DNA of 64,000 nucleotides, taken from assembly GCA_010093605.1 (NCBI GenBank), contig MU004185.1, positions 1,881,334-1,945,333 on the forward strand, in the 5' to 3' direction. The stretch comes from Lophium mytilinum. Its lineage: Eukaryota. The notes beneath the pieces were generated by a model, which saw nothing but the letters and a program-made list of their open reading frames with translations, did no database searches and had not been told where the DNA came from. This document shows, in pieces, positions 1-64,000 of the stretch (its first letter is position 1; every line of letters starts with the position of its first letter). Position numbers and translations under genes: made by a program.

Positions 1-1420
1 TAATAACTCTCTCTAAATACTAGATTATATTATTTTATTATATATCTAGAGTAAAGATAAGGTTACTCTTAAGTACTTCTAAAGTAGATTTAGAACTAAT
101 AGGCGCGGATTAAGAACTAAAAAGCGCAGGTTTATAAAGATTTAATTCGCCTATAAATAGATTTACTATAATAGATACTTCTATATATAGGTTAATATCT
201 ACTATACTATATAGACTTACTACTAATAATAATACCCTATAAAAAGGGTAGTATATACTACTAAAAATAGTAATAGAATATATATAGCTTTTTAATATAA
301 ACTTATTAATATTTTCTTACTATCTACCTTTTTATCTAAGAATTCTTAACTAGCTCTCTAATCTAAGAACCCGCTAATATAATAAGGCCCCGGAATTAGG
401 CCTCTATTATATAGTAGCTAAGTAAGACTAAGCCTACTCTAAGTAAATCTAATAGGGTATAAGCTAGCTTAATTAATCTTAATAGTACCTAATTTTAACT
501 ATAAGTAGACTATATTCTAAATTTAGGCTCTAGAGCTTATAGAGGTTATTATATCTTATTACTAACTAGTTCTACTCTAGTACCTACTTTAGAAAGGGGG
601 CCTAGTTTTATACCTCTAAGCTTAGTATTACTTACCTTCTACCTAATTTATACTAAGCCTTCTAGAGTACTATACTATATTAGTCTACTAATAGTAGAAG
701 GTATTATAGAGTTAGTTTAGCTAGCTATTTCTATAGAGTATTAATATACTAAGTATTAGCTATATAGGGCCTAATTTTTAGAATATATTATATAACTTTA
801 TCTTTCTATTCTAAATACTAAGGCCTTATTCTAAGACTCTTTAGGTATCTTTTATAGACTTTCTAAGGTTTACTTTACATTATAAGTAATATAGAAGTAT
901 ATAATAGTATAGTATATATAAGTATAAGGTAAATTAATATATAATTTTATATAAATAAGCTATATAGCTTAACCTTAGCTTACTTACTACTTAGAAAGAT
1001 TTATTAGATATAAAATAGTATAGAATTCTTAGTAGACTTTTTTAAGCTTTCTTACTATAAAAATACTATAAGTATAAAAACTAGCTCTATAATATAGATT
1101 TAAGTAATATATATAGTACTTTTAAGTTACTTATCTAGATATAAAAAGCTATTACTTAAAGTTTTAGCTTATAATATTTAATATTAACTATTTTAATTAG
1201 AGTAGAAGAGAATTAGACGTAATAAGTTATAATTACGCTAATTTAGTACTTCTTAGTAGCTTTTAAGGCTAACTCTATACTAGAATAACTTCTCTCTTTA
1301 GGCATATTATAGGCTAAAATTAAAGGGTCTAAGTAAGCTATAGACTAAGAGTATACTATAAATTTTATAAGACTATAGCTTCTAATTTATAGTGGGGGTA
1401 TTTAAAAATGTAACGCGGAG
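1..1420. mobile_element. RIP-degraded AT-rich repeat/transposon relic, family not identifiable; continues past the left edge
   Basis: Very AT-rich, full of TpA (tata, ctag, taa) and almost lacking CpA/TpG; no long ORFs; abrupt switch to normal composition near 1400-1440. Confidence 0.85.
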
Positions 1421-1791
1421 CTTAAAAAAATTAGCTGAGGATTCCGTGCTATTTTGCATCCGACAAATGGGCCCATTTCTAGGACATTTTAAGCAACTAT
1501 CTCGATCCTCCCACATGGTGTGGATAGATTTATTATTGCAAGGAAAGAAAAGTAACAGTGCGCGTCGGATAGTTGCAATTCGGAGGGGATGCTTTCTCGA
1601 ACTCGTAATGGGTGGGTGGGGAAGATTGTGCCGTCGTGCACGACCTCGAGTCTTGGCTGGGCCGAACTACGCTACTCCGCTTTCGGTGCGACTTGACTAG
1701 ACTAAGAGCGTGAGGTGAAGAAGTGAATAGTGATTCAAGAGAAATTTTCTTGATTGGGCCACTTGCATAGAATATTGTGATACCCTTTTCA

Positions 1792-4406
1792 CTAGCAGAG
1801 TTCAATCTCGCGCAGATCATCCAGACATCCAGCATCGTACAATTCCCCTTGCATGCGTGCGTGAACGTAAGTCTCTCCAACCAGCTCATACTCATTGCCC
1901 TTTTCTCTCATCACAAAAAGGACTCTGGCGCCCTCTACATAAACAATCCTATCTCCTAGTCGCATCAGCTTCGGGCCCAGCCCAACATATCCATCCTGAG
2001 TAACAAACAGCTGTCGATTAGAGACGAACTTGATCGCGGTATTAACAAATATCACCGCCTTACTTTGTACACTATCTAGGAACTCCACATCTGCTGTCGG
2101 TGCATACAGGGATGTTTTGACGCGTGCCTCCGCTTCTTGAAGAGAGTTGAACAATTCGGCGGAGGGTTTCGAGGGTGAAGCTGGGAACATCTCGCCCATC
2201 CGTTCGGGGTTCGCTGCTGAATAGCCTGGACCGAGAGATTTCAGAGCCTCTGATAAGTCGAGCGAGGTTTGTGCCATAAAGCAGCGGAAGTGCGAACTGT
2301 CAAGGGTCGGTTCGCCGGGCGTGTTGGTGTGGTTGGCGACGAGTGTCTTCCAGAGCACTTCTAGGAGGTCGTCTGCTGCCCACCATTTGGGTGTTTGGAT
2401 TAGGTGACGGACGGCATCGAGGCCAGTCTTCAGAAGCATGGCTGAGGCCATCATCTCATTGGTTTGGGAACTGAAGTCGTCAAGCTGGTGGATGGCACTG
2501 ACGGTGTCGAGCGCAACCCCTCGCAACACCAGCTTCGAATGTAGTATTCTGAAGTTAAGGGTGTTCGCAAATGTGCCTGACGGGTCGTAGAGAGATTGAT
2601 TGAAAGGCTGCTTGCCTTGCGAGAGGCTATAGTCCGGAACCCAGGAAGGCAGCCCGGGTACGCGATCAGTAACGTCGGACTCTCGTTGTGTCAATATACC
2701 GAAGTTGGGAAGCTTCTGTAATAGCATCGCAGTAACATTGGTGAACAGGACTCTCAGAGGGAGTTGATAGTTTGGTACGATAATGTTGGTATTCTTCTGA
2801 TCGAGCTGTAAAAACCCAAGGGCGGCGTAGATCCGGTCATGAGCAAATTTGCTCTGCTGGTCTCGAAGTAGTTCTATACACCTGGAGAAGATTGTCCACG
2901 GCAATTGCGCAGCATCCGTCAAACCGAGACTCGTGACCAGCTCCTCGATTCCTTCGGGATTTCTCATGACTTTTGCCCATTGTTGCGATTGCTGGAAAAC
3001 TTCAAGCATCGCACCGGGTCGTCTTTTTGGCGAGCCATCGACTTCCAACAAACTGTTCACGAGGCCGGAGACACTCAGGAAGCGAGCAAGAAGCACCATT
3101 TCCGCAAACGGAATTGACAGGTGTGCAAACATAACAACGGCGTCGGGTGGAAGGGCAATCTCCTGTACGACCCAAGCGCGTGTAAACTGCTAGAATTAGG
3201 GTGGGGGGTTTTTTCAAAAGAAGAAAGCACTGCGAGTCTACTCACCCACATGTAGTTTTGGAAAAGATCTCGATAACTCTTCCATTTTTCCATTTTAGCC
3301 ATTGGTCTACCAAGACCCAAACGTTCTATCAGCTCATCCATGGTCCAATCGCCAGTCTGAATTGCTTGTCCTCCGTGTTTTTGAATGTATTTAACCATCT
3401 CAGGCAAGATGTCGAAGTGCAACATGTAGATGCTGGCAGCTTCTCGAGGATCCATCTCACCAAGCCAGACTAGTACTCTTTGGCAACCTGAATAAACAGC
3501 ATCCATGAACGCCACAGACGAAGCTTTCTCCACATCGTCCTTTTGATTGATGCAAAAAGCATCAATCCATACGTATCGCACAGTAGACTTTGCCTGCGTG
3601 ATGCGTTGAAGGGCTTCGTACAAGTTGCGACCAACATTCATCCGGTGGAATTCTCCGTCCTCTCCAACCACAATCCACTCTCTGTTCTCTTTGTAGGCTT
3701 CGACGCATTCTTGATCAACCTTGGGGGCTTGCCAGGCATATGATACGGTGAGGTACGGCGGCGCCTCAGAAAGGGCGAAAGTTTCAATTGTGCAGACCTT
3801 CTGCTTGGCATATGTCGGCAGTAGAAGGTCGTCTTCGTGGAAGCGTAGAAGGCGGATAGAGCGGGGTTCTTTCAGCGGCCGATAGTTGTACTCTCTGAGG
3901 TTGCTCGTGTCCAGTTGAGTGGTTTGGTGCGTTTGCGGTTTAGGCTTCCACATATTTTCCAAAGCGCTCTCGATGTAAGCGACGCTTCTGTCGTTCGCAG
4001 TTGCGTTTGGCCCACTAGCATCTGTCCTCGGCTTGGACGAAGACCCGTTGAAAATCAAATCAGTGATCCTGTCAGTACCTCGCGGGACAGCGAGAGCTTG
4101 AGGTTCCATGTCCTGATATTTCTTCACGTACTCTTCCTTCAATCGGTCTACAGTGACCTGCATTGATTCACCAGGTCGCTGGATGCCTTTTGCCTTGATT
4201 TTCCTTTCTAGCTCTTGTTTGCCATCCTCGTCTCCTAGCAGAGCGGGCGCGATGTAGGACTCAACTGATTGCTCTTGTGCAGCTCGAGCTCGAAGCAGTG
4301 GTAACATTGTGGCATTGAAGTCGTTCTCTCCATCTTGAGCTTTAGGATGTTTGCTACCAGACCCTTTGAAAAGCCTTTTGACTTTTTGACGAAAACCTGG
4401 AGCCAT
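1792..4406 (-). CDS. HET-domain protein (HET-6-like), 2 exons: 4406-3246 and 3186-1792
   Basis: HET motifs YRPL..SIRLL, YLTVSYAW, NLYEAL, WIDAFCINQKDDVEKASSVAFMDAVY..VLVWLG. Intron 3187-3245 (GTGAGT...CTAAT...CAG) restores W|FTRAWVVQEIAL. C-terminal DRIYAALG, LPSWVPDY, LFVTQDGYVGLGP, YELVGETYVH. Confidence 0.9.
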
Positions 4407-5012
4407 TGTGCGTACTTCAGGTATTATTCACGGAGGTGCTTAGAGAGAGGGGAATTCAATGTCCTCCTGTACTCAGGTTGTAATTGTCAACTCTGTCTTA
4501 TTTGTAGGGCCTTAGGGGGCGTATATATATGGGGTACACCCCCCAGTCTATCAGTCCAGATCGCTCTACGTGCCTCCAGCTCAGCAAGGTACACTTCTCA
4601 GCTCGTCAGGTAACAGTTTTCAGCTGGACGGGGTTCCTCCTCCAGTCGACTACTAGGTTGATCCTTGTAACCACTTTTGCCTCCTTTCCTCTCATCAATT
4701 GTCATACGCTTCCATGACTTGAGTTGCTGTTCCCTAGGTTGTAGATGCCGCAACCCGCGTCCTGTCCTCGACGGCAGCAACCATTCTTTGGTCCTTATCC
4801 ATGTCGAAGTACTTAGTTTCGGCTATGGGCCATGATCGGGCGTTGAAATGTGCGCCACGAAATTGGCGTAACGCAGTTTCGTTCAGCTTACATAGAAAGC
4901 GTCTTCTCAGCTGCCCCCAAGGGGCGTTCTTGGCGCTGTAAGGTGCAGATGCCAAGCGGCGAAGCCCGTGTCTAGAACAGGAGCTGACAATCGCCGATTG
5001 CCACGAGGTTAT

Positions 5013-6752
5013 ACACACACACACAATTTATTAACGCCCGGCGGCGGAGCCGAAAGGGCTACTAACGCTAGTCTCATGATACATTTCCTTCAGTGTGTCC
5101 CGACCTCACTTAGCCCATACGTCTGCTTTGCTCGTTTCCTCTAATAGATTCTGTTCCTACTCGAGCCCGTGCTGTATCTCCTGATCCTTCGTTCTCCTTC
5201 ATTTACCGTTTCTCTTCGGATTCTCGTGGGTTAATAGTGTTGTATTGGTAGCAGGCTGACTCAGAGTATGCTCTCTAAGTGTTCAACGTCCTATCTTCGG
5301 CGGTTGAAGCGTTGTCTGCTCTTTGTACCACGAGGTGGATGATTAGTGGTTTAGTGGTTTTTGGTTAGTGGGTATGAGGTATTTGCTGTTACTTAAGTCG
5401 TCCCGTGGCTATTGAGAATCGTATTGTTGCTCCGACTGCGTCCATGTTTGGGATCCATTTTTCATCATCTGTGGAGGCTTTCCCGCCCAGATAAAAGGAC
5501 AGGCTTCCTCTGTTTATTTGTGTATATTGTAGCATCTCTATTCGATGTTCTGTCCATCTTCTGCATCTGAAGAGGAAGTGGTCTACTGTCTCTTGTGCCT
5601 GTCCGCATTCACAGTAGTCTGTTGTTTCAGCTTTGATTCTGTAGAGGTACGTGTTTAATCTAGCCATACCTGTTCTGAGTTGGGCGAGTACGCTGGCTTC
5701 CTTCCTTGAGAGCTTGTCGTAGAGTTGCCGTGTGTACTTTCCTAGTAGTGCTGCATCAATCTTTCTGGAGTATTTGCCGGTTCTTTCTGGCAGGTTTTTG
5801 TCTAGGCTTTGTCGTCGTGCAATGTTGAGGGTTGTTGATCGCATCCTGGGGAGTTGTGTCTGTATTGTGGCTTCAGGTCTTGTAGATTTCTTTGCTTTCT
5901 GTTTAGCAAGCGTTGCCAGTTCGTGCTCCTCTTTTGATGGAAGCCACAGAACTGTCACTGTGTTTCCGTCTCTTTTTAGCATTTTGAGGGTTCTGTAGAA
6001 TTGGCTGATATACTCTTGTCTAGACTGTTGACGAGGTCTCTGTAGCGAGAGTGCTGCGGCTTTGTTTCTCGTTATCAGTATGATGTTGCGGAATCTGAGC
6101 CTTGGCAGTATATCCAAAGCTCTGGATATTGCTGCTAGTTCTGCTGAGTACGGGTTTTGCTCCTCTCTCTTGTCTAGCGTGGTAGAAAATGACCGGATTT
6201 CATCGTTTTGGATCAAGATCGCTCCGCCCATTCCTACCACTCCGTTCCGCGATGAGCTGCTTACAGCGATGCGTACCGTCCAGTCTGCGTCGAGTTTCTG
6301 TGCTGAGTCATCGATAATTGTCTGTACTCTTTTCTCCTATAGTACCAAAACGCATAGATTAATAGTTTCTATCTTTTCCATCTCTATGGTTTTCAGCGTT
6401 TCCGCTACTTGATAGAGCGGCGAACGATGTTATCTTCTGAACCTTCTCATCCGGGTTATATTTCTTCGGAGAGAATTCGTTTCAGATAACGAGTATATAT
6501 CTGTCCATAGCTTGATCGCCCGTTTTCAGAACCTTTCTTGCGCGCTGGCGATGTGGGCCTCGACTTCTGCCACCCACGTTACCGTGTGAGAAACGTCCCC
6601 GCGATAGCTTGTGCACTAATTCTTTGGACCGTATTGATCGGTCCTACGGATTTATTTTTAAATGCGTGCATCCAGACACTAGAGGCGTAGTCTATCGTTG
6701 AGACAACTGTTGAGATGAATAGTTGTCGTGCTGTCGTGGGTGACAGGCCTCA
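5013..6752 (-). mobile_element. 5'-truncated, degenerate non-LTR retrotransposon (Tad1-like LINE): end of RT, RNase H-like domain, Cys/His finger and 3' UTR
   Basis: GLSPTTARQLFISTVVSTIDYASSVW near 6750-6670; ORF 5389-6240 with SAELAAI, VTVLWLPS, LAQLRTG and CECGQAQETVDHFLFRC; minus-strand 3' end reads TTAATAAAT(TG)n at about 5034-5013; frame broken upstream of about 6400. Confidence 0.85.
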
Positions 6753-7149
6753 AAACTGCGGATTGTGCAATCAGCCGATTTTAGTAGATGATAAAGGCCC
6801 AGCACACCCCCATAGCAGCTGCTCGTCAAGAGCCATGCTCCATGCCATGTTTCCAAACATGTCCGTGCTTATGTCATACGTATCCGGCTGCCACGCACTA
6901 CTTTGGGCAGGAAAAGTGGATTCATCCCTGCCGCTATTCTTGTCTCATCAAAGAGGCGCACTAAAGCGCCAGGTAGTTTGTATTTCCGTGGTGAGTATCT
7001 TGTCACTGCAGCAATCGATTGGCACATTTGCCAAAGATCATCTAAACAAGGGTTGACCCTTAACACAAGGAAACTGCGGGAAGAGCGGGAGCAAACGGTA
7101 GAAGCTGGAAGATGCGAGAACAGCAACATCCTGCCCAACAAAAGAAAGG

Positions 7150-7330
7150 GAGGATGAAGGCTGCACTGAAGAAACAGCTGTGACGGCTGTGACGGAACGT
7201 AATTTATCCTTGAAAGTTTGTACCATGGCACCCGTTCCGGAATTCCACAGCTTGACGGTGAAGTCGCTCGATGCAAACACCAAAGTCTTGGTCAAGAGAC
7301 GTCAGACGCTTTTCTGGTGATCTATTACGG
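7150..7330 (-). pseudogene. Isolated WD40 repeat relic resembling HNWD/NACHT-WD NLR repeats
   Basis: LVFASSDFTVKLWNSGTGAMVQTFKD..SVTAV matches the fungal NLR WD repeat pattern (LASAS.D.TVKLWD..TG...QTL.GH...V.AV); single copy, no NACHT domain nearby. Confidence 0.6.
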
Positions 7331-7466
7331 TGCTCGTTGGGGCTGCCCATGTAGCTGTCGAAGATGTTTACATCCAGCCAACAACAGTTGAATGTCGCTT
7401 GCTAAAGTCAAGAAAGATTTCATTGATCTGAAGAGAACCATTTTTTAAATCTGAATTGATCTGGTT

Positions 7467-7832
7467 TCAGATTATTTGAAGCTGGATGAACATTTGCAAG
7501 AGCCCATTTGCAACAATACACTGCTGATGGTTTGCATCTACGCAAATCCTGTAGAATGCACATTCTCCCAGTCTGCACACGAAATGAACCCCTCTAGCAA
7601 CGTCTTTCTCTGGGCCTGAGATTTGTCGTTTGATCGATGCACCACAAAAACACAAAGGATTAGAAGGATCGTTTCCGCGTCTATCGGCGAAACAAAGAAA
7701 GCGGTCGCAAGAAAGACACTTGAAGTAAGGGCGTCCGGTATTTCCCTTTCGATTGCTTCTTCTTGTCACAAATCTTGTGCTTCGCTGATGGCAATTGAAG
7801 CATATTGGTGGAAATGTGGGTGCAGCCATCAA
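7467..7832 (-). CDS. Small GRF-type zinc-finger-like protein (121 aa)
   Basis: CFNC...TRRSNRKGNTGRPYFKC..C, then CFCG...GVHFVC....C.FY; two GRF-like Cys clusters, intronless. Confidence 0.7.
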   Translation of the reverse strand: MMAAPTFPPICFNCHQRSTRFVTRRSNRKGNTGRPYFKCLSCDRFLCFADRRGNDPSNPLCFCGASIKRQISGPEKDVARGVHFVCRLGECAFYRICVDANHQQCIVANGLLQMFIQLQII

Positions 7833-8024
7833 AGGGAACCCAAAGGAGTTGTTCCGCTAACTGTTATTGAGTAACACAGATTTAGGACTGAAAGCATTGA
7901 GATACCGCCATGGTAAGGAATTTGTATGTATATGATTGTGTAAGAGAAGTTTCAGATCTGAACTGGAGATAAGCTGCGGAGTGGATTTGATTAGTGAACG
8001 AAAACTAGGTCCTGGAGCTCAGAT

Positions 8025-8636
8025 ATGCTGTGCTTCATATTTAACCTCAATTATCGGCCCAGCAACATTCTCTTCCGCCATCCTCACCGAAACACGTACT
8101 TCAGAGTTCTCTGTCGCAGACGCACTACGACGGCCATAAGCTCCTGCCTCCAGCGAGGCTGGCATGCCCGCAAACAAGGCACTTCAATACCTCCCGCGCT
8201 CAAAGCCGTTGGCGATAGCTCGACCATCGACTTCGCCTATCTCCCCGAATCCGAGAACGATGTACGGTCGGAAGTTCCAGCGACGCGGATATCGCTTCTT
8301 CTAAGTACAATGTACAGCGGTGTGACCGCCAGAGCCATGCATGAGGAGACTCCCGAGCAGGTATGTCGCCGAACCCCGCGGGAGCACACGAGCACTAACT
8401 TGGTTTCATAGACGCTTCGTCCTATGATCAACCTTATCTCCGGATCCGAGACGTACATCAACGCGTCCTCGGCTATGAGCGAAGTGACGGACAATACTTC
8501 TATTATGTTCGAAGGCATCCAAGCGAATAGCTCGTCTGGCAACGCGAGACAGGAGATAGAGAATACTGCTGCTGGAGCTGTGAAGCAGTTCTTCAATGGG
8601 TTGTTGGATGATATTATCGGGCCCAAGCGGAAGTGA
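8025..8636 (+). CDS. Fungal hypothetical protein, 2 exons: 8025-8360 and 8412-8636
   Basis: Intron 8361-8411 (GTATGT...ACTAAC...TAG) joins two track ORFs in frame; DSSTIDFAYLP, SAMSEVTDN and GLLDDIIG resemble a small conserved fungal family; start codon uncertain. Confidence 0.55.
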
Positions 8637-8883
8637 ACGAAATGACTCTGTTTGAAAAACGTCCTGAGCGTTTTGCGATTGTATTCACCTATCAGCAGCC
8701 AAATCAAGCCAATGGGTCAATTTGGAGACGAATTTCCCGGCTTGATTGAGTTGAACAAGTACGATTTTATGAACGACGATATGAGCATATGTTGTTCTCG
8801 TCAGGTTTTACTTAGTATGAAATCCATCATAATATCTCACCAGCCCATGGCTTTGAAATCTGTATTTCAACTTCAGGCAGCAC

Positions 8884-9183
8884 CGCATCGTTTGTTACCA
8901 TTTAAGAGAACCCTTCTCCCAGATCTTTCCCTTCAAGCTACAGACACGTGAAATATAATATCTCAACCTGGAGGCACTATCTGGCGACCAAGAATAGTTG
9001 CCAGGGCAATGTTTCAACATTGGTCTGCAGCATCGCATTGTTTGTTGCGATTTAGGAAACCCCTCCTCCCAAATCTTCCCATTCAAGCTACAGACAAATG
9101 ATGTATTATATCTCAACCTGGTGGCACCATCTAGCGACCAGGAAAAGTTGACAAGGCAATGTTTCAACAATGGTCTGCTGCAT
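8884..9183. repeat. Diverged tandem duplication, 2 x 150 bp
   Basis: TCTCAACCTG at 8961 and 9111; TTCAAGCTACAGACA and GGCAATGTTTCAACA each recur 150 bp apart. Confidence 0.9.
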
Positions 9184-9736
9184 CTCCAATTGGCGGAACA
9201 ACCTCAAAACATGTCAAGCTGCGCCTCCTCTCGCCAGAGGAGCGCGACACGGAAATCGTTCAACTTATGCCAGACCACGTTCGGCCGAGCTCGCAAATCA
9301 TTGGACCTGATCATCATATACACCTTCGTCATCAGCAACACTTAATCATTAGTCTGCGATTCAGGAAGTCTAGCATTGGACAGCCGTTCTAAAGAAACGA
9401 GGCTTTCAAGATAGGCGTCCATAGCTGTGATAATTTGAGAGGAGTACCAAGAACACCAAGGACTAGTTAAGTGGGAGGGCAGTCATTTTATAGCTACGGC
9501 AAAGAGGCGTACTCATCCATTGCTAGCGAATTATTTTTACTTCTCTGGCATGAGTGAGGGGGGGGGGTCCATTTTCGGGCCCCTGAGCCTGAGCAGTCTG
9601 ATCACAAGGATGTGCGTCCAACAAAGATTGTAAAAATAAGTAGTTTCAAATATTGAAAAGTAAGCTAAGCAGTAAAAATTACAGGTGATGTAAGCGGTTG
9701 AACAAAGTCGATGTTGTCGCAAGTGTATGGTGAGTT

Positions 9737-11467
9737 TGCATCGACAAATCGAGCAGTGCCGAACTTTCTGAAGCCATAAACTCCATGTTCGAGTGGTACC
9801 GGAGATCTAAGGTCTGCTACGCGTACCTCGAGGGCATCTCCGCCGAGGACGTGGATCATTGCGGCGTCCCAGAGGACTGTCACTTGATTCAAGGGCAAGA
9901 AAGCGTCTTCAGTGACTCCAAGTTCGCCCAGCACCGTTGGTTTCGGCGTGGCTGGACGCTGCAGGAGCTAATCGCACCCTCCCGAGTCGAATTATATGGA
10001 GAAGACTGGGCCTATCTCGGCTCATCCCTGAAACTGCTCGACGAAATCGTTTTCATCACCGGAATTGACGAAAAGGTGCTGAATTCCAATCAAAAGCAAA
10101 AAATGGAATTCTTACGGAGAGCATCCGTTGCACAGCGAATGTCCTGGGCGGCTTCGAGAATGGTTACCCGCCCGGAGGACCAAGCGTACTGTCTGCTCGG
10201 GATCTTTGGCGTTCATATGCCGCTGCTTTACGGGGAAGGTTAAGCTGCATTTCTCCGGTTGCAGGAAGAAATTATGAAGATATCGGATGATCATTCAATA
10301 TTTGCCTGGTCGAGCGATCAACCCATTGGAGACTCGTTGCTCCTAGCCCCACATGTGTCATGTTTTAAAAAGTGTGGCACAATTATGCCGTGGAGAGAAG
10401 AAGCAACACGAGAACCCTTCTCAATGACAAATGCAGGATTGAGCATTACCCTTCCAACTATCCAAAACCAAAACGAAAGCCAAAACCAAGCTGTAGCGAT
10501 TCTATCCTGTCAATATGCTGACGAAACGTCTGGGCCTATCGGGCTGATGCTCAGGAAGGTCCATGGCCACAAGGAAGGGCCACAATCATTCCACGTCACC
10601 AAGGGGTATTGGAGAATCGACACAAGGCATATTTATGGCCGATACGGCAGGACCGTTATCGTGGATCCAGCCGAGGCAGAGACATCACTTGCTTCGAAGA
10701 GAGCGAATATCTTACTGCTGCGACAACAGCCGACAGACTTCTCTGTTCCAGTCACTGGCAAAGCTCTGGCGATCTTCAAACCTGATGTGCCTACGGCATT
10801 CTCGATCAGCCGTAGTTTTGGGGCCCCGGACCTCAACATTCCGTCGTGGTTGCGGCTCCCGTTCTCCGAGAAAGCCTTTTATCCTTCACTGCACTGGAGA
10901 CAGGCGCCATTGACAGGAATAGACACTCTATTGCTTCCCATCCAGGTAGATATCGGAGCTATTCGCATATCATATCGTGACACATCTTTCGTCGTTACGT
11001 TCGGATTAGAGAAAAGAAACTGGCACCGAGAGGCGCTCGACGCATGGATCAGAATCCATAGCGTTGAAGGTGATCTGACCGTGAAGGAAATTGTGCAGAG
11101 AGAGCAGAGAGTCCACCATGAGAATGGGTTTGCCACAAAGAAATGGGGAAATGCTCATTCCTTTACTCCTAAACAATTTCCAGACGATCGCATACAGCAG
11201 TCTATCGTGCGGAGTAGGAGAATGGGGGATTTCACATTCGAAATACACGGCAAAGCCACAAAGTTGACCATCTCTGGCGTAGATTTCCCGTCAAAATCAG
11301 AGGAGGCTAGTAAATCCCAAGCTGCTAAAGACAATTATTGGGGAACTTATCAGCCTGAAATCGAGTTTCCAGGTTGGGAGCCAGAACAGATCATGGAGCC
11401 AGGACAGATTAAGGACCCTTCGTTGAACATCAACCTATTTCAGCTCGAAGACTTGTACTACTCTTAG
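9737..11467 (+). pseudogene. HET-domain gene of HET-E N-terminal type; 5' end missing and in-frame stop at 10241-10243
   Basis: CIDKSSSAELSEAINSMFEWY, CYAYL, WFRRGWTLQELIAP, SVAQRMSWAASR.VTRPEDQAYCLLGIFGVHMPLLYGEG*AAFLRLQEEI; both track ORFs are in the same frame; a TGA lies just upstream of CIDK and no N-terminal HET motifs are visible. Confidence 0.85.
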
Positions 11468-12217
11468 AAACCGAGACAGGAATCAGAACAGCAGGAGACA
11501 GAAGAGGAAGAGGCAGAAGAGCGAGAAAGAGTACCAGCCTATCAAACATAACTTGATTGGAACAGTTTGAAGAATTGTGGCTTGGGCACCTTTGTCCATT
11601 ACTCCAACCCCACCCACCCCTTCATAACCTGAAGGTCCAGATTCTGCATCTCAGTCACCGATTTCTTGGACCCATCGCAGGGCGCTACGAGGTCTTCCAG
11701 ATGACCTGCCCGCTTGATCGAGAGAAATCTTAGCGCTTCTCTATTCGCATTGAAATTCACCGTAAACTGCATTGACTCCAGTGATATCGTCGGGCCGAGC
11801 CGCGAGACAGTGAACAGCATCATAGAAAAACTCGAAGAATTTACAGGGGAAAAGTGATACCTCTCCTGGACTTCCTTCCGAGTCGGGCTGGTCACGTTGG
11901 AAGGGTTTCTCGTATGTCGTCACGCTGCGTTCCACCGAGGATATGTTGACGGATGCAGGAAGCAGAGCGCAAGAGATGACGTCCTACGACTGTGGATCTG
12001 TCGGAACTACTTCCGGACTGACTGTGAGGTCGTCGCATGGGTTTGTCTCCTAGAATATTGAGAGAGGGGCGTTGAGGACTTTGGTCGCAGATGATACGGC
12101 CAACGTGGCGTTGATCACCCTGGCAATGAATCGCCTTTTCTCCCGGGAGTTAAGGAAATGTCGGGAGTCCCAAAATACATGCAGTAGGGCTTTGCTGCTA
12201 TTTTCCACCAGATACCG

Positions 12218-14442
12218 TTAGTACAGTTCAAAGACCTCCGGATCACAGCTTCTAGCTCTCCATTGTTCAACGGCTTCGCCCTTCATCAAGCCAGGAACGT
12301 AACACTCTCCGATAAATCGAAACCTTGTTCCTGATGGCCTCACCACAAATGGGACTTTCCCGCCAAACAAAACCACAATCATGTCGCCTTCTTTCATCGT
12401 CTTCGGACCTATGCCCATTCGGCCATCTTGGGTCAAGAAGAATCTTCTGTCCATGCAAGCACGGACGAAAGCCTGATGGAAGCGGCCTGAATCAACTTTA
12501 CTTGACAATGCTAGTCTCATTCGGTAGGCCATGGATACAGTAGCAATTTGATGGCCCAGGTGCTCTAAGAACCATCGCGTTGCATCCTTTAGAAAGCCGG
12601 ATCTCTCACCCTTAGACACCGATTCGTTGCTTGGCCCTGCAGTCAGAGTGGAGATAAAAGTGTGGAAGGTATCATCCTCCCCGGTCCCCTCAGTTGGCTG
12701 AGGGCGCTTTGCTAATAGATTCCAAGCAGCTCCCACAAAATCACGCTCTTCCTGGTATGTTTTGAAGCCGAAGCCATAACTTGTAAGCTGGTCACCATAT
12801 GCTTTTATGACATCGGCCTGAACTCCCTGCAAGTTGATACCATCTGCTGAGGTGTCGGCGCGCAACGTATCGGTACTCAGGGGCTCGTCGCCATCCGCAT
12901 TGTACGCGTTAGGGTTACGAGAAATTGAGAGAGGCATGGCTGCTTTCTCATAGCACCAATCCGGTACCCACGACGGCCAAGAAGACTGCTCTATGGTCTG
13001 AGTCTCGCCTGCATGGGACAAAACTAGAAGATTCCTGTGCTTTTTTATCAAGAACAGGGCCACATTCCGATATACATTTTTGGTTGATTGGTTGTAGTCC
13101 GGTTTTATCAACGTATATAGTTCCCCGTCGTAGTGTTCCGCGTCATAGTGTTCCACGTCGACGAATTGTCTAGTTTCCTCTGATAGACCGAAGGCTGCGT
13201 AAACCTTATCCACTGGCTGCGTTGCATGTCGATTCCGAAATTCTCTCAGGAGGTCGAGAAGGGGAATCTTGCAGTCTTGAATCTTATCGTCGTGCATCTT
13301 GTCGTCTTGGTTTTTGACGTTGTGGATCTCGTACATCTCCCATGTTGCTGCCGCAGCTGAGACTGGCAAGAGGTCATCTAGTTGCTGCAGTGGGTATTTA
13401 AGAACGGGAGGCACGGCGTATCCCATAGTCTGGAACCATAGGGCGGCCTGACCCAGGGCAGACCATTGAATCTCCCAGTCACCGAGAATTGCTACTGCTT
13501 GCTTTGCAAGAACTGCCTCTTGCACTACCTAGATGTTGAAGCAGTACACGTCAGCAAGTGGCCTGTTTGAGTGTTTGCACCTTTCAGACGCCTTAGTGAA
13601 GCCTGCATTGTCCCAACTTCGTGTTGACAGAGTGCCAGAACTTCATAGTCTGACAACGATGGGTGAAAAGGGATACATGTTGCGAAATGACCTACCCAGA
13701 CACGCTGGAACCAAGGATTCGAGAAAAATTCACGCAGAATGTCCCATTCAGAAGCCGACGGGGCGGGAAATCCATAAGCCATATTGCGATTGACGGAGTC
13801 TTCGGCATTTTTCAGTGACACCAGCCGATTTCGGCCACCTTGAATATTCCTCATCGCTTGTGCAATGAAGGAAAGCACCACCGGCATAACTCCATACCTC
13901 CCAATGTGAGAAGGGCCTACAATATTCAACAAGTGGGCATCCCCTTTGCCAAGCCAGATCTTGACCGTTCCAGCTTTTTCATATATTGTCCCCATCATCT
14001 TGACCTGGCTTTCCCTTTCTGCAACATCCTCCTGGTTTATACAAATAGAATCAATCCATACCAAAGTATGCAAAGTGCTGGCGTTTTCCCGCTGCTCATT
14101 CCGATTCTTCGCGAATTCACCCCACGCGTTCCGGCTGGAGTGCAATACATGCTTCTCGGGCCAAAGGATCACCGAGTCCCAGTTCGGAAACGGGCGCAGG
14201 TGTTTCAATGCATCGTATAGATTTTTGGTGACGCTTTTGGGGACTCCGTTGCATGTGATCGGTTCTGCGGCCATTTCAAGTCCCCAGACGTACGAGATGG
14301 CTTCGTAACTGGGTGGGTCTTCTACATCGTTGACGGTGATTAAAGCGCACTCTATACTCTCCGAAGGGAAGCCAGGTTTGATGGATAGAAGCCGAATAGA
14401 TCTTTGCCCTATAGGGTGGTAGATGGTGTCACGGCTGTGCAT
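12218..14442 (-). CDS. HET-domain protein (HET-6-like), 2 exons: 14442-13696 and 13528-12218
   Basis: SIRLLSIKPG, YEAISYVWG, VTKNLYDAL, WIDSICINQEDVAERESQVKMMGTIY..KIWLG. Intron 13529-13695 (GTAGGT...GCTGAC...TAG) restores WFQRVW|VVQEAVLA. DKVYAAFGL, PSWVPDW, RRFFLTQDGRMGIGP, FIGECYVPGLMKGE. Confidence 0.9.
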
Positions 14443-15278
14443 CTTGCCCGGAGCTAACGAGGCTGTAGAGCAAGAGGAACCGATGACAAAACGAGGTTGC
14501 AAGTGGTAAGTAAATCTTAAAGGACTTACGTCTATGCTTATCTATTAACAAAAGGCGATGATGACATACCGCAGCGTTCGACATGCAGATGAAACTCGTC
14601 TCAGATCCTGTGCCACGGTGGATTTGTTAACGATGATTGGCTCGCACAGTGGACTTAGGGCTGAGCTCAGCCATCGGGCTGAGTATTACGTATGCTGCGC
14701 CCCCTCTTCTGCATTATCGTCTGAAAGCGTATAAGGAGGCGTGGAAACTCTAGGCCGACAAGCTACTCAACTATATATTTCGACTCGTAAGTAGCTTAGT
14801 ACTCTTTGCAGGACTGCAGCTCATTATGAATCTTCTTTCTCGCATACATCATGACGCTAGTCTGCGTAACCTCAGTGAGTCTTCCTCTAATCCCTTTTTC
14901 TCAACAGGTAATTCAAATGAATACTGATCGTGAATCTTAGCTGTCTATGCGCAGTGGTAAGCCCTTATCGCACGCTTTATTTGTCGTGGTTGCAAATTCT
15001 AAATTGCGAAATTTAGGTTATCCCTGTGTGCGATTCTCGCGTGTTGCATTGCAAACATATGGGTGCTAGTCAATATGATGCTATATGGGGCCTACAATCC
15101 TCACCGTCCTCTACCATCACTCTGGCGTGCTCGGCCTATAGTTCAAACGTTGAACGTTTTGTAAGCTTTTGGAATAGTCCAACACTTGTCGTAGCAAAGA
15201 AAGCAAAGGACGGGCGATACAGTTGCTAACACATATCTTGCTACCAGATTCTTCCCGATTGCTCCAATTGCAGTAATC

Positions 15279-15770
15279 ATGCCGTACCTTTCCAAATATC
15301 ATCGCCAATGGTTCACCTTCGGCGTGTTATGGTGGTGCATCCTACCTACCTACTATTCTTTCATTCTGCCCTTCAGAAACGACCTTGGAAACATTACGCT
15401 ATCTGCATATTACTCCATGATCCTTATCTTTCTCGCCGTCATGCCATGCGTGCCCCTATTAAAAGACAATTATTCCTCCAATCGCTCTATCTTCCAGGTC
15501 GGCTTTACGATCTCCATAAGCTTTTGGGTCGGCCAAACCAACTCTGTATCCTTTACTTCACAATTACCTCGGCTAATCGTACCGCATTTTGAGTGGGCTG
15601 CTGTTCCTGCGGGCGTAGCAGCTGTGCTTTATCTCGTTGCTGCTAAGAAAGGGCACGGATTGGTTTATAGTCAGACGCTTGGAGGCCCTGGGGTTGAGCC
15701 AATATCGCTTGCTCTTCCCAGCTTAGAACCGGAGTATAGCGCGATCACTCACGGGAACATTCGCCTGTAA
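15279..15770 (+). CDS. Hypothetical small membrane protein (about 4 hydrophobic segments)
   Basis: 163-aa ATG ORF with hydrophobic stretches WFTFGVLWWCILP, YYSMILIFLAVMPC, IFQVGFTISISFW and WAAVPAGVAAVLYLV. Confidence 0.45.
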   Translation: MPYLSKYHRQWFTFGVLWWCILPTYYSFILPFRNDLGNITLSAYYSMILIFLAVMPCVPLLKDNYSSNRSIFQVGFTISISFWVGQTNSVSFTSQLPRLIVPHFEWAAVPAGVAAVLYLVAAKKGHGLVYSQTLGGPGVEPISLALPSLEPEYSAITHGNIRL

Positions 15771-16387
15771 CTTTCAAATCAGGAGATGCCTGATCATCCA
15801 TGGCGGGACTTTAAGTACAACGAGCAGAGAGAGGCAGGTTTCTTGAATTAGAATATCGACGGGCGAGGCCACTTTGGTACGACCTTCAGATCTTAGTCGA
15901 TATGTAGACCTCAAGTTGCGGAGACCATGCTCGAGCACGGCTGGAGGATGAGATGTAGTCACAAGGGCGAGGAGAATGGATGTTAGATTCAGGTCCGTTC
16001 CAGGAGTTGGCATAAAAGAATCACGTGACCTTTTGAAAACTACTCCCACCATCATCTCTATCCACGTCTTAAAAGAATCCATGGTACCTAGGTACTAATT
16101 ATCGCCCAGAAAAAGCTAGCAATGCCTCGAAAATAAGTACATCTCTCATCTCTCGAGCAACCTTGTCGCCCAGCCGAACGCCACGGCCCGAGCATGCTCC
16201 TTAGGCTACTATCCCCGCCCGGCCCACTTCTACCCCAGACTTCACCCCTCGGTAAACTCGCTGACACTTACTCGACGACATTTCCATGAGTACTCCTCGT
16301 TCTCTGGTATACCTCATGTCCAAGCCCCAAAACCGCTGTTGGCGAGGTGCAGCTTTATCACGCCAAGGAAATCGGCACTCGCCATAC

Positions 16388-17690
16388 ATGAATCCCACCC
16401 CTAAACCTACCACACGCCACGACCTCCCTGATGTCGCGCTAGGAGCATACCTCCTATCTCATCTTCCCGGACTTACTCTACCAATTGTGTCTACAAAGAT
16501 TGGATATGGCCAAAGCAACCCTACCTATTTCGTCGACGATTCTGCAGGCGAGCGGTATATCCTCCGCAAGAAACCAGCCGGAACAATTATAAGCCCTGTT
16601 GCGCATCAAGTCGATAGAGAATTTAGGGTCCTTGAGGCTCTAGGGAAGGTGGATGGGTTCCCAGTTCCCAAAGTTTTTTGCCTGTGTATGGACAACGAGG
16701 TTATAGGAACAGCGTTCTTTGTTAGCAAGAACTGCCCCATCGATGGGGAAGTAGGCTAATGTTTGCGCCTAGGTCATGGAGTTTGTTCGCGGACGCATAA
16801 TCACGGACCCCGATCTCTCTACTCTGAGCAAGGGTGACAGGAGAGCTGCGTGGTTTTCCGTTGTTGAAACGCTGGCATGGTTGCATAGCATCGACCCGGA
16901 CGCAATCGGCCTCTCCGGCTTTGGAAAGAAGACAGACTTTTACAAAAGGCATTGCAACACCTTCTCGCGTATTGAGGCACAACAAGCCAAAGTCTTAGAT
17001 ATCAAGACCAAGAAGCCGCTTGGAAGAGCTCACGACGCATTCGATGAGATCATCGACTTCATCCGAAAGAGGTTACCGGGTGAAAAGACAAGCATCGTGC
17101 ATGGGGATTACAAGTTTGATAATCTGGTCCTACATCCGACTGAACCTCGTTTAATTGCAATCTTGGACTTGGAATTGAGCACGATTGGACATCCGCTTAT
17201 GGATGCTGTGTATGTTGTGGGGCCGTATTGGAACAGAGCGGACGGAGCGCACGCGGGACCTACAAGAGATGATATGGGCGGGCCGGTCTATGAACCTGCA
17301 AATCTGGAAGCAGGGGGCATGCCGAGGATGGACGAGCTGTTGGATAAGTACGCAGAGGTGGCAGGCTGGGACCCAAGGGAAGACAGATGGGAGGTTGCAA
17401 AGGTGTTTCATTTGATGAGGGCAAGTTTGTCCCCAGTCTTTACTCATGCGAGAGAGCGCCTTAGATCGTTTCCAAGACGATTCAAATGAGCACTTGATAC
17501 ACTGACCATGCACTAACATTTCTCACAGGGCGGCACGATATCCCACGGTATTCAAGCCCGCACTATCAGTGGCCAAGCCAGCTCTGAGTTCTCACATATC
17601 TACTTCGAAAACACTCGGCGTAGTCTTGATTCTGCGCTGAGGAAAGTGCGTGATATCAAGATGAAAGAGGGTGAAAAGAGCAGTCTATAG
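16388..17690 (+). CDS. APH/choline-kinase-family phosphotransferase (ACAD10/11 N-terminal-like), 3 exons: 16388-16720, 16773-17420, 17529-17690
   Basis: GYGQSNPTY, YILRKKP, AHQVDREFRVL, VPKVFCLC..VIGTAFF|VMEFVRGRI, IVHGDYKFDNL, AILDLELSTIGHPL, R|GGTISHGIQAR..SGQASS; second intron has a GC donor; protein ends KSSL. Confidence 0.9.
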
Positions 17691-18327
17691 CTTTTTAAAG
17701 AGCCCCAGTGATTGCAACTTCTTTCAATTTAGCCAAGATGACGAAAGAACCTTGGAGACATCTAGTTGATAACGCTGTGACCAGGAGGGGTATTGCACGT
17801 AACGGTGAAGACCGGTGCGATGCGCGTGCGATGTTTGACGGTACACCCGATGCTGCCAAGAAACGTCCTGGAAAGAAGGGAAGGTGGAGGCCATTCCCGC
17901 TCTGAGTGTGCTTCGCGAAGATAGCGGGTGGTGGAGTGACAATGAGTTGGAGATAATCGAATGAAGTTAGATTGCATACGATGGAAATATTAACGAAACT
18001 CAGAGTGAAAGATGTCTGACCTATCTGCTCGAATGGAACCTATCTGAAGATAAGGACTAGATGTACAAGACATTTGACGTCGGTATTTTCACCGCTCGTC
18101 CTTCAGACTTCGTAGGAAAGGATTAGAGTCAAATCAAATGCATGCCATCATTACTCAACACTCTCTTCCTACATACTATATGATCCAGATTCCGATAAAC
18201 TTCCTATGACAGTTCCTAGAGCTTACCTTGAAAACAAAAGTTTCAGAATACTGCTCCATATGACCAACGTGTTGTTTCACGAATCCAATCATCTGGTCCG
18301 CACGTGACATGAGGCATATCAGACCTC

Positions 18328-21300
18328 CTAGGCTGTGATAGGCGACCAATACCCAAGCACCCTTGGCGCCGCCGGATACCACTCCCCAAACTCCTTCAGC
18401 ATGCCCACCGGCGCCTTTGTCGGCAAATCTGGATATACCCTCCTCGGCCTCACCGCAGCGCTCTTGCTCGTAATCAAATCCTCGTTTCGGCCCCCACTCA
18501 CCCCCGGATCTACTAATTCTAGAAACATGCCCACCACCTCCGCTCTGCGCGATTCAGCAGAGGGTGTGCTCCAAGCGTGAGCGACCTGCTCCAGCTGGGC
18601 TGCTAAATCTTTACCTTCGGGCGCTTTGGTAGGAACGGAGAAGACGGGTGCGGCGACGGGGACGGCGACGGGAGGGTGCTCGATCTCGTCCATGACATTT
18701 TCGCATGCGAAGAGCTCCATGTTGAGGGGTGGGAGGGCGTCGTCCGAGGGCTTGGGCGCGCGCGGCGTAATTTTAAAGCCCATGATTTGGGGAAGTTTGG
18801 CAGGGGGCGCAGAGAGGAGGGTTCGGCTGCCTTGGGAGGGGTCGTCGGAGGAGTTGTCTAAGAGAAAGAACGTTAGAGATTCTGATCTCAACCAAATCCA
18901 GATAGCTTGGACTCTTTCAGACATGCGGGAGATGAATTATTGAAGGCTGAACTTACAACGGCCCCAGAGGGTATTTGGGACATTTTTGACAATACGATCA
19001 AGGCGGAACTCGGGGCTCAGACCGTCTTTGTGTTTGATATTAATAACGAGGTCGGATTTTAGGGATTCCATCAGTTCCATCGGCCGGCCGTAAACAGGCC
19101 ACTGCTCGTTCAGTTCCGGCGGTTTGGCGCCGTTGCAGGTAACTGTTCGAATAGGCACGCGCGCAGAGAGGTCGAATGTGAAGAGCGGCGCGCGAACGAG
19201 CCACGGTGCATCTGCCTTTACATCCACAGCAGGCTTCTTGTGCGATGCGAGCCCGTTCGCGGATAAAAGGTGCCCCGGCAAGCTCTTGATTTCTTCCTTC
19301 GACTTGAGCTGCATAACCATAGCAATGAAATCGCCTAAGCCCACTGGCGGCAATGTGACCTTGTCTGGCCCAAATCGTACGGTGAAGGATATGACAGTCA
19401 AATCTACATGAACGACTCCGGCGAGCGGTGGGCCATGCAAGTGCACCTCGGCGGAGCACTCGCGGTTGATGCTCAGACTAAAGAAGCCCTTCCCGACGGA
19501 GGCGTGGATACTAATCGAAACACCGACGGCGCCTTGGAACTGGAATGGGCTGAAATTGATGAGGAAATCGGCAAAGGCAACGAAGCTAGCGCGAATTACA
19601 GAGGTCGTGAAGATTGCTTCCAGCCGGGCGCCGGCCATGACAACCTCCGGCGTAAGAGCGAAGTAGGCCCCTCCTGTTATACTCAGATGTTCATCGTAAT
19701 GCCAGGAGATTCCGAGACGGGGTGGTACGGGATAGTGGGGAGGAGGCGTGTATGCAGGATGGTAGCCGCCGATCGTGAAGACCCAGTCACCGTCGTGGCC
19801 GGACCCAGCGGAGAAGAATGCTAGGGCGAATCCTCCTGTGATGTGGCAGGTTTCATGTAACAAGAAGGAACGCGGTGTTAATTGTCCTTGCGCCATAAAT
19901 ACACCCTTGCTCGGATCAATGGTGATAGAAATGCCAAGGTCGACGACCAGCAGCTGCTTGCTTGGCTCGGCGCCTTTGGGCATAACAGCGACGGCTTCTC
20001 CAAAGATGCCCAGTTTTGGTGTCGATGAAAGCTCCACCGCTACAACAGCCTGAACCTCGATGGTTTGGAAAGCCTTGGCGCCTAGGCCTGTGAGAGAACA
20101 ACGTGTTAGCTAGGTACAACATTCTTTGACCATGTCTCCTCATGGGTGTGAATATAGAAACTCGCCACTGCTTGAAACCTTCAGTGTGCTGCTGGGATGC
20201 TTGCTTTCAGGTTTTTGAGAATACCACATGGTACCACAAGCTGCGGCAAAAAGATGTATACAAACCCGCAACGACGAATGCTGGTCGAGGATGAAAATGG
20301 GTAGACCTACCTGCCGCGAGCCATATCGAGCCGTCCTTTGGAGTCATCCACGGCGGCCCTCCAGGGCCTCCATGAGTAAATGACATCAGCTGAGCCATAG
20401 GGCTCACCTCCGGCTCTACCGACCCTGAGCTGATTCCCACAAACGGGAATTTTGACACCTCCGACACGGCGGGAAATCTAAGTTCCGAACCGAATCCGAA
20501 GCCACCGGTGACACCGTTGACCTCCGCGAAACCAAACTCCATAAGAGGTCCGTTCAGCTTCGCGAACACAAACATGCTCTTATACGTAGCGAATTCTTGG
20601 TAGGCGCCGGCCGCGAGAAAGCTGTATATCGCCATGCTGATGTTTATGCCGCCTGCAAAGCCGCGGCACTCGGATGTGTTGATGGTCTCGAAGAAGCCCG
20701 CAATCACTGCCGGTGGTCTGCTGAACTCAACTGCCATACCAGAGAGCGAGAAGGATGGTTTGATGTTGAGAAGGTCAATGGGTTTCTTGACGTTGGATGT
20801 GTCCAAATCGATTGAGAAGCCTATTAGTGTCATGCCCACCGGCCCAAGGTGGACGACGGCGTCTAAGATGATGTTTAGGGTATGTCCGTGGAACTTCAGC
20901 CCGATGTTGCTTATTGCCAAACTAGAAGTTTTCTTATGCATTGGCGCCATGGATGCCTTTTTCTCCCCAGAATTGGATACCTTGGGAGGGTTTGATGGGG
21001 CTGGCTTGGTTGGTTCCGGTTTCGTAGGGGCTCCAGGGTCAGGTTTGGGGTTGGGATTCGGTTGCTTGGTAGCTTTGGGCTGAGCTGAAAAGGCATGGTC
21101 GATAACAGCCTCAGGCTTCCCATCCATATGTGCCACTATCACAAAATGACAGCCCACAGAGACCACAATATCTGTCGGTAGTCTTTTCGTTGGGTCGACT
21201 GTATCCTTGTAGAAAAGCGGATCTTTCTTCTTCGTGAATACTGCAACGTTCAACACCTCTGCTTCGTCTCGTGTTAGCCCTTTGTTCACCCAGAGGAAGT

Positions 21301-24300
21301 CCATTTGATCAAACGGTTGTTCGAGTTCGCCGACCACGGGTAGCTCAGGGACATTCGGTAGCTTCGCTAAGCTCAGGCGTAGTAGACGCTTCGGTACGAC
21401 CGATTTGGACCTCTTTGTGTGATCGTGAATCTGAGAGTACGTGAAGTGGATTTTGTCTAACGAGATTGTAAGAGAGAAGATGACGTGGTCAGCGCTCCCT
21501 TTAGCTCTGCCGCAGTACAGTTCTACGGACAGTTTGTCTAGCGGGATAGCCATCTGGCCGATGAATTCCGGAACATCAGTGATAGAGTCGTCCAGATCCG
21601 ACAGGATTTCCAACAATGTGATCTCTTTCAGGCCAGATGGGGTCTGTTTTAGCTGTGCAACGATGCTCCAAACATCCCCATTGTGCTTATATTCGAGGTC
21701 AAGCTCCAGCGGCCCGACAATCATGATGCCTTTCATGACCAGCGCACTAGGCTTACTCTTCTCGTACTTGTAGAGCAATGACACTTTCGGAATAACGATG
21801 CTGCCCAACATGTCTATGACTGCGTCTCCAGGGCTATTGAGATCAAAGAACGAGTGAAGGTTTGCGAATTGGAGGTTCTCAGCAGCCGCTTCAATAGCCC
21901 ATGAGCTAGGTTCTGAAGTGTATGCGATTCGAACGGTTAAGGTCACCGCGTCCCGCACCGTGATGTAGTAGGCGGGAGGGTAGATTTTCACCACGCCTCT
22001 GAATTCCAAGGAGAATGATTTTTTCCCGAAGTCGTACGACGCGAATAGTGACAATGTGTCGAGCAAAATTTCTGGAATACCACTTGTTGTTGAATGAGGG
22101 CCACACTGGACTTCACCAAAAATCGATATTGAAGTCGTGGACCCCATGTGGACTCGAATGCTCGCCTCGGTGACTTCGTCGGGGATGCCCTCAGGCCAGT
22201 TTTCGATGGTACCTCCAGGCATCAGATAGCGAAGCTGTAGATGATCCAGCACCTTCTCATCCAACGGTTTCAACTCATAAAAATCCTCACGGAATGGATT
22301 AAGCTTGCGCGGTACATCTGCATACACCACTGAGAACGCCGTCCACAAAGATCCGTCGAATGTCAAACTACCGGGCTGCCACTTGAGAGATCCAAAAAGG
22401 GCAGCGCTGCTTCCATTAGGGACACCAAATGCAAGGGGGATTTCGAAGTCGACTTTGACACCTTGTAGGCTTTTGCCGCCTTCGCCCAGACTTAGGACGA
22501 TCTGGCGGAGTGAGACCGGCACAGCGCCAGCCAAATCTGTGAGAGATCTGCTAAGATCCAATATGAAGGACTCATCGAAAGTATCTGTCTTGTGGCTGCT
22601 TCCCGAGGCCAGTTTCTCGTTTAGCCATTTAAACAGAGCTTTGATAGGGTTCGTCCGAGTTTTCAGCTGGACTATCAAGTCAAGACCGCTTTCGTGTACG
22701 CACACAATCGCTTTGATATCTAACGACTTGTTCTCTCCAAGCTTCCATGACGCTGTTGTCTCAAACGACATACTAGAAGAAGTAGTGATAGAGGGCTGTT
22801 CTCCCAAGTCAATGCCTTCGCAGTGCTTTCTTCCAATAACACACATTCGGGAGATGGTAAGATTATCCAAATAGCCGGAAATAAGGTCTTTGATCGCAAG
22901 GGAAGCTCCACTCGGTAAGTCAACGTCCAATTCAAGCCTCAGAACTGTGTAGCCTCGGCGATAGGGCAAGAACCAAACACCTGACCGAGAGGTGCTGTTA
23001 CCAGGCGCCTTCAGCGGAACAGTGGATAGCAATAGCTTGGCCCAGGCCGGCCAAGGCATATCGATGAGAGAGGCAAGATCTGCGACTGTGATGGGACCTC
23101 CACGCACCTCTTCGAGGGCGAAGACCAGGCCGCCCACCTTTTCATAGTAGGCAACCGAAGCAGCCGTTTCCGCAATCTCCTTGCCGAATTGGACTTCGTG
23201 GGCCTTCCGATCTGTAGTGAAAAACAGGGTATGCGGGTCTGAGGAATCCTTCAGATTTGCGACGGGAGCGCGAACATCCAATGTGATCCTGGTCAACGAC
23301 ACATCGTCTCCGTCGGCGAGAGCGCCGTCAAACCTGAGTTGGTGCAAATAGATGGTGTCGATAAACCATGCGAGGCCTGCTATCTTTTCATCGGCGGAGC
23401 AAAGGTTGCTGAACTGCGGTGCTCCTGGTTTAATTTCCAAGGCGATCTTTTTGAAATAATCGACAGTCCAGCTTTGTAGGGAGTCTACTCCATCTTTTTC
23501 CACACGCATACTCTGCAGAGCGTTCATTTTCATCGTCGTCCCCATGGTACTTTTGTGAAGCACGATGTTCTGCGGAGCACACAGGGAACATTGTCAGTGT
23601 ATCAGACTAGCGCGACAGAGCCAGAGGGAAGGGCTTACCGAGAATTGCTGCACTTTTCCTTCAGTCTTCACCTTCTTCTTGGCAAGTTCCGGGTCTCTTC
23701 GATCATCGGTTTTCTCCTTCTTTTCCTTCTTTAATCTGGCCGCTTTCTGTGTCCGAGTTTCAAACTCCCTACCCATCTCATTCTCGGTATCATTAGACTT
23801 CAATTCTTCAAAGACACCCCAATACTCTGAGAGCACCTTCTTAGTCTTATCCAGTCGCAATTGGTCCTTCTTTTGCTGGGCAAGCAGCGGATCTCGGTCT
23901 TTTGAAACATGCTTCTCAAGAAACCCCAATGCCTCGAGTTTCTCCCTTTCTCTTTCCAGCCTTTCCTCCAGCTTTTTCGGAATGTCAAAGAGTTCCTCAG
24001 TTTTGACAGTAACACCTTTAGGCCCATATTGCCGATCTGGCCGGGTGCGGTTCGCAATTGGCGTGTAGTTTGGATCGTCATGAACGCAGCAGGCGTCAAG
24101 GGCATCATTGTCGCCCTTCCTAGTCGCTACGAGGCGGATGTATTGCACTCGCGGGGAAGGATGCGTCTTAGTTGTTGAGCCAGTGATAACAGTTATTGGT
24201 TGTGGCGCTGTATTTGGAGAGCCGTACGCTTTCCACAGCGGAACGGTATCCTTGATGACCTTTCTTTGTGCTTTGAGCAACGCTTTCTCTTCTTCGGCAG

Positions 24301-25751
24301 TCAGATTCTGGAGATCGACATCTTCATCATCGTCATCTTGCAGTATATCCTTTTTCGAAGAAGTTTCGGCCATCTTCTGCTTCAATTTCAATTGCTTTGC
24401 GGCCTTGGCGTTCCCGGAATCTAGAGCATGAGCCTTCTTAGCAACTGGTCTCGTTTTGGCTAAGTCTATACATACTCAGATGGCTTGGATTCAGATCTGT
24501 GGTGCGAATTTTTGAGTCTTTCCCCATCTGGAGCCAATACGGATATCTTGTGGCAAAGATTCGTGGGTTACCCAAACCTCGTTGTGCAGGCGAGTTCAGA
24601 TACTTGAAAACTCTATCTAGGACAGAATGCGCTAAAGATGGATAATTGATAAGATAGTTGATCATGTTGATTGGAAGCAAATAGGGTAAGAACTCACTCG
24701 GATGGCCATGCTTATCTCCTGCCGACATAATGAAATATCCTGGAGACAAGCCGAATATTTCGACTGCCGTAGACCTTTCCGACCCGTGATGACTGGCTTT
24801 GATGCATTCGACTGATGAACCTGTCAAGAACGCGACCAGCCGACTTTCTTGAAGTGTCTCTGCGTCTCCTCCTGTATAAAGTGAGATTCTTGGTTTCGGC
24901 TGATTCAGCCTTTTAGGCCATACGATGATACACATCAGGGAAGACTCATTCAAGGTAACATTAGTTTTTGTCGATTCGAGGCCGAGGAAGCTGTCATCTA
25001 TTCCCACGCAGAGAAACGCCGGATAACCATTTTGGGTTACGCCAGCAACAGGCTTCAAGGCGGTAGATTGACTCAGCAATTTCTCCAGTGTATCGATCTC
25101 GTCCCACTTCGCCGTCCCTGCAAGACCTTTGCCGGTGAATAAATCTTTGCCAAGACATCCGGTTCCTGTGCATACATTGCAAATCGCATTCGTCGTGAAT
25201 TCTTCCTCAATCATGCCGTCGCCATGTTTGAATGAACCTGTTATCTTGAGGAAGCCGGTTTCCTCATCCGTGTCTTCGAAGGCGTACTTCATATCTGACT
25301 TATTTGTTTCGGTCTTGGGGCGATAAAAGACGGTTTGCAGGCGAAGGGGATCACCTTGGGCTTTCTGGGGGTCGTATTTCATATATTTTGATTCAACAAC
25401 ACCCTTTCCCTTTTTCTCGCGGTATTGTGCGGCTGCATCTTCTGCAATTACTCCCATGGAACCTCGGAAATGATCGCCATCCCAATGCGAGACGACGATT
25501 GCATCGAATCGTAACTGTATATGGGCGCCATTCAGCTGGCCTTTGCTGTAGAGCGTCTCGATGTTGAGAATCGTCGCCTTCAGGTCCTCCTCCACATAGC
25601 CATCTTTTCCGCCATCAACGAGAACTGCGTGCTGAATCACTCCTATGGATGTAGGCGGGGAAGCTTCTACCAACAGATGAATTGCGGCATCTCCAGCTTC
25701 AACGTTGATGAAGAACGAATCGATCCGGATTTCCTTTGCGTAATCCACCAT
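18328..25751 (-). CDS. Giant (about 2303 aa) protein: ComEC-like MBL-fold hydrolase, charged linker, beta-rich body and DUF6603-like domain; 6 exons: 25751-24698, 24631-24476, 24420-23639, 23569-20311, 20087-18957, 18857-18328
   Basis: Five GT-AG introns (24632-24697, 24421-24475, 23570-23638, 20088-20310, 18858-18956) join five track ORFs in frame; 6912 coding nt. MBL motifs NVEAGDA, VLVDGG, SHWDGDH, GGDAE, KASHHGS, SAGDKHGHP. DUF6603-like motifs (recalled, not searched) VTGGFGFG, WLAAGL, CHITGGFA, GDWVFTIGGYHP..PPHYPVPPRLGISW, GGAYFALTP. Confidence 0.85.
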
Positions 25752-26716
25752 CTTGTAGACGATGCTCGAGGGAAGATAGCGATAGCACCTGTGCCTAATT
25801 GAGCCTTTAGTCGTTATATGTTGAGTGCGATGTTACCCTCAAAATATAGCCATTAGAGAACCGGATGACTTCAAGATTAGGTAGCCTAGCTGTTGTCACA
25901 GTCTTTCACACTCGACTTGTCGAAAGAAGGGAATTTCTAAGTCACTGCGTTCGAGTACACTGACATAGGCCGACGTTCGTCAGAGCTCCAGTCATAGTCA
26001 GCCTGCTCATGAAGGCCGATCCGCTCGATGCGGTTCGCTGCTGCGAATGAAACATCAGCGCGTCGACTACTGCAGCTACTGCACCACGGAATTCATGGCG
26101 ATAACATTTCTGCATGGTGATAGAGCGAAGCGACGCGTCCAGCCCGCTCGGTACAAGGCATCATGAAAAGTGGCTTGCGTAGTTGTCCGCGTCGACGTCG
26201 AGAGAGACCCCTTTTGAGGCTGGTGGGCCTACAAACGACTGATTCAGAGACAAAAACAGTCTAGATTCACTCCGGGGCGTGCTCAAGAGAGTATGGTGGA
26301 GTGGAGTTGAAGGCAGCTAGAAAGACGGCTTGAGGTGTGCGGATGCAGGGGAAGAGAAGGCTGGCCCGGGCGGTGCCCGTTCCGTGTGTGGTTGGATGCA
26401 AGGATAAGCGATGTATATTAGACTGTTTCTGAATTTGTCGCCATTATGTGTAAGGTTTCTCGGGACGTTACCCAATGGAAACCGGCGGTGATTACATAGT
26501 AGACTGGATTCAAAATATTGATTTATGTGACGGCGCACATGTAGGCTATGCTGATGAAAAGCACGAAGTTTTCAGTTGATTAGGTCACGTGTCGCGTTTT
26601 CTTGAAGGACTTCGCATATGTTCCATAGATAACAAGACTATAGAACGATGGTTTTGAGACCAAGTTAAGCTAAGTATGTGATGTATCCAAGTGTACGAGT
26701 TATTGCAACTAGAATC

Positions 26717-29700
26717 CTAAACCCCAACTGGTGGAAGCTCGTCCTTCACGGTCTTTGTCATCCTCATATACCCCTCTACCAATTCGGTGGACGCAGATGC
26801 ACCGATGTCAAGCATCTCATCCACAATTTTGATCCTATACTCATCCCATGTCTCTTTGAGCTCTTGATCATCGGATCCTCCTTCAAGAAGGCGAGGTTGT
26901 AACCAAGCCCAGTCTTCCAATCCAGAGAATGCAAGCTTCACCGCTGGCTTATCTGGGGCAACCGAAACGGAACTGGCTCCAACGGCAGGTGCGATACTTG
27001 GATCTCCTTCGCCTCTCTGAGCTTGCACGCTCACCGTGGGCAACGGCACCGCAGGCACAAGTAGAGGTCCGAGTTTGAAGGCCGCACGCATCTGCTTTAG
27101 AGCATTGTTTACCGCCCATTCAGGCAGCCGGAGTTCTTTGGTTGGGAGAACGTTTCCTGTATATGCGTGGATTGGAGTGATCGGATCAACAATGACGCTG
27201 AAGAGTTGCAAGCGCTTCCAGTGCTCCGTCTGCGCGTCTTTGGTGTCGGCCCCGAGGAAGTACGGCTTCAGCTTTGGAAACTCGCGAATAGGAACTGCAG
27301 GATTGTCTCCGATTCTCTGAAAGGGTTCTGTGGGGTTGTAGTCGTCGGGAATGCCGAAAGATGTGAATATCTCCTTGATCGTTTCTTCTGGTTTAAAGTA
27401 TCCGACAATACCATCAAAAGCTGCATTGGCATCTCCGATCTTCAGGGCAAATTCATAATCCAACAATTGACGCTCTGGAGGCGAGTTGAATAACAAAGAC
27501 TGATTTTGCATGGGAGGTACCGCCAGTTCAACGGAGAAGCCTACGTCTACTAAGCAGAATGGCTTTCCCATTGTCGCAGGGAGAAAGTCAGGGTAGTCCG
27601 CGGAGGTTGATCGGGCCGAACCGAGTGCATTCGTGACCATACGAAAGAATCCTTCGGCGAATGAATACGAAGTCAACTGATGTAACAGACTATGAAGACG
27701 GGGTGAAGCTGTAGGAAGAGGGCCATTGCTGGGCCGGAATGACACGATGGTCGAGCTGGCTCCCGGCGCAATGAAGACTTCGCGGAGGAATCCACCATCT
27801 GGATTGAAAAGCTGAATCGAATAATCGAAGTAGTTGACGAGCAACCATCCCCAAATTGGATTCTCCCATTCGGTTACTGGTCTGTACGTAGATTTTGCCT
27901 CGTCTTTCGTCACGAAGTGTCCGTTGAGGCGAGCGTCTTGATTTATTCTTGGTGCTATCTGGAAGAACTGACAATAACCTTCATCCTTGTCTGCTTTGAA
28001 GACGGTGTTAGGATAGTAACTGCCGGAAATGGGTTCGCAGGATAGCTGTGGAGAAGTGCATGGATATACGGCAGTTGCGGGAGTTCCATCCAGGCGCTGT
28101 GGCTCGATTGCTGTCACCACTTGACCAAATTTGTCGACGATGTGAAGCTTGGTAAGCCTTAGTTGGCCATGAGTGACTGGCTTGAAAGGATGCTGACTTT
28201 GGCTTGAAGATGACAGCTTGGTTCCAAGTCCGTAAGGAGCCATATCGGTAGCAGAAGACAGAGCGTCAAAAACATCTTTCTTCATTCCAAGAGCAGCCAT
28301 GTTGTTCTGTTCAGAAGGCGAAGGTCCTGGATGAGCACCTCGGAGGAGAGTCACGAGGTGATCATTGACTCCCGCTAGAGGCGCAGAGAAAAACTCCAGC
28401 TCGGCCAAATTCTTCAACAAGGCGTCTCGATCGGAAGGCGTGAGTGGACTACCTCGAAGTTGCGATGATACAGTCTGGTCAAAGAATTGCTTGATCTGCT
28501 TCTTTAGAATCTTTGAGGCCTGGGTTCCAATAATATTTCGACCATTCAGTACTCGGCAGTCCGGATCGAGATGTAGATCGGCCAAAACAGTACCAGCTTT
28601 GATGGAGTAACTCCAAATCCCCTTCTCGTCTTTCTGAAAGTCCCAGTACTTCCATGGAATATGATGATATTCGGCACTCCATTCCATATACAATGGAAAC
28701 CAGCCCTGGGTAGCTTTGAAATCGTCGTCGTCGCCATTGTACATGGGTAAAGGCCAAGTTGGGCTTGAACGTGCATATTTGCAATCTGCCCATTCAGCTA
28801 AAATACGACCAACGGCAGTGCTGACTTCCGGGAACTCAGGAAACGATCGGGTAATCACATTCAAGAAGTCTTCGTAACCTGATCCGGCATTGAAAGCCCG
28901 CCCGAGGTTGCTTGTCTGAGGCGTAGTTGTGATCTGGGACAACAGCCTAACGAGCGCAGTTTTCTCGGCGTTGTTTGGCCAGCCCGATGCAACGCCCGCG
29001 AACAAAATAGTTGGGTCGCTGTGAGTCGTGAAAGGGGTCGATGCCACTCGTTTTATCGCGAAGCCCCGTGTCTTGAGATCTTCTTTCAGAGGCTTCATGG
29101 CGGACTTGGCGTTTGACAGAGCAGCACTGAGCGAGTCATAGCGCTTCATCTCAATGTCTATGGCCTCTTTAATCGGTGACGTGAAGACTTCTCTTTGAGA
29201 TTCCGGTAAATTTCTTGTTTCAACGGACTTCCACCAATTGCAGTAAAAGCATGAAAGAAGGTGCCTTGCTTCGCGGCTACAGCCATCCACTGTGCGTTGC
29301 AGTGCATTTAGCTCTTGCAAGAGGGCCAAGTCCGCTGGCTTTGGTGTAGGGCGTTTTACCACATTTGGAGCTGCTCCTAAGGTATTCTTATTCTTGTCAT
29401 AGGACGCGATATCCTTAGCTTCGGCTTCTTTTTGGAAGGTCCAAAGTCTCTCCCCTCGATGTGACACCCAATCACTGCTGCCCATCATATCAGTCGCCTT
29501 CATTTGAGAGTCAACGTCGTCATCGTGAGATATCAAGGCTTCGATTCTACTCAGAAGATCGGCTATGCTGTGAGTTGTGTCCTCAGGCTTCGTGATGCTG
29601 ACGCGAAGGTAGGCGAACAAGGCATCCAAGGTACTAGTCCCTACTGCAATTGGGTGGGATGCAAGTATCTTCTCCTGGAGTTCGATGGATGGGGCCTTCA

Positions 29701-30916
29701 GCTGCGCAGAGCTGTGCCGTTGAAATAGGACATTGTTGAGGGTTCCGTGACATATCATGCGGCCGGCAGACCCTGCTGTTGCTTTTAGAAACGTTGACGG
29801 ATCCGGACAGGTCGGCGTTGCTGTTGGGTTCAACTTGAGATGGCACGATTTCAAAAGGTCTTCGTGACTTGGGCTGATAGTAGCAGGCTGCTCTTTAAAG
29901 ATAAGTGGATCGTCTGTGGCATCGGCATGAAACCCGATTACCACGTAAGAAAGCGTCGCAGCAGCGATCGGATCCTTGTACGAGGAAAACCCAAGGTCGT
30001 CATGAATCGAGAAGACACTGGTGTTGTGGGACTGATAGTCTGCAAAGAGCTCGTTGGCAGACTCTACGACGGTGAAGGGAGTGCTTCGGGGTGCAGAGGG
30101 ATTGACCTCGTAATCCTTCAAGAACGTCTTGAGACCAATGAAAATTTCTTGCTGCTCCGCGAGTGAACGGCTTGGATCGATGAACGGACTCGTAATATTT
30201 TCAACATCTGGCCGGCTGAGATGACGAAGGTCACTGTCGTTGATGTTTCGGATGCGGTCGCTCTCAACCACGAAGCCCTCTGGTGCCGGCGGGGAGGCCG
30301 TGTCGGTGCAGAAACGGAAGACCAACCATCGATTTGGGGCAGGGCGAAACTGTATGGCATTTTGATCAGTACACTGCGTGCAAGAAGAAGAGGGTAGAGA
30401 TGATACAATGGGCTCGTGGTCAGCCGTATCGTGATGCGTGAAAAATACGTAGGTATGGAAAGTACAGGATAGAATAGCTAAAACGATGTATTATACGCGT
30501 ACAGGGACAGCACTGACCGTTAAGACGTCTGCGGTTGGCGCCGCAACGCTATGCGTCGGATATCCCGCGTCTAGCTGGGCCTGCGCATGGTCGCCAACTG
30601 CACTACGCGTTGCCAATATGCCGGCGCGATACACCTGCGGAAGACACCAGCTGAGGTAGACACCCATCCGCTCCTTTCGGACTTCGCCCGTTGTGAGATC
30701 CATGAACCGCGGATTGTGTTTGGCCTTCAGCGTCGACACTGAGACATCGAGGTCGTCCATAACATCGTGTTTGATGAGCCCAGTGTCGGCTCTGAGGGCT
30801 CCATAGTTGGGTTGAGAAAGAGGTGCAATACGGTATTTACTGTCTCCAAAGTCTTCTGAAACGACGAACGCGTGGAGCACAACCGGAACACAAACGATAT
30901 CCAAAGGAGCCTCCAT
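26717..30916 (-). CDS. Large uncharacterised cluster protein A (about 1343 aa), 2 exons: 30916-30518 and 30349-26717
   Basis: Intron 30350-30517 (GTCAGT...CTGAT...CAG) gives T|FRPAPNRWLVFR; 4032 coding nt. Motifs GVYLSWCLP, VVESD, WFPLYMEW, HGQLRLTKLHIVDKFGQ, PRINQDARL, NPIWGWLLVN, DGIVGYF, VDPITPIHAYTG and WAWLQP recall bacterial neighbours of DUF6603 genes. Confidence 0.85.
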
Positions 30917-31453
30917 GGTAGGAAGATGATGACGCGGGTAATGGGCGATGTTTGCAGTGGAGAGCGAGAGATCTATAACTTTGATTGCACGGAGTCTTGC
31001 ATCTCGACTATTTGATCCGGCAAGGCCAGAGCTACTACCCAGATCTGGAACAGGCCTCGTGTCTGGAGCGGCCATGCCTGCAGAGAGGCGTGCTGATCGT
31101 GGAAACTGAGTCCCAAATCGAGCTTGTCTCGTGCATGTTGGGAAACTAGCTGAAAAATGGCTACATGAACTATCGTCCGAGGGTCCGCGTTGCCGCCGCG
31201 GCATTGTCAGTATCCCAGTCCACCCAGCATCCGTTGTTGAGTGGCTGAATGTGGGTTTTTAGCACTTCTTATACGTTTGTAGTGCTCCGAGGTATGTCCA
31301 AAGATCTGGCTGTGGATCGGTACGAACAATTGGTAAACTCACGAAGCTGCCTCACACATTGGCAAAAGGCTGTACACTTACGGAACCCCGTGAACTATTT
31401 CATTGCCCCAGAGTCCGATCGATCAGTTCGAACGAGCTCCGTGTTTTCGAGAA
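30917..31453. promoter_or_regulatory. Probable bidirectional promoter between cluster genes A and B
   Basis: About 540 bp between head-to-head ATGs at 30916 (-) and 31454 (+); inferred from geometry only. Confidence 0.5.
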
Positions 31454-34400
31454 ATGCTTTCAGCAGTCAATCCGCGCTTTCGTGCGCAATTGGAAACCGC
31501 AAATGTCGCAAGCACTAGCTTGGACTCCCACGATGCAGAATTCTTCTCCAGCCAGGCCGCAGCACTGGCAGCTGGAAACTACGATATCGATGTCGTCCAG
31601 ACTGTCACACATCCAAATCCCAGCACTCTGAATGAAACACAGATCCTTAAAACAAAGAGGGGGTTCAACGTTGTTGGCCCAAAGTTCAAGCTCGAAAATG
31701 CAGATATTCACAGCGTGTACCCGGCTCCTGGTCATAGTGACTACTGGAATACCCTGCCACACATCGTCTTCAACGATTCTGCTCTTCCATGGGAAAGGAT
31801 TCCCGGTCAGCAGTATGTAGCATCGAAGGGAGTAAACCGTGTTCCATGGCTTGCTTTGCTGGTTTTTACTCACGATGAGTTGGAAGCTGACCCGGGGTTG
31901 CTTGGGACTAGCGGCAGTCAATCAACGACTTCCTGTACGCGAACCACTGCTGACGAGCTGCGCGATTCTGTTCGGATTGCCCATCCCCTCAAGTCACCCG
32001 ACTTTGAACCCGATTTCGAAGATACCGACATCGTCGATGTACTCATCCTCAAATCGAATCTATTCAAAGCACTTTTCAGCGAGTACGGACCCAGTGCCAC
32101 GACCCCTACCTGGAATGCCAAAGCCAGTATAGATCGCTATCAATATTTGGTATGTAACTTTTTGGTTCAAATATCTGCGACTCAAAAGTGAAATACGATT
32201 CAGCTCGTGGCTGAAGAAGCTCTACTGTTTGACTGGCGTTCATGTAAATGTGTACTAACGCGTTGAAGGCACATGTTCGCAAAGTTCATACCGCCGCCAC
32301 AGCCGGAGCTCAGCCAGGAAATCCCATGGACTCATTCAGTGTTGTCATCAGCTCTCGTACAGGTCCTCCTGCCATCTCTCATCCTACGGAACTGGTCGCG
32401 CACCTTGTTTCTCTAGAGGGTGTTGGAGGCATGTCAGTAGATGGGTTTGAAAACGTAGGCCTGGTGTCGTTATTCTCTTGGAACTGGACAGCGGCACCCC
32501 CCGACCGTATGAACTTCATACACACTATGCAGACGCTCGGTCAGAACGTTCAACCTCTGCGAGTCCCGGACGACAAGCTCCTACCCCCATCCAAAATTGA
32601 AGGTGGAAACCCGGACCTAAAGACATGGCTACATGCCAGACTGAGGGACGGTTATACGCTGAAAAAGCACACCATGTTGTCCGGCGAAAGAACAGTAGCT
32701 TTATTCCGAGGGCCGCTGTGTCCAGCGACTCCATCGCGCTCTACCATAGAGCCATACTCTTTCTGCGGTAACGACTTACAGATCTTGGACCCTCTGCTAG
32801 GCCTGATGGATATTTCTTACAGTGTAGCTTGGGAACTAGGCAAAACACTCGCACTCGCAGATCGGGATTTCTCAAGCAGCCTGTTACACCTCCGGGGTGA
32901 TATTCACGATAACGCCCTGAAAGCCGCCAAAGCTGCAAATGATCCTGGAGTTGTGACGACTTCCATTCTTCTTGACGGCTTGAAGCCTATAGTTGACAAA
33001 GCCGCGACTTTCGACAGCACGAAGGATCTGTCAAAGAAGAATATGGTCAGCCGATGGTGTCAGCAGTCAGGCACCTACAGCAGACAGCGAACTACGCCTT
33101 TGACGAGCGAACATATTGCCATTCGCGCAGATTATGTCGAACAAGTAGCGAACACGGTGAAAGATTACGCGGGGACGACCTCGAAAGAGAGTACGATATA
33201 CAACGAAATTAATACACCCAAAAACCACGAGTGGGCGGCTGTCCTGAAATGGGTGATGGACAAGTTGTTCCTCTCCGGGCTACCAGTCCATTATCTGGTT
33301 CATGATCCCATTGCCCTACCTATGGAGAGTATCCGGACCTTCACGATCGACCAGACTTGGGTAGAATGCTTTCTCGATGGTGCTCTGTCGCTTGCAAATC
33401 ATTTCGATAAGGATGATGACGTTATCCGCAGAGAAATCAAGAACGCTATCAACGAGTACCTCGGAACGCCTTTGACTCAAGACGGAAAGCCACCTCGTGT
33501 ACCGCGCTGGGGCTTCATCATTCGTAGTATTGCCATCAAAGCATTTCCGGATCTGAAGGTTGAAATCGCCCTCACCGAAAAAAGCAGCGCTCGCGATCCT
33601 CTCGTCATGAAGCACCTCTCGGATGACACTTTGATGTGTCTCTTCGATGATTTAGACCAGGCTGGAGTACACACGGTTATGCTGTCTCGACCCGCCCATC
33701 ATCAAAGCTTTGCTTGCGGTACATGGCTCGACGACGAATCCCTTCATATGGAGTTCCGATTCGTGCCAAATCAGCCCGGAGCAACGCTGAAAGGCTTGAC
33801 TGGTCCGAGAGGGGTCGGCCTTGTATGGTCGAAGCCAGAGCAGAATTTACCGGACACCGCACTAGCGCCCGTATACGACTGGACCAACAGGACGCTGATA
33901 TTCCCAGAGTATGCTAAACGATGCATAGAGACGCTAAAGAAGCCGGGCTTCTTCGACTGGGACCTCGGAAAGGGCTTCCCTAGCTCGATCGTAGGCTTGC
34001 AGCTTAGCACCGGCATCTTCCAGCTACCGATTGAGGTCAACACCGGCAGCTTCCATGACGGTGGCCCTCGACAGATAAAAGTTCCGGCTGCTCCTTTGAT
34101 ACCCGCGCCTATCTTGAAGGACTTTCCCAAGGCTCCTAGTCCACCATCCTTATTCGTAGAACTGGAATCAAATCGCAGGCCCCTCATACCCGCAGCACGA
34201 TCCGACTCTAGCAAAAAGGGTGGAGCTCGTGACTCACCCAGCGTTGTCCAAGATTACGAGTATCCTACCGACTGGACGGACGAAAATGTTCTGAAGAAGC
34301 CATGGGATGCTTTCATGACTCTCGACCTCGCGTTGTGGCCTCTACACGCCAAACGTGGAGACCCTCTCCCAACTGCCTCAATTTCCCCCATTGACTTGGT

Positions 34401-34890
34401 CGTTAACGTCAAAGCAAATATGAATGTACATGGGGACAGCTGGATGGGTGATATGGAGCTGATATTCCCACTCCACGATCCACATGGCCCGGAGGGTTTC
34501 AAGAAAGGCATGTTGACATTCGACAGTAGCGCCGCCTGGCCGACGGTGCGTGGCTTGGGCCGCGGTTGTCGCTGGCTATACGATACTCGCCTGTCAATGG
34601 TCCCAATGCTGAAAGAGCAGACAGAATACCGTAGTGAGACGGCTTACTACCCTCAGGAGCCAAAGAATCTAGCGTTCATTGTGCGGATCAGGCGGCGGAT
34701 CAATATTTACGATGAAGAACGGGAGAATGTGGATGCGAGCTTTTTGCTCAGTGGGGTTAGGGTAGATGGTGTGCCGTCAGCCACGGAGACGAATGTCGAC
34801 TTCGTTTGTAGATGGGCGCATACGAATATTACGGGCTGGCCGGACTGTGAAATCGCAGCAGGGCTAATTAATGTAAAGTTTTCGGCGTAG
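31454..34890 (+). CDS. Large uncharacterised cluster protein B (about 1105 aa), 2 exons: 31454-32149 and 32269-34890
   Basis: Intron 32150-32268 (GTATGT...ACTAAC...AAG) gives YQYL|AHVR. Motifs IHSVYPAPG, LPHIVF...LPWER, PWLALLVF..DEL, AHLVSLEG, GERTVALFRGPL, DISYSVAWELG..LALAD, LPMESIRTF.ID..W...FLDGALS, GFIIRS. Start codon uncertain. Confidence 0.85.
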
Positions 34891-35647
34891 AGAGTAGTAT
34901 ACAATGTCTCGTCATCCTGATATAGCGTCTTCGTGCTGATTCTTGCACGCTGCGGTATCTTGTAGAATATCCAAGCAGGCCTCATGAATTGTCAGCTAAA
35001 ATGTGATGTACGAAGTCGTACGAGCAATCTTTTTCTACAAAGGGTAATGTTAAAAACGTAACCAGAAAAAAGAGACCGGGGCCGGAGTCGCTTTGAGTAG
35101 ATGCATGTGAATCGAGGCTGGAGAGTATACTTGTTGATCCTACGCCTGTTGATCCTACAAGCTGGCGTTCTGATAGTCTGCACTCTTGGGCGGACTTAGA
35201 CGGACTTAGAGAGATAGAGGCAGAGGTTGATAGCGACACAACAACCCAAGCCGTACGACCTTCTCTCTACAAGACCATCATGTTCATCTCGCATTCGTCA
35301 CAAGACGAAACAGCCATGTCGAAGCCCCGTGGCCCCCTCATTACTACTAGCAGCTCTTCGGGACTACGGGAGATCGAAAGTGCCGATGGCAGCTTTCGGT
35401 TTTCTGCAGAATTTTAGTCACAAGTCGTCACTACCTGCCGCTCAGATCGTGCCCTTCGTACCACTCTTCGTACATCCCTAAGGCCCTGCGACCTTACTTC
35501 AATGTCCATTTTCTCGTTTGGCATCATGTTTGCCAAGTACTCCAGTTTGGCCTGATGCTTTCCCCATAGTTCGTTTGCCTAGACCCACATAGTCCATCTA
35601 GGTTCCTTGTCCAGTACCGCCAACTATCGCGACCGCCCCTCACAACA

Positions 35648-37708
35648 ATGGCGACCACCATCAACGACACCGGACACGCGCAGCCTGCTGAGCCCATGGC
35701 TTCTGGAGGAAGTCTCCCCCAAGGGCGAGCGTCGGAGAGCCAGACAAACAGCATAGCTCCAAATCCCAAGGACAAGGAGCTCGATTCAAACCAGCGGCCG
35801 TCCACTAGCACCTCGCCTTCAGAACAAGATGTCGCCGGTATTAACGGCCAAGAGCCTTCTTTGACAAACGAAGAAGCGGAACACGCGCCAAATGGGGTCA
35901 CAGAGGAGAAGCCTGCGCGAAGCAAGCTGAAGGTTGCTCTCATCATGTTTGCGCTAGGTGTAAGGATTCGACAATCCCACGAGACGCTTCACAAAGAGAC
36001 TAACATTATATATAGTTGGCAGTTTTCCTCGCAGCGATTGACATCGTACGTGTTCATCCCACAATCTGAAAGCTCAAATGCTAATGCCTCCCAGACAATC
36101 ATTACGACCGCCCTACCCACCATCTCAGAGCACTTTCACTCCTCTGCCGGTTATACCTGGATAGGCTCCTCATACCTACTCGCCAGCGCGGCGTCGACGC
36201 CAATATGGGGCAAGATTTCCGACATCTGGGGGCGCAAGCCCATCCTCCTCATTGCAAACGTAGTCTTCTTCGTCGGATCTTTGATCGCGGGCCTCTCGAT
36301 AAACATCGGCATGTTGATCACTGCACGAGCTATCCAGGGAATAGGCGGAGGCGGTCTCATCGTTCTGGTCAACATTTGCATAAGTGATCTCTTCAGTATG
36401 CGGGAACGCGGTGCATATTTCGGAATCATAGGAGGAGTATGGGCGATTGCGTCCAGTCTGGGTCCAATCGTGGGTGGTGCTTTCACGGAGAAAGTTTCAT
36501 GGAGATGGTGTTTCTACATCAACTTACCCATCGATGGAGTTGCTCTTATCATCATTTTCCTAATTCTAGACCTCCACACCCCCAGGACACCACTATGGGA
36601 AGGTCTCAAAGCCATCGACTGGCTCGGGTCTCTCTCTATGGTCGGCGGAACACTCATGTTTCTCTTCGGGCTTGAGTTCGGCGGAGTAAGCTACCCCTGG
36701 AGCTCCGCCACAGTTATCTGCCTCCTCATCTTCGGAGTCTTCACAGTGGCCCTTTTCTTCCTCATCCAAGCGAGAATTGCACCCTACCCAATCATGCCAC
36801 TCCCCATCTTCTCCGCGCGTTCGAACATGGCCGCCCTCGGCGTCTGCTTCTTCCACGCCTTCGTCTTCATCTCAGGCTCCTACTACCTCCCCCTCTACTT
36901 CCAAGCCGTGCTCGGCGCGACGCCCCTCCTCTCCGGCGTGTATCTCCTCCCAACCGCTCTCTCCCTCTCCTTCAGCTCCATCTTCACGGGCATCTTCATC
37001 AAGAAGACTGGCAAATACCTGCCACCGATCTGGACCGGCTTCTTTTTCATGACGCTCGGCTTCGGCCTCTTCATCGACCTCGCCCCGGGCTCCTCGTGGG
37101 CCAAAATCATCATCTACCAAATCATCGCCGGCATCGGCGTTGGCCCTAATTTCCAGGCTCCCTTGATCGCGCTGCAGTCCCTCGTGGCGCCCCGCGACAT
37201 CGCCACGGCTACTGCGACTTTCGGCTTCGTGCGCTCCCTGGGCACGGCCATCTCCGTTGTCATCGGCAACGTCGTCTTCCAGAACGAAATGAAGAAGCGC
37301 TCGGGAATGCTCTCGAAGGCGTTGAATCCGGGCATCGCTAAAGCGCTCAGCGGCGGCCAGGCGGGCGCTAATGTCGCTATTATTAATGCCCTGCCCAGGC
37401 CCCAGCGCGAGGTCGCAAGGGAAGCGTTCGCGGACTCTCTCAGTATCATGTGGATCATGTACGTGGTTTTTGCGGCGGTAGGCCTGCTAGTTGCGTTCAT
37501 GATCAGCAAGAACGTACTCAGTCGGCAGCACGTAGAGACGAAGACGGGGATGGAAGGGGAGATGGAGCGCAGGAGGGAGAGAGAAAACGAGAAGGTTCGG
37601 AAGAGGGAGAAGAAGGCGGATAATGTGGAGGAGAAGGCGAGGAAGAAGGAGAGTAAGAATGAGTTGCGAAGTGCAGCTGGTACTCCTCAACAAAAAGAGG
37701 AGGTGTGA
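35648..37708 (+). CDS. MFS drug:H+ antiporter-2 (14-TMS) efflux pump; introns 35960-36015 and 36046-36094
   Basis: Spliced LAVFLAAIDI|TIITTALPTI, WGKISDIWGRK, ARAIQGIGGGG, LGPIVGGAF, SWRWCFYINLP, YLPLYFQAVLG; many TM segments. Confidence 0.93.
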   Translation: MATTINDTGHAQPAEPMASGGSLPQGRASESQTNSIAPNPKDKELDSNQRPSTSTSPSEQDVAGINGQEPSLTNEEAEHAPNGVTEEKPARSKLKVALIMFALGVRIRQSHETLHKETNIIYSWQFSSQRLTSYVFIPQSESSNANASQTIITTALPTISEHFHSSAGYTWIGSSYLLASAASTPIWGKISDIWGRKPILLIANVVFFVGSLIAGLSINIGMLITARAIQGIGGGGLIVLVNICISDLFSMRERGAYFGIIGGVWAIASSLGPIVGGAFTEKVSWRWCFYINLPIDGVALIIIFLILDLHTPRTPLWEGLKAIDWLGSLSMVGGTLMFLFGLEFGGVSYPWSSATVICLLIFGVFTVALFFLIQARIAPYPIMPLPIFSARSNMAALGVCFFHAFVFISGSYYLPLYFQAVLGATPLLSGVYLLPTALSLSFSSIFTGIFIKKTGKYLPPIWTGFFFMTLGFGLFIDLAPGSSWAKIIIYQIIAGIGVGPNFQAPLIALQSLVAPRDIATATATFGFVRSLGTAISVVIGNVVFQNEMKKRSGMLSKALNPGIAKALSGGQAGANVAIINALPRPQREVAREAFADSLSIMWIMYVVFAAVGLLVAFMISKNVLSRQHVETKTGMEGEMERRRERENEKVRKREKKADNVEEKARKKESKNELRSAAGTPQQKEEV

Positions 37709-39302
37709 GTTTCTTATCTCTTGTATATTATGCCTGTCCGTTGTATCTACGGTATTGCATTGGAGGTTTCATGGTAAGTGCATGCCTATGTATGTACCGT
37801 ACAGGCAGCAAAAAAAATTAGGAGTGGTGTTTGGTATCACATTATACTTTTTAATAGAAAATTCACCTCATACATTTCTAATGAACTTAGGGGTCCTGTG
37901 AAAGGCTGGATAAGGAATCACATGGACTAGAATTTCGCACGCGCTACCAATGAGAGGGGTGGTATAGATATCTCCTTTCATGGTCTCGCAAGGACACGGG
38001 GTAGAAATTCAATGCTGCCTCACTTCGATCCATGGAGAATGGAGTTAGTGCGCCAAATGGAGTTCAAACGCCTCTTGGAATACATGAATATGGATTCCGT
38101 AGTAGGGTTTGAGCGCCGTCTACGCTCAACTCGCCGCCGACCATCACTGATCGCGCGTGCAGTCAAAAAAGAGAAGGGCGCCCACTTGCCCAGACGTACT
38201 GGTGCGGCACCAATATAACGCTTGATTACACGGCTTAGCGCTGATGAGTCATGTAACGTCGCTGAGTCAGCGACCCCGTCTGCTACCTAGATTATACCTA
38301 CAACTTGGCGCCACCAGGCCACAACTTCTTTCTTCAAACTGCTCCCGAGCTAACTGCTAATTAGGCTCGAGGTCGGTCGACCATCTCGCGCGGACGATAC
38401 TAACTAGGGACGAGCTATTCTATCTCCATTCTTGACCATTTTACTGAATAGGCTAGGCTGGGTTATGACGATGATCATCGTCACTTTTGGGGGTGAATGG
38501 TTGTCGGTGTTGGCAGTTGTTGATCAGTATCAGGCTAGCACGTATTAGCTAGCAAACATCACCTAATCGAGAATATATAACGTCGCTCTCTAGCACTACG
38601 ATCGACCACTCTAAGTGCGGTAATGGAGCACCTCACTGCTCTATCTTCCTGTTTGCTCGCTCGATACGACTGTAAAGAGGACCCCCGCTAGCAGGTTTTA
38701 GCTATGCCAACAAGTGGTCTAAACAGGAACTACTCCTAGTTCGGCACTTTGCAGGCTATCTTGCATACTCACAACTCTTATTCGTTACTTGCGATATGTC
38801 TTACAGCATTGAGGTGGGGGTCGAAGCATGGTTGACTTGATAGGTCAAACCATGGGCCACGTGAAGGTTCATAATCCTTGGTCTCCCTACCTACATGGGC
38901 AAGTTAATAAACGAGCACTCGACGGATCCTTCCCCATAAATGACCAGGTTGAAACAAGAAAAGGCCATTTTCGCCTCTTTTTGATACGACGCCAACCAAC
39001 ATATCCTCGTTGTCCGAAGTACGTACCCGTTATCGGAGAACTGTTCTCCGAGCTGCTAAGTCCGATACTGTCTCGGCTACTGGTTCGTAGTGAGCCAATA
39101 ACATCCCTTGTGTTTCCAATGCCGACCTTCAGGCCTGTCGACGTAACCACTTAGAGTACTTGATCAGTCTCTGATCGACGACTAGCCTCCAACCAACTTG
39201 GCCTGTGTCGCGTCAGTTTACCATATCTCAACGCCCTTCGCTATATCATTAGTCCTCGACTACAACTCCCATATACCCCAGAGAGACCATTCTCAACTAG
39301 CC

Positions 39303-40124
39303 ATGTCCGAAAGCACGCTCAGCTCTAAGAGCTCTTTCGAGCTCCTCGACGACAGAGGATACACAGCCACCGTCTACCGAATACCAGGCACGAAGAAAGT
39401 ATGCAAGATCTCCCTCGAAAAGTGCCAGCACACAAACTTCCTCGCCGAGAAGATCGCCTACGAGCGCTTTGCAGCGCGGAAACCACCATCCACCATCCCG
39501 CGATACTACGGAATTGACGAAAACCACCCTGGCGGGCTGCTCCTCGAGTACGCCGAAAAGGGCAATCTACGAGACTACCTCTTCCTTTGCAACATGATCG
39601 AGCAATCACCGCCCTCTCCAGAGCTCATCTACCGCTGGGCGCGCCAGGCCGCGGAGGCATTGTCGTTTGCACACTCGTGCGGCGTGTTGCATGCGGATAT
39701 CCACTGTTCCAACTTTCTCCTGGACTCGAACTATGATCTCAAAGTTGCAGACTTCGCGGGCGCGTCAATTGATGGCTCGAAGTCGTGGTCCTGCTATCGC
39801 TACTCGCATCGGCTCTTTGAGCCTGGGGACAACGACGGTACGAAGGGCAAGGGCATGAAGATTACGGTGCGGTCGGAGATCTTTGCTATGGGCTCGGCGA
39901 TGTATGCTATGGTTCAAGGCCATGACCCTTTTGTGGAGCTAGAGTATGCGAACGATTGGGAGGGGGTGAAGAGGAGGATACTAGAGAAGGAGATGCCTGA
40001 TATAAGTTGCCTTCCGATTCTGGGGGATGTTATTAGGAGGTGTTGGGACTTGGAGTATGCGATCATGGAAGAGGTTTTGGATGCTATTGAGTTAGAGCGG
40101 TGTTCATCATGGAGCCACCTTTGA
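39303..40124 (+). CDS. Protein kinase-like protein (compact fungal PKL)
   Basis: RGYTATVY, KKVCK, LLLEYAEKGNL, VLHADIHCSNFLL, KVADFAG, SEIFAMGS, IRRCW; intronless. Confidence 0.85.
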   Translation: MSESTLSSKSSFELLDDRGYTATVYRIPGTKKVCKISLEKCQHTNFLAEKIAYERFAARKPPSTIPRYYGIDENHPGGLLLEYAEKGNLRDYLFLCNMIEQSPPSPELIYRWARQAAEALSFAHSCGVLHADIHCSNFLLDSNYDLKVADFAGASIDGSKSWSCYRYSHRLFEPGDNDGTKGKGMKITVRSEIFAMGSAMYAMVQGHDPFVELEYANDWEGVKRRILEKEMPDISCLPILGDVIRRCWDLEYAIMEEVLDAIELERCSSWSHL

Positions 40125-40826
40125 TGTGGCTAATAGCCTGCTAGCGAGCATTTCTTACAGCGGCGTTGAGCGAGCAAAGTAGAGTTGGAGTGGTGATATA
40201 TTGATATACCGATATACCCAGGCTTGCGTACTCCTTGCGACTGCTTGGAGTGCTCCCATAGATTTTCAAACGTCAATGCGATGTGAAGGCAAGGATAACA
40301 GAAGATTGACTACCTTTTGGCGTAGCTGATGCTTCCTCCTTACAGTGGTGTCGAGCGAGCAGGAGTAAAACCTAAAAAAACAGCTTTTGAAGAGACGTGG
40401 ACCACGAAATTGACTTCAAATATGGACCAAATGACTGAACTGCTAGTGAAAGCCTCCCGAGAAGCGTCTTTTGAGTTAATTTATGACAACTAGAGGTCGT
40501 TCCAAGCCTAGACATCTGGATATATCACTTCTCCGACTTCCCTCATACTCACTCAGTACCACTGTCCGTAAGAAAGACCCCAGCTAGCAGTCACAGCTCG
40601 TCAAAAGGTAGTCCACCACCGCACCATGTTGTAAAGTACTGGCCACGAAGTTGAGAATACGACTAGGCTTCGGGAGGTGGCGCAAAACCGTGGCCGTGCA
40701 ATCCCAACCCATCGTCATCCCCCAGTCGTACCTAACCTCGGCAAAGCGGATAATCCCGACCCCATCCAAGCTCCACCATATCAACATCATCCCAACATCC
40801 TCCATGGTCTCTGTTATATATCTCTC

Positions 40827-42066
40827 ATGAGTCCACCGTCAGGAGCAAATGTGCGTATCCCTCCCCAATCGCTCAATTGGCTCTTTCATCAGCTCTAATG
40901 TGTCTGTTTGCAGGACTCCAAAACGCCCCCAATAGTCTCCCTCCTCGCTGGAGGTGTGGCTGGCGGAATCGAAGCTGCGGCATCTGTTAGTTGTATGGTG
41001 CTCTGAGCGTCTGAGACTGGTTTCTAATGGGTTTGGAAGTATCCGTTCGAGTTTGCGAAGACGAGAGTCCAGCTCCGGAGTCAGAAAGGTGTCCCCACGC
41101 CTAAGAATCCGTTTCTAGTAGTCTCCCAGGTGTATCACTCAGAGGGTCTTCGCGCCTTGTATAAAGGATGTGGCGCATTAGTAGTGGTAGGTGTTCATCA
41201 TTCTCCTAGATACGGTGATCACATCGTATTCAAGCATCAATCAATCGGTTCAATTGTCCAATTCGAGTCACGTGCTTTGCCCACAATCATCTATATTCTC
41301 TGAACTTGTCTAGTACATCACTTAATCCCGTTCAATCATCTATCTCTATCTTTACACTTGCGTCGTATCTGCTAGTATCTAACATTATCTCCTCAAGGGC
41401 TCCATCGCCAAAGACGGCGTGCGCTTCCTCTTCTTTGACGCCATCAAAAACTCCTTCGCCGACCCCGTCACCGGCACCACCTCTCCCCTGCGCAACCTCC
41501 TCGGCGGTATGACCGCCGGCGTCGTCGCTTCCATCACTGCCGTCACGCCCACCGAGCGCATCAAAACCGCCCTCATCGACGACGCCCGCACCGAAAAGCG
41601 CTTCCGCGGCGGCCTGCACGCCACCAAAGTCATCTGGCAGGAAGGCGGTATCCTCGGCCTGTACCGCGGCTTCGCAGGCACAACGCTGAAACAAGCCTCC
41701 GCCACTGCCTTCCGCATGGGCACGTACAACATCCTCAAAGACTTCGAGACCGTGCGGGATATCCCGCAGACCACGGCCACGAATTTCGCGAACGGGAGTG
41801 TGGCCGGGGTGGTGACGACGCTGTGCACGCAGCCGTTTGATGTGATCAAGACGAGGAGCCAGAGCGCGCAGGGGGCGAGCACGGTGGAGGCGGTGAAGAG
41901 CGTGTGGTTGGACTATGGGGTGAAGGGGTTTTGGAGGGGTACGACGATGAGGCTGGGGCGGACGGTTTTTAGTGGCGGCATTTTGTTTACGTCGTATGAG
42001 GCTGTGGCGTCGGTTTTGAATCCGATGTTTGCGGTGGTGAAGGAGAAGTTGCCGATAGATGGGTAG
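40827..42066 (+). CDS. Mitochondrial carrier, tricarboxylate/citrate (Ctp1-like); exons 40827-40850, 40914-40985, 41040-41186, 41398-42066
   Basis: Three carrier signatures YPFEFAKTRVQ, TPTERIKTALID, QPFDVIKTRSQ; LLAGGVAGGIE, KDGVRF, GFWRGTTMRLGR; canonical introns. Confidence 0.9.
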
Positions 42067-44483
42067 ATGATAGATGGACAGACGATGGATGAATAGATAG
42101 ATAGACTCGTTTTGCAGTAGAGCATGTAGAACATGATGCAGTAGAATTAGACTACTACCTTCTGACGTAGGGGTGGCTAGGGTCTTCCTTGCTGGGGTGT
42201 AGAGCGAGCAAGAGTGGAGTCGGAGCAGTGATACCTCCGTGCATATGTTACAATGCTTGATCCTTGCGCTACCTAAGGTAAGTTTGCATGTAGACGGGCC
42301 CTGAACTGCCGGCTTCCAGACTTCCAGACTTGCAGCACGTGATACGTCTGTCAAGGCTTCTGTCTCTCGGGATGAAATGTGTGACTAAGGAGTGAGACAT
42401 CTAGACCTCGAAGGTCAGTCGTCACATGAAGTAGGTTCAGTCCAGTGATGCACTAGATCTTCCTCTTGATGAATTGAGGTTTGTTAACCGTAGACGAGCA
42501 GAGGCGACAACTAGAGACGAAAACTAAGAAACTTTGAACTCAAGAAGCCCAAACTATGTGATACTCTTTGTCACAGCTACGAGCGCTCTCAAAGACCTAG
42601 ATCCCCTAGCAGTGCTAGACAGACTATCTCTTCGTACTTGAGAGGTCAAGAGAAGGTCATGGCGTCAGGAAATTACGTGGTGTCACGTGGCAGTTTACCC
42701 CAGATCCTCAACGTTGGTCCCAAGGATCTGGACCGATCCGCAACTTGGCGGAGATGGCGGGGATCGGGCCAAGATCAAAGTGTCTCAGATATTAGAACTG
42801 GATGAAAGATAAGGTTGATGAATTTAATGAGATGACGAGAATGCGAAAGACGATGATAACACAAGCACACTAAGCACGTGGCGTCTTATCTGCAAGGTCT
42901 GACGCGCCTTTAGGCATGGGCCTAAAAGTGGAAGAAAGGGCGGTATATTGCCTCTAGAACAGCGCACTCACTATGCTTTAGCAATGGAATGAGACACGTG
43001 ACGTAACTTATCCGGACCCCAACTTTACACCAACCACGATTCAGCCATTGGCGATTACTGTTCAGGGACTACCGCATCGATTCGACGTCATGAGTCGCGT
43101 AACCGTTTCCAGTACGTACCATATACTCCAGATCCAGGGAAGGACAAGCGGAACATGGATATCTCTGTCTCTCGACGCGGCGTATCGCTGTCCGGCAGTG
43201 ACAACACAGGCCCGACTCGGAGCTCCGTCAGCCGTCACGAGAACGGGCTGCAGCTGTCGGCCAGAAGTCTCGATGGATTCAGGATGGAAGCCAGGTGTCA
43301 GACCCGCGGTGGTCGTGTGCTGCTGCAAAACTTGAGGGAAAATGCAATATATGCACGCCTGTGGCTGCATCCGGCCAATCGAGGAGAGTGGTCCGATGGG
43401 TCAGGCTGGGTCAGGATGTGCAGGATGGGGCAATCTGACGGAGCAGTCTGCACATGAGGTCCCACGGTTTCTTGCATGTGGTCTTGCATGAGGGAAATCT
43501 CTCGCCTGGCGGCAAGTGTACTCGCATGAAAGGGCACGTTTCGGGCTCGCGAGTCCAGAGGGTCCACCGTGATATGGAGACGGTATTGGGACGGCGCAGG
43601 CACTTGGGTGGGTGGTACCGGGCATTCCCGTTAGGTACTGGATACGACTTTGGCAGCGGGTGCAGAGGTCGCGGGTGAGGGCGATTTGTGAGTGGAGTCT
43701 GGATATCTGGCTGGGTCGCACAGCAGGGGTTACCTATCTGCTGCTGCGATGCCCTGACAGATATTTTTACGGCAGCAGACGGTGTCGCACACGACCTGGC
43801 CTCTCTGTGGGGGCTGCGCGTTGCCGTGATTCGCTGCGCAACATCCTTATCACAATGTCGTCCGGAACACTACACAGCTCGGGAGATCTGAGGATGCGCC
43901 TAACCCTAAACGCCTCTCACAGCTTTGCCATCACGTAAGGGCTTCCAGCGCTTGTACATCGCCATGTTCACGCTCAGCGCCCTCAAAAGACGACCGGACA
44001 CGCTGTTCGGCACATTTTGCAACACCTCCTTCAGGCCGTGTGCGACCCTCACGCCCTTTGACTGCGGCCTCATCCCAGAACCGCCCGCCTCGTCTCTCCA
44101 GCTCGGGATTCAATGACGGCCCGCAGCATTCACCACCTCATCCTCCTCCAGGCCATTACTGGCAATCTCGGTCCCTAAAAATCGCTCTGCCTCACCGTTC
44201 GCACCCCTCCATTATTACCCCATCGCGTTTTCCTTTTGCCCAACGGGACCTGAGCCTCTGCCAGCTCCCACGCGATAAGCGTTTTGGCCCACCCGATCTG
44301 GTTGCTTCACCCAGATACAGTCGTGTGACTGGTGAGTCCCGCATCGTCGTCCCTCTGTCTCGGCGGACACTAACAACGGCTTACCCGCAGACTCCAGGAC
44401 CAGGGTTGTGTGTCTAACTGCGAGGAGACGCTTCCTTATCTCGAACGAACCATATTTTCCCGGCCTGTAGTTACTCGATCGAT

Positions 44484-46883
44484 ATGACGACTGCCGTGGC
44501 TATCCAACCTGCCATGCCACGTCCCACTCCTATTCCTATCGCCGCTGCCAAACCAAAGCAAAAGCGCTCGCCGTCGGGGAAGGAGAACCTGGTGCAAGCA
44601 AAGCCCATCTCCTCTGTTGGCCCTGTTGCCAACATCCGCACGAGAAGGGAACGGCCCTGTGACGCTTGCCGAAGGAGGAAGAGTCGTTGTGTCATACACG
44701 AAGGTGCTGTCCTGTGTGTGCTGTGTGATTTCCACAAGCAGGAGTGCACCTTTGTTCAGAGCCCTCAACCGCGGAAGAGGAAGGTCACCAGCGACCTAAA
44801 GAAAGACGACAGTGGGAACACCGTCAGTCAAAAGAAGAGGTAAGCAAGATCCAATCTATCGTCATCAAACCAGGTCTGTGGGACCTATATGCCCCATATC
44901 TTCGCATAGATGCTTCGATATACATCAGGGGGGTAGATCGGTACCACTCGACATCGCGTGTCAGTCTCAAAGATCACACGGCATGTTGTCGACACGTAGC
45001 TGTTTTCTCTTGTTCTTAATGTCGTTATAGACCCTGTATGTCATAGCTGACCGAATCGGAATAGATCCGTAGACGCAGAGCCGCCTCCACTAGCGCTTCC
45101 GACGCCCACGATAACAGCCACCGCGCCAAGCCCCCTCCCTCAACGCCCTCAACAACACACTTTCAACAGCAGAGACACCACCGCCCTTGGAGAGACCCTA
45201 GGCCTGCAGCGACGACAGCATAGCAGATACATTGGTCTCACCACCCCGTTTGATTCCCTCCTTATCGGTCTCTCTCATTTTGATTCGCGTAACGAAAGCA
45301 CGTTTGACTTGGGGACGCTGCGGAGAGTAAATGATCATGAATGTTTCATCATGCTGCCTGACGAAAATACCCAAGACTATGGGGATGACACCGAGGCCTT
45401 CAACGCGATTGAGCAGATCGTGCATCCCCATGGCCCTGCCTTGATTGATATCTACTTTCGTACTGTCCATCCCAGCTTTCCGATTATCCAAAAGCACTTG
45501 TTTATCGAACGACATCGGACTGGTGATCGAACCTTCTCGCCGCCACTGATTGCTGGCATGTATATCCTGGCGCTAAATTGGTGGTCCTTTGATTCCAACC
45601 TCGCGCCTTACCCAAAACCGGATGCAAGCCGTCTGGAAGCCATCGCGTCAAAAGCGCTGTCCATAGCCATGGAGCGACCAAAACTTTCCACTATTCAAGC
45701 CGGCCTACTACTTCTGCAAAGACCAGAAGCAGATTCATGGAGTTTGACTACCCAGCTAGTCGCCATAGGCCAAGAACTTGGTCTCCATCTCGACTGCTCT
45801 ACGTGGTCAATACCGCTATGGGAGCGGGGACTCAGAAAACGAATCGCTTGGGCATTATACATGCAAGACAAGTGGAGCTCGTTGATCCACGGCCGTCCAT
45901 CTCACATCTTTAGTGCCAATTGGGCTGTCAAGCCAATCTCGGATGACGACTTCAAGGAAGAAGGCGATGGCTTCGAAACTAAACGAGAAGAGAGCGAAGA
46001 TGACATGAGCGAAAACGAAAAAGGTCTCATCCTGTTCGCTCAGATGATCGCACTAACGGCCATCATGGCCGAAGTGATGGATACCTTCTATACTCAAGTC
46101 GCCATTCAAGACTTCGCCAACGCAGGCAAGAACTCTACACGGCTGATCCTCGAGCGCGCAAAACCCGTTCAGATTAAGCTGAAAGAGTGGTTCGCCAAAC
46201 TCCCAGCTTCCACACGTATGGACAACTCTTCCTCCAATCGCCTCTCCACAACAGGCTATCTCCATCTCGCATACTTCGCCACCGAAATCACCCTACATCG
46301 CCGCATAGTGCAATCGATCGACCCAACCACCTCAGATCCGTATCTCCTTTACATCTGTCGCTCGGCAGCTAAAACCCGGCTAATCTCCGCCATGGATTTC
46401 GTCAACCGTCTCAAGCCAGAGCACCTCCAAGCCTTCTGGTATTTCGCGTCCAAGATAAACTTCACGCTCATTGGTACCTTCGGATCCCTCCTTTGGGCCA
46501 CAGCGCCCGCACATGAGGAAGCCGAGTTCTATAAAACTCGGTTACGGGAGTACCGCTGGACGTTGTCGGTTAGCGCGAAGCGGGCAGAATTCCTAGATTA
46601 TGCAGTTCAGATGCTGGACGCGTCGAGGACTATGCTGAATAACCTAGCGGAGAAACCGAGTCTTGCCCAAAGCCAGGTCAGCATGTCTGGCGTACCACCA
46701 GCGCCGCAGCGGCAGAACATGAGAGGAGGAGACGTAGACATGACCGGGGATGGACAAGGAGTTGGCAACTTGTCGAGGCTGAATTCGAGTGCGAGTCTCA
46801 GTTTCCAAGGGTTTGCGAACGAGCCGTTTGAGCAGTTCGCGAGCGAGAGCTTAGGCGGGGATACGCCGACGAGTTTGGGTTGA
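44484..46883 (+). CDS. tamA: Zn2Cys6 transcription factor, TamA/Dal81-like; intron 44840-45064
   Basis: CDACRRRKSRC...CVLCDFHKQECTF binuclear cluster; fungal TF middle region YFRTVHPSFP, ELGLHLDC, RKRIAWALYMQDKW...GRPSH, GYLHLAYFATEITLHRRIV, RLISAMDFVNRL. Orthology is from recalled similarity. Confidence 0.8.
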
Positions 46884-47926
46884 GGCTTCCGGTTTCCGGT
46901 TTAAGAATGGTGATTAGGGTTAGACTGGGGGACGTTTCGATACCCATGGTGGCTGGTTGGCGGGTTGGGTTACAACCTTGACGATATGATGAGAATCTGT
47001 ATGGTGTATATGCTATACATACTACAGCTATGAAGTGTAGAAATCAATCTGTCTGTCTTTCGTTGAGAACTTCTACAGAATGTCAGGTATTTTAACAAGT
47101 GATGTAGGCAGCTGTCTTGTGAGGAATTTAGATAAACAAGATATCTCATAAAACGACTACCATACCTACACCATCTAAAGGTCTACACAGCGTGACATCA
47201 TCCATCCCATCTCCTCATTCGTCTCTTAGCTCGAATTGTGATTGGCAGTCAGACGATCTGCGGTCTCCGTTAGATTCGATAAAGGGCGCCCAGGCTAACT
47301 AGATATCCTACGCGAACGCTGCAGCCGCGCAGGTGAGTGAACTAATTCACTCTTGTCACTTCCCGGCGGGTATCGATATCTAATGCATTCATCTTGGGTC
47401 TAGAGAGCTGTGGATCGGGCCCGCCGGCACAGTTCTCACCGTCTCGTAACACGTTTGCCGGTGGTGTCGCAGTCGATCAGGCCAGCCGCCGCAGCTCGTT
47501 CACGCAAAATGTCTGGGCGTATCGCTAGTGCCACGCTAGAGTGGATGGTGTGCAGCTTGATTCGCTTTCATTCGCTGCGTCCCCTGGCGCTGTCAGGGTG
47601 GCGCCCAATACGAAACAGCTTGGACCCTCGCTGCGTCCATCCATGTCGGTGGCACCCCTGCTTCCTGTTTGACCAGACTCACTCGGCCGTCCCCTCATGT
47701 TCCACTCTCTTCACCCTCTGTTTCGAGGCTCGTCGCTCTCTTGAACGTCCGTAGGACCTTCTCATCGCTCTTTCATCACCCACTTTGGTCAACGCGACCA
47801 CCACAGTCTTTGCAAATCTTTGATACGCGCTGGTACGCGGCATCTCCTGAACCTCACCAAGCTCGATTCGCTCGGGTTTGTCAGAAGTATACCGTTGGCT
47901 GTATACCGTTACACCTTTCTTTGAAC

Positions 47927-49600
47927 ATGTTGGGCTTCCACAGACGCACGCGGTCGTTGATTCCGGTGAAGGATTTGGGAAAGTATGACAAGGTGGAGCT
48001 GAATGAGGAGGATTACGATACCGAGGAGGAGGAGATGGAGGAGTACGACGTCACCATCGAGGCGGTGCCTGCGAAGAGGAAGCAGAGGCAATTGACGTTG
48101 ATATATGTCATCTTCTTGGCCGAGGCGTGAGTATACCAATTCCTCCAATGAACATAGTATGGACGAATGCTAATGACGATGTGGTATAGTATCATGGCCT
48201 CAAGCCTTCAACCTCAACTCAAGATGCTTATCTCCAATGAGGACTTCTGCGGCAACCTCTCCACCTCCTACCTTCGAAGCATCCTCGACTGCGCCTATGC
48301 CTTCGGTGGCACCGCTGGAATCTTCTGGGGATACCTGGCCGACCGTATTGGACGAAGGCCGGTGGCATTGATGGGACTATTCGCCATGAGCTTCTGCTGT
48401 CTCGGCATAGGCTTTGCTACGGACGTCGTCAGCTGCACGATCTTCCGCTTCGTCGCTGGATTGTCCAGCTCGACTATCGTGGTCACAACGTTGACGATGA
48501 TTGGTGACATTAGTGTCGGACATGCGGAGAGGGCTAGGAACGTGGCGAGGTTGCCATTGATTGCTCTTTGCGGATCAATTGGACCTATCATGCAGGGTAT
48601 GGTCTCAGGAAGCATTGAAGCTTCCGGAGCTATCTGGCAGCAATTCCCGATTCTGAGTAGCCAGATTACCTGCGGGAGTCTGGTCTTCCTCATTGCTGTC
48701 ACCAGCTGCATCATGTTGAACGAGGTAAGCTAGTTCTTACATTCATGCTCGAAGCAAGACTAATCCCATCAGACCCTCCCAATGCAACCAAGCAAGCCTC
48801 TCTCTATCGACATCGACTCCGAAAAAGCCGCCTTCCTCAACCAAGACCTCCCCTCCATCCACATCGTCGATCTCGATACCCCCCGCCCTCTCCCAATCTC
48901 CATCTCTGCTTTCCTTCGCGCGCCTTCCCTCTTGGTTCTCCTCTGCTCTTTCTCACTCCTCTCCCTCCATGCCTCGGTCTTCGACACCCTCCTCCCACAT
49001 CTCGGCCACAGCAGCACTTCACACGGCGGTCTTGGGATCCCATGCTCATGGCTTGGACTTACAGTCCTACTTGTGCGTGGTATTGCCGGGCTTTGCATTC
49101 TCCGCACCATCCCCGCGGCTGTTGAGAAGATGGGGCTGTTATCGCCCTACCGCGCACTCAGCATGCTCTTCCCAGCGGTGTACATAGTCACGCCGTTGTT
49201 GGCGGTCATTGTCGCCTTCTCGCCATCCCTCACCGCGATCGTTTCTACTGCTGCTATCCTCATCAAACACGCTCTCTCCGGTTCCGCCACTGTCCTCGTA
49301 GCACTACTCATTCTCAACACAACGCCTGACTCCTTCTCAACTGGAACCGTCGTCGGGCTTATGCAAGTTGCCAATCTCTTCAAGGCACTCGCTGTGGCAG
49401 TCAGCGGGGCCAGCTTCTATCTCAGCAGTGACTACAGCGTCGCCACGACAAATTACGCGCTATGGGCCGTCTTGATCGCGTTCGGAGCTGTCGGCGCGGC
49501 GCTCGCTTGGTTCGTGAGGGAACGTCCGAGTGTTGAGAGAGATTTCCCGGCTGAGGTGCTCTGCTGGGAGACATGCTTTGACGCGGACGGAGAGCTATGA
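47927..49600 (+). CDS. MFS transporter; exons 47927-48126, 48190-48724, 48773-49600
   Basis: MFS motif A WGYLADRIGRRPV, FRFVAG, LNE|TLP; about 12 hydrophobic segments; GT-AG introns with CTAAT branch sites. Confidence 0.85.
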
Positions 49601-50504
49601 GACTGCTCGAACCTGAAGATGGACTCTCTGCACATACTAACTACCATGCTCACTGAGCGTTTTCCCCTCTCTGTCAGAGGGGATGAGAGAAGATGGTGGA
49701 AGAAGTAGCCAGGTGGTGGTTTTCTAAGGAATGACAGCATTTACGACTTCTAGGGGCGAGGATTGGGGTTGATGACTGCTCATGTCTTTTATCTACTTAG
49801 TTCTCCTGTTTCGTATAGTGCTATGTTATTTGCTTTGTTTACATTGACTTCCCTAGTCGTTTGCGTGCTTTGATGAGTGCTGTCTACGTACAGATTGAAG
49901 GCGTCTGATCTCGCTGACTCTCGAGATGTGCCCAACTGGGCTACCCCGCAAGATGGGAGGGCGGTGAAGGGATGCTGTTTATCACGTGCTTCAAGGCCCA
50001 TGGTTACCAAGGGTCCAGCAGTCGTTAGCATAGCGTGTTTCAGACTTAGTGAAGCTTAGTGGGCGGGGACGCAGCAACTGTCGTGTTGTTGTCTTGACGC
50101 CCTGTGTATTTTCTTGTAGTAATGCCACATGCTTCGGAGATCAGTTTGAATAGAGTGAATGCTTCCCAGGGGACTGTTCACGATGCTGTTTCGGGGCGGG
50201 GCTTCGGGCAAAACACCACCGGCAGCGTTCCCCCTGCATGACGCGCAGCAACACGTCCCTGACTTGCCGTTCACGCTCTTGACAGGACCAGCCTGCATTT
50301 CGCCTACCTCGTTTCAAGTTTCACGACAGGGACTGTTTACTTTCTCTCCTGTGCGCCCTCCTGTCCGCACCCTCCAACAACAACATTTCTCACTCCCCCC
50401 AGAATTCCACATCACCATAGTACACCGCCAGCTTCATCACAGCAGCTTTTGATACGATATTTGCCTTCGTTAGCGACGACAGAGACACCCAGCGCGACGC
50501 CACC

Positions 50505-52444
50505 ATGACGCTCAGCGCGAGATATCAGCGCTTCCTGGCCAGTCCCTCCGCCGGTGCGCTCGCCGACAGCGCTGCGATACACTACATCACCACCCTCGTC
50601 ACTGTTAACGATGCCGCCGGCATAGTGAAGCACCTCAGCGCGCAGGACAAGCAGCTCAAGAAGAAGGGCGAGAAGGTGCTGAGCTCGATTGAGAGCAGCA
50701 ACGGCCTCTGTGTCGACGTGGAGACGACCATCGAATTCATCTCTGGCGGCGGCGCATATCTGCCGGGTCTTGACGACAACTTCCTTTCTGACAGGCTTGT
50801 GACGTTCCCAGTGGTATGTGTGTTTGTTTTGGCGTTGGCTGTGGCGGCCGTCAAATCTATTTATTCTCCCCCGCACACTCGCTAACTTGTTCCTCTCTCT
50901 AGGTCCACATCGTGCAGTTCGACGCCCAGAGGCAGATCGAGCAGATCCGCCTCTATTGGGACCAGGGCTCGCTCCTCAAGCAGATCGATGTCATCGGCGC
51001 CCGCGCCCGCAACTGGCCCATCCGTGATGGAAAAGATCAGACGCGTCTGATCGCTTTGAGCGCCGCGGCCGCTGGCTCTCCTCCTCCTTCTGCGGCATCT
51101 TCCCGCCGCTCGACAGCTTCGAAAGGCTCGGGCTTAGTGGAGACTAGCGGTAACATTAGAGCGGGTTCCCGTGAAGGCAGGAGCAGGAGCTCCGTCAGCG
51201 CGACTGGTGATCCTCATGCGAGTTTGTCGCTGTTCCAGCCCCGCGACGTCAATGCACAGACCGAGTCCTACAACAAGCCCAATGCGCCGCGCGCGACATC
51301 TGCGAAGCCCCCTCCCCGCGAATGGTCGGAGCTATTCGCAGGCGAGGAGAATGCTGCTCCGTCTCCAGCACAATCCGCCGCCTACTCGTCACCCCGCAAG
51401 AACGGCATTCCCGCCAAAGCTGGCGCCGGCAAGAACTTCAAGCCCAGCCGTCTGTTTGAGGAAGACGAGGATGCAGCGCACACTCCCATCAAGGAGAGGG
51501 GTATCAAGACCAACAAGCAGAAGTATAACCACTTCAACATTGGCGATCCCGAGGACGACACGCCCAAGGCAGCAGTGAAGACCAGCCCCGTTGGAAAGTC
51601 CAAGCACCAGAGCCAGTGGGATTTCGAAGACTTTGTTACGCCGGAGAAGGTCAAGGAGAAGATTCCCGCCCAGGCGGTGCGCCACTTTGGATGGAGTGAC
51701 GATGAGGTCGGTTTATTTGTTATTCTCGAGGTTGCTTTGTTACTCCTATCCTTCAAAACACACCTGGCTAACCTTTCCTTCTGATCACAGGACGTAGAAT
51801 CCCCCGTCAAGCGCCCCATCGTCCACAAAGCCCGTCCCATGGACCCCCACTTCCAATTCGACGACACCAACACTCCCGCCGCCGACAAGAAGAAGCACGT
51901 CTCCGGCAAGGGCACGCTACAGAACGCGGGTATGGGCCTCTACCGTGACCACGTCGTGCACCAGGCCGAAGACGATGGCTTCGAGGACGACGACATGCCC
52001 GTCTCCCGCGGTGACAACAAGCGCTCGCTCGGCGACGTGACGCACACTATCAACAACGAGATCCGCAAGAAGGACTTTGGCCCGCAGTGGGAGATGCGCG
52101 ATGACTCGCCGATCGCTGCGAAGGTCGCTCCAGCTGGCGAGAACGGAAAAGGCCTCGCGGAGAGGAAGGCGCCGATCGAGCGCCACCAGACCGAGGACCG
52201 CAAAGCGCAGATCAAGGGCCTGGAGTCGCACTGGGGTCTGTACGAGGACAGCCCGGAGCAGGCGAAGAAGGAGAACATCAAGTTCAGCAAGGAGCGCGGC
52301 ATCAAGAGCACCGGCGACGGCATGGGTGGCCGCAAGGACGCCGGACGGCAGTGGGGGATTGGCAACGAGGGCGACGATTACGAAGCGGTGAGGCCGAAGG
52401 GCGGGAAGAAGGAGGAGGAGAGCAAGGGCTTCTGGGACTTTTGA
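50505..52444 (+). CDS. Conserved fungal protein with N-terminal NTF2-like domain and low-complexity tail; introns 50814-50902 and 51707-51790
   Basis: ETTIEFISGGGAYLPGLDDNFL.DR.VTFPV|VHIVQFD..IEQIRLYWDQGSLLKQIDVIG...RNWPIRDG; tail SQWDFEDFVTP, GDGMGGRK, FWDF; strong C-ending codon bias. Confidence 0.85.
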
Positions 52445-53195
52445 GTAAGTGAAAGGAGGCGAGGTGTAAGAGGGTGAGGGTGTATGGTCAAGGGGTAACG
52501 ATGTTCACGGATGAGTCCATGGGTTCTATGATACGGACGGCTGTGGATGCCTCTCCTTTCTCTCTTTTCCTTTCTTTTGGCCAAGAGTTCTTCTTGTTCG
52601 GTAGTCGACGATGTTGACTCTCTTTTGTATACTTTCTTCCCTTCTGGCTATTTCTTCGCTCTCTGAGCGAGTGATTGGGGGAAAAGGGGTGGTTTGGGGC
52701 GAGACGGCTGGCGCTACGCTACGCTATGACTTCGACGACTGCACTACAAGCGAGGAATACCAAATTCTGGGAAAATTGTGGGCGAGATGTCTTGGTCTCA
52801 TTCTTCTTTTGGAAGGACTTGCTGTTGGAAGGGGGTGGCCACTCTGACGGCTTTCTTTCGTGTCTTGAGAACGATCCTTTTCGTGTATATCTCTTGAAGT
52901 CACTCAGATTGTCAGACTCTACCTTTCTGTCTCTTTTCTGTGAGAAGTGTGATTGCTTGCCCCCAATTTCCCGGAGACTACCGCTTCTCTAGCATCCAAT
53001 GCTCACCGCTTCGTGGTCGATGCCCTTCCTCACGTGGCCATGAATTAGTCCACGTGCCGCTCACGTAATCCCCTGAGATTTCTCTCGCCCGGAGGTATAT
53101 AACGTCGTCCCCCCACTGCTCTTCTGCGTTCTTCAGAGGTCGGACCGGGCAGTGATCAACATGTCTCGGCTTGAACACGCATGGACACTTGGACC

Positions 53196-53640
53196 TGCCC
53201 GGTCCTGGGTTGAGGGACGGGGAGGGGATCAAAAGACAATGAAGATATGGTGCATGGTTGGGGTGGTACTGTGTGGTGGACCAAAATCATTGCCGATACG
53301 ATCGATCAATGGAGAGGGAGGAGTGGGGGATTAACACCTTGGTTACCCTATCCTGATGGTCCGGGAGGGAAGTGTGCGGTGCAGAATCTGTGGGAGGAGA
53401 TGGCGATGGGTGGACAAAACTGCTTCGATGACTGGGCTCCATGGTGGGGAGGGCGTGGGGGATCAACATCAGCTGGCAACCTTCGCGATGGCTTGGAGGG
53501 GAGGAGTGGTGGATCAAAACGAACAGATGGATCTGACCATGGCTTGGAGGAGGGTGGGGATCAAAAAACCAACATCGCAGATCTGATGGTTGGAGGTGTC
53601 GGGGGATGGAAAAACATCGTACCCAGCTTTAGCATGGCTG
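53196..53640. repeat. Degenerate G-rich tandem repeat, about 9 units of 41-55 bp
   Basis: Recurring ATGG..GGAGG..GGGGATCAAAA core, e.g. ATGGCTTGGAGG at 53488 and 53539 and GGATCAAAA at about 53227, 53511 and 53558, with variable spacers. Confidence 0.65.
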
Positions 53641-56588
53641 AGAAGATTGGAAGAGGAAGAGGTGGTTGGTGCTTCTTCGCGGTGGTGCTCGCCATCCCCA
53701 CGACTGCTACGTTCTCGTTATCGCTGGTTGGAGAGGGCGCTCTTCATCATGTCCGAAATTTGAGGGGCAGCACAACATGGAAATGAATAGCAGTTAAGGG
53801 AGGTAGAGAGGGATAACAAAAGAAGCAGGTGGAGATGGGGAGCATTGATGAGGTACCTATGTGTGCTCCTCTCCATAAGCTGAGTCTTGTATTGATTTTG
53901 ATGTCCAACCTGCATGTCCCTGAAGAAAGAAGACTACTTACAGCGCGAGATAGGATATTTATACCTCACCCGAGGGGGAGACACGTAGGTAGCACATGAT
54001 CAGCGTAGTCATAGCATTAGGAGAGGCGTCAAGCGTGACTTCATTACGTTGCTCGCGTTTACTCTGTTCTCCAAGCCTCGAGCACGGCTAGTGCTTAGGT
54101 ATGCCGTCGATTCTCCTTCCTTCTTCCACTTCTTCCAACAATTCGCGTTTATCTTGAAACTACCTCCTCCTAGCCGACCCAAGGCACTCATACCGCTCCT
54201 GAAGTAGTATAGCCACGTTATTACGCTCTTTAGTATGGAGTGGGGAACCGTGGTGTCTGTCTTCCTTACACCTCTCGTCTACTCTTACCCTTGCGGGGTG
54301 ATGAAGACTCCTTATAGTTCTTGCTGCTAGGAGTAGCAGGATAGTGGTTCCGATGCACGCGTAGGTAGAATGGCCGTCAAAAAGATTTTTCGCGGAGCGG
54401 GTAGTACCAAGAGCAACTCGTTCCAACTATGCCTCGCTTGAGTGCGCTTACGTACCTTGTTATCGCCAAACACCGTCTCGTTAGCCGAACAGAGAAAGGT
54501 GGACAAAGCGGAAAGCAGTGTAACTGTGTGACTTATCACGTGCACTGCCCCTCGGCTGGGTATAAAATCTCTGGCCGCTCGAGGAAGAGAAGATTTGTTC
54601 TCTATGGCGAATGATGGAGAAGGGGGAGCGATCAAAAACTGCCGTCAAAGCAAATCCATGTCTGGAGGGGTGGGATTTGGATCGGTTAGCAAAATCCGCG
54701 ATGGCTACCAGCAAATGCGGCTGGTTGGTGTGGTTGGAGTTTGGTCGTCCTTGGTTTAATGGCTGAGACTGGAGCATCAAAAACCACAGGAGAGCGAGCC
54801 CAATCATGGGGGTGGGAGAGCGTGTGCCGTTGCAAATTCGGTAATGAACACCACCTTTACAAGCGGGAGACAGTCAGATGCTATCTGGATGAAATGGTTC
54901 ATCTCTTTGTGCAGATACTGCTGATTAGCGAGATCGAACGACGTGAAAGAAATAGAGATGGGGATGGTGGACATCATCATTGATTTGGAGGTAGTAAGGA
55001 AGCCAGCGGGGCCAACTCTCTCCTCTCGATCGAACTTCGCCCAGTCCAGGATTGTTCATCCCACGCTCCCACATGCTCTGGGCAAAACAGTGTATTGACA
55101 CGCCGCTACCGCCGCCACTGGACATCAAGCCACTCTTCCGAGGATTTTGATATCCAGTGCGGAAACCTTTGCAGAACAACTTTCTGAGCTCGAGAAAGAA
55201 GATTTATACTCTACCCCTACCGGAGACACGTGAGATATCACATGTCACACGTGACTGGGACGGCGTGACGTCTGAGGTATGAACGGAAAGATTCGACAGC
55301 GGGATGACGCCGTATGAAGTCCTCTGAACCATCGCAGAGGGACTACGCGGGATGTACATTTCGTAACGTCGTGAACTAGGCCGATATCTGAGCTGTCGTT
55401 ATCAGACCGCTTCGTGCTAACTGAGTTCTTTCAAGGCAAGCAATGAAAGTGATATTTTGATGTGAGTTCTACTTGACCGTGGATTGGAATAGCATTTGAG
55501 CTGCCTTTTTAGATGTTTGACACTCTCTAATCGCCTCCAAGGCAGTATAAAAGTCGAACAGTCAATCAAAAGTTCACCAGGTCGCTATTCAGACAGTAGC
55601 ATAGATTCAACTATAAAGAGGCTGAGAGCCTCCAAAGCGTGTGATTGTATAGTCCTGAAGGCTACGGAGCGGGGAATGCTTTGCAACTGAAGGAGTTGGC
55701 TGTTAAAAGTTGAGCTGAAGGGGTCGCGCATACTTTACGAGGGCGGCGAGCGAAATTTGGAAGGAAAAAGGCATTGGATCTCGAGGCCAAACAGAGCGCT
55801 AGCATCATCTCGTTCATATCATCATTTGTTGTGAAGGGGCAGAAAGCAAGAATCGATTGACGTTAGGGGTGGGGATGCTGACTAAACAGTATACTCCGCC
55901 CGGCGGCTCTAGCAACCTCATCTGGATCGCATCCTTCAAAGTCCAACCTCTGTCGTTTGCAATGACTATTTCTGCCTCTCCAAATTTATGCTAAGTATGT
56001 CTCTACGTATATCCGAAGTTCTCAAATGTTGAACGCATTTGACATCCTTCTAGATAAGCAGATTTGGTAGAATACCTGCAACTGCCACGAACCCTCTCGC
56101 GTCGACCATGGAGTGTACTCATCTCCTTTCCGCACGTTTGTGTACCTATGCTCAATAAAGAGTCGATACAATGACAAAGACCAGCAGGTCGGTCCTAGAC
56201 TATAGTAGAGAGTATAAAGCCCATTGAGGCGGCGAAATGTCTTAGGACGTGGACGCAGATGGCCGGCAATAATTCAACGCGTCACATGGCGATTTAGGAC
56301 GGTTTTCGCTCTGGCAGGAAACAAATATGCCCTAAGGCACATGCGTTCGCCGCTGGCTGCATCTTTGTTTGCTTTCAAAAGTGGCAAATTCCACTATAAT
56401 GCGATGGTGTGTTATGGTATGGATAGTCGTGCATTCGGGGCTCCTGCATAGATGAAGCTCTCGAGAATCCTCTTCAATATCACGCACAAGGCGTGAGTAT
56501 CAATGAGAACTTTAAGTCCCGGGCCGAAGCCCTCGCCGCCAGGAACTCTGGCGACTACGCGTCCCACTTTCGTGGGCCCGATACCCTT

Positions 56589-57767
56589 TCAAGTGCCTTC
56601 CGGCACGAACTCGGTTTGAACGCCGGCTATAGTTATGTCGGCGACCATCTGAAGTATGGTGACTTCCAGTGTGCGGACCCTTTGGTTGACTTCTGCTACA
56701 CGAGCCCTATCCTCCAGGAGTAGATTGTGGAGTCCAATGTTCGCGGTCTCGAGTCGATTGATGGTATTACCGTCGGCAATGGTAACATTTTGCAGGTCAT
56801 CTGCTCTCCTCTTCTGCTCGTTGTACATCTGCTTCAATCTGTCGATTTCTGCATCCTTTTCTGCCTCCTTCTCAGTCAAAGTGGCGGTTCGCCGTCTGGA
56901 TACCTGTGTCATGTGGTCTATCTGCCTCTTCAGCTGACGGTTCGTTGACATGTGGACCCTTCGCTGCTTCCTGAGCCGATTGTTCAAGAGCTCTACCGCG
57001 GTGACGGCTCGGGTCCGGCGCTGCCGGTTAGCACTCTGTTCTCGACCTAGCTCTTTTTCAGAGCTGATCTGGAGACTCTCCAGCGCACTGGTGAGTCCAG
57101 CGCACCTCCTTACTGCATCATCTTCTACCGACTTGACGAGAGTCTTGATGAGTAGTAACGTGTCAGCAAACTTTCGACGTTTGCGTTCCAGTGCAGTATT
57201 TGCAGCTGTCAGAGCAAGGTGGATGCGACTGATGTCAGTGCTAGCATCAACAACCTCGCTGCTATGAGTGGAGGCGCTATCGTCTGCATCCGCATTCAAG
57301 GAATTCGACAAAAACACGCCAGCGCCCGTTTCCGCGTTCACGGAATTCGGCGAAGGATCTGCCACTTGGGATTGCTCCCGGTCGGCATATGCAAGCAAGG
57401 GCCATACAGCCCCTACGCTTGACTTGAAGGAAGCGAGCGAAGACTTGATGTCCTCTAGACTCGTGAGCAATGGGTCGAAACCCGTAATGCTCGATTGGAG
57501 AGCTTCAAGAGCGGACTGAGGACGCCCGCTGCTTGAGTGCAAAGATGCGAAATTCTCACCGTCTACAATACCTTCGCTCTGGAGAACGCGGGTCTCTTGG
57601 GTCGCCTTAGCAAGGCGTTCCCTGAGAGCGTCCAAATTGGTATTTATGAAAGGTGGGAGAACCCCTAGCCGACGAGTGCACTCGTCCTTCAGCTCCTGTT
57701 GCCAGAGGGTAATTGCCTCTTCGACTTTCTCTTCGCTGGCCGAAAGCCGCACGAGTGGTGGCGTCAT
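56589..57767 (-). CDS. Orphan coiled-coil protein (392 aa)
   Basis: Long intronless ATG ORF with heptad-rich, E/K/R/L/A-rich segments; no family recognised. Confidence 0.7.
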   Translation of the reverse strand: MTPPLVRLSASEEKVEEAITLWQQELKDECTRRLGVLPPFINTNLDALRERLAKATQETRVLQSEGIVDGENFASLHSSSGRPQSALEALQSSITGFDPLLTSLEDIKSSLASFKSSVGAVWPLLAYADREQSQVADPSPNSVNAETGAGVFLSNSLNADADDSASTHSSEVVDASTDISRIHLALTAANTALERKRRKFADTLLLIKTLVKSVEDDAVRRCAGLTSALESLQISSEKELGREQSANRQRRTRAVTAVELLNNRLRKQRRVHMSTNRQLKRQIDHMTQVSRRRTATLTEKEAEKDAEIDRLKQMYNEQKRRADDLQNVTIADGNTINRLETANIGLHNLLLEDRARVAEVNQRVRTLEVTILQMVADITIAGVQTEFVPEGT

Positions 57768-58054
57768 CCTGGATGCGCAAAGACAACGACGAGGTGCGTA
57801 ACTGTAAGTACTGACTCTGCTATGGTCTTTGTGGGAATGTGTGGTGGTAGAGGGAGAAGTTGGGTAGGACGTTGGGGCTCGTCTGAACGCGTCGCGCCTT
57901 TCGCTGACTAACCCGTCGTTTTGAATCTTCTTTCGACGTCACAGCGCTCCTTCAAACATTTCTCTACGCATCTCTTCATCCAATTCATACCATCACGTAT
58001 TTCGCTTTGGCATCGAAAACGCGCAGATACCTATCGTCTATAGGGCACACGATA

Positions 58055-59278
58055 ATGCGTAGGATGATGGGATCCTCCGACGGCAACGGGTTGCTGCCTG
58101 AACAGCAACCAACCTTTCGGTCGGGCCTCGCATCGAGCTCGAGCTTCATTGCTCCTGGCACGGCGCTTCGTTCGGACGAGCCGAGCTTCACGGACGTTAT
58201 GGCGACTTTCAATGTCGAGGTGACCCGCCATCGAAAGCAGGCCCACGACAAACTGGATGGCTTCCTGGCTGAGACCGCCGGGAAATACGTGCCACTTGAG
58301 CAGCATGCCGCTTTGCAAAGGCGAGTTGCGCACTTGGAAACCGAGAATGCTTCCTTGGAGACCAAGGTCAAGAAGCTTCAAGACAATTCTCCCGACAAAC
58401 TTTCGGTAGAGGCCAAATTTGAGAAGTTCGAGGAAATCCTCGAGGAGGTTCTCACGAAGTTTCTTGCGGAGAAGACATCGATTGATACTAGGGTCAAGAA
58501 GCTTGAGGGCCGTTTCGAAACGTCGAATACTACAATCGAAGAGCTGCAATCCGAAATCCATGGCCATGATGAGTCTGGCGATCACATCGACGGGATCAAG
58601 GAGCGACTTCGGCAAGCTTCGCGTTGGATCAAGCGATTCGACCGTGACACGGAGGTTCTCCGGGGCGCCGACGATACTTTCGTTCACATCAGTGACTCGT
58701 TGGGTAAGATCGATGGAGTCCGGACCGACCTTGACCGACTGAAAACTTCGGTCAACGGCTTAGACACCAGATTCTCTGACCTGGAACGGCGAGAACGCAA
58801 GCGCGCAGCTCCTGGTGGCAAAAACGCCGAGGAATCTGAGGGGCCACCAACTCCAAAGCGGCCCCGGCTTGAATTTCCTGTGCGTCTGCGGACCACGGAC
58901 ACCGAACTCAAGCCATTCTCTGCCCTTGAGGAGCAAGACCCTGCAACTGCCGAACGCTTGGTTGCCGCGATGGCTGCCCTCGTGACGAGAGACAAGGTCT
59001 TCCGAGGATCTCGCAGCGCCCACACCGATTGGTGCGTCCGCAGTCACGGCAGCGGGAGAGGTCCCGTCTGGGTCGACGATGAGCTGGATGATGAGGGCGA
59101 CCCTATGAGATCCTGCAGTGTGTGCGCAAAGAAGGGCTTGCCGTGCTTGATGATCCGTCCAACGGAGTCGGGCGAGGTAGAGCTCGTCTTGCTTCCATGG
59201 AAGCGACACGCCACCGAGGGCGAGTGGACCAAGCACAGCTACTGGCTGTCTCCTGGGAAGCCTGTACTCACTGTGTAG
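58055..59278 (+). CDS. Orphan coiled-coil protein with basic NLS-like motifs and a C-terminal Cys cluster
   Basis: Intronless ORF, first ATG at 58055; coiled coil, RRERKR and PTPKRPRL, then WCVRSH...CSVCAKKGLPC. Confidence 0.75.
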   Translation: MRRMMGSSDGNGLLPEQQPTFRSGLASSSSFIAPGTALRSDEPSFTDVMATFNVEVTRHRKQAHDKLDGFLAETAGKYVPLEQHAALQRRVAHLETENASLETKVKKLQDNSPDKLSVEAKFEKFEEILEEVLTKFLAEKTSIDTRVKKLEGRFETSNTTIEELQSEIHGHDESGDHIDGIKERLRQASRWIKRFDRDTEVLRGADDTFVHISDSLGKIDGVRTDLDRLKTSVNGLDTRFSDLERRERKRAAPGGKNAEESEGPPTPKRPRLEFPVRLRTTDTELKPFSALEEQDPATAERLVAAMAALVTRDKVFRGSRSAHTDWCVRSHGSGRGPVWVDDELDDEGDPMRSCSVCAKKGLPCLMIRPTESGEVELVLLPWKRHATEGEWTKHSYWLSPGKPVLTV

Positions 59279-59432
59279 CCCAATCCCTTCGTCGCTCTAT
59301 TCGTCTATACTGTCGAGACATGCGCCAGCACCTCCCCCTCCTTCCCATCTTCCATTGCACCGCAAGGTGCTTTGGCTTTGTACCGCGCCGAATGGCGCTT
59401 TAGCTTTCATGTCTGTTTACGTCCGCCTTTCG

Positions 59433-59706
59433 GCGGATTAGCCTTCTATTGCGCTTCGCGGCGCATTGGCCTCCTATTGTGCTTTGTGGCACATTGGCTT
59501 TCTATTGCGCTTTGTGGCGCATTGGCCTCCTATTGTGCTTTGTGGCACATTGGCCTCTTATTGTGCTTTGTGGCACATTGGCTTTCTATTGCGCTTTGTG
59601 GCGCATTGGCCTCCTATTGTGCTTTGTGGCACATTGGCCTCTTATTATGCTTTGTGGCACATTGGCCTTCTATTGCGCTTTGTGGCGCATTGGCCCTCTA
59701 TTGCGT
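59433..59706. repeat. 28-bp minisatellite, about 10 units (GCRCATTGGCYTYYTATTGYGCTTTGTG)
   Basis: Units start at 59433 (diverged), 59461, 59489, 59517, 59545, 59573, 59601, 59629, 59657 and 59685 (partial). Confidence 0.95.
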
Positions 59707-60816
59707 CGAAAGATGCTTTAGCTTTCATTTCTTTTTCGTCGGCCACAATCGTGGCCGTTCATTGCACCGCAAGGTGCTTTGGCGTTTGATTTTTCACCCC
59801 GTCGGCATACGTGCCGGCGTTTGCGCATCTTCGATGTGCAGTAAAACTTCAGCGAATTGCTTGCACTTCTACGTAGTGCTGAGGACCATTAACCTGATAC
59901 AGGCGAAGCCAAGACAAGCAAAAGACTCTCAACGAGATTCTCAGCAAAGAGACTCACTCCCGCGGGATGCTGAAGCTACACGAGCGATGCATTGGCCGGG
60001 ATTATCCCTAACACTACGTCCACTAGATACGATACTCCACGGAGTCTTTCTATGATGGCAGAGCAGGTATGTAGTAAAGTATTCACCGTCTCCTTCTGTC
60101 CCCCTTCCTTTTGCTAATACTCAAGGTCGCCAAATCATCACGGACTTCGAGAAGCCGATGCGGCACTGCCAGAGGGTAAGAGCTCATCAAATCGGTGAGA
60201 CATGGCGTCAATGCTGTTAACGATCCAGAGCACAGAGGAGTTGTCACGTATGATTGTGCATTTGGCCTAGTCTAGGATTGTCTTTGCCGGAGATGGCGGC
60301 GATCCTCAGCGGCGAGCTCCAAGGTTTAGTACCGGGCGGCTGATATGCTAATACGAAGCCCGTTCGAGACCAAAAGCTGATACAACCGACACTAGTAATC
60401 CAATGCGATGTATATGTATCTTTATGTTACACTTATCTTCTAACATATAGGCCTGAGGCTTTCCTATGGTACGATAAGCAAAATGTATACGGATAGAAAG
60501 TGAATGGTGCCGAAAAGATGGCTTCATCGCAAGGCTATGTTCTAATCTACAAGTCTCTGGATCCGTTCAGTACATCCACCTTTCTTTTGATAAGTGTAGG
60601 CTAGACGTCCCCCAAATAGCTCACTACCCTCGCAGCCGTTAGTCGCGACGTGATGTGATATATGTGAAGTAGAAAATCATTCCAACGACGGATATCGCTA
60701 GACTAGAACCTTGTTCGGAAAATGTGGGACTTTACATCTGGAGCTTCTTGCTTTGAATAGGCATAAGGACCCGCATGGGTGCTAGCAACGCAAGCCGCAG
60801 TGGACAGTGGATAGTT

Positions 60817-62402
60817 TCATCGTCTGCCTGGTAGCCCCGGCGTACCAGGGGGATCGACTGGAGGAGGTTGTGCAGCTACGGCATCAATTTGGTATATTCC
60901 TTCTCCGCATCCTACCTTGACCGAGTTGACCTTGGTCATCACCTGGTCGTTTGTATTGAAGCACCCAAGGAAACTGCCAAATATTTGGTCGCAGCGCTGT
61001 TGACATTTGTTCGTGTTCGGGTTCCATGCGATGTTGAACTTGTAGTTGATTTGGTCCGGATACTGATGCTGGCCCCAAGCGTCCTCCCATGTCATTTCGA
61101 ATTTGCGCGGCACCTTTATGTCGAGACCAGTGCAAAATGACGTAACAATTCTACGTCTGGTTAGATGCCGAGTTATTCTAAGAAGACTAGCCTTGTGAAG
61201 CCTGTATATACTAGTTTGTGTACAGATCATTGACAAGGCACTGGATTGGGAGATAACCTACCCATCGAAGAGTGTGGAGTTCATTTTGGCCGTATCGTCA
61301 TTGCTACACGTCACTTGGGGATCGAAGTTTCGCGCCTTGAAAGTGAACTTTTTGTCGCTCCAACATGGGCAGTCTTTCCACAATTCGTCGGCAAAACCGA
61401 CGCATCGCTGCAAAGCTGTTTCACCTCCGCAGTTTTTGCAGTATGGCACTCGGTCTGGGAGATGGCATTTGGCGGAGCTGGATTGTGCCGCGGGTGCGGC
61501 GTGTGCCAAAGAACTCGGGATAACGTACGGTGCTGTGCCAGTAGGTGACTCGTTTAACACAAGAATGGTATAGCAAAGCCAATATAGCACTCTCATAGCG
61601 TTGTCTAGAATCTCGGCCTTAAGGACGTTGTGAGTAACCAGGAAACCCGCAAATTGGACGAGACGATGGAGCATGTCGCGCCCGTCTTGGAAAGGCGGAT
61701 CTGGAATTCCACGTTGATCGATTTCGTCCGGTAGTCCTTGTAGTCGGCCGGCATCCAGGCCGTTGATGACTGCCTCTGCTAAAGATGGAAGGCACTCTTC
61801 AAGCCACCTAAAGGCATGTGTTAGCAGATGTACGCAAAAGGGAATGCTTCCTCGGACGGGGCTACAGCATCTGCCTGTGTACACTTGCTTGCTGCTGTTT
61901 GAAGTCCTGCTACGTTTTCAATATGGTCAAAGGAGCTTACTCTGACTTTTGAGACAGTGTCGAGAGACTTCAGACAGCAGCAGAACTAGGGCTGCACTTA
62001 AGAACACCGCAACCGAGGAGCTATGAGACCAGTACTTTACTTACCGTTTTCGACCTTTCGGACAGAATCCTAGAGATTGGAACAAAAAGTCAGACACCCT
62101 GTTGCCCACATCTTCCGAGAACGTGATGGTAATGTCTCCGGGATTGGGTCCGTCTGTGGGTACTCGTATGATCAATTTCCTGCTGCACTGTTAGATCATC
62201 TCTCTCGCGGTTTTCGTCACTACGTTGGGGCACCACACACCGTGGCAGCACGTTGTGCAAAGGTTTATGAGAAGTAGAGAAGAAGGAAGACTACTAACCC
62301 GTTACTTCGCTGCAAAATCTGCCGTGGTGTTTCTGATAATGCATGGCCGGCGGCAAACTCGAGGGTTGAGCACAGAAGTGCAAGAAACAACGAGAAGCGC
62401 AT
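60817..62402 (-). CDS. Probable multi-exon secreted Cys-rich protein; exon structure only partly resolved
   Basis: Signal-peptide-like MRFSLFLALLCSTLEFAAG at 62402; donor GTTAGT at 62298; next exon KLIIRVPTDGPNPGD...CPKGRKR|GTAAGT; Cys-rich segments CHLP..YCKNCGG...CVG...CPCW and KCQQRCDQIF..FLGC...VGCG. Confidence 0.55.
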
Positions 62403-63188
62403 ATTGCGTTGACATGGACTTGGGCTTGTCGAAGGAGCCGTTCCTTGTATTACTATCAAGAATTTAGGCCTTCGGTTCTGCAGGTCAATGGGCTGGATGT
62501 ACCACCTTGGATATACATTTTCATACTGAGTGCAACCAAATGCGAAACGAATCCTGCAGCCAGTAAATCACGGCCTTTCGGATGAAACTTTTGGCGCCCG
62601 TGGCAACGGCTTCTTGGCGGTGGCGAAGGTCGTGAGGCGCGGTTGCATATATTATATGCACGCTTGTGGCACAGAACACTCACCTTCGCACGCCTACTAG
62701 GCATGGAGGACTGTGGTCTTGAAAACGGATAGCGCTTAGGATGTCGACCGCGGATTCGATTATGTGCGTTTCAGATGGAATGCGCCGTGGTATGCTATTC
62801 TTGCACGCGCTGGAGGCGGCTATGCATACCTTGGCAGCATGCAACTTTGGCCTTTTCTTTCGGGCACCGACCTGAGAGTAGCACTGGAGTTATGGCGGGT
62901 GGCCATTGATTCGCTTGTTCTAATAGTAATCCAACAACGTTCTTCTGCGGCGTATGGCTTCGCAATATGCGGGATCTCCAGAAATATCTGCGCCCTGCAA
63001 CACTGTATCAAGAACCGGGCGTGCAGCACCTCCTGAACGGCGTTCTTCTATCCGCGCCCGAGACAGGATGTTGAGAGGAGAGATTCTGCTAAGTGATTTC
63101 ACATAAATCAAACGATAGATCCGCATGACTAGCCCAAGAAACTTGATACCCACGAAACGACTCCAAAAGCTCCAGGTACCCCGGAAAT

Positions 63189-64000
63189 ATGAAGACCAGA
63201 ATGCTAAGAGTCTGGATCTTTGTGATCCTTGCTTCCGTTTGGCTGCCCGGTGCCATCTGTGTTGGTTCCCCCGACCCTCTCACCTACTGGATCGACGCAA
63301 GCTGCGACTCAATAAATTACATCGTCAAGCCAGCTATCGAAGGGGCGCGTACCATGGCCAAGCGTGCAGCAGCCAGGCTGCCACCAGACTACAGCAACCC
63401 GTATATGCACGAGGCTTTCGTGCGTGTTTTCCATTGGCTCAAAGTGACGAGGGCGAACGAGCAAGACCCAAACTCTCAGTTAGAGCCCACTCTAGAATAT
63501 CTAAAGGTTTATCGTGAGTATATCCAGCTATAGTTCATTGGTTTCACGCTTACCTGGCACCGTCTGAGGTCCTCTGTTCTGTTCTTTCAAATTAGAAATG
63601 CGCGTTTTGACAAGCCTAATAGCTGTCGAGGATACCTCAGACGGTGTTAGACTACCTATAGGTACTGTACACTGCGCTGACGGCCTTTGGACACATAGGT
63701 GTACTAGATACGATTGGAAACTACATGACAGAGACAACAAATCGCAAGGCCTCCGAGGTTCGAATCTACTGTGACGATGATAGGGATGTTGATCAGGGCG
63801 GGCGATGGTCTCCAATACCGGTCCAGAACGAAGACCCTGAGGACATCAAAAACAGCAACTTACCTGGAAGTATACACGATAAGGGTCTTCGGGAAGACTA
63901 TCCCGAGGATGGACCGTGGCGAATGTGGGAAGATAAGACCAACTGGATAAGGAGGGAAGCAGGGACGCGAGGTTGTCAGCACAATCAACCACAGTTTTCT
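63189..64000 (+). CDS. Secreted protein, possibly zincin/M35-like metalloprotease family; truncated by the window end
   Basis: Hydrophobic signal MLRVWIFVILASVWLPGAIC; YWIDASC, ARTMAKRA, AFVRVF; a downstream exon contains VRIYCDDD...GRW; no HExxH within the window. Confidence 0.55.

Follow-up and report, generated by a model that had tools for sequence, protein, structure and literature searches.

The window analysed here, 64,000 nt of the Lophium mytilinum genome, contains a gene for a giant protein of 2303 residues which, in our judgement with about even chances, acts as the large subunit in a conflict system of three proteins, derived from prokaryotes and carrying a tethered DNase-like effector. 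The system would be the fungal form, with introns in its genes, of a prokaryotic one composed of a DUF6603 protein, here the giant, and of members of the families that we call F1 and F2+F3. The giant gene is already known, while the fungal three-gene cluster appears to be undescribed; full-text literature searches returned no paper naming DUF6603, PF20248 or AOL_s00006g513.

The giant gene and its modular product

The protein is encoded on the reverse strand by one spliced gene of six exons and five introns (Table 1). All five coding introns have GT..AG ends and CTAAC/CTGAC-like branch sites, and the exons sum to 6912 nt, stop codon included. An earlier note on this DNA had proposed that five ORFs splice into one 2303-aa protein, and the single spliced gene, the five junction peptides and the exon sum all recur in the spliced model; the count of five does not, because the first ORF listed hides a 66-nt intron that is in frame and free of stop codons, which makes six exons. 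The spliced product is identical, at every residue, to the NCBI entry 'hypothetical protein BU16DRAFT_579855 [Lophium mytilinum],' and a 7787-nt contig of a public run, with 0 differences to the locus, lacks exactly the five coding introns and joins the MBL and DUF6603 parts; the RNA label of that run is a guess, and a contig is no proof of one continuous transcript and does not give its ends. The gene model as such is nothing new, since it is already in GenBank. The Pfam match to DUF6603 spans the 223-nt intron, exon 4 covering profile positions 1-195 and exon 5 positions 199-499. Neither tRNA genes nor Rfam families nor tandem repeats were found at the locus.

Table 1. Positions of the giant gene, of its modules and of the adjacent partner genes, numbered from the first base of the window.
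Feature	Position	Strand	Remarks
Giant gene	18328..25751	-	2303 aa
Exon 1	25751..24698	-	
Exon 2	24631..24476	-	
Exon 3	24420..23639	-	charged linker, aa 404-664; poorly conserved
Exon 4	23569..20311	-	
Exon 5	20087..18957	-	
Exon 6	18857..18328	-	
5' leader intron	25787..25834	-	48 nt, GT..AG; absent from the 7787-nt contig
Intron 1	24697..24632	-	66 nt
Intron 2	24475..24421	-	55 nt
Intron 3	23638..23570	-	69 nt
Intron 4	20310..20088	-	223 nt
Intron 5	18956..18858	-	99 nt
ComEC-type MBL head	24476..25751	-	aa 1-403; exons 1-2, including the 66-nt intron
Middle module	20960..23569	-	aa 665-1534; begins at the first base of exon 4
Pro-rich hinge	20984..21064	-	aa 1500-1526
DUF6603 (PF20248)	19171..20941	-	aa 1541-2056; interrupted by intron 20088-20310
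C-terminal region	18328..19170	-	aa 2057-2303 and stop; contains the 99-nt intron
Partner gene 1 (F1-like, BU16DRAFT_524851)	26717..30916	-	1343 aa; exons 30916..30518 and 30349..26717; intron 30517..30350
Partner gene 2 (F2+F3 fusion)	31454..34890	+	1105 aa; exons 31454..32149 and 32269..34890; intron 32150..32268

From the N-terminus onward, the head is followed by a charged linker, a beta-periodic middle module, a Pro-rich hinge and DUF6603, which is the order that had been described before. The linker, then called K/E/D-rich, consists of K, E, D and R for 39% of its residues, and the hinge lies inside the range of 20980-21080 where it had been placed. The alternating hydrophobic beta pattern claimed for a region of about 800 aa is borne out in the 870-aa middle module, whose beta-type periodicity is well above that of shuffled sequences (0.85 vs. 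0.68 ± 0.03, family average) and is accompanied by that of DUF6603 (1.03 vs. 0.74 ± 0.05, family average). DUF6603 itself is recognized with 458.8 bits against a gathering score of 27 (E 2.7e-137; profile 1-499 of 502). Of the C-terminal region, the first ~75 aa are conserved, bacteria included, and the remainder is Pro-rich and variable.

The middle module, the hinge, DUF6603 and the ~75 aa beyond it form a conserved core, the mark of a family spread over Pezizomycotina. At E ≤ 1e-3, a search with the 870-aa middle module retrieved 397 representatives, of which 305 reach ≤ 1e-10 and 81 reach ≤ 1e-30; DUF6603 follows the module in 22/22 long matches scanned and, among 20 clusters looked up, all 12 with a named organism belong to Ascomycota. 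Named fungal relatives include Trichoderma reesei and Podospora, both genetically tractable, Fusarium oxysporum and the nematode-trapping Orbilia. No match came from genome contigs searched with the single protein, and the ESM Atlas search gave bacterial clusters only, or no usable match. In the tree, fungal and bacterial sequences fall on the two sides of one branch (support 100). Nothing in the 3300-aa bacterial giants corresponds to the middle module, no pair exceeding 30% probability when it was aligned by hhalign with their first 2100 aa; in bacterial forms of ~1600 aa it has only weak, colinear matches (E 1.7e-6 to 2.4e-3).

The distribution of the family in fungi is patchy, with several paralogues in some species, for example two in Nemania serpens. 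Headless forms are common among the relatives, and the gain and loss of the head on the tree takes at least 19 changes, part of which may reflect split gene models. None of 28 fungal relatives has a different Pfam domain in another N-terminal extension, so the heads are not visibly polymorphic. At the other end of the chain, one relative from a lichen fungus terminates in three H-type lectin domains.

A ComEC-type metallo-beta-lactamase head

The N-terminal 400 aa contain all of the metal-ligand motifs of ComEC-type MBL enzymes: motif II reads H89-W-D91-G-D93-H94 and is followed by N268, D296, H321/H322 and H350. These residues are invariant in 12/12 named headed relatives, and in a set of 46 heads they occur in 41-46. 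According to PMC8579336, the HxDxDH motif II and the motif-III Asn are hallmarks of ComEC, and the head resembles ComEC/Rec2 (PMC8579336; 9vc6, 30bt) in the HxDxDH motif with Asp replacing His, in the Asn of motif III, in the Asp of motif IV, in the His of motif V and in the final GHP. A head profile built from 12 relatives and compared with the Protein Data Bank placed ComEC/Rec2 entries in the top six of ten matches, the best being 9vc6_A (1.7e-12), with 30bt_A at 2.1e-8, while the head as a single sequence reached only E 0.52 to ComEC MBL domains. The MBL-fold enzyme of the earlier note is thus, by motifs and profile match, an MBL-like domain, which can be specified as ComEC-type. Pfam Lactamase_B (PF00753) remains below its gathering cut-off of 22.7, with 21.8 bits on exon 1 and 17.9 bits on the whole protein; judged by sequence, the head is a divergent member of this family. 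Unlike ComEC/Rec2, it stands outside any membrane DNA channel, as the N-terminal part of a soluble giant, and its motifs II and IV lie ~100 residues further apart, the additional residues being variable. The spacing of motifs II and III ranges from 141 to 213 aa among the heads and is poorly conserved, the other motif spacings being tight.

The head also gives weak local matches to the defence MBL models LmuA, Avs1a and RTasMBL, that to Avs1a covering only aa 315-351 with 35.1 bits against an NCBIfam cut-off of 420. Gated MBL pro-nucleases of bacterial immunity have two gating insertions (PMC12799240). With the Avs1a/HamM, Lamassu- and DRT-associated pro-nucleases (PMC12799240) the head would share, as far as sequence can tell, the use of a ComEC-like MBL as effector module, and its two charged stretches that are poorly conserved relative to ComEC recall the gating insertions. 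There are also differences: the head is far under the family cut-off, it is fused to the giant whereas the bacterial enzymes are encoded by a separate upstream gene, and the fungal cluster has no trypsin-like or caspase-like protease partner. Neither a protease Pfam domain nor a trypsin-like GDSG/TAAHC motif was found in the three cluster proteins, and the analogy with gated pro-nucleases consequently lacks its activator.

A three-gene cluster with a bacterial counterpart

Two partner genes, divergent from each other, lie beside the giant gene, a context of decisive weight that is missing from the earlier note. The bacterial F1 profile matches partner gene 1 with E 1.9e-49, and the spliced partner gene 2 is matched by the bacterial profiles of F2 (1e-51, across the splice site) and F3 (1.7e-17); the profiles of the further bacterial families F4 (~237 aa, upstream) and F5 (propeller plus Ig, downstream) had no match in the six-frame translation of the window. 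Linkage is also found elsewhere in fungi: in Nemania sp. NC0429 the giant and an F1-like protein have consecutive accessions on a single contig of 394,045 bp, and five further giant/F1-like pairs are on equally sized contigs. Among 26 fungal-type metagenome loci, an F1-like gene is present in nine, two of the 26 also having F2F3 within flanks of 10 kb, and it is found in seven of the eight loci that offer at least 5 kb ahead of the first giant match; three loci (L091, L120 and L128) have no F1-like gene despite at least 3 kb in that position.

In bacteria, the clustered loci of at least 20 kb contain the giant in 49 cases, F1 in 45, F2 in 29, F3 in 28, F4 in 25 and F5 in 23, with median intergenic gaps of -4 to 3 nt. 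This cassette is chromosomal and occurs across many phyla; unlike typical mobile defence islands, it is absent from viral contigs (0 relatives in IMG/VR) and rare on plasmids (9/72,556 records). Plasmids of Paenibacillus and Streptomyces carry compact cassettes, in which the DUF6603 protein is accompanied by an F2-F3 fusion and by F1, with no F4 or F5 match among the genes tested, in the vicinity of CATRA/CHAT genes or of genes for VgrG-like, PAAR-like and GH-E nuclease proteins. Genes immediately upstream of the bacterial giants include Lipase_3, Hcp and MBL genes.

The fungal cluster shares with the bacterial cassette the full-length DUF6603 and the ~75 aa after the domain, as well as the F1, F2 and F3 homologues that adjoin the giant gene, and its content is the same three genes, with fused F2-F3, as in the compact plasmid cassettes. 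It differs in that its genes bear introns and are arranged divergently and in tandem with no operon, in that F4 and F5 are missing, and in that the fungal giant has the 870-aa middle module and the linker-fused MBL head. Profile searches of the Protein Data Bank with F1, F2 and F3 gave nothing (best E 0.13), and no recurrent Pfam family emerged at E ≤ 1 from 48 F1-F4 members. A TssF/TssG-like nature of F2/F3, guessed from protein sizes, was dropped, the Pfam searches having given no sequence evidence for it.

A possible conflict system and its alternatives

In the reading that we favor, the three proteins would assemble as one complex, docking on the DUF6603 part, the sole part of the giant that bacteria have in common with it. 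The head would be a Mn2+-dependent DNase-like effector, held to the complex by the flexible charged linker, and would be an accessory that the core can also lack. The core would control the time or the place of nuclease action, and gating of the nuclease, by analogy with the bacterial Avs1a/HamM pro-nucleases, may fall to the long, variable stretch inserted after motif II and before motif III. Such a system would serve biological conflict, namely immunity, allorecognition or antagonism; this role is read from context only, because the core proteins match no entry of PADLOC, PHROGs, Pfam or the Protein Data Bank.

Among the alternatives, it is unlikely that the cluster specifies an exported or surface machine, akin to phage-tail or secretion devices, delivering the nuclease (in bacteria, lipases) into other cells. 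An Hcp-family gene directly upstream of the giant in five bacterial loci (3/3 tested against Pfam are Hcp), a Lipase_3 gene at the same position in three loci, the Sortilin/BNR and Ig-like domains of F5 and the terminal lectin domains of the lichen-fungus relative would suit such a device; nevertheless, Hcp is confined to a minority of loci, the core proteins have no PHROGs match and no relatives in IMG/VR, no signal peptide was found on the fungal cluster proteins and, since nothing is conserved past F5 in five genomes, a set of sheath, tube or ATPase genes is missing.

A housekeeping DNA-processing complex, in which the ComEC-type nuclease would take part in repair, DNA uptake or turnover, seems to us about equally unlikely. 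It is true that, among characterized proteins, the head is closest to ComEC, a nuclease of DNA uptake, that the cassette has a wide, chromosomal distribution and is absent from phages, and that the GC3 of the cluster genes is like that of the neighboring genes. Against this role stand the patchy distribution with its paralogues, the lipase, Hcp and conflict-gene neighbors in bacteria, the two HET-domain genes in the region of the window, and the headless forms, which are common, so that the nuclease is dispensable to the core.

We regard it as very improbable that, as the earlier note suggested, the beta-rich middle of the giant forms a lipid or cargo groove of the TamB/AsmA/VPS13 type, or a Tc/RHS-like cocoon around a cargo. 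The significant beta-type periodicity of the middle module and of DUF6603 and the large chain devoid of recognizable globular families speak for it, but at E ≤ 0.1 Pfam gave no match to the AsmA, TamB, VPS13/BLTP, RHS or Tc families, the head is the only part of the giant for which profiles retrieved relatives from the Protein Data Bank, and neither a signal peptide nor a clear membrane anchor was found, the top 19-aa hydropathy (1.78) falling within a conserved DUF6603 strand; moreover, the conserved F1, F2 and F3 partners would be left unexplained. Finally, that the giant is a stand-alone multidomain enzyme with irrelevant, incidentally clustered neighbors is the least probable of these readings. 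The order and orientation of the partners do vary among fungal loci, but the same three families are linked in many bacterial phyla, on plasmids and in fungi, with F2 and F3 fused in some cases and separate in others.

The conflict system proposed here can be compared with the fungal immune and cell-death clusters of prokaryotic derivation, such as NLRs with HeLo/amyloid partners and gasdermin with its protease (PMC12881547). Like them, it is a small co-inherited cluster with bacterial counterparts, and it lies in a variable region holding HET-domain genes; unlike them, it has no NACHT/NB-ARC, HeLo, gasdermin, CHAT or subtilisin domain. A bolder version, rather unlikely in its full extent, would see in the Pezizomycotina machine a new arm of innate immunity or of allorecognition, in which the complex of DUF6603, F1 and F2F3 senses non-self and unleashes the gated ComEC-type DNase, perhaps through a cut in the charged linker or in the variable loops, destroying the DNA of the affected compartment. 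The same version, with the same reserve, holds that the three-gene cluster preserves in Pezizomycotina a type of protein machine, derived from prokaryotes, that is as yet uncharacterized in any organism.

The association of DUF6603 with F1 and F2/F3 extends over many bacterial phyla and is found, with introns in its genes, as a cluster in different classes of filamentous ascomycetes. Within it, the head offers a usable handle on the DUF6603 machine, as a ComEC-type nuclease whose predicted activity can be assayed, and the cluster is a further candidate among the prokaryote-like conflict modules that fungal genomes are increasingly found to contain.

Gene model and anatomy of the giant protein

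The window, whose DNA is fungal, carries on its minus strand a gene of six exons (18328-25751). Its five introns are short (66, 55, 69, 223 and 99 nt), run from GT to AG and have branch sites of the fungal type. As an earlier note had proposed, splicing gives one protein of 2303 aa (the giant, P0001) from 6912 nt of exons, and every junction peptide predicted there is reproduced exactly; where it counted five ORFs there are six exons, since the first intron, 66 nt long, contains no stop and keeps the reading frame. The product is identical at every residue to the GenBank entry 'hypothetical protein BU16DRAFT_579855 [Lophium mytilinum]', so the gene model of this Dothideomycete was already public. 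Its annotation places it in Pfam DUF6603 (in UniRef, 'DUF6603 domain-containing protein'), a family named in no publication that we found. The Pfam match continues across the 223-nt intron: exon 4 ends at profile position 195 and exon 5 resumes at 199. The locus occurs in a single public sequencing run (X1), as one 7787-nt minus-strand contig with 0 differences, which omits exactly the five introns and a sixth GT..AG stretch ahead of the coding region (Table). This contig joins the MBL and DUF6603 parts, for which separate genes had been considered as the alternative; that run X1 is RNA is a guess, and a contig neither defines transcript ends nor proves, by itself, that a single transcript exists.

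The charged linker and the Pro-rich hinge that had been read from the sequence could both be located, and the alternating hydrophobic pattern is real, since family-averaged hydrophobic moments give the middle module (0.85 vs 0.68±0.03) and DUF6603 (1.03 vs 0.74±0.05) a beta-type periodicity well over that of shuffles, with no alpha-type excess in either. Neither a signal peptide nor a convincing membrane segment was seen. The 870-aa middle module matches 397 cluster representatives at E≤1e-3 (81 at ≤1e-30), and in all 22 long matches scanned it is followed by DUF6603, 7 of them having a weak N-terminal Lactamase_B match. Two consecutive pieces of about 220 aa within this module (P0001 aa 855-1084 and 1085-1304; window about 21650-23000) are weakly similar when their profiles are compared (hhalign probability 40%, E 3e-4, 155 columns) and may be an old internal duplication.

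Features of the giant gene, its product and the surrounding window
Feature	Position	Strand	Details
5'-leader intron	25787-25834	-	48 nt, GT..AG; removed in transcript-type X1 contig
Head	aa 1-403		exons 1-2; MBL-type
Head motif II			H89-W-D91-G-D93-H94
Head motif III			N268
Head motif IV			D296
Head motif V			H321/H322; then H350-P351
Linker	aa 404-664		exon 3; 39% K/E/D/R; poorly conserved
Core	from aa 665		starts at first codon of exon 4
Pro-rich hinge	aa 1500-1526
DUF6603	aa 1541-2056		458.8 bits
F1-like gene	26720-30490 (profile match)	-	directly upstream of giant; annotated 1343-aa BU16DRAFT_524851; one intron
F2-F3 gene	31454-34890	+	one intron; 1105 aa
HET (heterokaryon incompatibility) domain ORF	3075-4406	-	Pfam, E 1.2e-21
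HET domain ORF	13525-14502	-	Pfam, E 5.7e-25
RVT_3/RNase H-like fragment	5389-6240	-	weak; near AT-rich window start
APH-type phosphotransferase	16286-17489	+	adjacent ORFs matching Pfam profile 4-74 and 75-233
MFS/TRI12-type transporter	35648-37708	+
Protein kinase	39198-40124	+
Fungal-specific transcription factor	45309-46883	+

A ComEC-type head that is present or absent

Alone, the head scores 21.8 bits against Pfam Lactamase_B, just below the cut-off of 22.7. With a profile built from 12 named relatives, the best six of ten matches among solved structures are all ComEC/Rec2 (9vc6_A at 1.7e-12; 30bt_A at 2.1e-8, the alignment covering both halves). The motif residues do not vary among the 12 named relatives, and 41-46 of 46 heads have them. 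A published account describes the ComEC nuclease domain as Mn2+-dependent and sets it apart from canonical MBLs by two replacements of His, with Asp in motif II and with Asn in motif III (PMC8579336). Motifs II and III of the head are separated by a long spacer of variable length (141-213 aa) containing two charged stretches of poor conservation, and the remaining spacings are tight. ComEC has about 100 fewer residues between motifs II and IV. This ComEC-type assignment of the head, with its variable insertion, is new in this analysis.

Among 155 fungal-type proteins with a Met start, an MBL head was found in 46 of the 47 with an N-terminal extension of 450-1000 aa and in none of the 70 with one shorter than 150 aa. 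Six metagenome loci are headless at the DNA level, with no room for a head. The tree requires at least 19 switches between headed and headless states, some of which may represent split gene models. In 28 proteins with different N-terminal extensions no other Pfam domain was found, so the choice in fungi is 'MBL or nothing' rather than a polymorphic set of heads. The head thus appears to be an add-on to the core of the fungal family, a dichotomy of headed and headless forms that is new here. At the other end, a headless relative from Xylographa trunciseda (P0099, 2378 aa) bears three H-type lectin domains and another protein (P0164) has a C-terminal extension of about 850 aa, so that the tail is the family's second variable end.

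A three-gene cluster and its bacterial counterparts

At least 517 DUF6603 relatives exist in prokaryotes (one genome per species scanned). Clustering the ORFs of loci of at least 20 kb gave, among the matches listed, the giant family (~3300 aa, 49 loci) and partner families F1 (~1317 aa, 45), F2 (~664 aa, 29), F3 (~343 aa, 28), F4 (~237 aa, upstream, 25) and F5 (propeller/Ig, 23). Median intergenic gaps are -4 to 3 nt, and no gene conservation past F5 was seen in the five genomes compared. Among profiles made from these bacterial families, that of F1 matches the gene next to the fungal giant (E 1.9e-49), and those of F2 and F3 both match a single further gene, over aa 28-454 of the spliced product (E 1e-51, across the splice site) and aa 547-692 (E 1.7e-17), respectively; F4 and F5 have no match in the window. 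The fungus thus keeps a three-gene cluster, with the F1-like gene upstream of the giant on the same strand and the F2-F3 fusion divergent from it. Compact cassettes on Paenibacillus and Streptomyces plasmids have the same three components: a DUF6603 protein (~850-1090 aa), an F2-F3 fusion (714-748 aa) and F1.

The linkage recurs in other fungi. In Nemania sp. NC0429 the giant and F1-like accessions are consecutive on one 394,045-bp contig, and in five further pairs the source contigs are of equal size within each pair. Among 80 metagenome loci 26 are fungal-type, that is, contain the middle module; an F1-like gene occurs in 9 of these 26, in 9 of the 12 with at least 3 kb ahead of the first giant match (L091, L120 and L128 have none) and in 7 of the 8 with at least 5 kb. 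F2F3 accompanies it in two, and partner orientation differs among loci, as expected for a eukaryotic cluster. In Fusarium oxysporum f. sp. albedinis, the F1-like member (P0233) is called 'Reducing polyketide synthase PKS1', probably a mis-annotation, because nothing in the F1-like family backs the name.

Organism names were available for 12 of 20 giant-family clusters looked up, and all 12 are Ascomycota. The names are Podospora, Nemania, Orbilia/Arthrobotrys, Dactylella, Xylographa, Fusarium oxysporum, Lasiosphaeria, Trichoderma and Neonectria. With Rhizina (Pezizomycetes) and Orbilia (Orbiliomycetes) the range reaches early-branching classes. In DUF6603 trees a single branch with support 100 separates the fungal rows from the rest (103 vs 26 rows; 35 of 84 rows), and any bacterial sister group receives a support of only 3. 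In the 3300-aa bacterial giants nothing corresponds to the middle module; its last third gives weak colinear matches (E 1.7e-6 to 2.4e-3) in bacterial forms of ~1600 aa, immediately ahead of DUF6603. Contamination or recent transfer of the cluster is argued against by its introns and by its GC3 (0.51-0.61 vs 0.53-0.69 in neighbouring genes).

Around the cluster, the two flanking HET ORFs suggest a variable, non-self-recognition-rich genome stretch. The first 2000 nt are AT-rich (GC 0.31 vs about 0.5 elsewhere) and, with the RVT_3/RNase H-like fragment, are possibly degraded repeat or transposon remains. Since the APH profile is split across adjacent ORFs, these are probably one gene with an intron; the kinase, transporter and transcription factor downstream are ordinary fungal genes.

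A putative role in conflict

The core proteins have no sequence match in Pfam, PHROGs, PADLOC or solved structures, so function rests on context. Among 50 ORFs scanned, the slot directly upstream of the bacterial giant holds Hcp at five loci (three Pfam-confirmed), MoxR ATPases at two and an MBL with the canonical HxHxDH motif at one (L028:7386-9095); a class-3 lipase replaces F4 at three (L029:8224-9816, L040:7418-8986, L060:7248-9842). Within 15 kb of the plasmid cassettes lie VgrG-like, PAAR-like and GH-E nuclease genes (Paenibacillus, L165) or CATRA and CHAT conflict genes with transposases (Streptomyces, L166). These slot occupants and plasmid neighbours, together with the HET genes of the window, support a conflict role, as do local matches of the head to the defence MBL models Avs1a, LmuA and RTasMBL. 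One report shows ComEC-like MBLs to be DNases that act as gated pro-enzyme effectors in AVAST and Hachiman, and finds their pairing with a protease gene in Lamassu and DRT systems as well (PMC12799240); according to another, immune modules of fungi usually comprise two or three clustered genes that have relatives in prokaryotes (PMC12881547). Against this role count the Avs1a score of the head, far under the model cut-off, the lack of any protease partner found for the fungal cluster, the rarity of the DUF6603 cassette on plasmids and its absence from the viral contigs searched. Weighing these points, we therefore give an even chance to the reading, based on context, that the giant is the large subunit of a three-protein, prokaryote-derived putative conflict system with a tethered DNase-like head. 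What is new for the family is the fungal three-gene cluster itself and its correspondence to the compact bacterial cassettes whose F2 and F3 are fused.
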